The position numbers were made by a program, and so were the translations under genes. DNA of 64,000 bases from Rebecca billardiae RCC1528. Its lineage: Eukaryota; Protista; Haptophyta. A model generated the notes under the pieces. The model was not told the DNA's origin. It saw only the letters and a program-made list of their open reading frames with translations, and did not search any database. The stretch lies in assembly GCA_965240325.2 (NCBI GenBank), contig OZ251223.1, positions 2,356,001 to 2,420,000 of the forward strand, in the 5' to 3' direction. Below, piece after piece: positions 1 to 64,000 of the stretch. The first letter of the stretch is position 1. Each line of letters begins with the position of its first letter.

Positions 1-228
1 GAGTATCCAACTTATTCGCGTATCTAAAATCTGTTTAGTGAATAAGTAGCAAAACTTGATCACTTCCAAGTGCCCGTGTATGGCCTATGTTTCCAGCACC
101 AAGTGATGCATCGGTAAATAACAGCGCGCCGCGCGCGCACGCAGTACGCCGACATGCAGTAGTTGAGGAGGACCCTGACCATGCACATCAACATGCACTT
201 TCAAAAGGTTGCGCTTAGGCCCGGTTTG

Positions 229-443
229 TAGGCGGGTAACTTGTTACGTCTTAACAAGCCGCCATAGGCGCCATTCAAAGAATCTCGTTTAACATTAGTG
301 CACAGGCGGTTCATCCATCGAGGCAGGCGGGTAATGTGGTTGAACAAGCGCTATTCAAAAGAATCTCTTTTGATATTATAAGGCGGTTCATCCATCGAGA
401 CAGGCGGGTAGCTGTTTAAACAAAGCGCTATTCAGAAGCATCT
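229..443. repeat. Degenerate ~78-bp tandem repeat (~2.7 units)
   Basis: Recurring blocks AGGCGGGTA...AACAAGCGCTATTCA...GAATCTC...AGGCGGTTCATCCATCGAG; probably the subterminal region of a TE truncated by the window edge. Confidence 0.55.
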
Positions 444-928
444 GGCCTCATAGCTGTTTTCGACCCAAAACAATCAAACGTCGCTCGGCAAACTCGTACT
501 CCAGCATACAAGAATGACAAAAATACTCACTTGTTTCACCCCCGGGGTATCTGATCCCACGTCCGTCCATCGACTTATGCGGAATGGCGTGGGCGCGCTT
601 ATTTCGTCAAGCGCGTAGTTGCTAATGCAGAGCACTATGGGCCAACGTACCCCTCGAAAAAGCGAAAACTCACCCTCCAACACCCCTCAAAATCGTCCCC
701 CGTCCCCTTTTCTTTGATCAAATGAGATCTTTTTGACAACGTAGTGAGGGCCCCCGGCGGGGCTCCACGCTACGCGCTCCGCCCTACACCGCGGGCCAAG
801 ATCTTTTTGAAACGTAGTGGTCAGTGAATAGTGGCCCGCGTCGCGCGCGGGGCCGTCGCAGGCCACGCTACGGCCCGGCCGCCGTTCCGCGCCGCCCGCC
901 GTGCAGCCGACCGCGCGGGCCATTAATC

Positions 929-2867
929 ATTATGGCGCACGGCCCCCCCCCGAAAGGTCTGAGCGTGAGCGAAAGCCGGGGGGGGGGGGCGGCGCACGTG
1001 CTCCGCAAAATCAAAAAGAGGATGCGCGCAGGATTTTGGGGATTTTTCGGTAGGTGGCCACCGCGTATGAGTGGATATCGCTGCCGCAATGATTGCGTTT
1101 GTACTGCCCCTTAATTTTAACGATAGTAACACTTAGGGGAATGCAGGATGGAATAGCACATAACACCAGCCGTGTGTTAGAACATTCCGTCATAGTAAGA
1201 TGCCTGAATTGTAAGAGCCTGAAACAGCTCGCCAACCATAGAAACGATAGGTTGGGTCGTCAGCTTTGATTCACGCGCTTCTGAAAAACAGCGTTTTAGA
1301 TTAGACGCATCGACACCTCTATCTGCGAGGATTAACAGCTCTCTGAAAACGAGTGTGTCCTGGACAACTTGAAAGGCGGAATACAATGTGCAGTTGTGAC
1401 CCAAGATTCTCATGCCCATATCAAGCATGAGTACTCATAGCACAATTCATCGGTGACTAGAATCAAGAGATCTTCAACTGAAACGTGATTTGGACGTCGA
1501 AGAGGCACGCACGGCCCAAGGCCGAAGAGGCACGGCTCGTTGCTTGCGGTTGGCAATGCGGGGTCTGCGCGGTGCGACGGGGAGCATTCCTTCTCCCGGG
1601 CGGCCACCACGGCCTCGGAGGTGGTGAGGAACGCGTCGGCGACCACGGCGTGGACCACCTCCGTCGCGCCGGACACCCCGGTCGCCCCTCACCGGACTCC
1701 ACCCTCGCCGCGCGCTGACCGTTTGCCGGTCGAGCCGTGCTTGCTGTGCTGCCTGCGCGGCCCGGCGCGTGCCCCCGCGTGGTGCCACAAGGCGGGTGCA
1801 GACGTGGCGGCGCGGTGGTGCGTGCGATCGGGGGACCCCACCTGAACTACGACACGGCTGCGCGCGCTCATCCGTGCTCATCACGGTGGTGGACGCGCGA
1901 CTCGACGCGCGCATCGAGCGCGGCAGGCCGGCACGGCTCGGCTCGGCAGCCTGCTCGAGGCGCGAAGGCGCGCACCGCGCGCTGCCCGTGGGCGCGACGA
2001 GATGGTGCATCATCGCGCTACTTGCCATCTTCCTCTCGCCACGCCTTCGACACGATGGCTGCGACTGCTGCTCGGAGGCGCGCTCCGGGGGGCTCACGCA
2101 CGCGTTCAGAATTCGGGCTCGGCGGTGACCGCGTGGACGAGGGGCAGCGCGGTGCACGGTGGCGGAGCGCGTGCGGAGCGCAGCCTACACCTACTACACG
2201 CTCCATCCAGACACATCGCGCATGCTCGCGCGACCTCCTCGGTCCATCACGCGCGCGTGCGCGCGCGAGCAGGTTTCGGCAGCTGCCGGGCGCGAGCGAG
2301 CACGGCGCGCCGCGTTGGCGCGCGCGCACCGATACCCGTGCGCAGCTCGACGAGCGAGCGCGGTGTGTTTCGACGCGCATGGAGAGACGCGGTGCATCGT
2401 GGTGGAGCGCGTGCGGAGCGCAGCCTACACCTACTACACGCTCCATCCAGACACATCGCGCATGCTCGCGCGACCTCCTCGGTCCATCACGCGCCCGTGC
2501 GCGCGCGACGGCAGGTGTGCACTCAGTGCAGCCGCCGGGCGCGAGCACGGCGCGCCGCGTTGGCGCGCGCGCACCGATACCCGTGCGCAGCTCGACGAGC
2601 GAGCGCGGTGGGGTTCGATGCCGCTGACCACCTCTGGCTCGGTCGCGCTCACGAGGCTGGTCGCGGGCCTAATCGTGCCGTGTATTGGCTGCCTGCTCGG
2701 TCATTGGTGAACTCGCGACGCCGACTACAAGTACAACCGCGAGTACGGTTACACGTATTCTGGTAGGCATGCTGTGATTGTGAGTTTATGCAACTGTGAT
2801 ATTCTGTACATAGGGCCGTGCGCCCTCAACTTCGTTGTTCACTACCCGAAGATCGGCGTAGCCGATC
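929..2867 (+). mobile_element. Non-autonomous Helentron/Helitron2-like element, copy A
   Basis: 5' end ATTATGGCGCACGGCCC; subterminal inverted copy GGGCCGTGCGCC at 2813-2824; terminal hairpin GATCGGC-GTA-GCCGATC at 2851-2867, followed by (AT)n. The 5' ~130 bp and 3' ~55 bp match 59213-61207 in reverse complement. Confidence 0.7.
2148..2610. repeat. ~240-bp direct tandem duplication inside copy A
   Basis: GGAGCGCGTGCGGAGCGCAGCCTACACCTACTACACG... recurs at ~2164 and ~2404, near-identical. Confidence 0.9.
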
Positions 2868-3717
2868 ATATATATATATATATATATGTCTAGCCGTCCT
2901 CGTGAACGCCGACGCCAACTGCTGGCCGAAGGTGGGCACGCCGCCTGGCATGTCGATGCCGAGGCGGCTGCGTGTGTTCCTACTCAGTGGGATTTACGTG
3001 TCCTGCTGCCGAAAGATGTTGGTCGGTGCACGCGACGCGCCACCCGCGTGCGAGCCGCCGCCGCCGGCGACGCAGGACGAGCATGGCTGGAGCCATCTCG
3101 CACGCCGCGCCTGGCGAAGCAGGCGGCAGAGGCCGGCGCCGGAAACCGATCTCCTGGGCGGCAGAACAACCCGGACAGACTGTTTGTCCGGGAGCAGCGC
3201 CCTTTGAGGCGATGGTCTGGTAGAGGGCGATGTGGCTGATGAGCGGCGCTGGCGCCCGGCGTTCTTGTCGTCCTCTTAGACAATCAGTTATTGTACCAAT
3301 AACCCCACATATACTAATAACAATAATTAAAATACTCACGGGCCGTGGACCACGGGCACGGCCGGCACGGTGGCCGTGCAGGGGCCAGCCTTAGTATGGC
3401 GCGTGCCGTGCCGCTGCTCCGAGCCTCACGGCAGCCCCGCGGACCGGGCCCGCGGTCACATGACACGTGTCAATGTCACGTCGAAGTGTCGAGCTTGAGA
3501 TCTGCGTCCGGATGGGACGGGAGAAAAGCGCTAGGAACGGGTGCAGGATGACCACGACCACCGATGCCAGCAGGAACAGGCAGGGAGCGAAACACACCTC
3601 TCGGTTCGCGACCGATTCAGCAGGCCCGCCGAGCCGGCTGGCCAGCCGCCCAGCCAGATCGTCGGGCCAGATGCGATCAGACCGCAGGCCCTCGCTTCCC
3701 GCAGCACATTGCACTCC

Positions 3718-4195
3718 TCAATGGCGGTGCGACAGCAAGAGCGCGCCAGCCACGACAAGGATGACGCCTCCGATGCTGCCTGCGATGCACTCCTTCGGGA
3801 TCTTCTTCAGCTCCTCCGACCAGTGTGGGTGCTTGGTCGCAGCAAAGCCCGCGGCGCCGAGAGCGACCGCGCCACCGGCGAGGCAAATCGCGTGTGGAGC
3901 CTGAATGCAACGCGCACGTACGGGGAGGTCGTGTAACGCGCGCGCACGGCATGGCACCACTCCGTCAGAGCAGTGGTTGCGTCCCCGCGCACTCCGGAGC
4001 GCCGCACGACAGCTAAGGACACACCTTTGTGATGTCGACATGATGAACAGCCAGTGTAGCGGCCGTAGCGAGCGCCACCTGTGAGCCAAGGATACATGTC
4101 TTTGGCACGCGCGACCCCTCGTGCAGCGCGAGCGTGCCAGCGATTGCGCCCGCGGCGACAAGGGAGGAGCCAACGCACTGCTTCGGGATCGTCAT
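3718..4195 (-). CDS. Small 4-TM repeat protein, 117 aa, two exons (4195-4025, 3900-3718)
   Basis: Phase-0 intron 3901-4024 (AAG|GTGTGT...TTCAG|GCT) joins two ORF-track frames. The product has four units (IPKQCVG, VPKTCILG, APHAICLAG, IPKECIAG), each followed by a hydrophobic helix ending near His. Confidence 0.65.
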
Positions 4196-4603
4196 GGTGC
4201 GCTGCACGCCAAGAGCCCAAGACCGCCCGGTCCAAGGTCCAGACGCAAAGTCACACAAAGTATGGTAGACAGCACAATCTGGAAATCTCTCACCGGACTA
4301 ATTCTATGATTTAAAGACACAGGCACGAGGGCGCAGCTCTCCTGATTCGTCTGTCGAAGTACTGAATGGAGTTAATGGAGGATGTCGGAGCGCGTTGGCC
4401 GCGGGTGAGGGAGTCGTCGTAACCGATGCTGATCACACGGTCACTGAGGTAGTAGGCGCCCGGGGATGCCGCTGTTTTGCAGTCGTCGTCGGCCTTGGTC
4501 ATCATGTAGTTGCCCGTGTCGTCGTCGTCCGAGGCTGTTCAAGTTGATGCCGTAGTGCAGGTAGTGGATGTGGTCGCCCGGGCCGGTGTGCGCGGCCTAG
4601 TGG

Positions 4604-4740
4604 CCTTGCCGAGTTGAGGGAGTAGTCGCCCTTGCCGTTGAGGAAGTCGTCGTCCTTGCCGTTGAGGAAGTCGTCGCCCTGGCCGCAGAGGAAGTCGTCG
4701 CCCTTGCCGTTGAGGAAGTCGTCGTCCTGGCCGCTGAGGG
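4604..4740. repeat. 24-bp minisatellite (~5.5 units)
   Basis: Unit CCTTGCCGTTGAGGAAGTCGTCG(T/C) at 4630, 4654, 4678, 4702 and 4726; reads (G/D)DDFLNGK on the minus strand. Confidence 0.9.
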
Positions 4741-4792
4741 TGCCTGCGCTGCCCAACCGGGCGCGTCTGGCGCGCCAGCGCCGCGCGCGGCT

Positions 4793-5896
4793 CTACGCCA
4801 GCGACTGCGGCGCGGCGGCAGCCAGGTCACGGGGGGGGTCGCCGAGGGACGCGGTGCGAGCCTGCTTGGCCGGCTTGGCGTCGCTCCCGCCAGCGGAGGA
4901 GGGCCCATCCTCCTCCGCCGGCGTGGACGGCTCGGTCGCCGCGCGCTTGCCGGCTGCCGCGGCGCCGGGGGGCAGGACCAGGCGGTAGTTGGACTCCCCG
5001 AGCGCCGGCCTGGCCTGTTGCACCTCGGGCCCGTCCGACGGCGCGGCCGCGGTTGGTGGCTGGGGTGGCGGGATGGCATCGTCCGAACCCTCCCCCTCGG
5101 GCTCCTCCGCCTCCGGGCCGGCGGGGTCCGCCGCCTGTTGGTCGGCCGGCTGAGGAGCAGGGCGGCGCGCAGCGGCGGGCGGCGCGGGCGGCACAGGCGG
5201 CGCGGGCGGCACGCCCCACAGGTTGTGTGGGACGCGGGCGGCGCCGGCGATGCGGCGGCTCGGCTTGAGCGGCGCGAAGAAGATGGGGTGCTCGGGGTCG
5301 ATGGGCATGAAACGCAGGCGGAGGAAGATCAGGTTCACACCGCCGGAGTAGATGTTGGTCTCGACGTGCTCACCGTTGGTCACGTACTTGTTGATGTCGG
5401 GCACGATCTGCTCGTAGAGGGCCCTGTGAAACTGCACGAGCGTCATCGTGGGGCTAACCGGGAGCGTGAGGGACACGTCCTTCGCCTGGGTTGCGAGGTC
5501 GGCCGCCGACAGCGCGAGCATCTCCTGCGTGAGCTCCGTGGTGCACGCCGTGAGAATGTTCGGCATGCACAGGCTGGTGGCCAGGCGGCGGCAGATGGTC
5601 ATGTTCTCGAGCACCGAGCCGGTGAAGGAGAAAACGTGCTTATTGCCTTTGGGGTCCTGGGTGAGTCCTGAGAGCAGTCGCCCGCCTTGCGAGTTGGGCG
5701 CCACGTCGCTCAGGCAGCGCGCGCTCAGCTTGATCATCGTCGTGCACATCTGCTGGCCCGCATCCCGCCTGGCGGTGGGGGTGCTCGGCCGTTCCACCTG
5801 CAGCCCGCGCTCGAAGTTGTTGGAAGAGGGGAAGAAGCTCAAGGCGCTCCTGCTGTTGAGACGGTCGCGGAAAAAGCCGTGCTGGTAAGGGGGCAT
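4793..5896 (-). CDS. Hypothetical protein (~367 aa), globular N-half and Pro/Ala/acidic tail
   Basis: Long ORF with GCCACCATG start context, GC3-biased codons and a balanced N-terminal composition. Only a weak OB-fold-like resemblance. Confidence 0.6.
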   Translation of the reverse strand: MPPYQHGFFRDRLNSRSALSFFPSSNNFERGLQVERPSTPTARRDAGQQMCTTMIKLSARCLSDVAPNSQGGRLLSGLTQDPKGNKHVFSFTGSVLENMTICRRLATSLCMPNILTACTTELTQEMLALSAADLATQAKDVSLTLPVSPTMTLVQFHRALYEQIVPDINKYVTNGEHVETNIYSGGVNLIFLRLRFMPIDPEHPIFFAPLKPSRRIAGAARVPHNLWGVPPAPPVPPAPPAAARRPAPQPADQQAADPAGPEAEEPEGEGSDDAIPPPQPPTAAAPSDGPEVQQARPALGESNYRLVLPPGAAAAGKRAATEPSTPAEEDGPSSAGGSDAKPAKQARTASLGDPPRDLAAAAPQSLA

Positions 5897-6663
5897 GGTG
5901 GCCGGTGTGGCGGGCGCGGGGCTGCGGAGGGCCGGGGGGCGGGTGCGGAAGCACTGCGGTGCGAGCGAGGTCGGTGCTGGTGCCAAAGGCATTTCGGCGC
6001 GCGGGGTTGAAATCAAATTTCAAAACCCAGGTCCGGAGTGGCCCCGCCGGTCCCCCGGACCACGGCGGCCCGTCGTGCGTTTCGGGGGGAGAGGGGTTTG
6101 TCGCGAAACGGGCAGGATGGGGAAAAGGGGGGGGGGGGGGGGGGGGGCTCGCGGCCGCCGCGGGGAGGCCGGGACGGGCGCGGTCTCCACCTGAGGGCCG
6201 GGCGCTGCTCAGGAAGGAGGGCGGCCCACACTCCGCGTGTCGCTCCCCAGTGCCTCCGCACAGGCACACCGCAGGTGTTCGCCGTCGTGTCGGGATGAGC
6301 ATGCGCTTGGCGTCCGCACCCGGGGCCAGTCCTTTCATGGTCAGCAAGCAGGCGGGGGGGGGGCGTGCGTGTGCAAGCGCGGGTGGATATGTCGTGTCTG
6401 CGATATGCGGAGTGTTGGATGCGGGTTGCGCCGGTGCCCCAGGGCACCGGTGAGTGTGTAGCTGTTTCGGGCACGCCTCGCGAACGCGAGGCGCTGGAAG
6501 ACTGGCTGGTTTCGCGGGGTGCCTGGCTGACAAATGAACAACGAGCGAGGCGCGGTCCAAGGAATAAGGATTTTAGGTTTCGGAATTGTTTCGTCGACAG
6601 CTGATTTCCGTATAGTATTCGTGCCGGGGCACGAGGGCGGCCCTCCGGTGGCAGTCGTGAGCA

Positions 6664-7140
6664 ATGGCGAAGGAGGACAAGAAGGACAAGAAGAAGGACA
6701 AGAAAAAGGAGAAGCGGGACGAAGGAGAGAACGACGACGATGCGGATGCAAAGCGGCAGCGCGTCTCGCCGATTGCGCACCCACTGGCCAGCAAGAAGCT
6801 GACCAAGAGCGTGCTCAAGGTTGTCAAGAAGGCATCTGCCAGCAAGCTCGTCCGGCGGGGAGTGAAGGAGGTGGTGAAGGCGCTGAAGAAGAACGAGAAG
6901 GGCCTTTGCATCATCGCTGGTGATATCTCTCCGATCGACGTGATCTGCCACATCCCCGTCTACTGCGAGGAGAAGGATGTCCCCTACATCTACGTTCCAT
7001 CCAAAGAGGAACTGGGGACAGCGTCGCAGACCAAGCGGCCGACGAGCATTGTCATGATCAAGCCTGGCGGTGACAGTGAGCTGACAACAAGCTACGAAGA
7101 GTGCGTCAAAGAGGTGAAAGCCGTCGCCCCCGTATTTTGA
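6664..7140 (+). CDS. NHP2: H/ACA ribonucleoprotein subunit 2 (L7Ae family)
   Basis: IAHPLASKKL...RRGVKEVVKAL...IIAGDISPIDVICHIPVYCEE...PYIYVPSKEELG...TKRPTS is typical of NHP2. Confidence 0.93.
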   Translation: MAKEDKKDKKKDKKKEKRDEGENDDDADAKRQRVSPIAHPLASKKLTKSVLKVVKKASASKLVRRGVKEVVKALKKNEKGLCIIAGDISPIDVICHIPVYCEEKDVPYIYVPSKEELGTASQTKRPTSIVMIKPGGDSELTTSYEECVKEVKAVAPVF

Positions 7141-8247
7141 CGGCAGCTCTCTTGCTCAACGTCAGCAGCCTTGGTGCCAGGCAAGTTCACGGCGCCGCCA
7201 CTCGCGGACACGGTCACGGTCAGTGCTGAGCGCGCGTCGGACCGCGCCCGACCGACGACCTGAACGGGCAGGCGTCAGGATTCAATTAATATTTCCATTA
7301 TTATAAGGATCAATGATGCGGGCCCGGAGGGCCCGTGTCATCAGTGTCTGTACTGTGCACACTTGACCGACCGATCGGTCCCGCGGATTTCCCGGACTCG
7401 GACTCGGCGCCGACCGCGACCCGCGAGGCGCCCGAGTGCCCTCTACCGAGACTCTACGGTTAACGGTAATCAGAGTGGCTCCGGAGTCCGGTCCGACCGC
7501 GGGACTCGACCTCGCGGTCCGCGCCGTCAGCCGCTCGCACGGCTCAGCTTGACTCCGTGACGCCGTCAGCCCGTGCCACGCCCACTGCCCGAGTGGCCAC
7601 TGACGGTCACCGTACCCGTCGTCATTAAATATATATATATATACATGTGCACTGCTAGACGGGTGAACGGGTCTCAACTGAGAACTGTCAGTCCGGTATA
7701 GTCTGAATATCATCATTGGCTCAGCCTCAGGAAATAAGTAATTATATAATAACATGTCAACGGCATTGCGCATTATCATTTATTATAATAAAACATAATA
7801 CAAACCCACGGTAGTCGGTACCGAGCGCGGAGCCGCGGCGAGCGCAGCCAACTCGGTATTCGACTTCCATTAGTCGTCCGGTCACTGTTGATTGACTGTA
7901 ACAGCCCGTAACAGGACCGTCTGCATGAAACTTGATGATGAATCGCATTATTAATAATAATATTTTATTAGCAGCAGTTGAAAATTGTTCTCGACTACTC
8001 TGTCGGTTCTCGACTCTGATGTCGATCGATCACTAAGGAACAGCTCGCTCAGATGTACTCATTACTGGCTAACTTGCCACGTGCATTCCGTTCTCCGGTG
8101 CGGCACCTGCAATCTGTGGCATGCACGCACCGCGTCCGCAGCTTCGGAATTTGGAGTTGGACGGCGGGCATGGGCCTGCTGCCGCGCAGCTGCTCCGCAC
8201 TCAGACAGCGACACGCTCTCCCGACGCGCGATCGTGCGAGCTGGTCC

Positions 8248-9063
8248 CTAGGCAGGCGCATTGCCTTCCAGTGCGACCCACGCACAGTGCGTGAGGCTGC
8301 TGGTGAGTAGCGGGTAGCGCGCACGCAGCTGGGCAGGCGAGTTGCGAGCGCGCTGCTCAAGCGCCACGAGCTCGCGAATCCAATCAGGTTGAGCTGAGCT
8401 CGCCGGGAGACCGCGGCTGACAAGGGCGCTCTCGAGCGCCCCAAACACGTGCGCGCAGGCCATCAGACTCGCGTCGCCGATGAGCCTTGTCCCGGATGCA
8501 TGCAGAATCGCGCTTTCAGCTCGTGTGAGTACCAGCGTGAGCGAGCGCACGAGCATCTCTGACACTCGGTCTGCCAGACGAGAGTGCATCGCGCAGCATT
8601 CCACTATCTGTTGACAGCCCATTCGCCTCGCAAGCACCTCTCGCATCGGCTGTGTGTGGTCCAGCTCTGCCATCAGGCAGCCAATGGCCGTGTCGGCAAC
8701 GCCGAGCAGCGTGCTGTCCATGTGGAGGTTCGCATGCATACTCGCTGCCCCGAGCTCGCTGACGGCGGCCTGGATGTGCGACGCAGCTTGTTGTGGCCAG
8801 AGCAGGCCTCCGCCAGCAGCCAGCTTCGCGCACAGTTCGATCGCGCTCTGCCTGCGCTCTCCCTGCAGCTGGGGCAACGAGATTGAGGGGAGCGCAAGGC
8901 GCGCCGGAGGTGTGGACATGCCCACATCCAGCGGAGGCGTGGCCTCCAGCGATGGCGAGGAGGGTAAAGAGGCATGTCCTGCGAGCTGCTGTCGCCGGGC
9001 GCGCTCGCGGATGGTCACGACAGCCGCAGCCAGCTGCAATAGCTCGTTGTCGCCCGCATGCAT
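8248..9063 (-). CDS. Hypothetical helical protein
   Basis: ORF of 271 aa from ATG 9063 with protein-like composition, divergent from the CLC gene; no family recognised. Confidence 0.5.
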   Translation of the reverse strand: MHAGDNELLQLAAAVVTIRERARRQQLAGHASLPSSPSLEATPPLDVGMSTPPARLALPSISLPQLQGERRQSAIELCAKLAAGGGLLWPQQAASHIQAAVSELGAASMHANLHMDSTLLGVADTAIGCLMAELDHTQPMREVLARRMGCQQIVECCAMHSRLADRVSEMLVRSLTLVLTRAESAILHASGTRLIGDASLMACAHVFGALESALVSRGLPASSAQPDWIRELVALEQRARNSPAQLRARYPLLTSSLTHCAWVALEGNAPA

Positions 9064-9243
9064 GCTCGCGTCGGTCGATCGCTTGCCCGCCGCCGCCCGG
9101 GCCGGCGAGCTCAAGCGACCGCCCAGGCGCAAGCCACGCCACTGGATCGGCAGTGATCAAGAGCCCCGGGATCCGGGGCCGACCGACGACGTAATCTCAC
9201 CTACCTGAGCTGTGTGCGTCTCTTATTCTTAGTAAACTGTAGG

Positions 9244-11025
9244 ATGGCGGCGCGCGTCCTCTACTCGTGCATGTGGCTGAGCGCGGGCTCCGTTCTGGTC
9301 CAGCCACGAGCGGACGCACTGTGCCAACTGCATAGCGCTCCGCATCGTGCTCGCTTCCATGACGACCCGTGCGCCCGCGCCCCGGCAGTGTGGCGAGTGC
9401 CCACGGCACGTCGCGGTCGAATCGCCGCCGTCGACGCCAAGCCCCCGCAATCATCTGAGCAAACGCTGTTACCCCCGTCGATCCTCGGCGGTGAGCTCCT
9501 GAACAGCGTCGTCCTCTCTGTGGCCATCGGGGGCTCAACGGGGGTCCTGATCGCCTTCTTCAAGCGCTCGGTGCAGGCTGCAAACACGGCGCTGCACGCC
9601 CTACCGCCTCCACTCGCCGACGCGCCGGAGTGGCTGTTGCCCTTAGCTGGCGGGTGCTGCGTTGCCGTGATCCGCACGCTCGGCCAACAGCGCGACCTCG
9701 AGGGCGGGCTGGGTCGCATGCTCGATGCGGCGGCTGCGGCCCGACCCCTCGACCTGCAGGCAGTCGCCCTGCGCATCAGTGCGGCAGTGCTCACGCTGGG
9801 CTCAGGCTGCTCCCTCGGGCCCGAGGGGCCATCCGTCGAGCTCGGAGCGACCGTGGCGCGGGCGGCCGGAAAGTACGCACCCGAGCATGTCGTCGACGCA
9901 GACGCGCGCCGCAATCTCGTGTGCGCGGGTGCGGCTGCCGGAGTCGCCGCTGGCTTCAACGCGCCGCTTGCGGGCTGCGCCTTTGCCTTCGAGGTCGCGT
10001 CGGTGCTGCGGAGCCCGACGCGTGATGCAGCGCCGCCGAGCGGGCCTGGTGGCGTTGTGGATCTGGCCAGCTCGGCGCAGGCGAAAGCCGTGCTGCCACG
10101 CGCGGCTGGACGCGTCGCGCGGAGGTCGCGGTACCCTCCGCTCGTCTCTGTGCTGCTTGCAGCAGGAAGCTCTGCGCTCGTCGCGCGCCAGCTGCTCGAC
10201 CTCGAGCTCAGCTTCTCGAGCGTCGGCTCGCAACTGGCAGTGGCTACCGTTGCGGAGCTGCCAGTGTTCCTGCTCCTCGGGCTCGCATGTGGCATCGGCG
10301 CCGCTGGCTTCCAGCGCTGTCTCTCGCTGACACGTGCCGCCTTCGAGTCGGGCCCGGCGTCGGCGCTGCCCAGTGCGTTGCAGCCCATCCTCGGAGGCGC
10401 CGTCTGCTCCGTCATCTCCGCCGTTGCGCCGCAGGTGCGGTTCTCGAGCTACGGTACGCTGGGCGTGCTCGTGAGCTCCTCGTTCGCAGACGTGGATCCG
10501 ATCGAGCTCTACGGCGCAAAAGTGCTCGCGACCAGTGTGTGCCTGAGCTCCGGACTCGTCGGCGGGCTCTTCGCGCCATCCCTCTTCATCGGTGCGTCGC
10601 TGGGCGCGGCCTTTGGTACGGATGTGCTCGCAGGAGCGCCATCCAACCTCAACGTGGTCGGCGCGACGGCCGTGCTTGCCGCCGTGTTCGAGGCGCCGCT
10701 GACCAGCGCGCTCCTCGTGTACGAAATCACAAAGGAGGGCCAGCTCGTCCTGCCCAACTTGGTCACAGCGTCGCTGGCGAGCGTCGTGGCACGTGAGCTC
10801 GTGCGCAGAATGGAGATGGGCGCGGCAGCTGCTGCCGCCAATGCCGCAGCAGCGGCGCCGCAGTCAGCAGCAGACGCGACCGCTACGTCAAGCTTGCCGG
10901 CGTCAGCCCCATCAGCGGCGGGGTCGCAGGCGGGGATGGTTGGCAGGGCGCCGGGTGACGGGGATGATGGTCGTCGGGGCGGACCGCGGCCCGGCAGACG
11001 ACCGTCCACAAGTAGACGCCGCTGA
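9244..11025 (+). CDS. CLC-family chloride channel, prokaryote/CLC-e/f-like, no CBS domains
   Basis: Motifs TLGSGCSLGPEGPSVELG, GAAAGVAAGFNAPLAG, GGLFAPSLFIG and APLTSALLVYEIT; N-terminal targeting-like extension. Confidence 0.92.
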   Translation: MAARVLYSCMWLSAGSVLVQPRADALCQLHSAPHRARFHDDPCARAPAVWRVPTARRGRIAAVDAKPPQSSEQTLLPPSILGGELLNSVVLSVAIGGSTGVLIAFFKRSVQAANTALHALPPPLADAPEWLLPLAGGCCVAVIRTLGQQRDLEGGLGRMLDAAAAARPLDLQAVALRISAAVLTLGSGCSLGPEGPSVELGATVARAAGKYAPEHVVDADARRNLVCAGAAAGVAAGFNAPLAGCAFAFEVASVLRSPTRDAAPPSGPGGVVDLASSAQAKAVLPRAAGRVARRSRYPPLVSVLLAAGSSALVARQLLDLELSFSSVGSQLAVATVAELPVFLLLGLACGIGAAGFQRCLSLTRAAFESGPASALPSALQPILGGAVCSVISAVAPQVRFSSYGTLGVLVSSSFADVDPIELYGAKVLATSVCLSSGLVGGLFAPSLFIGASLGAAFGTDVLAGAPSNLNVVGATAVLAAVFEAPLTSALLVYEITKEGQLVLPNLVTASLASVVARELVRRMEMGAAAAAANAAAAAPQSAADATATSSLPASAPSAAGSQAGMVGRAPGDGDDGRRGGPRPGRRPSTSRRR

Positions 11026-11280
11026 TGATGAGCAGCCTGATGCCCGCGTCCGGCCCGGTCCAAGCCGCTGACAATGTGTGATGAGTCCTAATCAAATTGC
11101 TGAGTGATGACGATGAGCCTGATCACATGACGACGTCGGGCGGCGTTGAGCCTGATGCATGACGCGGTCGCGTGGCGGCGTTGCCCGCGGCCCGGCGGTA
11201 GTCCCCGGGGACTCGGCGGGAGTCGAGTATGACACCAGCTGTACGGCAGCCAGACGGTCCATCAGTACGGGTCGATCGCA

Positions 11281-11293
11281 TATATATATACAT

Positions 11294-11368
<75 letters not shown>
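11281..11368. repeat. (TA)n/(CA)n microsatellite
   Basis: Directly visible between the convergent CLC and COQ3 genes. Confidence 0.95.
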
Positions 11369-11369
<1 letters not shown>

Positions 11370-11505
11370 GACAATATGCGACGATCACATATACTACGAC
11401 ATCAGTATCGTCAGTCATCATCTAATTCACGGGTGATACTGTATTATGCTCGCGTCGCATGTGCCAGGCTGCGCGGTGTCTCACTGATTGTTTGTTACTC
11501 CAGGC

Positions 11506-12444
11506 TCAGCCATGCCGCAGACGTGCCCAGCCCAGGTAGTTTGCACGCATGCGATGGTGCGACTGTTGAAAATCCCCGAGAGGCACGCGGCCGCCAAGCA
11601 GGCGCGCGACATCGATTGTGGGGGTCATCCCGACAAAGTGCGCACTGTCCACCTCAAAGCCGTGCCTTTGCAGCAGCAGCGAAAGCTCTTCAGGTCGGAT
11701 GTACAGCCGCCAATCATGCGTTCCGGGCGGCACGATCCTGAGGACGTCTTGGGCGAGCACGATGGTGAGCACGTAAGAGAGGACAGTGCGGTTGATTGTG
11801 TCAAAGATCAGCACGCCGCCAGGTTTCAGCACGCGCGCCACCTCCGACACGGCTGTCGGTAGGTCGTGCAGGTGCTCGAGGATATCCGACATGAGCACGC
11901 CATCAAACGAGCCAGCTTCGAATGCGGACAGGTCATACGCACTGCCCGTGTCGTAGCGCAGGTTCGAGGCCTTTCGGGATGCTGCCCGCTCACGCGCATA
12001 GGCAATTGCTTTCTCGGACAGGTCAATGCCATGCATGGGGTAGCCCAGGCCAGCCAGCTCCTCTGTGACGATTCCTCCACCGCATCCAATGTCCAGGAAG
12101 CGACGCGCCCCCGACGATGGCTCACAGCGCAGCTGATCGCGCCAGGCGGCGTGGAAGTAAGGCACGCGCGCTGGATTGAGAAGCTGCAGGCTCGCAAGGT
12201 GCTCGTTGTCCTCACGGTGCCAGCTGGCAGCCCACGCGTCATCGTCGTACAGCGCGTTGTCGATCGTGGTTTCGGATTCATCGATTCGCGCAAGTCGGTC
12301 AGGAAGCTCTGGAGGCGGGACGAGCTCAGGCAGCGCGCGCAGCACCCGGTGGACGGGCCAGAAGGCGTGCCACGGCTGCCACCCCCGAGTCGTCGCGTGC
12401 AGCGCGCGGCGCGCTCCGCGCGCGAACGGCGCGAGTGGAGCCAT
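11506..12444 (-). CDS. COQ3: Ubiquinone biosynthesis O-methyltransferase (UbiG/COQ3)
   Basis: LNPARVPYF, LDIGCGGG, DILEHL, LKPGG, TINRT and VPPGTHDW..YIRPEEL; mitochondrial-like N-terminus. Confidence 0.9.
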   Translation of the reverse strand: MAPLAPFARGARRALHATTRGWQPWHAFWPVHRVLRALPELVPPPELPDRLARIDESETTIDNALYDDDAWAASWHREDNEHLASLQLLNPARVPYFHAAWRDQLRCEPSSGARRFLDIGCGGGIVTEELAGLGYPMHGIDLSEKAIAYARERAASRKASNLRYDTGSAYDLSAFEAGSFDGVLMSDILEHLHDLPTAVSEVARVLKPGGVLIFDTINRTVLSYVLTIVLAQDVLRIVPPGTHDWRLYIRPEELSLLLQRHGFEVDSAHFVGMTPTIDVARLLGGRVPLGDFQQSHHRMRANYLGWARLRHG

Positions 12445-12564
12445 CGCTGTGCCGTCGCTGCGACAGCAGATGCGCGCCTTCGCCTCGCCGTCGTCGGGAG
12501 GCTCTTCGAAGTCCGGTCACCGGGGCTCGTCAGGAGCCACCCAGGGCAGTCACTACAAAAAATC

Positions 12565-14460
12565 CCCGCCAGCGGAGCATCGGGCAAGACCCAGACCCTC
12601 CGCCGGCGGAGATTTTTGTGGCCACGAAAAATCCCCGCTGGCGGAGCATGGAATGCTCCGCTGGCGGAGCCTGGGCCGTTGCCGAGGATTGACACAACAA
12701 ACTAGTTACCAGAAGTCTGTCAACCACCGAACAGCAGTCACCTCCGCTGGCGGAGCTCGCTAATGAGCCGTGCCTTTTGTAAACTAATACACTTGGCCGA
12801 CTTGAACTGAGCTCCGCTGGCGGAGCTTCGGGGGCGCCGAATGCCATTCTTGATGACCCACCTGACTTGAACTGAGCTCCGCTGGCGGAGCGTCGGTGGT
12901 CAGCGCCGTGTGTCATATTGGAGAAATAATGGTAATAAGCCTTTCAACGCATTCATACTCTGCTGTGCCACACATTCAACCTCCGCTGGCGGAGCTCACT
13001 GGCCTATTCGACTTGAACTGAGCTCCACTGGTGGAGCCTCGGCTGCGCCGAATGTCCTTAATCGATGACCCATTCTCGACTTGAGCTGAGCTCCCCTGGC
13101 GGAGCTTTGGTGGCGCCGCATGTCATATTGGAGTAACGCGGAAGCGTCAACCGTAGTCATATCTATATTGATACTCAACCTCCGCTGGCGGAGCTCGCGT
13201 ACCTACTAGTATTCAACTTTAACTGAGCTCCGCTGGCGGAGCCTCTGCTGTGTCGAATGTCCTTATCGATGGCCCACTTCTTGACTTGATGAGCTGCTGA
13301 GCTCCGCTGGCGGAGCTTTGGTGGCGCCGCATGTCATATTGGAGTATGATGCGAAGTCGTTAACCGTAATCATATCCATATATATCGACACTCAACCTCC
13401 GCTGGCGGAGCTCACGGACCTATTCGACTTGAACTGAGCTCCGCTGGCGGAGCCTCGGGCTGTGTCGAATGTCCTTATCGATGGCCCACATCTTGACTTG
13501 AGCTGAGCTCCGCTGGCGGAGCTTTGGTGGCGCCGCATGTCATATATTGGAGTAATGCGAAATCGTCAACAGCAATCATATCCATATTGGCACTCAACCT
13601 CCGCTGGCGGAGCTTGCTGACCTATTCGACTTGAACTGAGCTCCGCTGGCGGAGCCTCGGCTGCGCCGAATGTCCTTATCGATGGCTCACTTGACTTGAG
13701 CTGGGCTCCGCTGGCGGAGCTTTGGTGGCGCCGCATGTCATATTGGAGTAATGCAACGCCGTTAACTACTACCGTAATCATATCCATATTGACACTCAAC
13801 CTCCGCTGGCGGAGCTCGCGGGCCTATTCAACTTGAACTGAGCTCCGCTGGCGGAGCCTCGGCTGCGCCGAATGTCTTTATCGATGGCCCACGACTTGAC
13901 TTCAGCTGAGCTCCGCTGGCGGAGCTTTGGTGGCACCGAATGTCATATTGGAGTAATGCGAAGTCGTTAACCGTAATACTATCCATATTGACACTCAACC
14001 TCCGCTGGCGGAGCTCGCGGGCCTATTCAACTTGAACTGAGCTCCGCTGGCGGAGCCTCGGCTGCGCCGAATGTCTTTATCGATGGCCCACGACTTGACT
14101 TGAGCTGAGCTCCGCTGGCGGAGCTTTGGTGGCGCCGCATGTCATATTGGAGTAATGCAACGCCGTTAACTACTACCGTAATCATATCCATATTGACACT
14201 CAACCTCCGCTGGCGGAGCTCGCGGGCCTATTCAACTTGAACTGAGCTCCGCTGGCGGAGCCTCGGCTGCGCCGAATGTCTTTATCGATGGCCCACGACT
14301 TGACTTCAGCTGAGCTCCGCTGGCGGAGCTTTGGTGGCACCGAATGTCATATTGGAGTAATGCGAAGTCGTTAACCGTAATACTATCCATATTGACACTC
14401 AACCTCCGCTGGCGGAGCTCGCGGACCTATTCAACTTGAACTGAGCTCCGCTGGCGGAGC
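12565..14460 (+). repeat. Left-arm array: ~200-bp units, each with three CTCCGC-TG-GCGGAG hairpins (~30 motifs)
   Basis: Unit starts (ACTCAACCTCCGCTGGCGGAG) at ~12976, 13173, 13390, 13593, 13795, 13993, 14198 and 14397. Confidence 0.92.
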
Positions 14461-15099
14461 CTCTGCTTGTGGTTTGCTGCAATTGGGGCTGGGCAGCCTG
14501 GGCTCAGCATGGGGCAGCTGTTCACAGCCCAGGCGGGGCGTCACCGCCTGTGAGCCGTCGGTGGGCAGGGCCGACGGCGTCGCAGAGCTCCTGCGTGGGA
14601 GCAGCGCGTTATTGAGGAAGCGATCAAGGTCGAGAAGGAAGGGGCAAGCAGCAGGGGCTGCCTGTACGTTTGTACATGCCTCCACACCGGTGCACATCAC
14701 CCTTGCTCACTGCAGTCGTGAACAGTGCTGCCACTCATCTCATCATCGCTCACCATGCAGTGACGGCCGAGCTGCGGCGAACTCTCACAGGCACCGAACA
14801 CGCATCGGCTGTGCCCGCTGGTGCTGGCATGCGCTGTCCTCTACTTGCTGTCGGACAGCAAGGAGACGGCACAGCCGCATCTGCGAGCGGGCGAGGTGAT
14901 GCTGTCCAGTGTCCTCTGCTCAGCGAGGCTGAGAGGCTGAGCACGGATCACGGATAGTGAGCCCTGGTATCTCAACGCATCCAGGAGAGCAGTTGGTGCA
15001 TGCCTGTGCTCAGACGTGCAGGACCAACCATCCGGTGCTGATTCAAGCACCCGCGCCAACAGCGGCGGCACTCAACTCCACGCTGCTGATGCGGCCGCA

Positions 15100-16572
15100 C
15101 AGCTGCAGGGATGGTACCACGGCGGGCGACGGCGGGCGCTGCAGCTGGCAGCTCGGTGGTGCCTGCCCGAGGGGCCTGGGCGCCGGGCGCACCGAGCGCG
15201 ATGACGCCTCTCGCATCGCCCAGCGCGCTGGAGCCGCTGTCATCCGACGCTGCTGTGCCCGCGCCCAGCTTGGGCTGCAGCAGCTGCGCTCGACTCTGCG
15301 CAGAGTGCGGCGGCAGCAGAGGGGATGGTGCCACCGCGGGCTGCGGCAGGCGCTGCAGCTGGCAGCTCGGTGGTGCGCGCCCGAGGGGCCTGGGCGCTGG
15401 GCGCAGCGAGCGCGGTGACGTTGCTCGCCTCGCCCAGCGCGCTGGAGCCGCTGCCACCGGGCGCTGCTGTGCCCGCGTCGAGCGTGGGCTGCCGCAGCTG
15501 CGCTCGACTCCGCGCCGAGTGCGGTGGCAGCAGGGATGTTGCCACGTCGGGCGGCGGCTATCACTTTGGCTGGCAGCTCGGTGGTGCCTGCCCGAGGGGC
15601 CTGGGCGGTGGACGCACCGAGCGCGATGACGTTGCTCGCCTCGCCCAGCGCGCTGGAGCCGCTGCCATCCGGCGCTGCGGTGTCCGCGCCCAGCCGGAGC
15701 AGCACGAGGTGCGTTCGACTCCGCACCCGTGCGGCGGCAGCAGCAGGGATGGTACCACGGCGCGAGCGGCGGCAGTCGCTGCAGCTGGTAGCTCGGCGGT
15801 GCCTACCCGAGGGACCTGGGCGACGGACGCGTCGAGCGAGCTGACGCCCCTCGCTTCCCCTATCACGCTCGAGCCGCTGCCATTTGATGCTGCTGCGCCG
15901 TTCGGGCAGCTGCAGACTCTGCGCAGTCTGCGCTCGACTCCACGCCGCGTGCGGCCGCAGGCAGCAGCAGCAGCGGGCCCGAGGGGCCTGGGTCACGGAC
16001 GCACCGAGCACAGTGACGCCTCTCGCCTCGCCCAGCGCGCTGGAGCCGCTGCCACCGGGCGCTGCTGCGCCCGCATCCAGCTTGGGCTGCAGCAGGCCGC
16101 TCAATCAACTTCACGCCGAGTGCGGCGGCAGCAGCAGGGATGTTGCCACGGCGGGCGGCGGCTATCACTTTGGCTGGCAGCTCGGTGGTGCCTGCCCGAG
16201 GGGCCTGGGTGGTGGACGCACCGAGCGCGGTGACGTTGCTCGCCTCGCCCAGCGCGCTGGAGCCGCTGCCATCCGGCGCTGCGGTGTCCGCGCCCAGCCG
16301 GAGCAGCACGAGATGCGCTCGACTCCGCACCCGTGCGGCGGCAGCAGCAGGGATTGTACCACGGCGAGCGGCGGCAGTCGCTGCAGCTGGTAGCTCGGCG
16401 GTGCCTGCCCAAGGGACCTGGGCGACGGACGCGCCGAGCGAGCTGACGCCCCTCGCTTCCCCTATCACGCTCGAGCCGCTGCCATTTGATGCTGCTGAAC
16501 CGTTCGGGCAGCTGCGGACTCTGCGCTCGACTCCACGCCGCGTGCGGCCGCAGGCAGCAGCAGCAGCAGGCT
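15100..16572 (+). repeat. GC-rich ~210-215-bp tandem satellite with a ~600-bp higher-order duplication
   Basis: GCTGG(C/T)AGCTCGG(T/C)GGTGC recurs at ~15143, 15358, 15569, 15784, 16173 and 16386; inverted copies lie at ~17440-18330. Confidence 0.85.
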
Positions 16573-18978
16573 GGTAATTAACAGCTGCTGCTCAGATCTC
16601 CGTGACTGCTCGGTTGCTGCGTATGAGCCAGGTGAGTGAGCCGCTGAGTCGCAGGGGCCGCGTGAATTGACTTGCGACCGCACGCCGGTATATAGGCTTA
16701 AGACGGCGTACGTCCGAGTCCCGATCAGCAGCGCAGGAGTTTTGAGAACGCGGTGACGAGTCACACGCAGCTACTCTTATTATGATGGCGCTATACTTTT
16801 TTCTGTACGTATAGTGGTAGTAAGTTACGACTACGCTGCCAGCCTCGCCCTCAGCATTACATTGACGGCGTATATGGTAGCGCAGGTCCGCCTGATGACC
16901 GTTTTATTGCGCGCGCATCTTCATGATGATGACGATATGACGATAACGACTCCTCCGACTCCTGAGTCACATAAGTGTGACACCGCCACTGGATGACACG
17001 GGCTACTTACGTACTCAGCTCAGATCATGCGCGCCTGCTATTCGTAGTCGGGCTCCGGTCAGCGGGGAGCGCGCGGCGCATCATCATCATCAGTCGCTAT
17101 CTGATGCATATCCGCGGCGCAGTGATGTCGTAGTACTGATGATGCGTGCGCTGAGATCTGGGCCGCGGCACTTCGGCGCGCCTTGCTCGGCCTCACCGAC
17201 GCCGGGCCGTACTTGTTCGCGCGCCCGGCGCCGGGCTAGCTCAAAGAGCTGACCGCAGCGGCTCCCGTGCCCCGGAAGGCCTGCGGCCCTCACAGGTCAT
17301 TGGCAGGCAGCAGTGTCCGGGGCTGAGGCCTGCCGGGTTCTCCCCGATTCGAATTCACCAATGTGAGCGATGGTACCGCCTGCTGCCGTCAGCCGGCGGA
17401 AGAAGTGTCACAACGGCTGCTGCTGGCCAGCATATCGGACGCGTGCATCGGCGTCACCGCATTGGGCGCGTCTGCCGCCCAGGCCCCTCGCGCGCACACA
17501 ACCGAGCTGATCGCTGCATCCACCTCCGCCGCCGCCAGTGGCGCCTTCCCTGCTGCTGCAGCCACATTCGGCGCGAGTCGAGCGCAGCTGCTGCTGCCTA
17601 GGCCGGTCACGCCCCTCGGGCGCGCACCACCGAGCTGCCAGCTGCATCGACCGCCACCACCCGCCGAGGCATCATCCCTCCCACTGGCGCGGAGTCGAGC
17701 GCAGCTGCCAGCTGTGACAGCTAGCTGCCCCGGCGGGGCGCGGAGCCGCGGACACCGCAGCGCCGGATGGCAGCGGCTCCAGCGCGCTGGGCGAGGCGAG
17801 CAACGTCATCGCGCTCGGTGCGTCCACCGCCCAGGCCCCTCGGACAGGCACCACCGAGCTGCCAGCCAAAGTGATAGCCGCCGCCCGACGTGGCAACATC
17901 CCTGCTGCCACCGCACTCGGCGCGGAGTCGAGCGCAGCTGCGGCAGCCCACGCTCGACGCGGGCACAGCAGCGCCCGGTGGCAGCGGCTCCAGCGCGCTG
18001 GGCGAGGCGAGCAACGTCACCGCGCTCGCTGCGCCCAGCGCCCAGGCCCCTCGGGCGCGCACCACCGAGCTGCCAGCTGCAGCGCCTGCCGCAGCCCGCG
18101 GTGGCACCATCCCCTCTGCTGCCGCCGCACTCTGCGCAGAGTCGAGCGCAGCTGCTGCAGCCCAAGCTGGGCGCGGGCACAGCAGCGTCGGATGACAGCG
18201 GCTCCAGCGCGCTGGGCGATGCGAGAGGCGTCATCGCGCTCGGTGCGCCCGGCGCCCAGGCCCCTCGGGCAGGCACCACCGAGCTGCCAGCTGCAGCGCC
18301 CGCCGTCGTCCGCCGTGGTACCATCCCTGCAGCTGTGCGGCCGCATCAGCAGCGTGGAGTTGAGTGCCGCCGCTGTTGGCGCGGGTGCTTGAATCAGCAC
18401 CGGATGGTTGGTCCTGCACGTCTGAGCACAGGCATGCACCAACTGCTCTCCTGGATGCGTTGAGATACCAGGGCTCACTATCCGTGATCCGTGCTCAGCC
18501 TCTCAGCCTCGCTGAGCAGAGGACACTGGACAGCATCACCTCGCCCGCTCGCAGATGCGGCTGTGCCGTCTCCTTGCTGTCCGACAGCAAGTAGAGGACA
18601 GCGCATGCCAGCACCAGCGGGCACAGCCGATGCGTGTTCGGTGCCTGTGAGAGTTCGCCGCAGCTCCGAGCTCGGCCTTCACTGCATGGTGAGCGATGAT
18701 GAGATGAGTGGCAGCACTGTTCACGACTGCAGTGAGCAAGGGTGATGTGCACCTGTGTGGAGGCATGTACAAACGTACAGGCAGCCCCTGCTGCTTGCCC
18801 CTTCCTTCTCGACCTTGATCGCTTCCTCGACGCGCTGCTCCCACGCATGAGCTCTGCGACGCCGTCGGCCCTGCCCACCGACGGCTCACAGGCGGTGACG
18901 CCCCGCCTGGGCTGTGAACAGCTGCCCCATGCTGAGCCCAGGCTGCCCAGCCCCAATTGCAGCAAACCACAAGCAGAG

Positions 18979-20796
18979 GCTCCGCCAGCGGAGCTCAGTT
19001 CAAGTTGAATAGGTCCGCGAGCTCCGCCAGCGGAGGTTGAGTGTCAATATGGATAGTATTACGGTTAACGACTTCGCATTACTCCAATATGACATTCGGT
19101 GCCACCAAAGCTCCGCCAGCGGAGCTCAGCTGAAGTCAAGTCGTGGGCCATCGATAAAGACATTCGGCGCAGCCGAGGCTCCGCCAGCGGAGCTCAGTTC
19201 AAGTTGAATAGGCCCGCGAGCTCCGCCAGCGGAGGTTGAGTGTCAATATGGATATGATTACGGTAGTTAACGGCGTTGCATTACTCCAATATGACATGCG
19301 GCGCCACCAAAGCTCCGCCAGCGGAGCTCAGCTCAAGTCAAGTCGTGGGCCATCGATAAAGACATTCGGCGCAGCCGAGGCTCCGCCAGCGGAGCTCAGT
19401 TCAAGTTGAATAGGCCCGCGAGCTCCGCCAGCGGAGGTTGAGTGTCAATATGGATATGATTACGGTAGTTAACGGCGTTGCATTACTCCAATATGACATG
19501 CGGCGCCACCAAAGCTCCGCCAGCGGAGCTCAGCTCAAGTCAAGTGGGCCATCGATAAGGACATTCGGCGCAGCCGAGGCTCCGCCAGCGGAGCTCAGTT
19601 CAAGTTGAATAGGCCCGCGAGCTCCGCCAGCGGAGGTTGAGTGTCAATATGGATATGATTACGGTAGTTAACGGCTTTGCATTACTCCAATATGACATGC
19701 GGCGCCAGCAAAGCTCCGCCAGCGGAGCTCAGCTCAAGTCAAGACGTGGGCCATCAATAAGGACATTCGGCGGAGCCGAGGCTCCGCCAGCGGAGCTCAG
19801 TTCAAGTCGAATAGGCCAGTGAGCTCCGCCAGCGGAGGTTGAGTATCAATATGGATATGATTACGGTTGACGGCTTCGCATTACTCCAATATGACATGCG
19901 GCGCCACCAAAGCTCCGCCAGCGGAGCTCAGCTCAAGTCGAATAGGTCAGTGAGCTCGGCCAGCGGAGGTTGAGTGTCAATATGGATATGATTATGGTTA
20001 AAGGCTTCACATTATTCCCATAAATGGCATGCGGCGCCACCAAAGCTCCGTCAGCGGAGCTCAGCTCAAGTCAAGACGTCGGCCATCGATAAGGACATTC
20101 GACACACCCCGAGGCTCCGCCAGCGGAGCTCAGTTAAAGTTGAATACTAGTAGGTCGTCCGCGAGCTCCGCCAGCGGAGGTTGAGTCTCAATATAGATAT
20201 GACTACGGTTGACGCTTCCGCGTTACTCCAATATGACATGCGGCGCCACCAAAGCTCCGCCAGGGGAGCTCAGCTCAAGTCGAGAGTGGGTCATCGATTA
20301 AGGACATTCGGCGCAGCCGAGGCTCCACCAGTGGAGCTCAGTTCAAGTCGAATAGGCCAGTGAGCTCCGCCAGCGGAGGTTGAATGTGTGGCACAGCAGA
20401 GTATGAATGCGTTGAAAGGCTTAGCATTATTTCTCCGATATGACACACGGCGCTGACCACCGACGCTCCGCCAGCGGAGCTCAGTTCAAGTCAGGTGGGT
20501 CATCAAGAATGGCATTCGGCGCCCCCGAAGCTCCGCCAGCGGAGCTCAGTTCAAGTGCCGAGTGTATTCGTTTACAAAAGGCACGGCTCATTAGCGAGCT
20601 CCGCCAGCGGAGGTGACTGCTGTTCGGTGGTTGACAGACTTCTGGTACCATAACTAGTTTGTTGTGTCATTCCTGCAAGCCCAGGCTCCGGCCAGCGGAG
20701 CATTCCATGCTCCGCCAGCGGGGATTTTTCGTGGCCACAAAAATCTCCGCCGGCGGAGGGTCTGGGCCCCTTGCCCGGATGCTCCGCTGGCGGAGA
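18979..20796 (-). repeat. Right-arm array of CTCCGC-CA-GCGGAG hairpin units
   Basis: Reverse complement of the left array, with a different mix of unit variants. Confidence 0.92.
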
Positions 20797-20842
20797 CTTT
20801 TTGTAGTGACTCTTCTGAGCCACCCGTCCCAGGAGCCCAGTA

Positions 20843-23108
20843 CAGGTGCTATGGCCTATTTCTGGACGATGCCGTTTTCTGGACAAGCGCGTGGCCATGG
20901 TGAAGCGCACCGACGAGTCGCCCGCCAAGCGGCGCAAGACGCCAGCAGCGCGCATCGCCAACCCCCGGAACCAGGCGGAGTACGCCATCAACAAGTCCAA
21001 CCACGACGAGAAGCAGCGGCAGCTGCGCACGGCGCTGAAGTGGTGCCGCGATGAGGCAGACGCGGGGCGTGCGAAGGGCGCGGTCGACCGCGCGATCAGC
21101 TCGGATCGGTGGCCCGCCTTCATCACGTCTACCTCAGCCCGCCGGACACGACGGGGCTGACGCAGCCGCTCGACCAGATCAACCAGGTGCTGCACTACTA
21201 CTGCTCGGTGAGTACCAAGAAGTGGGCGCGCTACCAGCAGTCGAAGCTGCTCGCGCAGCGCATGCGCGAGGTGCGCGCCGATCTCGGCGACGATGAGATC
21301 AACCTCGAGGACGCAGTCGACGGCGACGGCGATGACGACGAGGATGAGGGCGGCAGCGACGACGACGGCGACGGGGGCGACGACTCGGACGAGGAGGGGC
21401 GGCGGCGCGCGGCGGGCGAGGGCGCGAAGAAGTCTCTCTCGAAGCGCGACTTCCTCCTTCTCCTGGGTACTCGTGGGAGGGCTTCTGTAAGAAGGAGAGC
21501 GTCATCGGCGCCTTCAAGCGCTGCGGCATCACCGCGAGCGGCGTCGACATCGGCTTGATGCAGCAGGACAAGTTCGCGGCCGCCGATCTGCTGCTCAACC
21601 CCGAGCGCGTGTTCGAGGCTGCTCCCGCGGCCGCGGAGGGCGCCGGCCACCGCGGTGCGGTGCGCCGCGCGATCGACTACGGCGCCGGTGGCATCCCGGC
21701 CGAGTACACGCCCGTGTCCTCCACCCACCGTGCCGGCTCGACGATCGACCTGCAGCACCGTCTCTCCGAGCAGCAGAAGGTGATCGAGAGCCTCCGTGCT
21801 CAGATCAAGTGGCACGAGACGACGGTCAAGACGCCCAACGCCGAGGAGGCGGAGGCGCTGCTGCCGTTCGACGTCGTGGGCAAGAAGGTCCAGGGCGGCC
21901 GGAAGCGCGCAAACAAAGAGAAGTTCGGCTCGGCCGAGCTGGGGTGCTTCCTCGAGGGCCAGGAGGCAGCCGATGAGGCGGCTGTGACGGCGGCCGCCGA
22001 TGCCGAGGCAAAGCGCGCTGCGAAGGCGCTACGGCGCGCCGAGACCGAGGCCGCGGCAGCTGCGAACTTCGACCATCGCGATGCGCTCGAGCGCGCCTTC
22101 AAGGCCTGCGAGAGGGCGCGCGCCAACTCGGCTGAGCCATGCGCGTGCGGCGCAGATTTGGCCGCGACGTGCACGTGCCGGACGCATCACTTCTGCCCGC
22201 ATTGCAGGCGCGTGCAGAAGACGGCATGCAAGAAGCAGAAGTGCCAGCCGCATCTCGTGGGTGCGCCTTCGGACGAGGCTGTCATCGACATCGACATGAC
22301 AATCACGATCAGGATGACGCTTAGACCCTAGCAGTAGGTTTATATCACGGGGGTAGCTGTCGTTAACGACTCGCCGCAGCGGAGTGATGACAAGCCTAGT
22401 CTTTGATATATGATCGGCCGGGACGAGACTGCTCGCGTACTCGTCTGTCTCGTGTGTCACGGCAGTCCAGTGCTCCGCACGCATCCGACACACAGGGGCG
22501 TCAGCATCGGCCGACGCCGACGGCGCGCCGCTTCAGGCCGCGCGCAGCAGCGCACGGTTACCCCGGAGTGGATGGCGACGCTGTCGCAGGAGGGTGTGGG
22601 CTCACAGAACTGGTGATCTAGCACATGGTCGGCTGATGAGACCGATCGCGTGCAGAGCTCAGCTATCAGATAGCTGCATGACAACGCCGGTGCTTTGTGA
22701 GAACGCGCGCGCGTAGCATGTGCCAGGCACCGAACGCAGGTGAATGGACTACTGTAGTGGAGCAGAGAACGCGTGGTATATGCCTGGACTAGGTCGTCAA
22801 GTAAGTCCAGCGAGCTACTGCGGCCCTTGCTGTCCGGTCTCAAGCATTCCTGGCCCACCCAACATGCGCGCACAGCTTCACGACCGCACGTGCACGGTTT
22901 GTCCAGAAAACGGCATGTGCCCAGATCTGGGCTATGACGAAGTCGAGCACGTTGCTCACCAACGCGATGGCCGATGACGATGAGACTTCGTGTGCCTACC
23001 TTTAGCTCCACGCTGGTTGGCGTGGTGGCATCGTGGGCGGGCTAGTCCGCCATGGCTGGACGTGAGAGCTACTTGGATTTTCCGTCCAGAAATAGGCCAT
23101 AGCACCTG
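20843..23108 (+). mobile_element. pogo/Fot1-like (Tc1-mariner superfamily) transposon, internally deleted
   Basis: Perfect 26-bp TIR CAGGTGCTATGGCCTATTTCTGGACG / 23083-23108; TA on both flanks (20841-42, 23109-10); inner IR ATGCCGTTTTCTGGACAA / ~22900-22918. Confidence 0.92.
20897..22331 (+). pseudogene. Frameshifted pogo-type DDE transposase remnant
   Basis: YLSPPDTTGLTQPLDQ resembles the pogo LPxxTTxxLQPLD motif, followed by VIGAFKRCGI, a coiled coil and a Cys-rich C-terminus. The N-terminal catalytic part is missing and there are at least two frame changes. Confidence 0.8.
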
Positions 23109-24127
23109 TACGTCAAGCTCTCGGTGGGGCCGGCCCGCTGACTCAGCGAAAACATTTGACGAAAAGAAATGGCCGTCCGCCGAGCGGGCAGCTTCGCTCT
23201 GGTCTTGCGCGTGCGCGTAGGCGAGGGCTGTGCGACGGCGCGCCAGGTGGGCTGGTCTGGTAGTACCTCGCAACCCCTTCCGGCGCTCATGTCTCGGCTT
23301 CCCGGCGTCTTCTGCGCCCATGCTCATTGGCCGAGTTGATGCGTTTCGACAACAGGCCGGCGGGCGCCTACGCCATCGCGTCATCGCACAGGATGTGCTG
23401 CGGGAGGCAGACGCGCGCGATCTGAAGAGAGAGGCAGTGCATGACTGCATGTGCTTCATATGCGCGCGCGCTCAAGGCACCATTCAAGCTCGTGTCGAGG
23501 GCAGAAGCAGACTCAGTGGGCAACGCTTGGCTTTGGCGACGGTTGCAGTCGAGCTGCGTTAGCAGGCGGAGGAGGGCCAAAGGCGGCACATGCCAGCCGC
23601 GCCGAAGGTCACTTACGCGTGTGAACCGACGATGAGCGCAACGCGCCGCCGCTCCGGCCATCTCAGCCGCCGCAGTCAAGCACGCGCGACGGGCGCTGTG
23701 ACGGGCCTTGGTGCTCATCTCGCCTCGGGCTCGAGGCGCACCTGCGCGCACTGTGTCCGGGCGCTCATGACCTTCGCTCGGTAGGTCATGAGCCCGCTGA
23801 GCCGAAGACGGGCTCAGGAGCTTTCTGGGACGGGTGGAAGGGACTCCCTTGTCACTTGTCAGGAGTGTCCAGCCTGGTCCAGCAAGCCCGGATGCCATGG
23901 CGGTGACTGTCTGTCTGCGTCGGTCTGCATGACGCCGACGGCTTGACGCTCACGTCACACGTGAGTCAGCATCGGCATTCGGCAAGCGCGCTCGACACTC
24001 GACTTGCGAAGATACACTACTACTGTCACTTACCGTAGACATGCACTGGCACTCTGTCGATTAAAGAGGCACCGTGAGTGGAAAAGAGGCACCGTGAGTG
24101 GAGACCGCGGGCGGCTCCGGTCACTGT

Positions 24128-25052
24128 CCGGGACGTCCAGCAGGGGTGCATTCAGACTCTCTGGGGGGATCTGGGGGGGGGGCTCCCCCCAGCCGATCGA
24201 AGGACCAAATACGCCTCAATAAGGCCCCAACTCGCCAGAATTCGCATAGCAGACCGTGTTCGCTGGTGTTGGCGCTGAGGGCTGCGTCGTGCGGCGTCGG
24301 CTCTGCGCCGGGCGGCCATGACGCATTACACACAGCCCCGATATCGGCGCCTCCCTCGCGAGTCAAGACGTAGCGCAGTGCAGGATCGAGCAACGCATTG
24401 ACCGCTGCGGCGCACCGCGCAGGCCACGCCGCACCTCAGCACTCGCGAACAAGCTCTGAGCCAGCCAGCTGTGGCAGTCCTCTGAGGAGCTGCAGCCAAG
24501 CACGAGCTCGTGCGCATACCCGTGGCACCACGAGCTGACGGCGCGGCCCGGGGCGCGAGCAGCTAGAAGCCGACAAGCTCATGCGCACGCCCGCACCGCC
24601 GCGAGGTGTGGCCGCCGGCGCGAGCAGCTCGACGCGGACAGCGCGCAGCTTGCTCGAGTCGACGAGCAGCTTCTCGCCCATCGGTGACTCTCAGTGCACG
24701 AAGGTGCACCCGGGGCGCGAGCGCGACAGGGTGCCGCGGCCAACCAGCGGATGCGCCCGGATCAAGGCCTCCAAGGCGTCTCGTCTCCTCGCCCGCTCGG
24801 CGGAGCTCCATCGTGCGCAGGAGACCGGTCCGGGAGCCCCAAAAAAAGTTCAGCACGATGGAGTCCTCCGTGTTCGGCTGTGACGACGCGTTCAAGGACA
24901 AAGAAACATACGAAATCGTCTGCGGCTTCGGTTTTGAACCTGCGGCTTCATCCGCCGCCCCGGAGATCTTTCGATTGGTACCCTCATCGCTCCCTGGCTC
25001 CCAGGGGTTCGTCTAAATGCACCCCCCCCCATAGGGTCAGTGGACGTCCCTG
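24128..25052. mobile_element. 925-bp non-autonomous hAT-like element with 5-bp TSD
   Basis: Termini CCGGGACGTCCA / TGGACGTCCCTG, inner IR GGGGTGCATTCAGAC / GTCTAAATGCACCCC, and ACTGT duplicated at 24123-27 and 25053-57. Confidence 0.7.
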
Positions 25053-25273
25053 ACTGTGGCTGGAGCCGGGCTGCAGTTTGCAGACTGCACGCGTCGCGGT
25101 TGCCGTGGCCGTCGGGGCGTGGCCGTGGGGCGTGGGCCGCGTGGCCCGCGCGACCGGGCTGGCATTCCGCATTGCCCCGCAATTGACGGCCATCAGCAAG
25201 CGTGCCATCCTTGAAGCGCGACGCCACGGTATCTGAGCGCTGGCGGCGACGACACGTTGCGTCCGACATGGCC

Positions 25274-26514
25274 CTAGCCCCACTTCTTCCACTCCTGGCC
25301 CGTCGGCGCGGTCTTCTCCTGCTCGAAGTCCTTCTCCTTCACCTCGCCCCAGTTGGTGGAGAGGACAGTGCCGCCCGAGGTCTGGAAGGACTTGTTCATC
25401 GCGCGGCGTGTGTCCTCGTCCGAGCGCGCGTAGATGTCCCGGAACAGCTTCTGCAGGGCCTCGTCACCCTCGAGCTTCTCCTCAGCCTCGTCGCGCTTCA
25501 CCTCGTTCTCGAGCGAGTTCCAGTCCACCTTCTTCGGGCGCGACGTCGGGTACGCCGGGCGGGCGGGCGCAGCCGCGCTCGTGCCACCGGGTGCTGGACC
25601 TGCCGGCGGTGGCTCGAAGGCCTTGAGGCCGCCATCGCCCGAGCCCTCGAGCGCGTCCCACTTGCCTGCTGTCGCTTTCTGGAGCCGTACCTCCACCTTA
25701 GTCGGCCCCACCGTGTGCTTGCACGCGTCCACGTCGACCGCGCCGAACAGTGACAGGGACTGCTGGTACTCTGAGTGCGAGCCTGGCAGCTTGATCGAGA
25801 TGTCGACGGCAGCGCGCTCGTAGGTGATCGTCACGTCCTGCTCAGCGCAACCGCGGATGAGCACCGTCACGACGACGTGCGTCAACGTCTGGTACCATTC
25901 GTGCCGCACCCGGCTCGGATCGGTCGTCACGGCCGGCATTGGCGCCGGCGTTGGCGCCGGCGCGGTCGGCGATGGCGCCGCCGGCGATGGCGCCGGCGCA
26001 CTTGGCACTGGCGCGTGCGACTGCGAGCGAGGTGCCGAGACCACTGTCGGGTTGCGCTCAGCCTGGGCGCCGGGGTCGGGTCCGGGGCAGCGGGGAAGGA
26101 GGAGACCCATCAGTCGCACGCCCTGCGCACCGCCGGAGAGGCACACGCATCGCCGCGCGGAGCGGGACACACCTGGCATTTGCGGAGCCATCGCCGAAGC
26201 AGGATGGATTCAGGCACCAAATCGAGGCCTTTGCGAAAGGCGAGCTCCGCCTCGTCGAACTCCTCGAGCCTGAATAACGCTTCTCCTTTGCGCGCGAACG
26301 CCTTCAGGCTCGGAGAGAGCTTGATGCTCTTGGTGGCATCGGCAACCGCGTCGATGAAGTTGCCCAGCTCCATCTGCGCCGCGGCGCGCTTCGCGAAGTA
26401 GTCTGCATTGCTCGGCTCGGCTTCAACGGCGCGTGTGTACGCGAGTAGGGCGGCAGCATACTCGGCGTCCACGAAGAGGGCGTTCGCCTCGTGGTAAGCA
26501 TCCAGGCCCGCCAT
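25274..26514 (-). CDS. SGT1: SGT1 co-chaperone (TPR-CS-SGS), exons 26514-26173 and 26062-25274
   Basis: TPR N-terminus, CS domain RHEWYQT and SGS domain LFRDIY..SDEDTRRAMNKSFQTSGGTVLSTNW. Phase-0 intron 26063-26172 gives WLRKCQ|AER. Confidence 0.93.
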
Positions 26515-26587
26515 CAGCCCGCGACTTTCGAGGGTCGTTGCGCAACGGTGCAACGCGCGCGTCTGGACTCCGTGGGGCGGGCGGCGG

Positions 26588-29068
26588 CCGGCAGCGCTAA
26601 ATCAGCCCGGGCCGATTTAAGCTTATCTCAGCCCGGGCCGATTTAAGCGCTTAAATCGGCCCGGGCTGAGATAAGCTCCGCGCGAGCTTATCTCAGCCCG
26701 GGCTGAGATAAGCGCTTATCTCAGCCCAGCGGCTCGCGACTCGGCCGCCGTGGACTCGGAGCGCACGTCGCGCGGTGCGGCCCGCCCGCTCCATGGCTGC
26801 ACGCGCTGCTGTGTCTTCGGTGGCCACAGGGTGAAGTGTGCTGAGTCTAGTGGCGGGCGCCCAGCTCCACCCACCCCCTTCTCCCTGGCCCGCCCCGCCT
26901 GCCCTCGCCCGCATCGGATGCCTTCCTCGCGCATGCAACTCCACGGCGGCAACTCGGCTTGTGGACTTGCTGCCCGCATGAGAAGCATGCAGCCAACACC
27001 ATGGACGCACCATCGACGTTCGCCAGTTGACCATGTCCGCGCGTAGTCGCACGCGGGTGAACACGGCCCGTGCGCTACAGTCGGTTGTGTGCTGTTGCCA
27101 TTGCACGTTGTTCAAAATGTGCTGAACGTTGCCACCGCGGCCGCCGCGCGCGGGCGTACCGGTGCCAGCGGCACAGGCATGGGCACCGGCGCAGCTCCAT
27201 GGACGATCATGGCGCTGCGGCTAGTGGGCGCGCCGACGCCGGCACGCCCGCAGCTGTCGGCGCGCACGGCGAGCACGCCAAGCTCGCAGCGCGTGCCGCG
27301 GCTCAGGGGCTGGTGCGCACGGACAGCAAGCTAAGGTTGCGGTGTGCGCCGCGGTCCGCACGCACGCAACGGCCGCCGCATGCGCCACGCGCGCGGTGGC
27401 CGCCGCGCGCGCCGCGGTTGCCGCGCGCGCCGTGGCTGCCGCGCGCGCCGCGGCGGACCAGCGCGCCGCGGCCGTGCGCGACGACCGAAGGCTAGTCTGT
27501 GGCGGATAGCGAGCGAGCGCGCCGCCGCGGCCAGTGAGCGCGCAGCGGCCGGCGAGCACGCTCAGCCTCATCGCGCAACTGTCACGTGTTGGCGCCAGGC
27601 TTGATGGGCACCTGCGGCGTTGGGCCAATGGGCATCTGTGGCCCGTGCGGTGCGCGCTCGCCGGTTGCGGTGGCGCGCTCGCCAATACCTACGCATGCTG
27701 GCGCGGCCTGCTCACCGGTCGCGGTGGCGCAAGCCCCGGCTGCACCATCCATCCGCGCCGGTTGCGGCGCGCTCACTAGCCGCAGCGGCAAGCTCGCTAT
27801 CCGCCACAGACTCGCCTTCGGTCGCCGTGCGCGGGGCGGTCGCGGCGCGTTGGTCGGCCTCGGCGCGCTCGCCGGCCGCGGCGCGCGCGGCAGCCGCGGC
27901 GCGCGCAGCAGCCACGGCGCGCTCGCCGGCCGGGCGCGACGGCCGAGTTACGCTGTCTGCCGCCGTGGCGCGCTTACCGGCCGCAGCGCGCGTGGCAGCC
28001 GCGGCGCAATCGCCAGCCGCGCGGCGCGCGGCAGCCGCGGCGCGCTCACCGTCCGGGCGCGCGCAGCAGCCGCGGCGCACTCGCCGGCCGCGGCGCGCTC
28101 GCCGGCCGGGCGCGCTCAGCAGCCGCGGCGCGCTCGCCGGCCGCGGCGCGCTCGCCGGCTGCGGCGCGCAAGACGGCTGCGGCGCGCGCGGCGGCCGTTG
28201 TGTGCACGCGGACCACGGTGCGCGCGGCGACCTTGGCGTGCTCGCCAAGCGCGCCGAAAGCTGCGAGCGCGACGGCGCCGGTGAGCCCACCAGCTGCGGC
28301 GCCACGACCGTCGACAGTGTATTACTCTGCCGAAGCGCCTGCCACACTTGAGACGCAGCGAGCCGCACACCACAGCTGTCAGCCGATGGTCCAAGCTCGG
28401 TCGTGAACCGGCAGCCGCCGCGCAGAGTAGTGCGCCGCGCGAAGGGACCGTTTCGATCTGACGGGATCGCGATGATTGGCTGATCCAGCGTCGAGCGTGA
28501 CCGGCAAGTATGCCAAGCTGGGCAAGCACATGCCGCAACGCGCGAACGGTACAAGGGCAACGTGGTACAAGGGCAACGGCACACGGCAGACAGGTGCACG
28601 TGGGCCGTGGCCACATGCGTGCGATTACACATGACACACATGTACAGCACACGACGTACAAGTACCCGCGACCGTCGATGGTGGAATCGATGGTGGAACA
28701 ATGGCGTTGGCTGAGGCCGTTGCATGCGCGAGGAAGGCATCCGATGCAGGCGAGGGCAGGCGGGGCGGGCCAGGGAGAAGGGGGTGGGTGGAGCTGGGCC
28801 CGCCACTAGACTCAGCACACTTCACCCTGTGGCCACCGAAGACACAGCAGCGCGTGCAGCCATGGAGCGGGCGGGCCGCACCGCGCGACGTGCGCTCCGA
28901 GTCCACGGCGGCCGAGTCGCGAGCCGCTGGGCTGAGATAAGCGCTTATCTCAGCCCGGGCTGAGATAAGCTCGCGCGGAGCTTATCTCAGCCCGGGCCGA
29001 TTTAAGCGCTTAAATCGGCCCGGGCTGAGATAAGCTTAAATCGGCCCGGGCTGATTTAGCGCTGCCGG
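26588..29068. mobile_element. 2.5-kb non-coding foldback element (Mutator-like long TIRs)
   Basis: ~350-bp near-perfect TIRs at 26588-26939 and 28719-29068, with nested palindromes in the outer ~140 bp. Flanks share GCGGCGG (TSD length ambiguous). Confidence 0.85.
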
Positions 29069-29189
29069 GCGGCGGCGGCGGCGGCGAGCTGGCTGGGAGT
29101 CCGAATATAAAAGATCACGATGGCTTGGAGTTGATTTATTTTCGGCGCGTCCCGTCGCTAATGCGCATCAATTTGGGTGTGTGCGGGCG

Positions 29190-32100
29190 ATGGCCGTGCC
29201 GGCTCTGCCGAAGCGCTCGTCGTCTTCGTTTGGACCGCTTCGCGAGGAGGAGGAGGAGGGCGGTGAGGAGGAAGGGGACGATGCAGAGTTTCATGACGCG
29301 TCTGCGCATCCGCCCGGCCCCGTATGGTCCTTGGACGAGGTGGTGAGCGAGGAGGCGCAGTGGGCGGCGTCGCGGCTGGTCTACACGGGCGAGGGCGGAT
29401 CGATCGCGCTGTGCCTCTCAGCAGGCGGCATCCGGGCCGCGGCGTGCGGCCTGGGCGTGATGTGGCGGATGGCATCCCTCGGCTGCCTCCGCTCGGTCGG
29501 CTACCTGAGCACGGTCTCCGGCGGCGGGTACACGGGCACGTCCTACTGCACACACCTGCTCGATGAGGAGGAGCTGCCGCCGACCGAGCCCGCGGCGTGC
29601 GACGCGTGGTACCGGCGCGTGCTCGCGCGCGTGACCATGCGGATGCAGCGCAACTGCGGCTACGTCCTCACCTTCGGCACGCCGCCGTGCGAAGTGCCCA
29701 GCGACGGCTCGTCCCGGCTGCCGCGCGGCAGCTATGACGTGCTGCTGTTTGCGCTCGTGCTCGCGGCCGTGCTCGTCTTCCCGCTGCTCGAGCTGGCGAA
29801 GGTGGCGGTCCCCGCCGCGGTGTACGTGAACCTCTTCCACGGCGAGCAGCTGCGCCAGGTCTTCTGCGTGCAGGCACTCTGCTCCGAGTTCGTGTACTCG
29901 GCGGTGATGCGAGTCGGGCAGGACGAGCTCGGCCTTGCCAACAGCACGCGCGTCGGCGCGCTCGACGTGGGCGTGCAGCGCGAGCGGTACGTGATGATGT
30001 GCTCGACGTTCGAGGACACGGCGGACCTGCAGGATCTGCCCGAGGTCTTCCTCCTCCCATGGCTCTACCTCACCCTGCCCGTCGGGCTCGCGTACCTGAT
30101 GATGCAGCGCGGCCGCCGGCTGTGCTTCCCGATGCGCCACGAGCCGAGTGGCAGCGTCGGCAGCCCGCGCTCGTCCGCCTCGGCGCTGGGCGGGCTGCAG
30201 CGGCGCTCGTCGAGTCTGGACGAGGCGGCGATGCGCGCGAGCGCGTTCGAGAAGCCCGCGCCCGCCGGCGGGTGGGGCGTGCTCGTGCACCACTCGGTGA
30301 CGAAGCTGCTGCGCGCGCTCGTGGTGATCTCGATTGTGCTCAACCTGCTGGTGCTGTGCATCTTTGTGATGCAGCAGCTCGACTGGCGGCTGTGGATGTG
30401 GACGGACTACGGGCCGGACGGGCACACGTACCGCGGCTCGTGGCGGCCGTCGCTCTGCGCGTGCGACCGCAGCGTGCCCCGCTCGGGCGAGCACTGCTCC
30501 ACCGACACCTTCAGGCCGGTGAGCACGTGGGCGTCGCACTCGCGGCTCGCCAAGCTCGCGCTCGACGCCACGTACGGCATCGACCTGCCGACGATGTGCG
30601 CGGAGGAGGGCGCCGGGGAGATCGCGGCGATCGCGGGCACGTCGCGCTCGACGCGGTACTTCCTCGTCGGCGGGGGCGGCCTCTTCGTCCTCGCGCTCCT
30701 CTTCGGCGCCGTCTCGCACGGCGCGCGGCCGCTAGGCGTGCTCGCCTCGTGCGTCTTCCCCGCGCTGCTGCTGTGGCTCACGGCGAGCGCGTGCCAGTGG
30801 AAGGTGTACGGCCCGATCACGGGGCAGACCGTCTCGATGCTGCCGGCGGACGTGGGCCCGTACACGTTCGACACGTGGTGCGGCGTGCTCTTCTCGCTCG
30901 TCACGCTGCACATGGTCTTCGTCGTCTTCTTCAAGCGCATTGGCTCGGTGGTGTCCACGTACTACCGCGTGTGCCTCACGCGCGCCTTCTATCCGCGCGG
31001 CGCGGACAAGCCGCTGAGCGCGCTCGCCGGCCGGCTGGCGGTGCCCACGCTGATCTCGGGCTGCACGCTGAACGAGTACATGCGGCCGAGCGACACCGAG
31101 CGCTCCAGCGCGTTCGCGCTCACGCCCTCGCGCATGGGCTGCGCGCGCACCGGCTACGTGCGCCCGCCGGCCTCGTGGACGCTCGGGCAGACGATGGGCA
31201 TCTCGGGCGCCGCGATCGACGGCGCGGTGCTCACGATGAAGAACTCCTTCCTCAACCGGCTGTACCTCAGGATCACCTCGGCCTACCTGGGCGGCTGGGT
31301 GCCGTACGACGACCACTCGCTCGCCGCCGGCAGCGCGGCGGCCGGCGATGTGTGCGCGCCCGCCGGCAGCGGCGGCGGCGGCGGTCGTGCCGAGCACGCG
31401 GCCGGCACTTCGGCGGCGGATGGCGGCGGCGGCGCGGCCGCCGCCGCCGCCGCCGCGCCGAGCGACAGCCGTCCGGCGCGCCGCACGGGCAGCGGTGCGC
31501 AGTGCGCGCCGACGCCGCTGCAGCGATGGGGCCCGTCCAACGCGGACTCGTGGCCCGGCATGCTCGGGCTCGTCCTGTGGCTCGCCTCCTTCCTCCTCGC
31601 GGGCAGCTTCGAGGTCGAGGGCACGTGCGGCGCGCACGCGGCCGCGCTGTACAGCGGGCTCGGATTGTTCTGCACGCTCTTCAGCGTCTGCTTCTTCGGC
31701 TACGCGGGCCCGGCGCGCGTGCTGCTGTGCATGCCGGTGCTGCGCTCGATGACGTCCATCTTCAAGGTGCACTACGACTGGCGCCCGCCCCCGTACCTGC
31801 GGCTGAGCGACGGCGGGCTGATCGACAAGCTCGGGCTGGTCGAGTGCCTGCGCCGGCGCGTGCGTTGGATCGTCGTGTCTGACGGCAGCACCGACAGCCG
31901 CCGACCCACGCTGCGCGACCTGCGCCGCGCGATCGTGACGGCGCGGCGCGAGCTCGGCTGCTCCTTCTCCGTCGCGCGTGACCCGATCATCGATGTGGAG
32001 GACGAGCTCGACGCGTACCGCCGGCGTGCGGTCCCGTTCGTGCACCTGCGCGCGACCTACCCGGCCGCCGCGCCGCTGGGCGCTGCTGGGCTGAGCCAGC

Positions 32101-32641
32101 GCGCCGACTCGCACGCGCGCGCGCCCGAGGTGAGCGACATCTTCCACATACGGTGCGCGCCAATGGCCGCCCCGCCTGCTGCCCAGACACCACCACCTGC
32201 CCCCCCCGCGCGCGCGACGTGCGCCGAGCGCTCAGCGCCGCCCCCGGCACGCGCCCACGCCTGCCCGCCGCTCGTCGCGCGCGGCCTCCCGCCCTCTGCG
32301 CGCGCAGGCTGCGGCTGCCACACCACGATCGCACCGCGGTGCAGCCGCTGATTGGCGAGGATGAGGTCGCCCACAACGCCCCGCTCGACCCCGCGAGCGT
32401 GGACGGGCGCCGGCGCGCCGAGCTTGGCGGGCTGTGCTGCGAGGGCTGCACCACCTCCTCCCTCGGCCGGGTGCTCACCGGCCGCTTCCCAAACTTCTCG
32501 ACGGGCAACCAGTTCTTCACGCCGACCGTGTTTGCCAACATCTGCCGGCTCAGCTTCGAGCTGGCGGACGAGCCCGTGCGGAGGTTGGTCGAGCTGCGCG
32601 AGAGAGCGGCCGAGGCGGAACGGCTCGAGCGGCGCGTGTGA
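29190..32641 (+). CDS. Multi-TM patatin/cPLA2-like phospholipase, exons 29190-32152 and 32308-32641
   Basis: ALCLSAGGIRAA (oxyanion), YLSTVSGGGY (nucleophile Ser), LSDGG (Asp) and C-terminal FPNFSTGNQFF. Phase-2 intron 32153-32307 (GTGCGC...GCAG) restores the frame. Confidence 0.82.
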
Positions 32642-32902
32642 CTCGCGGCTGCGCCGGCCGCGCGTGCGCGCGCCGCGCCGTGTGGATAGTAGCGCTGTTC
32701 GCTTCGCAATGATCGACGGCGTCAATCACGAGCCGACTGTCTGCAGGTACTAAGTACTAGCATCGCAACCGCGCCCTGCTTGTGCTCACCAGCACGACAA
32801 AAGCAGATTCTCGCGTGATCGCGACGATGATGAATTCATTAAAAATTAATATACCGCGATGATCCCCGTCGTAGGGAGTCACGTGTACATGGCGACGCTC
32901 GC

Positions 32903-33688
32903 ATGGACGACCTCGACGTGACTGCGCTGCTGCCCGAGGGGCTGTCGGATCGTTGGGTGCGCCTCTACGTCCGCCTTTGGCGTGACGCAGCAAGGCTCAC
33001 CGCCGCCGACGGCCTCCCGCGCGCGGTGCACATCTCCCTCCTGCCAGATGGGAGTGTCCGTCTGACGGTGTCTGTGCGTCCGCCTGATGCACAAGGGCCT
33101 GATGCTTCTCCACAGGGAACCCCCGCTGGTGGCAGCCAGCGGCGCGAGGGAGGTGGTGGCGCGCCTTCTAAAGCTCCCCTGCATCCCGCCCCGCGCCGAG
33201 CGCGCAAGTCGGCTCCGCCGGCGCGCGCGCTCGCCGCGCAGGGCTCGGGTACTGGAGTGCAGGCTGCAAACGGCGAGCAGCAGCACTCTCAGAAGCGGAA
33301 GAAGAAGCCTCGGCGCGGGAAGCGCGGGCCTCGGCGTGACGCGCAAGGCAGGCGGATTCGATCTCCATCGAGCCGCCGCACCTCGTCGCGGCGCGCCGTC
33401 GAGAAACGCCAGGAGCGCAAGGCGGCGCGGCTGGCGGCCTCTCTGCCCGCAGCACCTGCGCCTGCTCCAGCTGCTGTCCCCCACGCGGACCGAGACTCGT
33501 CCATGGACGACGACTCGGACGACGAGGATGCGCAGCAGTCGGGGGCAAAGCGTACCCTGCACGCCGCAGCAGCGCCAGCCGCCGCCAGCAAGCCAGCTGA
33601 GCAGAGCGGCAAGCGCGCACGCGGCCGCGCAGGGCACACGGGGACGACTACATCACCGCCGGATCACCCGCCAGGGCCCAGCGGCTGA
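32903..33688 (+). CDS. Hypothetical protein with basic low-complexity tail (possibly TE-derived)
   Basis: 261-aa ATG ORF; ordered-looking first ~60 aa, then Lys/Arg-rich NLS-like and acidic patches. Confidence 0.45.
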   Translation: MDDLDVTALLPEGLSDRWVRLYVRLWRDAARLTAADGLPRAVHISLLPDGSVRLTVSVRPPDAQGPDASPQGTPAGGSQRREGGGGAPSKAPLHPAPRRARKSAPPARALAAQGSGTGVQAANGEQQHSQKRKKKPRRGKRGPRRDAQGRRIRSPSSRRTSSRRAVEKRQERKAARLAASLPAAPAPAPAAVPHADRDSSMDDDSDDEDAQQSGAKRTLHAAAAPAAASKPAEQSGKRARGRAGHTGTTTSPPDHPPGPSG

Positions 33689-33987
33689 GACGGCCGTCTG
33701 ACATCCGGACCTGCACCCTCGCCCTCGCTCGGGGCACAGCAGGTCCATGCGAGCCGCGCAGCGCAGGTGGATCGCGCTCCAGCAGCTCAAGGCCGCGCTC
33801 AAGCCATTCGATCGCGGTTCAGGCTATGCTCTGCCACCAGCGCCGACTTCGTGTCGACGATCGGGCACTGCCGACGACGAATCAGGAGACCTGCGCCGTC
33901 CTACCTGTGTCGTTAAATCATAGAATGAGTCCGCAGCCATGACGACGAATAAGAATCCCGGCGTGTCGCCGTCGAGGCGTGTGGCCA

Positions 33988-34565
33988 ATGGCTGCCTCTC
34001 TGTTCTCGACACGTCGTGCATCAGGATGGGCATGGTGCACCATGGCGTTGACGCGTGCCCTGGCGTCGCCGGCCGGCCGCATAGTCGTCCCACGCTCCAA
34101 GATCGACGCGGCATACACCCGCTCGAGTGGCCCAGGGGGGCAAAACGTCAACAAGGTGAACACAAAGGTCGAGCTCCGCTTCACGGTGGCCGATGCGGAC
34201 TGGCTGCCAGATGAGGTGCGAGACCGATTGGCCGATGAGCAGCGGAATCGCATGAACAAAGCCGGTGAGCTCATTGTCACGGCATCAGAAAGCCGCACGC
34301 AGGCGGGAAACATGGATCTCGCCATTCGCAAGCTGCAAAGCATGGTGGATGACGCGTGCATTCCACCCAAGGTGCGCGCTGCGCGTGCCAGCGCCAGGTT
34401 CAGGCAGAAGCTGATGTGCGCCCTCGTCCTCGCCCGCTGGACGATGCTGTGTGCCAGGAACGAAACATGTGGAAGGGGCTGTCGGAGAAGACGAAGAAGA
34501 GGAGAGTTGAGGACAAGCGTCGGAAGTCAACAGTCAAGCAGAACCGCAAGCGTGTTGAGTTCTAA
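33988..34565 (+). CDS. ICT1: Peptidyl-tRNA hydrolase ICT1/ArfB-type, exons 33988-34371 and 34458-34565
   Basis: RSSGPGGQNVNKVNTKVELRF (GGQ) and ESRTQAGN. Intron 34372-34457 supplies the basic tail RRVEDKRRKSTVKQNR. Confidence 0.9.
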
Positions 34566-35019
34566 CACTAACTATGCTCAAGAAGCCTCATGTTCAGATT
34601 TTCTTAAAGTATGCTGCTATGGTCAGCTACAGTACTACTGTACTACCGTAATACTATATATGTTCTTGTGCATCATCCGTGGGTCCCAAGCCCAAGCGAC
34701 GCGCGCGCCGGGTCGCGGCCGTCGCGACGAGTCACGTCTCACGAGGCGCGGACTCGTCCCCATCACTCATCAGAAATGACAGAATCCGACGAAGTCCCAT
34801 CACTCATCAGGCATCAGTGTTTGCTCGAGTGTCAGTGGTACCGCGAGTCACAGACTCACAGTCACTACAGCAGCAGGCGGTGTCACAACGGCGCAGTAGC
34901 CTGGCACGGCAGTACATCAGAGTACGACTGATGATGCATGCTCGTCAGGCAACTGACTGGCCGAAGTGGCAAGTGCGCACCAAACCGGGTCGTCCGGTCA
35001 AACGGGTCAATAAAATGGT

Positions 35020-35056
<37 letters not shown>

Positions 35057-35064
<8 letters not shown>

Positions 35065-35355
35065 TTTAAACGACGTGGTATGCAACGGGCAGGCGTCAGA
35101 GTCAGTCAGCTGCAGCAGCAGATCGAGCAGCAGAGACAAACAGCACCAGGATCAGCGCTCCTCGCCGTCGTCCTCCCCCCTCGTAGTCGCCCATCACTCT
35201 GGTCCTGGACATCGCCGAGCGGAAGCTCGACGCACCGTCTGGCGTCGACGCGCGCGCGCCACCACGGTGGTCGCGGTGCCACGCGTCGTCAGCCGTCGTC
35301 TCGAAGTAGTCGTCGTATGCAGCGCCCCCGCGGGCGCGTGCCCCCGGGCGCACGA
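35057..35355 (+). repeat. Dispersed repeat flanked by (TA)n; second copy at ~63553-63809
   Basis: AACGACGTGGTATGCAACGGGCAGGCGTCAGA...CAGCCGTCGTCTCGAAGT is shared in the same orientation. Confidence 0.85.
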
Positions 35356-35439
35356 TATGTGTGTGTAATATAATATATATATATATACATATATGTATAT
35401 ATATATATGTAATATATGTTCATCGTCGTCTGTGACTGA

Positions 35440-37123
35440 CAGGTTGCACGGAAAAATGACCGCCCGCGACTGACAGATGTTACATTCCCAGTGGACGCGA
35501 CCTGTCCACCCGTCGTTCGGTACATGGCGCCGTCGCCGTGCGCCCGGAAGCGGCGCGCGCTCTCGCGCGCTGCACGATGCCCGCTGTTGCGGGTGCAGCG
35601 CGCCACTCCGCGCCTCGATCGGCCTCTTCCTGCTTGAGTAGCATGTACCGAAAGTCAACCACCCTTGAGCTCCAATCGCGACATCGCGCAGCCGCGTGGC
35701 ACGTTCGCGCGGCATCTGAGTCACAGAGGGCAGCAGAGCAGGCCGTCTCAGCCTGGAAGAGTCCCAGGCCCGGTGTGAAGAGACGTAGCAATGCAAGGTG
35801 GATACGTGCCGTGCTCGTCGCAGTCTGGCCGCACACGACGTTCGCAGCCTACGACTCGCGCGTGCGTGCTTGCGCTCGGCCACGTCCATTCATCAGCCGT
35901 GCGTGTATTGGATGGAGCGCGCGCGCGACTGGTCTTGCACATCACGTTGCGCAGCAACAGTCGCGGGAAGAGACACGCGACACTCATAGTATGCGACAAC
36001 CTTGCAATGTTCATCCAGCGCGTGTTGGTGAGGGTCGAAAAGCTGGCGGCGGCTACCTCTCAACCGCTCGGTTGCACTTGATGGTGCATGCGCGCCGGCC
36101 GGAGCGCTGAAGTGTCAGAGTCGTGGCATGCTCGAGGCTCTTGGATGAGGAGACGGCCGCTACGCAGTCTATCTATGTCGTCAGCATGAAGAACGGCATC
36201 CACGCACGACGCCTCGCGAACGCACACCTGCTTCCGCGCTGTGACACGCATCGACAAGAACCGCTCAGCAGGCTGACGAGGCACCACGCCTCACTCACGC
36301 CCAAGAACAGCAGGGCGAGTGCTAAGAAGCGGGCGAAGGAAGCTGTCGCTCGCTGCGGCAAGGACGCTCTCACTGTATGAATGTCATTGAGCCCTACATA
36401 GCCTTCTTTGTCTCGCGTGAGCTCAGCATCAAGGGTGAGGCGCGAGGTGTTGCGCAGACGGTCGCACAGGCTCACGTAGACAGCTCGATGGTGATGATCG
36501 AGAGCTTCTATCAAGTGTTCAGATGCAGAGCGCGTGCGTACACCGAGCAGGAGCTGACGACCTACATGGTATCTATGCCACGCGTGGATCTCCCCGCCGG
36601 CCCACAAGTCGCTGACGACTTATTGTCGAACTCGAATGCTCGCGCGCGGCATTGCGGGCGAAGGCTGCACTCGGGCGACGAGCTCGGTCCGATCATGACG
36701 GTTTGCCATACTGCGCGTGGTGACGGGCGTTGGGCTCGAGACGGATGGCGCGGGCGGTGTGACGCAGATAGAGCTGGGCGTGTGCGCTCGCTCCGAGACG
36801 CGTCGAAGGGAGGACTGTCTCCAGCTGCCTGATGATCCTGGACGAGAGGGTGATGCTGCTGTGGCTGTTTGCCGTCTCACGCGACGTGTGATGGGATGAT
36901 GACAGTCACTGCCGACGGCGAGGGGGTCCCGGCTGTGCTAGCTCAAGGGATGTAGCGCACGCGGACAAGTCCTGACGACACGCGCATTCAGCTAGTCATG
37001 ATGCGGGGCTGCATCGACACGCGAGGCGCGCGCCACCCACGAGCGGCGAGTGGGCGGGCGCCATCCTTCAGAGGCGCCGTCTCTCAGAAATGTAACACCA
37101 AGGACAGTTTCCTGTGCAACCTG
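35440..37123 (+). mobile_element. Decayed hAT-like element with coding relics
   Basis: TIR CAGGTTGCACGGAAA / TTTCCTGTGCAACCTG; inner IR TGTTACATT/AATGTAACA; 8-bp flanks GTGACTGA vs TCGACTGA (6/8); broken ORFs at ~36120-36830. Confidence 0.65.
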
Positions 37124-37268
37124 TCGACTGAGTGTGAGTGAGTGTCACACTGCCGACAGCGAACCGTCGGTCAGTAGGCAACGCTGGCCACACCGCTGTC
37201 ATTGTAGTCGTCCAGCTGCCGCCGGCGTGCAGCGTCGGATGCAAATCACTCTCTAGTAATAGTTGTGA

Positions 37269-38078
37269 TCAATCTCCATGTGCCGACGGTGCCATGCAAT
37301 GTACAGTCGCCATCGCGGCCATCGCAGCTGTCTCTGCGCGCAGAACGTTTGGTCCCAGGCTCACACAGCTTGCGCCTGCTGACTGGAGCGTGCGAAACTC
37401 CTCCTCTTCGAAGCCACCTTCGGGTCCAACCACGAAGGCGACCGGCGGGGGCGGGGCTCCGGGCGTCTGAGCATCACGCAGCGCCTCATCCAGCCTTGGG
37501 ACGCCGGAGCTTCGCTCGGCGCATGCGAAAACATGGCCGCCCCCTTCTGCAGCCGCGCTGATGGCAGCGACTAGGTCCCGCTCAACGTCCAGGACAATCG
37601 GAACGCTCAGCCGTCCACACTGCTCCGCTGCCTCGATCGCTGTCGCCCGCGCCCGTTGGAGGTTGAGCTCGCGCACTGCGGTGCGCGACGTCACCAACGG
37701 CTGCAAGTGTGTCACGCCAAGCTCAGTGGCCTTCTCCACGAGTTGCACCACTCGTTTCGGCTTGAGGAGGCCGAATAGCAAGGCGACCTTCCGTGCTGGC
37801 GGCGGCTGCTCCCGTGTCTGCCCGCACACCGTCGAAGAGCACGACCTCCGGCCAGTCAGCTCGAGGTTTGCGGCGTACTCGCCTGATGCGCCATCGAAAA
37901 CCAGCACCGAATCGCGCTCGTTGCACCGCAGGACGGACAGGAGGTAGTGCTGCTGCGCGTCGCTGAACTGCACACGCACCCCCGGCGCGAGAGGCCCGTC
38001 GACGTACAGCCTGCAGCGCGTTGGGCGGGCGGCAGCACTGCTACCTATCACGATCAACCTCGTCAGTGACGACGCCAT
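37269..38078 (-). CDS. rsmE: 16S rRNA m3U1498 methyltransferase (SPOUT), organellar
   Basis: HYLLSVLR, VEKATELGV, EAAEQCGR, VGPEGGF and SLGPNVLRAETAA. Confidence 0.93.
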   Translation of the reverse strand: MASSLTRLIVIGSSAAARPTRCRLYVDGPLAPGVRVQFSDAQQHYLLSVLRCNERDSVLVFDGASGEYAANLELTGRRSCSSTVCGQTREQPPPARKVALLFGLLKPKRVVQLVEKATELGVTHLQPLVTSRTAVRELNLQRARATAIEAAEQCGRLSVPIVLDVERDLVAAISAAAEGGGHVFACAERSSGVPRLDEALRDAQTPGAPPPPVAFVVGPEGGFEEEEFRTLQSAGASCVSLGPNVLRAETAAMAAMATVHCMAPSAHGD

Positions 38079-38132
38079 CTTTACCAGAGGCAGTGAGGCC
38101 AACCCGGCACGTCTCATCGCATCATCAAATCG

Positions 38133-38885
38133 ATGGTGGGCCTCATTTCGCCGGTGCATGCGAGGGTGCCGTTCGCGCTTGAGCAGCTTGCCACTGTGTT
38201 CGGCGCTCGCGACCATGACGCGTGGCACGCTAGACGCACGGCTGCACGAGATGCGATCGAGAGATCGGGCAGCACGCTTCCATCACACCAGCTTGTCTAC
38301 GGCGAGCTCCAGATCGAAGCGCTGGCCACGGTCCTCGACGCTGCCGGAGTTCGCGTCGGAGACTCGTTCATCGACATCGGCAGCGGCGATGGCATGAGCG
38401 TGCTCGCGACTGCCCTACTTTGCGGCGAGTCGCTCACACAATGTGCTGGCCTGGAGGTCATCCAACCATTGGTGCACCGTTCTGTCAGCCATCGCGACAC
38501 GCTCCTCGCCAACGTGCCCCCAGGCACCCCGCTCCCGCCCATCCGCTTTCTCGAGGGCGACGTGCACGACGCCTCATCTGGCCCTGCCCGCGCGCTAGTG
38601 GGCGAGTCTACACTGGCCGTCTGCTTCGCCACGACGTGGTCCCACGACGGCCAAAGCAAGCGGCGCGAGCTGCCACGGCTGAGTTGCGCCTTGACAGCCA
38701 TGCCGGCGGGCGCGCGCGTCATCATGGTGGATGGGCGACTGCTAAAAGAAGATGGTTGGCAATGGCAGGGCGATCTGAAGATTTCGAACGCGGACGTTGC
38801 GCCATACTCGACCGCTTCACTGTTCGAGCGCATGTCTGCGCCTCCAACGATTGGCGCGAGGACTGGCTCCGCGTCTGTCGACTGA
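38133..38885 (+). CDS. Class I SAM-dependent methyltransferase, DOT1-like
   Basis: LVYGEL, FIDIGSGDG..VL, GLEV and FLEGD. Confidence 0.75.
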   Translation: MVGLISPVHARVPFALEQLATVFGARDHDAWHARRTAARDAIERSGSTLPSHQLVYGELQIEALATVLDAAGVRVGDSFIDIGSGDGMSVLATALLCGESLTQCAGLEVIQPLVHRSVSHRDTLLANVPPGTPLPPIRFLEGDVHDASSGPARALVGESTLAVCFATTWSHDGQSKRRELPRLSCALTAMPAGARVIMVDGRLLKEDGWQWQGDLKISNADVAPYSTASLFERMSAPPTIGARTGSASVD

Positions 38886-39408
38886 GCGGTGAGCCTGCCA
38901 GAACGACCTGCGACCACAACCGAGTCAGACTCAGAGTAGTCAGAAGAGTCGACGACCGCAATAACTCATCGATCTCAGATCTGAATAATACTCTGATGCG
39001 CCTGATGGCAGCACCATGACACTGCTGCATGATCGATCATGCACTGGGCGCACGCTGAATCTCGTCGCGCGCTGACTCGCTAGTCGCTCGGCGACCGGTA
39101 ACCGATGAAACATATATAATATAGTTTGTGACGACGATGATATATAATTCGGAGGTCCCGTTCGAAACGCGACAACGCCTATATATACTCTCGGCTGCAT
39201 CGCACGGACCACGGTCCGCGGGCGCGGCGCGGCACCCGCGCCTGACCGCACGGCGGGCCCGCACGCCGCACGGGCCCGAGGGCCCCCGACGGCGGATGAT
39301 CTGAGTGAGCAGAAGTAAGTAGACAGTAGTAACACTGCGCTCAGATTGCTCAGAACCCGCCTGACCGTCAGAACACCAGATTTACACCTCAGTATTCAGT
39401 AATCATAA

Positions 39409-40083
39409 TCAGCGGCATGGTCCATCGGACAATGCTGCTTCACCAGGCTCCAGCCGTGCGGTAGTGCCGACGGCAGCCCGGGCATTATCATGCCCCTCGG
39501 ACTGTGAAGGTGTCGTGCCAATGGGCGTGTCCACACTCACAGCGGCGCCATGCGCAGTCCCGTCCGAAGCTGCCGCCGTGGAGTCCAGGACTCCAGTGGA
39601 GGCTGCCGTGCTGATCGTAAGACTGGGTAGATGTGCGGCATGATGAGCGTCGTCGACATCATGGTACTGCTCCTGTTGCGGAGCATCGACGCCGTTACCC
39701 ACCGAGAGTCCAGTGCCAGCGCTCTCATCGGAACCATGCCAGGCATCTTGCCTGCGCACACCGCCTTTGGCGAGATCAACGGTCGACCCAATCGCAGCAC
39801 GCATGACAGGAATCGTTGTCCCCACCTGGCCGATGGACAAAAGAGCGGAATCGCATGCCATGAGCATGTCTTCAAGACCACCGAGTGTCTCCTCTGCGCC
39901 GGCAAGGTGTTTGTCATAGCTGGCAAAGCTTTTGGCCGCAAGCAGCACCTCCTCATTCGGAGAGCCACGCGACACGATGCGCGCCAGTTGTCCAGCCGCG
40001 CGCACGACCTTCTTGCCCCGCTCCGCCATCTCCTCTTTCGCTGCTCGGCTGCCCTCAGAGTCATACGCCTCCGCATCCGCCAT
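39409..40083 (-). CDS. BORC subunit 7-like coiled-coil protein with disordered tail
   Basis: LARIVSRGSPNEEVLLAAKSF...AEETL resembles my recollection of BORCS7 (LTKQVLKGS..SELL.QAARNM...SEDSL). Confidence 0.55.
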   Translation of the reverse strand: MADAEAYDSEGSRAAKEEMAERGKKVVRAAGQLARIVSRGSPNEEVLLAAKSFASYDKHLAGAEETLGGLEDMLMACDSALLSIGQVGTTIPVMRAAIGSTVDLAKGGVRRQDAWHGSDESAGTGLSVGNGVDAPQQEQYHDVDDAHHAAHLPSLTISTAASTGVLDSTAAASDGTAHGAAVSVDTPIGTTPSQSEGHDNARAAVGTTARLEPGEAALSDGPCR

Positions 40084-41134
40084 GTCTCTTGAAGTCTGGT
40101 TGCCGAATGCCGATCAAGCGAACGCCGCCATCGTTCGCTGCGCCTTGCTGCTGCGGGTGGATGCCGAATTATTATTGCCGCGATTTCATCTTGGGGGATT
40201 GGGGCGGGAAGGAAATGCTGATGATGATGAATTCTCCGTGCGGTGCGCCGGCCGCGGCTGGCCGCACCGGCAGGAACCCTGGCCGATACACACCGCCCTA
40301 CCGCTCTGCGCAGTGGCTTTACCTGGGCCCAAGCTGCTGCGCGGGCTGTGGTGGCCTCTGCTGGCCTCTGCTGGCCTGCGCAGTGGAGCGGGCACGGCGA
40401 CTGACTGGCTGTGTGAGGTAGTAGGGAAGTGGCTTATAACCCTGGGGGACCCATCGGCTCGCAGAGCGCGAGCGCGGGTTCACCACGCGCAGAGCGAGCC
40501 GGGCCCGCGTGTGTTATATCTGCCGCAGACCCGACTGGTTTCTTCAATTTTTGTGCTGTGGGAAATGTATTGTATTCAGCGATACATCGCGTCGTCACAA
40601 TTCGTCGACGACAGGCCTCGACAGAATGTCGTCGGCTCCTCACCGGCGCAGTCCTGCACGTCTACGGGCCAGGCGCGACACTTTATAATTCAATCTACAG
40701 CGCGGTACCGAGGTAAATAAGAGCAGCTCACTTTCTAATTAATTAATGCGCAGGAGTGACTGCCGCACATTGGCCTGGCGGTAAATCGGCGCATAGGTGT
40801 CATGGAGAAGAACTGATTATGCGAATGGCACTTGTCAATCTTGAGGCACGCGTCGATCTGTCGTCGCGACTGCAGTCTGCCGACCGCGGTCGTCGGTCGT
40901 AATAAGTGTCTGCTGTGCGTCCGGGACTCATCGGAGTCGAATCGGTGCAGTCAGGCTGTGCGCTGCGGTTGCAGACTTGGCCGCGAAGGGGCGCGCCTGC
41001 CGCGGCTAGGCCGATGGGGGATCAAGACCACGAGATCTTTCTGTTCAAAAAAAGGCCAGCATCCCGCCGCCCGACTCCCGAGTGGTGCATGGTGGTCTCT
41101 TGCGATCAAATGGCAGGTGTGCGAATCTGGCCGA

Positions 41135-41500
41135 TCAGCGGTGCTGCAGCATGGGCATCACGAGGTCGGGAATGGCGTTCGGGTCCTTGAAGAGATTCTG
41201 GAAGAAGTGGCCATCAGACTTGACGGCGCTGTCCGCGAGCGTCGTCCCGAGAGCGACGTACTTCATCGCGGTGTGCGTGTGCTGCAGGTGCTTCTCTGGG
41301 ATGTGCGAGTACTCGCCGCCGCGCATGTGCACGTCGTACAGAGCGTTCTCGATCATCGAATCAGTCGCGTCTGCCGCGCGGCCAAGCGTCTGTACGCTCA
41401 AATGAGCCGCATCACGCAAGTGGCTCCCGTTGGTCGAGGGCTCGGACGTGTGGTGCGCCATGCGCGTGAAGTCGTCGACGACGTGTGCGTGCGATGCCAT
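41135..41500 (-). CDS. Hypothetical His-rich protein (121 aa)
   Basis: ATG ORF with coding-like codon usage, divergent from the TPR gene. Confidence 0.55.
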   Translation of the reverse strand: MASHAHVVDDFTRMAHHTSEPSTNGSHLRDAAHLSVQTLGRAADATDSMIENALYDVHMRGGEYSHIPEKHLQHTHTAMKYVALGTTLADSAVKSDGHFFQNLFKDPNAIPDLVMPMLQHR

Positions 41501-41837
41501 GCTGCGAGTCGGGCGGTGGCGGACGGCACTGATGAGCGGCGAAAGCAGGCGTTGCTCAGGTTTCCGCGCGGGCCGGCTATTTTTCGGCCGCGCGAAAAAG
41601 CGAGGAGCTCGGGATTTGTCCAGCGCGCGGTTTGGCAGCCGTTGCCGTTGGCTTCGCATGCCTGGTGGGCAAGGCCGTTGGCTCCCGGACTATCGAGGGC
41701 TAGCCAATCAGAACGCGGCGCTACCGCACCTGCCGCTTCGTCGGCGCTTGTGAGCGCCAAGCGACACCGCGCGGAAGAGGTCGTCAGCTCGCGCGCGGCC
41801 GCTGCAACGGGAGGTGGAGCCCGCCTCGACGCAAGAC

Positions 41838-42791
41838 ATGCTAGCATTGGTCGTTGCCGCCGCGATTGGATGGGGCGGTGCCCCTATCGACACTCGGCTG
41901 CACGGCTCCCGCGACATCTCTCGCTTGCGGACGAGCGCTCTCACGCCGTCGGTGACCGCACGCGCGCGCGTGCGGGCATGCGACCCAGACGACGAGGACA
42001 AGGACCTGACCAAACAGTGGAGCGAGTTTCAGCGGCAAAACGACGCGGAGTTCACGGCCGCATCGATAGCCGAGGCGGAGCTCGACCCGAAGCGTCGGGC
42101 GCTGTGGGAGCAGCTCCGCCGCGCCGCCGAGATCGACGCGGTGAAGGGCGCGCGCGCGACGCTGCGAGGCGAGGCGGAGGAGGAGGACGCGGCGGCCGCC
42201 GACTGGAAGGTGCGCTCGCGCGCGCTTTCCGAGCTGCAGTACTGGCTCATCACGACGGGCAACCCAGATGCGGAGTCCGCCATGATCGACATCATTCAGA
42301 AGTACTGCGACGACGAGCGCTGGGTCGCGATCGAGGCCGACGGCCTGCTTCGCAAGGCATGGGCGGTGCACCGCAATGCCACAGTCAACATGCAGATGGA
42401 GCGGGGGCGCTCGCTGCTGCGCGAGGGCGACGCGCGCCTAGCCGAGCGCACGTTCGACGAGGTCGCGCACAGCGTCCAGCCCCCGTGGCCCGAGGCGCAC
42501 CGATGGCGCGCCAAGGTGCTGCACCTCGCCCTCAACGACGCGCCGGCGGCCATCGAGGCGTACGAGGCCGCGCTCAAGCAGTCGCCCAAGAACTACCCCG
42601 TGCTGTTCGAGCTGGGGTCGCTCCTGATCAAGGACGCGGCGTCGGAAGCGCAGTTCGGCGGGCCACGCGCCCTCGGCTCGGCTGAGCGCGCAACCCGGGG
42701 AGCCGAGCTTCTCGGCCGCGCGGCCGAGCTGAACCCGCTGCTCGAGCCCAAGGTGCGCGCGGTGCTGGGCACGTCGACGGACGATGAGTGA
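41838..42791 (+). CDS. TPR-repeat protein with signal/plastid-targeting N-terminus
   Basis: MLALVVAAAIG leader; TPR-like WPEAHRWRAKV...AIEAYEAALKQSPKNYPVLFELG. Confidence 0.8.
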   Translation: MLALVVAAAIGWGGAPIDTRLHGSRDISRLRTSALTPSVTARARVRACDPDDEDKDLTKQWSEFQRQNDAEFTAASIAEAELDPKRRALWEQLRRAAEIDAVKGARATLRGEAEEEDAAAADWKVRSRALSELQYWLITTGNPDAESAMIDIIQKYCDDERWVAIEADGLLRKAWAVHRNATVNMQMERGRSLLREGDARLAERTFDEVAHSVQPPWPEAHRWRAKVLHLALNDAPAAIEAYEAALKQSPKNYPVLFELGSLLIKDAASEAQFGGPRALGSAERATRGAELLGRAAELNPLLEPKVRAVLGTSTDDE

Positions 42792-43549
42792 GTCAGAGAC
42801 AGCAGACGGCCAGGTGCACACTCGCGCATCTCGCCTTGACGGACGCGCTGCCCTTGCACGCGCCTCTTCATCATCCTTGCGTCGCACTTGGAGGAGTCGG
42901 GACCCGCCGGACCTGGTGCCGGGCCCGGGTTGCCGGCCCCACGGGCGCAGGGCGGCACGGCCGCGGGTGAGGCATGGCCAGAGTCCGACGACGCCGCGAC
43001 ACACCAGTGAGACCTCCAGCATGGCAGGGAGCCACCGCGCGGGTCCCTATGTAAACATGTAAAGCCAGCACGCAGAATACGCGACAATACTCGTCGTCAT
43101 TACTGATGAATATTAGTACACGTGAATATATATATATATTTATATATATAATATGTATACCGATTCCGAGATTACCAGTCGTACCTGACATAGTAGTTGG
43201 CAAGTATGCTGAGCATTGAGCACATCAGTCACAGACATGCATCGTCAGTTGCATCACCATCAGGCATCACTCATCACTCATCAGGGGCAGCGCGCGCGCC
43301 TCAGCAGGTCACGCGGGTCCACGGCTGGGCCTCGTCAGGAGCCCGCGGTCGCGGCGGCCGAGTACTGTAGCAGCGCCAGCAGCGAATTTTCCGTTCTCGC
43401 TCGCGTCGCCACCGGCCCACCGGCACTGGGCATGACTGCCACCACGTCCGCTTCTGCTGACCCGCTGACCGCACCGGATCGGCGTGTTCGGTGTTGCCAG
43501 CTGGAGTCGCCTGCTGGCATCTTCATCTGAGAGCGAATGCTGGCAACCA

Positions 43550-45355
43550 TCAGTCGGCATCCTCGAGGCCGATGGCAGGCCAACCCGCATCCGCGGCATC
43601 GTCGTCCACCTGGTGATGATCAGCGCCATCGGCGTCATCAGTCACTCTGCTTCCGCCGCTTTCGGCGCCGGTCCACGGCGCGAAGCGTGCGAGCCTGCGC
43701 CGCCGCGGCGCTTCGAGCTGCGTCGCATCGCGCCGCCTCTGCCGCGCGTGCGCCGCGGGCTGGCGTGAGCCCGTGCGCTGAGCCGGGCGGGCGTTCCTGC
43801 TGAGGTTGGGGTTCACACGCTGCGCGGCGTTGATCCGGCGCAGCGTGTTCACGACGCAGGCGAGCGACTTCTCGCCGCCAGGGTAGCGCGCGAGCCGCGC
43901 CTCAGCCGCGCGCAGCGCGCGGCGATACACGCGCTGATCGAGCGCTGACTCGTTGGCGACCGGCTCGAGCAGCGCGCGCTCCGAGGCCCACTCCGGGTGC
44001 TGCTGGTGGAGGCGGTGGACGCGCTCGTAGGTGGCGCCCACGATGTCGTACGTGGCGCGCTGCAGCCCGAGCGTGTCGATCAGCTGCACGAAGAACTCGG
44101 AGCCGCGCTCCGTGATGCCGATGATGTCGAGCTGGTCGAGCACGCCGAGCGCCGTGCGCACGGTCTTGGCGCTCGGCTGCCTGTCCCACGACCACGAGCG
44201 CATGTCGAAGTACTTGAGGAGCGTCTTGGTCTGCGCGTTGCGCAGCTCGTGCGCCCAGCGCGGCAGCGCGCGGTGCCAGTTCGGCTCGTGGTACTCCGAC
44301 TCGGGCGCGGTGTGGTACGTGAAGCGCTTGCGGTAGAAGGAGTGTCGGAACGAGTCGTGCAGATTCGAGAGCAGGAACTTGAGCGGGTCGCGCACGCTCA
44401 GGAACGCGCTCGCGCGGCAGCCGGCGCGGGTGAAGGTGGGCGAGGCGCGGAGCGCGCGCACGGCCTCGACGACCTTCGGCACCGAGCCGCCCCCGTGCAT
44501 CTCGAGGATCATCCGCGGGTGCCGCTCGATCACGCTGCCGTTGTTGCTGAGCGCGTGCACGAGGGTCTCGAGCTTGACGCCCATGCCCGCTCGGACCAAT
44601 GGGTCGGGCGCCGGGCTGCCGGGCGGGCGCGGCCGCTTCGGCCCGGTGGAGAACTTGTAGCTCTCGTAGCCAGGCTGGTTCTGGAGGAAGAAGCGCGTCG
44701 TGGTGCCGCCCGTCTTCTCCACGTGCACGAAGAAGGCGACCGAGCACTTTGGCAGCGGGTAGCACGGGAGCGCGCACGGGTCGGAGCACGGCCGAGCGGT
44801 CAGCGTGGGCGCGGGTGCGGGGTCCTTGACGGCCGCGCTTGGCGTGGCCGAGCTCGCGTCGACGTCAGCGGTGGCGCGCTTCGCGTCCGCCCCGCCCGGA
44901 CCCCACCAGCGCCCGGCACCCTTCCCCTTTCCCTTCCCCTTCCCCTTGCCTCTGCCCTTGCCTTTGCCCCTGCTCTTCCCTTTGCCCCACATGCGCGTGG
45001 CGGTGAGGCGCGCCGGCATGCGAGCTGCCTCCGTCACAGCGGGCACGACGATGCGCGACAAGGCTGGCGTCTCGAGCGCGACGGATGGCGTGGTGGGCAC
45101 GGTCAGGTTGTGCACCTGCTCGGCCGCGCCCGCGACATGCGAGGGCACGAGCGCATCCGCGCCAGACTCGTGCAGGATGTAAATGCCGATCGCGAGGGTG
45201 CTCGCAAGGAGGAGCGCGAACGCGATGAGCATGCACGACCTGGGCCCTTCCTCCGGCTTCTGCGCCCCGTTCTCGCGCCAGAGGAGTGGCGTGTCCTCCA
45301 CCTCCTCCTCGTCGTCCTCGTCGCTCGCCTCGGCCTGGGCCGGTGCGGCGGGCAT
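43550..45355 (-). CDS. Type II membrane sulfotransferase-family protein (3' end uncertain)
   Basis: Single N-terminal TM; 5'-PSB FFVHVEKTGGTT; 3'-PB VRDPLKFLLS; IGITER; LDQRVY. Confidence 0.8.
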   Translation of the reverse strand: MPAAPAQAEASDEDDEEEVEDTPLLWRENGAQKPEEGPRSCMLIAFALLLASTLAIGIYILHESGADALVPSHVAGAAEQVHNLTVPTTPSVALETPALSRIVVPAVTEAARMPARLTATRMWGKGKSRGKGKGRGKGKGKGKGKGAGRWWGPGGADAKRATADVDASSATPSAAVKDPAPAPTLTARPCSDPCALPCYPLPKCSVAFFVHVEKTGGTTTRFFLQNQPGYESYKFSTGPKRPRPPGSPAPDPLVRAGMGVKLETLVHALSNNGSVIERHPRMILEMHGGGSVPKVVEAVRALRASPTFTRAGCRASAFLSVRDPLKFLLSNLHDSFRHSFYRKRFTYHTAPESEYHEPNWHRALPRWAHELRNAQTKTLLKYFDMRSWSWDRQPSAKTVRTALGVLDQLDIIGITERGSEFFVQLIDTLGLQRATYDIVGATYERVHRLHQQHPEWASERALLEPVANESALDQRVYRRALRAAEARLARYPGGEKSLACVVNTLRRINAAQRVNPNLSRNARPAQRTGSRQPAAHARQRRRDATQLEAPRRRRLARFAPWTGAESGGSRVTDDADGADHHQVDDDAADAGWPAIGLEDAD

Positions 45356-45688
45356 GCTGCTCGGTGCAGTGCGTCCGGCTTCAATGGCGGGGTCCGGTGA
45401 CGACGCAAGGGCCTGCCCTTGCCGCTTGAAGCGCCCTTGCCGCCTTGGCCGTGCGCCCTAAGCTAACCGCTACGTCCATCTGCGTGGATAGCAAGCTGTC
45501 GTCCGACGGGGCCAGGCCGCGGGCCGAGGTCTCTACTCAGTCTCGGTCCAAGGCGCAAGGCCGAAGGGCATGACAGTGCCAACGCAGAGTGAACGCGTGC
45601 CGCACACGCTTCGGGGCCACGCTCCCGCGCCTGGTCCGCCGGCTACGCGCCTCCGACCACCGCCAGCGCGCACGACGCGCGTGACGGC

Positions 45689-45977
45689 TCAGGCGACGAC
45701 GTCCTCGACCTCCTGCTCGCGGCTCTCCGTGACGAGGTGCTCGAAGAGCGCCGTCGAGAGGTAGCGCTCGCCAAACGACGGGATGACGCACACGACCGTC
45801 TTGCCAGCGTTCTCCGGGCGCTTGAGCATCTCGATCGAGGCGAGCACGGCGGCGCCAGAGGAGAAGCCGACCATCAGGCCCTCGTCGGTGGCGAGGCGGC
45901 GCGCCATGTCGATCGCGTCGTCGCCGCCCACCTGCACGATCTCGTCCACCAGCGACGTGTCCATCACCGCGGGCACA

Positions 45978-46014
<37 letters not shown>

Positions 46015-46702
46015 GCGCGCCGCCCGAGAGGACGGCGCTCTCCTTCGGCTCGACGGCGACGACCTTGAGGCCCGAGGCGAGCGGCTTGAGGTACTGCGCG
46101 CAGCCCGTGATCGTACCGCCCGTGCCCACGCCGCCCACCAGGATGTCGAACTTTCCGGAAGTGTCACGCCAGATCTCGGGGCCGGTCGTCTCGCGGTGGA
46201 TCTTGGGGTTGTCCGTGTTGTTGAACTGCTGGAGCATGACGGCGCCCTGCGTGCGCACGAGCTCCTCGGCCTTGGCGATCGCGCCCTTCATCCCCTTCGC
46301 CGCTGGCGTGAGCACGAGCTTCGCGCCGAACGCCTTGAGCATCACGCGGCGCTCGAGCGACATCGACGCAGGCATGGTGAGCGTCAGATCATACCCCTTG
46401 GCCGCGGCGACCATCGCGAGCGCAATCCCCGTGTTGCCCGACGTGGGTTCGACGAGCTTGGTCTGGCCCGGCTTGATCTCCCCGCGCGCCTCTGCCCCCT
46501 CGATCATCGCCAGCCCAAGCCGGTCCTTGACAGAGCTGGCGGGCTCCATCGACTCGAGCTTGCACAGGATCGTGCCGTTCACGCCCTCGGTCACGCGGTT
46601 GAGCTTGACGAGCGGCGTGTTGCCCACAAGGTCGGTCACGCTGCGCGCGTACCGGCGGCCCTGCTCGTCCGTGTGCATGCGGTCTGGCGGGGCGGTGGCC
46701 AT
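45689..46702 (-). CDS. cysK: Cysteine synthase A (O-acetylserine thiol-lyase)
   Basis: GNTPLV, SVKDR (PLP Lys), [23 protein letters not shown] and [10 protein letters not shown]. Confidence 0.97.
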
Positions 46703-46900
46703 GGCGGGTAGGCGGCGGCGGAGGGCGGTCGGCGGCGGTGTCGGCCGATGAGCGCGGCTTCGTGGCTTAACGGGGACGGGGTTGAGAAAAATAATTATTG
46801 GCGGCCTTTGATCGGTGATCCAATCTCAATAGCTGAACACATTCTGAGATCACCGCGCACGTCCAGTCTGCCGGGGGGACGCGATGTGAACCGCTCTCTC

Positions 46901-48366
46901 ATCAGCCTGAAACGGCCGAGCGGGCTCGACGCGAGCCCGCTTGGGGAAACAGCAGCAGTGCGTTCCACCCGCCGGAGTGCACGCGACCCCTTGGCGGGCC
47001 CTCGGGCGCCAACCGTTGCGGCCTATTGGCTCGTACCGCGTGGGGGGGCGTAGGGTGGACCGATGAACCCTCTCGCACCGCCCGGGCCGACCTCGACACC
47101 CGTCACTCGCTCGCGCGCGGCCGCGGAGCCGCACGAGCGCACCGCCGAGCACCAGGCCGGCACCCGCGCCGGCCAAGCTGGCGAGAATGGCGCTGATGAA
47201 TGGCGGCGAAGGCGCGCCAGCGTTGCGCGCACGAGGAATCACCACGCTCCGCCTGCCGCCACCGCCCCCGCTGTCATCTTGCGCCCTGACCCGCCTCCTG
47301 AGCGGCATGCGCGGTGGGCTGGGGAGTGCCAGGCGGCCATGCTGATCAGCCGCCGCCACCATGGCGCGCGCGCTCACGGCGCAGCACCTCCTGGAGGTAG
47401 TTCCGTGGCACAACGCCAGTGAAGATAAGCACCGTCGCTTGCGGCTGCGATGCGCGCCTTGGCGCGCCGAGACTGGCAACGGCAGGAGATGCATCTGCCA
47501 CACACCGCTGCTGACTGCGAAGTGCGGTAGACCGCAGACAACGCACTCTGCGCAGAGCTCGGCAGCAGCCTCAAGCCTGGCCACACAAACACTCAGGACA
47601 CAGGCACCAGCGCCCGTGCGCGGCAGCTTACTCAGGGACTGGCCTTCTGACATGTCTAGGCAGCTATACAGTACCGCCATGTAACACACAAGTAGCACGC
47701 GCGGGCTGGAACTGCGGTGCCAACCAAGGTTTGGAGCCGCGTCAGCTCGGGGACGCCGCATGTCCTCGGCGCACAGCACCAGCTGCCACCTTCCGCAGTC
47801 TGCGAAGGGCGCTGAGGCCGCAACAGCTCACTGACACACACATGGACCGTGACAAAAGTCCACAACAAGCCACATGCCACTTGAGCCGGGTCCACGCGCG
47901 CGCGCCATGGTGGCGGCGGCTGATCAGCATGGCCGCCTGGCACTCCCCAGCCCTCCGCGCGTGCCGCTTGGGAGGCGGGTCAGGGCGCAAGATGACAGCG
48001 GGGGCGGTGGCGGCAGGCGGAGCGTGGTGATTCCTCGTGCGCGCAACGCTGGCGCGCCTTCGCCGCCATTCATCAGCGCCATTCTCGCCAGCTTGGCCGG
48101 CGCGGGTGCCGGCCTGGTGCTCGGCGGTGCGCTCGTGCGGCTCCGCGGCCGCGCGCGAGCGAGTGACGGGTGTCGAGGTCGGCCCGGGCGGTGCGAGAGG
48201 GTTCATCGGTCCACCCTACGCCCCCCCACGCGGTACGAGCCAATAGGCCGCAACGGTTGGCGCCCGAGGGCCCGCCAAGGGGTCGCGTGCACTCCGGCGG
48301 GTGGAACGCACTGCTGTTATCCCGGTGGCCCTCGCGGCGAGGGCCACTCGGCCGTTTCAGGCTGAT
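46901..48366. mobile_element. 1.47-kb non-coding foldback element
   Basis: Arms 46901-47372 and 47897-48366 are near-perfect reverse complements; terminus ATCAGCCTGAAACGGCCGAG; ~525-bp unique spacer. Confidence 0.85.
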
Positions 48367-48495
48367 TAGACGTGGCTGACAATGAACGGTGCGAGCTGTG
48401 TAGGTCACGTGGCGGCCGAGGGCACGAGTTTGCACATCATTCTGCCCTCGGCCCGCTGCGAACAGGATGATGATCGCCAGTGGCAGCGATTCCGA

Positions 48496-50473
48496 CTACT
48501 TTGACTTGCCACCGCTGCTCTTTGTCGCAGCCGCGGCTGCGCCGGCGCCTGCGCCTGCGCCGCCGGCTGCACGCTCGCCCATGCGCACGAGCGGGGCTCC
48601 GTACACCACGGGCGCGAGCAGCGAGCACAGGTTGGTGATCGGTGGCCGCTGCCCGGGCTGCTCGTCCACCGCGAGCTCGAACGCGACGCTCAAGTCGGCG
48701 TCGGGCGTGGCGGGCGTCATCGGCCTGGACACGGGCTTGCCCGCGCCACCACCCTGGGTGCTCGGGCGCGAGCTGGTCCGGGAGCCGGCGGCGGTGGAGC
48801 GCCGCGCGGCCCGGCCCGAGCCCGGCGGCTTGCCCCCGGCGCCGCCTGCCGGCACGGGCAGCCCCGCCTCCGGCTCGGCGGCTGCCGGCTGCGGCGGCGG
48901 CTCAAGCAGCGCCTTCCGCCCGATCGCGTGCACGGCCTCGGCCACGCTGAGTCCGCCGTCTGCCAGCTGCGTGAGCACGGTGATGAGCAGCTCGCGGTTG
49001 TCCGAGGGCGTGCTCGCCTGCGACGCGCGGGAGGGCGGCCACGCGCGCGGCGCGCGTCAGACGCCGCGGCGCGAGGGGGCGGAGGCTGCAGCCGCACCCG
49101 CCGAGCGCGCCGTGGCGGTCCAGGTCGGGGCGCGCCGCCCCCTCCGCGCGCGCGTGGCACGCACCCACTGGTTGAGCACGACGCAGAGGGCACCACGCGT
49201 GGCGAGGAGCAGCGCCGAGTGGTACGGCTGCTCCAGCTCCAGCCGCGCCGCGCTCTTCTTGTTGTCCAGCTTGCCCTGCCGCCGGATCGATTCCTGCGCG
49301 GCGCCGGAGCCACCGGTGGCGCGTGCGCGCTCGCGCGTGAGCGCGCGTCCGCCTCGCAGTCGGAGTCGCGGCGCGGCGCGCGGCGCGCGGGGGCGCGCGC
49401 GCACCTCGGTGTACAGCTGGTCGCACAGCAGCGCGAGCGCGCAGCTCTCGAGCCCCGCCGTCGCGACCGCCGACGGCGGCGCATACGCGAGCAGCCTCGA
49501 GAGGCCCACATACAAGAAGCCGCCTCCTTTCTCCAGGGCGGCCTGCCAGTCGCCCGGCGCCGGCTGTGTGCTGGCGCCGCTCAGCCCGGGTGGCCACTCC
49601 TTCGCGGCCCAGGGCACCATGCCGCCGCGCTCCTTGAGCACGTCCGCCTCGAAGCGCGCGCGCAGCTCGTCCGCCTCGGCCACCGGGTCGAGCACGTACG
49701 ACCAGCCCTGCTTGCTCAGCACCGGCCCGCCGCCGCCGCCGCCGCCGCCGCGCGCGAGCGCGCCCAGCCTGCGCGCCACAAACGCGCACGAGAAGTCGCG
49801 CGAGACGGAGGCGATGTGGTGGCGCGTGGCGAGGCGCAGGCCCTCGAGCGGCAGCTCGGCGAGGCGCGCGTCCACGCTGAGCACCAGGTGCGTGCTCGCC
49901 GCGCGCCCCTCCCTCGCCGCCGCCGCCTCCTCCTCCGCCGTCGGCGCCAGCACTGCCTGGAGCTCGGCCGCGTCCGTGGTGCGGCCGAGCAGCGCATTGC
50001 ACTCGGCCAGGAGCGCCTCGAGCGCCTGCTCGTCGGCGCCGCGCTCGGCGCCCGCGGTGGACGGGCGCGAGTCGGGCGCGCCGCCCTCGCCGCCCGCCTC
50101 GCCATCGTCGTCCGTCGGCGCGCTCGAGCCCGAGCCCTCGCGCGTGCGCTGCAGCCGCCGCCGCTGCAATGACGCGCGCAGCTTGCGCGCACTCGCGAGC
50201 GCGCCGTGCAGCGCGCGCAGCTGCAGCGGCGCGCGCACGAGCGCGACGCGCGGCGTCGGCGGCGGGGCCTCGACGCCGCCGGCCTCGGCGGCCGCCGCCG
50301 CCGCCGCCGCCGCGCCCTTGCCCCCGCCCGCCCCCGCCCCCGCCGACCCATCCTCCCCCGCGCCCAGCGCGCGCGCCGCGAGCGCAAACAGAGCGTCGCC
50401 CGCAGCGGACAGGGTGAGACACAGCACGCGCACGCCCGACCCTGGCGGCAGCTGGCCGAACTCGACGGAGGGG

Positions 50474-50508
<35 letters not shown>

Positions 50509-53500
50509 CTGCTGCTCGGCACCGCCGCCGCCCTTCCCGCCGCCCTTCTTCCCGCCGCCCTTCCCGCCCGCCGCCGCCGCCCCGGACGCGGGCCGCGGCG
50601 CCGAGCCGGCGGCAACGGCCGAAATCGACGCTGCCGCGGCCGCGGCCGCGCCGCCGTCGTCGCCCGCCTCGGCCTCCGCCTGGTCGCCGACGGCGTCGCC
50701 GTCGCCGCCGTCGAGCAGGGCGTGCAGCGGCGAGCGCGGCACGCGCAGCGCGCGCCACGCCGGGCTCGACGCGTGGAGCGCCGCCTCGACGGCCAGCGCG
50801 GCCGCGAGGCGCGGCGGCTGCGGGCGCGGCGCGCGCAGCGAGCGCTGGTGGCACAGCCTGCGCCGCTCCGCCGCGCCGGGCGGGCACGCGCGGCTCCACA
50901 GCGCGCGCGCCTGCTCGGACACGTCGAGCGCCTGCGCGAGCACCAGCGCCGCGCCCGCCTCCTCCTCGTCCGCGCGGCCCACCGCCTCCGCGAGCGCGCG
51001 TGCCGCCCTCGCCTCCGTGGTTGCCAGGGCGTGGTGGCGCGCGAGCGCGCGCGCGCGGCGCAGCGCGGCGCGCGCGCGCGCGCGCATCGGCGGCAGCTCG
51101 GGCGCGGAGGCGGGCGCCGCGTCGGCCGGCTCGGCGTCGGTCGGCTCCGTCAGCGACTCCGTCTCCGCCGCCTCCGCCGCCGGCGCCGCCTCCGCCGCCT
51201 CGAGCGCGCCGCCGCCGGGCGCCCACGCCGCGGCCATCTCGCCACCAAAGCGCGCAAGCTCGAGCAGAGCGCGCCCGCGCACCGCCTCCGCCTCCGCCTC
51301 GAGCGGCGTGCCGGCGAGCAGCCCCGCGGCGGTGGAGGCGTGCGCGGCCGCGCGGCGCGCGTGCGACGCGTCCGGCGCGAACGCGCCCTCCGGCGTCATG
51401 AACGCGCGCACCGCGTCGTCGAGCGCGCGCAGCCGCTCGGCGCGCGCGCCGCCCGCCGCTGCAGTCGCCGTGGGCAGCTCGGTGGCGGCCGCGGCGCCCG
51501 CGTCCGCGCCGCCGGCGGCGGCGAGCTTGGGCGGCGGGAAGTCGGGGCGCCAGTGGGCGGCGCGCAGGACCTCGACCTCGGCCTGGAGCAGCGCGCGCGC
51601 GAGCTCGATCCGCGCGCGCACGTACAGCACGCGGCCCAGCGCGCGCTCCGCCGGCGTGCGCACCGGCGCGGGCGTGAGGCGCGTGCTCGACACAAACGAG
51701 ACGCGCTCCGCGCACGCCTGCGCGCGCTCGGCGAGCTCGGCGGCGCGCGCGAGCGACGACTCGCGCACGGCGAGGGGCGAGAAGAGGCCGCCCTCGTCGG
51801 GCAGCGGGAACGTCTCGCACAGCTCGGCCGCGCACGCCAGCGCCTCCGTGCACTCCACCAGCGCGCTCAGCGCGCCGAGCTGCTCGGCGGCGGCGAGCGT
51901 CGCGCCCAGCGCCTCGCGCGCGTCCGCCTCGGCGCGCATCGCCGCCTCCGTCTCCGCCGCCATCACCTCCGCCGCCGACGACATGCGGCTGGCGGAGGAG
52001 GTGAGCGAGCGCTCGGCGGGGGGCGAGGACGGCCTACTCCCGCCGCCGCCGCCGCCCGCGCCGCCCGCGCTGCTCACCTCCGTCCCCGCGCCCGTGCTCG
52101 GCGGCGCGCCGATGGCGCCGACCGCGGCCGCGCGCGTGCGCTCGGCGCGCGCGCCGTACGCCCGGCCCATGGCAAGCAGCAGCACAGCGCGCGCGCGCTT
52201 CGCGTCGACGGCGGACTCGGGGTGCTTCTCGGCGAAGGCGTGGAGCGCGGAGGCGCAGCGCTCGAGCGAGCCGATCGCCGCGTCGGTCGCGCCCGCCTCC
52301 GACTCCTCCACCGCCGCCTCGTCCACGTACGACCCGAGCGCGGCCGCGGACGCCGACCAAAAGTCGACGGTGGCGCGGCCGGCGAGCGCGTGGCACTGCG
52401 CGCGCGCCTCGACGCGCGCGGCCTCGGCGGGCTCGCCCTGCGCGGCGAGCAGCGCGGCGCGGTGGTGCTCGGCCCACGCGAGCCGCTTCTCGTCGCCCAT
52501 CCGCTCCGCGTACGCCCTCGCCTCCGCGAGCAGCGCCTCCGCCCCCGCCCACTCGCCTTCGGCCGCCAGCACGGCCGCGAGCTCCAGCCAGACGTGCGGT
52601 GCGGCCGGCAGCCGCGCCGCCTCCACCGCCGCGTCGGCGTGCACGCCGGTGGGCGGCGCGGCGCCGGCGTCGCGCGCCTCGCGCACGGTCTGCTCGAACA
52701 GCGCCGCGTCCGCGCGCGCGCGCGTCACCGCCTCCGCCGAGAGCCGCTCGACGGGCGCGGCGGCGCGCACGGCCGCGGCCGCGAGCGGCAGGCCGAGGCG
52801 GTCGCACAGCGCGGCGCGCCGGCGCGCGCACAGCCCGACGAGGTGCGGCCCGGCGGCGGCGCCGTCGGCGGTGGCGGGGAGGATGTGCGCGGCGATGTGC
52901 TCCGCCGTGCGCAGCACCACCGCCGTCTCGAGCTCCAGCCCCGCCGCGCTCAGCGCGCCGCGCATGAAGTCGAGGTAGTGCAGCGTGAGCGCCGGACGTT
53001 TCACGGAACGTACCGAGATGCACGAGTCGCGCCGGTCGGCGGCCATCAGCTCGAGCAGCCGGTCGGAGGGGGCCCAGGTGAGCCACGCGGAGGGCTCGGC
53101 GGGGACGGCGTGCGTCGGCGCGCCGAACGCGCCCGGCACGAGCGCCGTGTCGCGCACCACCTTCATCTCCGCCGGGTCGCTCGTCGCGCGCAGCCGCTCG
53201 CGCGCGACCGCGCGCGCCTCCGCGACCGAGGCCGCGCTCGCGCTCGAGATCCACATCCGCCCGAGGTACGCGGCGGCGACGGTGAGCAGCTCGACGCGCG
53301 CGCCGAGGGAGGGCGCCATGCGCGCGAGCATGCAGTACACGCGCATCAGGATCTCAAAGTGCCGCACGCCCAGCCCGCTCCCGCCGCTGCTCCCGCCCTG
53401 CCCGCCGCTCCCGGCCACGCTGCCCGAACCGACCGAGGTGGCCGCGAGCTTCTCGCCGTGCCTCGGCCCTCGGCCGCCCACGTGCGCGTTCGCGCCGGCG

Positions 53501-56500
53501 GCGCCCATGCCGCCGAGGATGCCCGAGGCGACCGAGCCGCCCGCGATCGAGCCGCGCTTCCCGCCCAGACCCGACGGCCGCGTGCCCACGCCCGAGGCGA
53601 ACGAGGCCGAGTCGAGTCCGGAGGGCCCGGCGCCTATCTCGCTGAGCAACTGCGACATGCCGTCGCCGCCCGCAGCACTCTCCGCACCGCCGCCCTCGTC
53701 GCCGCCGCCCTCGTCGGCCTCGTCGTCGAGGTCCATCAGCAGGTCGACCGCCGCGAGCATCTGGTCCTCCGCGTCCTTCGACGGGAACCCCGACGCGAAC
53801 AGCCACTCGCCGAACTCGACGTACACGTTCGCCTGCGCCAGCGGCTCGCCCGCCAGCGCGCCGAGCGCTCGCCTGAACGCCGTGAGCGTCTCCGCGCGCG
53901 ACGGCGCCGCGCGCGCGAGGGCGAGCCAGACGGACGCGCGCACGTCGGGCTTGGAGTCCTTGAGCCGGGCCATCTCGCCCGCCACGAGCCGCCCGCGCCC
54001 GCCCTTCACCATCAGCGTCACCCGCGCCTCCCACAGCGGCTCGTGGCACGAGGGCGGCAGCGCGCTGAACGCCTCGTCCAGCGCGGCCAGCCCCTCCGCC
54101 CACAGCGCCTGCTCGGAGAGCGAGAGGAGAACGAGGCTGTACAGCTGCTGCTGCAGGCGCGCGGTGGCGGGCGCCTCGGCCTCGTCCGACTCCGAGTCCT
54201 CGTCGTCCTCCGCGCCGCCGCCGCCGCCGCTCCCGCCGCCGCCCCCGCCGCCGCCGCGCGACACGACGAGCGCGCCCGCGCTCGCCGCGCGCCGCATCGG
54301 GTCAGCGCCGCCGCGGCTGCCGCTTGCGGCGCTTGCGGCGCTCATGCGCGAGCCGGAGCGGAGCACGCCGGAGGGGCCGGCGGGCGCGCCCGAGACGGGG
54401 CGCGGCGCGCGCGCGCCCGCCGCCGACGCGCGGCGCAGCACGTCCAGCACGCGGCGCACCTCCTTGGACGCGAGCGCGCGCGCGGCGGGCGTGCGCGCGA
54501 GCGGCAGCGTGTGCCCCCAAAACGCTTGCGCAGCCGAGAGCACCATGCGCGGCAGCTGGGCGCGCTGCGCGTACTCGGCGGCCTGCGCGAAGTGCGCGGC
54601 GGCCTGCTGCCGCAGCTGCTCGACGAGCGTGCGCGCGTGCCCCTCCTGGATCAGCGAGCCCAGCGCCGCGCCGTGCAGCCACTCGACGAGCGCGAACCAG
54701 CGCCACTCGGACGGCGCGATCGGCGGCGCGGACGGCGGCGCCGCCATCCGCGCGCGCAGCAGCGCGAGCGCCGCCTCGCACGCGCGCACGACGACGTGCA
54801 TGCGCTGCAGCGCGAGGGCGCGCTCGGCGAGCTGCGCCCACAGCTGCGCGTGCAGCGCCACGCCCGTCAGCCGCGGCACCACCGCCGCCGCCGGCTGCTG
54901 CTGCTGCTGCTGCGCGCCGTCCTCCGCGCCGCCGCCGTCCGCGGCCGAGCCGCCGCCGCTCGGCTTGAGCAGCTCTTCGATCGCGCTCAGCCCGCCGGCG
55001 TCCGTGCGCGCGCCGAGGGTCATCGCCTCGATGAGCGCGATCGCCTTGGCCTCGGGGTCGGCCGCGGCGACGACCCACGGCTCCTTGCTCCCCTGCGCGA
55101 TCTGCACGCGCACCAGCGTGCGCACCGCCTCGGCGTACGCCGCGGGCCTTCCCTGCGCGACCGTGCACGCCCACACGCACGCGTCGGCCGCGGCGCCGAG
55201 CTCGCCCACCGGCGTCGGCGCGGCGGAGGCGGCGGCCGCCGAGCCCTTCTTGCCCCGGCCGCCGGCGCCACCGCCTCCGGCGCTGTCGGGCTTGGCGGGC
55301 GGCGGGGCCGCCTTGGGCGCCGCGCCGCCGCCCTTCGCGCCCGACTTGGTCTTCGTCAGCGGCGTGGGCGGCGGCGCGATCGCGACAGCGCCGCCGCCGC
55401 CGCCCGCCGCCGCCTTGGCCGCGGCCGCCTGCTGCGCCGCCGACGCGGCCGCGGCGGCGGCGGCGGCGTACTGCTCCTCGTCGTCGTCGGGCGGCGGGCG
55501 CTTGTCGCCGCCGTCGCGCGCGAGCGCGAGCTGCGCGCGCGCCAGCGCGTTCGCCAGCGCGCACGCCAGCTGGAGCGACGGCAGGTCGGTGCGCATCGCG
55601 CTGTCCTCGCTCGCGCCGCCGAGCGCGCGCAGGTGTCGCACGGCCTCGCGCGTCGCGTCGTACAGCTCGAGGGGGAGCGCGCCGCCGGTGCGCGCGGCGT
55701 ACGCGAGGGAGTGGTGGTTCCAGAGGTGCACGCACCCGTTGAGCAGCAGCCACTCCTCGCCGAGCAGCCGCGCCAGCCGCATCCCCTTCATCAGGTGCTC
55801 CAGCGCCGCGCGCTCCGCCGCGGCCGTGCCCTCGTCCACGTCCGCCGCCGACGCGTCCGCGTCCGGCGCCGGCCCGCGCACGTACCAGCTGGCGGGCGGG
55901 TGTGGCGCGCGCTCGGACTCGTCCGGCGGCGGCGTGGCGGCCTCGGGCGGCGGCGCGTGCGCGCTCTCCGCGCCCTCCGCGAGCTTCGTACCCTCGCCGC
56001 CGGCGCCGCCGCCGCCGGCGCCGGCGCGCGGCCGGTAGCACGGCGCGCGTCCGCGCCTGCTGAGCGCGTGCACGTGTGTCTCTGCGAGGGCAAAGTGCGC
56101 CTCCGCCATCGCGCGCGTGACGCGCGGCTCCGCGTGCGGGCTGGGCGCGAGGTCGAGGAGGCGCGGCGCGATCTCGTGGACCAGCTCGGTCATCCGGTCC
56201 TTCCACGCCGCGCTCAGCATCTCGGCCCACAGCAGCGCGCGCTCGCGGGCCTCGTCCGCGCCCGCGTCCGGCCGCAGCGGCGCACTGCCGAGCAGGCGCG
56301 CCGCCTCTGCGAGCGCTTGCTTGCGCAGCCGCGCGTCCGAGGTGGAGCGCGCGCGCTCGAAGCGGAGGTACGCCTGGATGTCGGGCGCGTCGTGCTCGGC
56401 CCACACGTCGGTGCGCAGCGCCAGCCGCTCCGCCAGCGGCTGCAGCGTGCGCACCAGCCGTGTCTGCCCCTCCACGTCCGCCACGTCCAGCGCCAGCCCC

Positions 56501-58100
56501 TTGGACACGTGCGCCGCCGCCTTCTGCAGGAACTCCGCGCCCACCTCGCACCGCGCGAGCTCGGCGTGCAGCTGCGCGCGGAGCTCGGAGAGGGGCGAGT
56601 CGATGGCCTCGAGCGCGGCCGCGGCAAGCTTGAGGTGCCGGTGCACCAGCGGCAGCAGCTCGGGCTGCAGCAGCGGCAGCAGCGTCGAGTGCATCAGCAG
56701 CACGACCTCGGTCACGAGCTCGGGCGAGTTGCACCGCTGCGCGGACGTCAGCGCCTCGTCCAGCCGGCGGAGCGCCTCGGTGCGCACGCCGACCATGCGC
56801 CGGGTGTACACCTTGGACTCGGCGGGCGCGCCGTCCGCCGGCGCGTCCAGCCGGCCGATCCGCACCACCTCGCGCACCAGCTGCGCGCGCACGCGCACCT
56901 GCAGCGAGTGGGCCAGCACCACGCGCTCCGCGCACGCGTGCGCGAGGTCGAGCAGGCGCAGCTCGGCCGCGACGCGGCCCGCGAGCGCGACGAGGTCCTC
57001 GTGCGGCGCGGGCTCGCGCAGCGCGGCGACGGCGGCGGAGCTCGGCGTGCCGCCCGCCTCCGACGCCGCGCGCGCCACCTCGGCGAGCGCCGGGTCGACG
57101 CCCGCCAGCACGGCGAGAAGCTGCGCAGCCGCGTCTGGCGGAGGCGCGCCGCCGTGCTCGACCGTCGCCGACGCGCGCAGCGCGGCGCACTGCGCGAGCG
57201 CCTTGAGCCGCGGCGCGGACGCGCGCTCCTGCACGAGCTGGCGCAGCCGGGGCACGTCGACGCGCGAGAGGTGCAGCTGCACGAGGAACAGCCGCTCCAC
57301 CGCCTCCGCGCCGCACGCGTCCGCGAGCGGCGCGGCCGCGGTCGCGACCGCGAGCGCAGCGTTGCCGTCCTCGGCGTCCGCGTGCGCGTACGCGAGCTGG
57401 ATGGCGAGCTGGAGGCGCCACGCCTTGTCCGGCTCGTCCGCCTCCGCGAGCGCGCTCGTCACCGCCTTCAGCGCGCCCACCAGCGCGCACCGCCGCCCGG
57501 CGCGCAGCAGCACGCGGCTGATCCGGTACAAGATGACAGAGCCGTTGTACACGAGGAACCGGTACGACGGGCGCGTGCGCGCGAGCGCGAGGCCGCGCTG
57601 GACCCACTCGAGCGCGCCGAGCACGCCGCTCACGAGCTCGTCCGCCTTCAGGTGCGCCACGCGCGAGTACGCCACCTGCGCCACCGCGTAGTGCGCGCGC
57701 ACGAGGAACTGGTTGGCCGGCGGCCGCGAGCGCAGGAAGCGCTGCAGGTAGCCGTCCGCCTCCTCGTGCCGCTCGAGCTGCGGCGTGGGGGCCGGGGCAG
57801 GCGCGCGAGGGCGTGCGAGTCAGACTGCGGACGGCATGCGCGCGAGCGGCCGTGCGGCGGAGCGCGCGCTCGGCGCACGCGGCTCGGCCGCGTGGCCTCG
57901 CCCGAGACGCTCGCGCGCACCTTGATCGCCGCCTCCGCGCACAGTAGGAGCGCCTCGGGTGAGAGCGAGTCGACGGAGGCCAGGCCGAGCTCCTGCGCTG
58001 CGTCCACCTCGCGCAGCGCCGCGGCGAGCGGCTGCGTCGGATCGGCGTGCTCGGGCCGAGCCGCGTCGATGAGCGCGCCCAGCTTGTGCTCCAGCAACAT
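48496..58100 (-). CDS. CFAP46: Cilia- and flagella-associated protein 46 (TTC40), ~3000 aa, at least 4 exons
   Basis: N-term SPEALLLCAEAAIK|L...NQFLVRAH...YRFLVYNGSV; C-term LLLATRGALCVVLNQW...VVYGAP. Frame-consistent introns at 57778-57920, 49294-49404 and 49018-49164. Confidence 0.85.
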
Positions 58101-58278
58101 GCTGCAGTCGACGGGCGCTAACGGCCCCAGCATTTGATATGGGCAGCCGGACCAGTCAGGGCAACCTCCGGACTGCAGCCCGACCGGGACTGAACAGCCA
58201 CTCGGCCGGGGCGTGGTGGCGGCCACTCCCTCGGCGGGCGCCAACCGCCAACCGGTCGGTCCGAGGGAGCGTTGGCAG

Positions 58279-58722
58279 ATGCCGCTAGCCGATGTGGAGC
58301 CATGGTATCCGTTCTTCGTGGCATGCATCATCACTGACGCGCTCGCCTTCGTCTTCTTCATCTTCCACCCCGACCATCTTGCTGACGCGGGCTTTGCTCC
58401 AGAGGCGGACATCATCAAGAAGCACGAGCCTTGGTTCAGGATTTTCAGCGGAGCCGTGCTGGCGAGTGTAGTGTGTGTGGCCGCTGCGCGCCACGATCCC
58501 TTCATTTGGGGACCGATCTATGCATGGCTGCTCTCGTCCAAAGCGATCTGGCTGTGCAGCACTCTACTCCCGCGCGCGCTCGGCGGCACGCTGCTGCGTG
58601 GGATGAGGCCCGCGGGGGCAATCGTGCTTGCTATGGCGGCTCTGGACGTCTTGCCACTGCCCTGGGTACTCCAACGCGGCCTGTGCAGGCGGTCCGTGGC
58701 GAGCTCGTCCAAACAGTCCTAG
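58279..58722 (+). CDS. Small ~4-TM membrane protein of unknown function
   Basis: 147-aa ATG ORF with four hydrophobic segments, head-to-head with CFAP46. Confidence 0.65.
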   Translation: MPLADVEPWYPFFVACIITDALAFVFFIFHPDHLADAGFAPEADIIKKHEPWFRIFSGAVLASVVCVAAARHDPFIWGPIYAWLLSSKAIWLCSTLLPRALGGTLLRGMRPAGAIVLAMAALDVLPLPWVLQRGLCRRSVASSSKQS

Positions 58723-59167
58723 CCCTTGGGCCATCCATGGCGATATATATGCTGCTGAAGTCCCAGCGGAATCGAGGGCAATCCAGCCGTGACCCGTTAC
58801 TCCCGGCGGTGTACGAGGGCCGGCGGGCCCGCCGCGCGCCCGCGCACTGCGGCCACTAGCCAGTCTGAGCAAATGATAGTAAGGCAACCCCCCGCGACGC
58901 CCACGCACTTCTCGCCCAGGCCGAGAGCTGCGCCTAAATGACGACGGTGGCGTCTGGCGAGGGCCATCGTCATCGGACTGTTCCAACATAAGAGTGTGAT
59001 GGCATCAACTGATCAAGTAGCCTAATCTGACTATACGCGTTCCGGGCATCCGAATTCAAATTGTCGGCGGTGTGCCAGCCCGGCTGACGCCAATTAGAAT
59101 CATATATATTAAAACGTCTTAAATACTATAGCTACTCGGTATAGCAGTAGACAGCCCTGTTAATAGG

Positions 59168-59169
<2 letters not shown>

Positions 59170-59212
<43 letters not shown>
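59170..59212. repeat. (TA)n microsatellite at element junction
   Basis: Directly visible. Confidence 0.95.
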
Positions 59213-59215
<3 letters not shown>

Positions 59216-61207
59216 CGGCTACGCCGATCTTCGGGTAGTGAACAACGAAGTTGATGGCGCACGGCCCTGGTAGTTGTCGCGTTCTTCACCGAATCACTGT
59301 GAATTTATCACTACGATGCGCGCGCCCGGCGCCGTCGCCGTGCAGGAGGCGCGGGCGCGAGTAATCCGGACTCGATCGACGGCCTCGGGGGGCTGGGCCG
59401 TGTCGAACTCGACGCGCAGCAGCCGCAGCGCCTCCGCCCGGTGCGCTTCGGGCAGCCCTGCTGTGGCCGCGCGCAGCGCTGAGGAGATCGCGCTCGGCAG
59501 CCCGTCCGTCAGCCTCGCACAGCCTCGCGCGCCGGCGGGATCGGCGCAGCGTCGGACAAGCTCGCGCAGCTCGTCGTCGGCGTCGGCGGGGAAGAGCGTC
59601 GCGAGCAGCCGCGGCTCGAGCCTGTCTACGATGTCCCGCAGCCGCAGCAGCCGCTCCTTGCACGCCCTCGGCGTCTTCCCCTCGAATGCGGGCCACGCGC
59701 GCTGCGAGGTCGCGTGCAGCAGCGCATACTGCGACTGCAGCAGGCCAATGTCCCGCGGCTCGAGCCTGTCTACGATGTCCCGCAGCCGCAGCAGCCGCTC
59801 CTTGCACGCCCTCGGCGTCTTCCCCTCGAATGCGGGCCACGCGCGCTGCGAGGTCGCGTGCAGCACGTGCGCCGATACTGCGACTGCAGCAGGCCAATGT
59901 CCCGTGATCGATCGTCCACGACGAGTCGTTCTGCGTGTAGAAGCGCAGGACGCGCTGGTCGTGCATGGTGCGCAGCGCGGTGTGCAAGCGCGCGAACGCG
60001 CGCTCGGGCGAGTCCTCCAGCAAGAGCTCGTCCTGCGGCTCGGTGCCCGGCTGCCGCTCTCCCTGCCTGCGCGCCGCCGCACGCCGCGCGGACAGACAGC
60101 GTCGCCATCACAGCCGGTGGGTAACGAGGCTGAGCAGTGGTAGCCAGGCGAAGCATCGTCGCGGGCGAAGCTGCGCTGGGTGATGCAGCTCGGGTCGGTG
60201 GGCAAGTCGCACCCCGCCGTCGGTCGCCTCCACGCCCCAGGCTCGCTCGAGGTCGAGTCACCTGCGCGGCGCGGCAGTCCGATGGCCGTGTTCGTGAACG
60301 TACTTCGTCGGCGGGCGCCGACGCCGCGGGCCGGGCGGGGTGTACACTTTGGGCCGAAGACGCATGGCAGGGCGGGGCGCGTGGGGTGAGCGAGGCACGA
60401 ATGCGATGCCGACGGCTGTTGGGACCCGCCGCAGCTGCAGTGCGCGCACCTGCGCTGAGTCGCGCGCACCGGCACGCAAAACGAGAGCCTTTTCGGCTTT
60501 GAGCCTCCGATCGCCCTCGGTCGCTCGGCGTGTGCCGGGGCCGCCAAATAACGCTTACGGGTAAGATTCCCTCATTTGGTCATATCACTTAGTCGGCCAC
60601 GCCCGCACGGGCGCATATATTCTGGTCGAAGCGAACCGCCGTTTTTGTAAGTTTGTATAATTATAAGTTAATCTCATAAATGGTACGGCGAAACGGTGCG
60701 AAAACGCGTGCCTAGGCGTTTTTGATTAGGCGAAGATCTGGCAGGGTTCATTTCGCGGGTACCAATAGACAAACGAGCCGCGATGACGAACGTCGTGCCA
60801 TAATACGTTGATACTGAAACGTTGTTTTTGCTGAAGTGTGGTTCTCTTCAGAGGAGAAGGATAATAGGAGACGATACTTTACTCTTTGAATTGGAATCAG
60901 CAAACCAAAAGTGTATATCAGCAGGAGAATCACGAACGGCCCACCATAATTATCAGAAAGATGCAGACGCCTTTGTCCTATTCGAGTTCGATTTCTTCTA
61001 TTACTTACTATCCAAGGATTAAGGAGCAGTACAAACGCAATCATGAGCAGCGATATCGAGTCAAATGCGGATTTCACACCTAAATCCACCTACAAAAATC
61101 CCCCAAATCCTGCGCGCATCCTCTTTTTTGATTTTGCGGAGCACGTGCGCCGCCCCCCCCGGCTTTCGCTCACGCTCAGACCTTTCGGGGGGGCCGTGCG
61201 CCATAAT
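59213..61207 (-). mobile_element. Non-autonomous Helentron/Helitron2-like element, copy B
   Basis: Hairpin at 59213-59229; perfect 14-bp asymmetric IR ATGGCGCACGGCCC (59254-67) / GGGCCGTGCGCCAT (61191-204); (TA)n on both sides; ends match 929-2867. Confidence 0.72.
59609..59904. repeat. ~144-bp tandem duplication in a gene-like fragment inside copy B
   Basis: LHATSQRAWPAFEGKTPRACKERLLRLRDIVDRLEPR is encoded twice on the minus strand. Confidence 0.9.
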
Positions 61208-61402
61208 ATATATATATATATATATAGCTGCGCTGTTAATAATTATAATAATAAGTCAACGTAGTAAGTGTTAACTGTAGCCGCATGATTCCGGGATTTC
61301 CGGCACTCGTCGATCACTCATCCGCAGTCGTGTTGCCTCGTCACGTCGTCATCAGTCCTCGGAATAGTACTGCTCACATCATCATATATATATAATATTA
61401 TA

Positions 61403-62953
61403 TTATATATGAGTGAGGGTCATGTCGCTCCCGGGTGGACGCCGGGCAAAGAGGGCGTGCTCGTACGCCTCCTCGCTGCTCAAGGGCGAGCCGTCATCGA
61501 TGGCATCCAACAGCGCGCGCGCGTGCTGTGCGCACCGCCGGTTCAACTCCGACGGGAAGACGCGTCTGTCACGGCGGTTGACTTCGAAGTGGCGAGTGTG
61601 GTCGGCCAGCGCAACGTCGAAGGTGAGCAGCAGTCCGCCGAGTGCAGGCGGCGCTATCCCGCGCGTCTCCAAGACGTGACTCAGCGCGGCGTGGTACTCG
61701 CTGACCCAAGTGCGCGTGTCATTCTCCGACGTCCCCACCCATTTCGCGAGCAAGATAGCCAGATCCTTCGCGGGCGGCCCTCGACCAATGTTGTCATAGT
61801 CGATCAGATGCGCCGAGGGCAACGTGCGCGCCGATGCAGGGGCGGGACCATGGCCGCTGCGAGCGGTGCGTGCCCCGTTGGGCACGGCAGGGGCGGGCGC
61901 GGCCTCCGAGGCACGGCGGCCTCGCGCGCTGCCGGCGGGCGTGGGACGAAGGCTGTTGTGTAGGAGCATGTTCCCCCACGGGGTGGGATCACCATGGATG
62001 AGGCACATCCACGGGCTGGCGTTCAGCCACCTCTCCAGGGCGCGTCCAGCCAGCGCGAGGCGCTGCCAGAGGCCCCCTTGCCTGCGCTTGCGGCGGCGGA
62101 GTTTCTCGATGTCCCTTTGACCGGGGTAGTCGTCCAGGTTGTACCAGCCGCCATGCACCTTGAGGCCCTTGAGCTCTGGCAGCGTGATGCCCCACGTCCA
62201 GCCGTGCAGGCGCGCGAGTGCGTGCAGCGCTGCGCGTACTTTCGCGAGCGTCGGATGCCTCGCGAGAGGCTTCCCGGGGACCGCTTCCATGGCGACCAGC
62301 AGCCCTTCCGACTGTGTGTCCAGGACGAGCAGTGTTCGCGCTATCGGGACCGACGCTGGAGGTCCGATGAGCCGCGGCTGGTGCCACTTCCACCAGCTGT
62401 GCACGTTCCTGCCATGCCAGTCGTCAATCGCAACGCCGCCGGTGCCCTCGGCTCGCGAGGCATTCTGGGCCGTGCCAAGAAACTGGTAGACCTGCTTGAC
62501 GATGATGCGACTCCCCAGCAGACGATACACGTTGCGCATGTGTATGCCCGGGACCATCAGGCTCTTGACCAACCGAATGCGCGGCATGCGGCCAGCTGCT
62601 GGCGCGAACCCGGGCCCGTGCTCGCGTTCGATGGCTGCGACCATGGACGCGACCCTCTGCTCGCTGAGCCGTGGTGGTGGTGGCTCATCGCGCAGATGCC
62701 GTCGCTCCAATTCGCGCTCGAGGATGGCGCCGCTCACTCGAGCTTGTTGGGCGACATCGCACGCGTCGGCGCGCATCGCCCACCGCCACTGGCGCTCGCT
62801 GCACCGACTCGTGTTGAGGGCAGGTGTGATGGTGAGGCGTGCAGCCTCGATCATGGGCAGCAGACAAATGCTCGCGGTCGAACGCGTCGCCACCGCCGTC
62901 GCGTGCGGCGGCAGCGCTGCGAGAGCCAGCACGACCGCCGCACGCCCCAACAT
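61403..62953 (-). CDS. APH/choline/EcKinase-like phosphotransferase with signal peptide
   Basis: LARLHG, CLIHGDPTPWGNMLL (Brenner-like) and IDYDNIGRGPPAKDLA; leader MLGRAAVVLALAAL. Confidence 0.8.
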   Translation of the reverse strand: MLGRAAVVLALAALPPHATAVATRSTASICLLPMIEAARLTITPALNTSRCSERQWRWAMRADACDVAQQARVSGAILERELERRHLRDEPPPPRLSEQRVASMVAAIEREHGPGFAPAAGRMPRIRLVKSLMVPGIHMRNVYRLLGSRIIVKQVYQFLGTAQNASRAEGTGGVAIDDWHGRNVHSWWKWHQPRLIGPPASVPIARTLLVLDTQSEGLLVAMEAVPGKPLARHPTLAKVRAALHALARLHGWTWGITLPELKGLKVHGGWYNLDDYPGQRDIEKLRRRKRRQGGLWQRLALAGRALERWLNASPWMCLIHGDPTPWGNMLLHNSLRPTPAGSARGRRASEAAPAPAVPNGARTARSGHGPAPASARTLPSAHLIDYDNIGRGPPAKDLAILLAKWVGTSENDTRTWVSEYHAALSHVLETRGIAPPALGGLLLTFDVALADHTRHFEVNRRDRRVFPSELNRRCAQHARALLDAIDDGSPLSSEEAYEHALFARRPPGSDMTLTHI

Positions 62954-63394
62954 AAATACAGCCAAGGGGTCTTATACAAATTCAGCCCGAGCGTCTCGTG
63001 CAGCCCCCGGGGCGAGGCATCTCGAGGCGCAGGACATCGCCCCGTGTGCGCTTAACATGGAGTCGTTCGTCGACCATCCACTCGGGGATGGAATCATAGA
63101 CGCGACGCATCTCGGCGAGGGCAGCCCTGGGAGCAGGTTGAGGCCCTCCCATTGGGACCACCGCCACAGCGCCGGCGAGGCACCACGTCTGTGCGTCGCC
63201 GTTCACGGCGACACAACTCACGAACCGTGCAGTCGAACCGGCTGCAGCTGAGACACTTTTTTTTCTCCGGCCGAGTCACGCGCGTGTTTCCTGCGCTCGT
63301 CATCGCGTGGTTATCGAAACGACTATAAGCCAAGACTTTGATCGCAGATCGGACGCCCTACTATATGATGTGAGTACTCGTCATGACGGACACG

Positions 63395-63455
63395 TTTGTA
63401 TGAAAGTAGGGGGAATGTCTGTATGAAAGTAAGGGGAATGTTTGTATGAAAGTAA
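63395..63455. repeat. 23-bp tandem repeat (~2.7 units)
   Basis: T(T/C)TGTATGAAAGTA..GGGGAATG repeated. Confidence 0.8.
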
Positions 63456-63552
63456 CGGCTCTTCACATACGAAGATTGGACGCCTCGCGCGCGAACATTG
63501 CCGTATTTGCCAATACGGTAGAGGAGTCGGGGGGGGGGAGCATCAGGTAAAA

Positions 63553-63809
63553 GTGTGTTGTGCGTAACGACGTGGTATGCAACGGGCAGGCGTCAGACGG
63601 TCAGCAAGCTGTATAGCAGCAGATCGAGCAGCAGAGAGTGAGAGACAAACACCAGGGTCAGCGCGAGCTCCTCGCCGTCGTCCCCCCCCCCTCGTAGTCG
63701 CCCATCACTCCATCGCCGAGCGGAAGCTCGACGCACCGTCTGGTGTCGACGCGCGCGCGCCATCGCGGTGGTCGCGGTGCCACGCGTCGTCAGCCGTCGT
63801 CTCGAAGTG
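63553..63809 (+). repeat. Second copy of the 35057-35355 dispersed repeat
   Basis: Collinear match differing mostly by short indels; similarity stops at CTCGAAGT. Confidence 0.85.
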
Positions 63810-64000
63810 ACCAATATAACGTATAACCCACTTTTTAAAGTCTCCGGTGCACCAATAACGGTACTTTTCCCTTTCGTCATTTTGGTCCGGCGGCCCCCGA
63901 ATCCGAGTGACCGGGTGCAATTAGGTTCAAGGTTGCGGGATGAACCGTTGCGCCAGCAGCCGCCATTTCCCCGGGCCGGACAAGCGGGATCCAGGTGCTG

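Follow-up and report, generated by a model that had tools for sequence, protein, structure and literature searches.

A dispersed, very probably recently active family of protein-less foldback elements with long palindrome-bearing arms in a haptophyte-type alga

The window analyzed here (the whole stretch of DNA, 64,000 nucleotides) contains an 8.3-kb palindromic structure that is real, as originally predicted, and that represents one copy of a dispersed family. This family is very probably new and recently active, and consists of non-autonomous, protein-less foldback-type cut-and-paste DNA transposons, which are a known kind of element. It documents recently active hairpin-shaped elements of 7–9 kb in a haptophyte-type alga, and no paper on foldback elements in haptophytes was found in a literature search.

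The true limits of the element in the window are 12542–20817, that is, 9 bp beyond CACTA on both sides. It starts with CAGGGCAGT-CACTAC and finishes with GTAGTG-ACTCTTCTG, the termini being CAG...CTG. The original prediction had taken CACTACAAAAA at 12551 and its reverse complement finishing at 20808 as the termini; both sequences are present at these positions, but as element ends they were wrong, as they are 9 bp internal. A perfect 7-bp target-site duplication, AGCCACC, is located directly outside the conserved 9-bp tips (12535–12541 on the left and 20818–20824 on the right, neither assigned to a strand). Across the genome, CACTA was preceded by one of two 9-mers in all 34 ends of the family, either CAGGGCAGT (A) or CAGAAGAGT (B); the A tip was identical across all A ends, and the B tip had one base changed in three copies. 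Since the target duplications of family copies sit outside the 9-base tips, and hence outside both CACTA and AGT/ACT, the AGT/ACT 'flanks' belong to the inverted repeat and not to a 3-bp duplication. The invariance of AGT/ACT in 34/34 ends likewise indicates that it is element sequence. Thus, of the two options proposed for these flanks, extension of the inverted repeat was supported and a 3-bp duplication with one mismatch was discarded.

CACTA/EnSpm elements begin and end exactly with CACTA/CACTG and make a target duplication of 3 bp (rarely 2), and their autonomous members encode a Transposase_21 (PF02992) enzyme. It is extremely unlikely that the family represents a foldback derivative of this group with both of its ends copied from a single one, mobilized by a Transposase_21-type enzyme that duplicates 3 bp of target. 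A CACTAC motif does occur near each end, and the subterminal repeat arrays resemble those of En/Spm; however, the duplications and paralogous empty sites place the boundary 9 bp outside the CACTA word, AGT/ACT is invariant in the 34 ends, the ends are consistently of two kinds and the modal duplication is 7 bp instead of 3 bp. The proposed CACTA/EnSpm membership was contradicted by these features, namely an internal CACTA, CAG...CTG ends and a 7-bp duplication in most copies. In addition, no Transposase_21 (PF02992) match was found in the 72-Mb genome, which is a weak result, control genomes being silent too. This corrects a tempting misclassification: the presence of CACTA close to a terminus does not make it the terminus, which the duplications locate 9 bp farther out.

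The foldback-like class is characterized by long inverted arms consisting mostly of tandem repeats, a short center and, usually, a lack of coding capacity; the window copy shows such arms and such a center, and no protein match. The predicted inverted arms are present, and their inner segments are 100% identical in two inverted pairs, one of 920 nt (14769–15688/17747–18666) and one of 438 nt (14172–14609/18830–19267). Their modular organization was also borne out, with a ~205-bp tandem array (12800–14467 and 18972–20354), a ~630-bp unique body and a 214-bp GC-rich satellite in each arm. On the plus strand, end A (12542–12669) is composed of the tip CAGGGCAGT, then CACTACAAAAAATCCCC and a cluster of four palindromes that begin at element positions 23, 57, 92 and 115; its A-tract-plus-palindrome unit is repeated, the second copy being inverted and the third direct, and its single-strand fold has an energy of −46.7 kcal/mol (z = −6.5). 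The arm A array (12800–14467; TRF) contains 8.2 copies of the ~205-bp unit, each with three 14-bp palindromes spaced by 42/68/90 bp. It is followed by the unique body of ~630 bp (14470–15100), which is 99% identical in all main-family copies and shared, at 88%, with a second foldback family whose ends differ, and by the A-side 214-bp GC-rich satellite (15105–16560; TRF rows 15105–15883 and 15977–16560), which reaches into the center. The core of the center (16560–17450, plus strand) is unique, less GC-rich and non-coding, with no Pfam, Rfam or transposase relic; it is confined to the 16 complete copies of the family, and its orientation relative to the A and B ends is constant in 13/13 main-family copies. 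The other arm lies on the minus strand and comprises the B-side 214-bp satellite (17747–18327; TRF), 100% complementary to 15108–15688, the arm B unique body (18335–18969), 99.4% identical to the arm A body, an array of palindrome-bearing ~202–209-bp units (18972–20354; TRF) and end B (20687–20817), in which the tip CAGAAGAGT precedes CACTACAAAAAGTCTCC and a palindrome cluster.

As predicted, the center measures ~2 kb and has neither a transposase nor any protein match. Pfam analysis of the five longest open reading frames (ORFs) within the element returned nothing above the cut-off, Rfam gave no match over 12000–21500, and tblastn of the P-type and MULE proteins described below against all element copies detected zero relics. 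One sub-threshold Fungal_trans_2 match in the element ORFs was taken as chance.

The 34 genomic ends correspond to 16 complete elements and 2 solo ends. Apart from the solo ends, they are always paired in inverted orientation, 7–9.4 kb apart, and a reversed-pattern control gave 0 hits. The complete copies are spread over 11 contigs with differing flanks and target duplications; the foldback architecture is present in all copies and a protein match in none. The predicted foldback mobile element, with its modular arms of kb scale and its lack of a transposase, is therefore supported, and its architecture is not a one-off but common to 16/16 complete copies. Seven copies are 6,987–6,989 bp long and differ from each other by just 2–12 bases, and such near-identity implies that the family was mobile recently. 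More ends were sought with a 34-nt end pattern (≤3 mismatches) and with the 19-nt tip (≤2 mismatches; the 19-nt tips of the family are CAGGGCAGTCACTACAAAA and CAGAAGAGTCACTACAAAA); both searches of the genome returned the same 34 ends and none extra, and no autonomous copy sharing the family ends was found in the assembly. The family end pattern was not found in JGI metagenomes either. A degenerate A-end fragment (L014) and three arm fragments (L013, L018 and L019) were without coding sequence, and no pair of copies fitted an exchange of flanks, the signature of inversion.

Every copy except C6 has one A and one B outer 9-mer, and the two 9-mers of a copy differ from each other by 3 bases, with one exception among the copies. 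Within an element, the two arms are 93–96% alike over their outer ~250 bp and 99–100% alike in their inner parts, whereas across main-family copies A ends are 96–98% and B ends 98–99% alike among themselves. The original prediction that both termini are copies of the same end is contradicted by this persistence of A and B types. The perfect 920-nt and 438-nt inverted segments do resemble those produced by an assembly fold-back or a one-off palindromic rearrangement; against this, the 16 complete copies on 11 contigs have their own flanks and duplications, and seven are of near-equal length, which reduces the probability of such an origin to a practically negligible level. The consistent A/B outer ends combined with near-identical inner arms also argue against both an artefact and a one-off join of identical ends.

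The duplications were not of a single length. An exact 7-bp duplication was found in seven copies and 6 of 7 matching bases in one more, and one further copy had 7/7 duplication bases together with a 4-nt loss at the element end; one 7-bp duplication was verified against an uninterrupted paralogous site. Five copies had shorter duplications (6, 5, 4, 3 and 2–3 bp), three of which were checked against uninterrupted paralogous sites. The 3-bp duplications originally expected in other copies are not the rule, the modal length being 7 bp, and no copy of the family had an 8-bp or 9-bp duplication. Loss of bases from an original 7-bp duplication was rejected as the only explanation for the shorter ones, because the tips were intact and the target was complete in two cases with a paralogous empty site. 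It should be noted that variable duplication length is atypical of P-type elements.

The arms carry a 14-bp palindrome, CTCCGC-YR-GCGGAG, in ~30 copies per arm. Altogether 58 sites were identified, including 49 exact ones, with 28 motifs in arm B. All 49 exact palindromes of the 64-kb window fall within the element (0.008 expected), and the motif was absent from 12 unrelated loci. Its variation includes a single compensatory double change, and a structural role may be considered as well. Probably, these palindromes are where a transposase acting in trans docks. A transposase made elsewhere would recognize the conserved tips, and the ~30 palindromes per arm, together with the three A-tract-plus-palindrome units per tip, would concentrate it on the element; the enzyme would then cut at the CAG/CTG ends and insert the element into staggered target cuts. 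Exchange between arms may keep the inner arms 99–100% alike, with array lengths drifting.

We searched the whole genome with Pfam for four transposase families (Transposase_21, P, hAT and MULE). None of the matches was located in or next to a family copy. Members of the P superfamily (P, 1360 and Galileo) make 7- or 8-bp duplications, and their transposase combines a THAP domain with an RNase H domain that has a GTP-binding insertion. The foldback family has a mode of 7 bp, with 2–3 to 6 bp in five copies, of which three were confirmed at paralogous empty sites. The genome contains one intact P-type transposase ORF of 1,317 aa (C21:1532842–1536795), which scored 31.9 bits against Pfam PF21787, a value above the cut-off, and had a protein-atlas score of 0.96 to P-transposase clusters. 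On the basis of the 7-bp duplication, the Galileo-like architecture and this intact gene, we tentatively favor a P/Galileo-like enzyme as the mover, with this gene as the best candidate. The ORF shares neither ends nor motifs with the foldback family. It is single copy in the genome (searched with a 718-aa part), no palindrome was found within 30 kb of it, inverted ends were not found in its flanks, and the 7-bp repeats there amounted to chance matches in GC-rich sequence. No PDB sequence match and no relative in JGI metagenomes were found for it. This ORF may be a domesticated gene.

Several other enzymes were considered. It is possible, if on the unlikely side, that the family is moved by an undescribed or unrecognized transposase group with a flexible cut of 2–3 to 7 bp, or by an enzyme missing from the assembly. 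The variable duplication length, verified at three sites, and the lack of a partner sharing the family ends are consistent with this, although it is an argument from absence in a genome searched for four Pfam transposase families. hAT elements have the terminal consensus YARNG, unequal ends, subterminal short repeats, a typical duplication of 8 bp (reported as 5–8 bp in some groups) and a transposase with a C-terminal dimerization domain. End A (CAGGG), the unequal ends and the subterminal repeats would fit a non-autonomous hAT-type element with an atypically short duplication, but end B (CAGAA) breaks the consensus, the 8-bp duplication is seen in no copy, and the PF05699 dimerization domain has a single match in the genome, a frame of 89 codons that contains a stop (C17:765118–765351); we regard such an assignment as improbable.

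The Mutator superfamily, including FB of Drosophila, is recognized by a 9-bp (8–11) duplication and a MULE-type transposase; FB itself has 9-bp duplications and is associated with Mutator-type enzymes. The foldback architecture and the presence of intact MULEs in the genome, one of them inside arrays of another 14-bp palindrome, might suggest mobilization by a MULE transposase. However, that intact MULE has inverted ends of 124 bp and a 9-bp duplication (CCGCAGGCA), which makes it an unlikely mover of a family in which no copy has 9 bp and the mode is 7 bp, and its ends and palindromes are unrelated to those of the family; this explanation is very unlikely. A second MULE in the genome is found at C10:1918801–1919085. 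FB, Tetris and Tm1 are also hairpin-shaped and usually non-coding, with tandem-array arms, and such elements can have satellites and inner modules in common or exchange them. In the same genome, the sister foldback family L024–L031 shares the ~630-bp body and the 214-bp satellite at 86–88% identity. Its outer arms are unrelated, with AAACTGGG...CCCAGTTT hairpins, and contain zero CTCCGC-YR-GCGGAG palindromes.

The closest resemblance is to Galileo of Drosophila, for which inverted arms that are long and repetitive inside, two-arm copies lacking a protein, 7-bp duplications and arrays of variable length were reported before (PMC3573991, PMC3688188), and the suggestion of an undescribed system is not sustained on these grounds. 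The arms of Galileo change in length as tandem repeats expand and inner sequence is recruited, their repeats contain several THAP binding sites, and the flanks of some copies do not match (PMC3573991, PMC3698922, PMC3688188). Most Galileo copies lack the transposase, and the foldback family is especially close to the protein-less 'two-TIR' and 'recombinant-TIR' ones, having in common with Galileo the long repetitive arms, the 7-bp duplication, the changes in arm length, the unmatched flanks of some copies and the short sites (THAP sites in Galileo) that recur in the arm repeats. On the other hand, a transposase-bearing copy with the family ends was not found, the arms are ~3 kb long as against up to ~1.2 kb in Galileo, the outer ends consistently fall into two types, the duplication ranges from 2–3 to 7 bp, and the host is a haptophyte-type alga. 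Assignment of the foldback family to the P superfamily remains a candidate one. A broader proposal, which we consider doubtful, is that several foldback families with unrelated arms, among them the present one, are moved in trans by the single-copy P-type gene without inverted ends (C21:1532842–1536795), or that the family belongs to an unrecognized transposase group with a flexible 2–3 to 7-bp cut. If a P-type gene did move these families in trans, a non-animal genome would have a Galileo-like system whose enzyme stays in place. The family provides a clean case for finding the enzyme behind the many orphan foldback families of this genome.

Foldback-type elements of Drosophila cause inversions via recombination between copies and can give hairpin transcripts. 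The copy in the window lies upstream of a methyltransferase gene (11506–12444), at 91 bp from its start codon, and because of this position it may affect expression of that gene.

The structure in the window is one copy of a real, recently mobile, non-autonomous family of foldback transposons. Both CACTA-bearing words of the original prediction were present (CACTACAAAAA from 12551 and TTTTTGTAGTG up to 20808), and in all copies one of two recurrent 9-mers directly preceded CACTA, CAGGGCAGT at one kind of outer tip (end A) and CAGAAGAGT at the other (end B), the latter with one base changed in three copies (its first or second base, in L008, L009 and L012). Target direct repeats sat outside these conserved nine bases, and the window copy was flanked by the exact 7-mer AGCCACC at 12535-12541 and 20818-20824. 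Thus, the element occupies 12542-20817, and not 12551-20808 as had been proposed. The AGT/ACT flanks, previously read as either a 3-bp target duplication or an extension of the inverted repeat, turned out to be the latter, that is, invariant element sequence; with CACTA nine bases internal to the tips and no 3-bp duplication present, the assignment to CACTA is incorrect.

Exact flanking 7-mers, for which the chance at a fixed offset is 6e-5 per copy, were also observed in L001, L002, L006, L007, L010 and L016, and an uninterrupted paralogous site of L016 with a single GTCGGAA confirmed the 7-bp duplication. The flanks of L003 matched at 6 of 7 bases and those of L012 at 7 of 7, provided that its B end lost 4 nt. 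Five copies had shorter duplications abutting intact or near-intact tips (L004, 6 bp; L017, 5 bp; L015, 4 bp; L011, 3 bp; L008, 2-3 bp); uninterrupted paralogous sites were available for L015, L011 and L008, and in the first two revealed that no target bases had been lost. L009 lacked a duplication, and L005 (C1) was left outside the tally, its right flank reading N from C1:2421161 onward. Exchanged flanks, as expected of inversion, were not found in any pair of copies. One flanking repeat, present in two copies 99% identical to each other (left flank of L008 and L013:1-491, at C5:2.48 Mb and C10:1.72 Mb), had received two family insertions at positions 46 bp apart, and the flank of L001 was an 82% relative; this repeat may be a favoured target of the family, or else the flanks were duplicated.

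The 72-Mb genome (41 contigs), in which the window corresponds to C3:2356001-2420000, contained many matches to the element's first 400 bp at 92-98% identity. A 34-nt end pattern recovered 34 ends at 0 mismatches genome-wide (none with the reversed control), and a 19-nt tip search allowing up to two mismatches returned the same ends and none beyond. Of these, all but two solo ends (C10 and C12) belonged to 16 inverted pairs, which were spread over 11 contigs and whose members lay 7.0-9.4 kb apart. Every copy was a foldback, so the predicted architecture is not a one-off. The main family comprised 13 pairs; the other three (C21, C6 and C5:1.58 Mb), whose termini were 85-88% identical to those of the window copy, formed a subfamily. 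Seven main copies of 6,987-6,989 bp differed from one another at only 2-12 aligned positions. Copy length depended on the number of array and satellite units and, in L011 (C27), on a nested 2,406-bp element within arm A (L011:1208-3613, element positions 717-3122), whose inverted ends begin AGACCCCTTCAGGGACGG and whose duplication is apparently only ~2 bp (AT). An old, degenerate end-A fragment was present at L014:2988-3310 (C17; CAGGGCAGTCAAAACAAG...), truncated where a sequence beginning CAGGGCTGGGAG starts, possibly the tip of another element.

The inverted arms are real, with perfect inner segments (14769-15688 versus 17747-18666, 920 nt; 14172-14609 versus 18830-19267, 438 nt; both 100% identity) and outer parts 89-97% alike. 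Tandem Repeats Finder recovered the modular build described earlier: a ~205-bp array (12800-14467, mirrored at 18972-20354) and a GC-rich 214-bp satellite (15105-15883, 15977-16560 and 17747-18327), together with a unique body of ~630 bp per arm. The core (16560-17450) was found only in this family. Its orientation relative to A and B was constant in all 13 main copies, and two subfamily copies had it in reverse orientation with respect to the outer 9-mers. The proposal that the element consists of two copies of the same end applies to the inner arms alone: bodies within one element were 99.4-100% alike, versus only 96% to the other subfamily's body, whereas the outer 250 bp were 93-96% alike within an element. 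Across main-family copies, this outer segment was 96-98% alike among A ends and 98-99% among B ends, and in the end tree B ends formed a single clade nested among A ends. Thus, concerted evolution acts on the inner arms, and the distinction between the ends persists.

The window copy contained 58 sites of a 14-bp palindrome, CTCCGC-YR-GCGGAG (30 and 28 in arms A and B, respectively), of which 49 were exact, seven had one mismatch and two a double compensatory change, the last two in the same repeat unit, one per arm. The sites were confined to the outermost 1.9 kb of both arms, at three per ~205-bp unit; no further site occurred in the remainder of the window, against 0.008 expected, and 12 unrelated loci lacked the motif too. 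Each tip also carried three units of A-tract plus palindrome (direct, inverted, direct). By analogy with THAP sites in the arm repeats of Galileo (PMC3688188), palindromes and A-tract units probably serve as repeated docking sites for a transposase.

As predicted, the element lacks a transposase: its ORFs had no Pfam match above cut-off, and an Rfam search of the element gave no match. Genome-wide, Pfam detected no Transposase_21 (a weak negative, since control genomes were silent as well), one hAT match (a broken dimerisation domain), two MULE matches and one P-type RNase H. CACTA, hAT and MULE assignments each failed a defining feature tested. An intact 3.8-kb MULE (L023:2866-6631, C23) had inverted ends of 124 bp that were 99% complementary and was flanked by a 9-bp duplication (CCGCAGGCA); since the family mode is 7 bp, a MULE is unlikely as the mover. 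This MULE was inserted within long arrays of a different 14-bp palindrome (CCGCAGSCCTGCGG) and adjoined a second ORF of 1,121 codons (6601-9966, minus strand). The P-type match lay within an intact 1,317-codon ORF (C21:1532842-1536795; L020:3643-7596, minus strand), which scored 0.96 to P-transposase clusters in the protein atlas and is present as a single copy. No palindrome was present within 30 kb of it, neither convincing inverted ends nor a duplication were found around it, and elements held no relics of it. Being single-copy and without detectable inverted ends, this ORF represents a P-type transposase that is either domesticated or stationary. A P-type enzyme is the favoured mover of the family, though only tentatively and at less than even odds.

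In Galileo, the inverted arms are long and repetitive, duplications measure 7 bp and most copies are two-arm forms without a protein; its arms grow by tandem repeats and recruited inner sequence, and some copies are bounded by unmatched 7-mers (PMC3573991). Duplications are 7 bp for 1360 and Galileo and 8 bp for P (PMC3698922). The present family behaves as a set of Galileo two-arm copies, with P superfamily membership only a candidate. A literature search found no publication on foldback elements in haptophytes. The suggested undescribed system is a new family, yet of a known, Galileo-like kind. A sister foldback family (L024-L031; C19, C36, C22, C16, C17, C15 and C32) shared the ~630-bp body and 214-bp satellite at 86-88% identity, with unrelated outer arms bearing hairpins AAACTGGG...CCCAGTTT.

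In the window, the foldback was inserted 91 bp upstream of the start codon of a class I SAM methyltransferase ORF (11506-12444, minus strand); a CLC voltage-gated chloride channel ORF is located at 9214-11025 (plus strand). A 10-kb segment (48000-58000) had 76-83% G+C, well above the window average.
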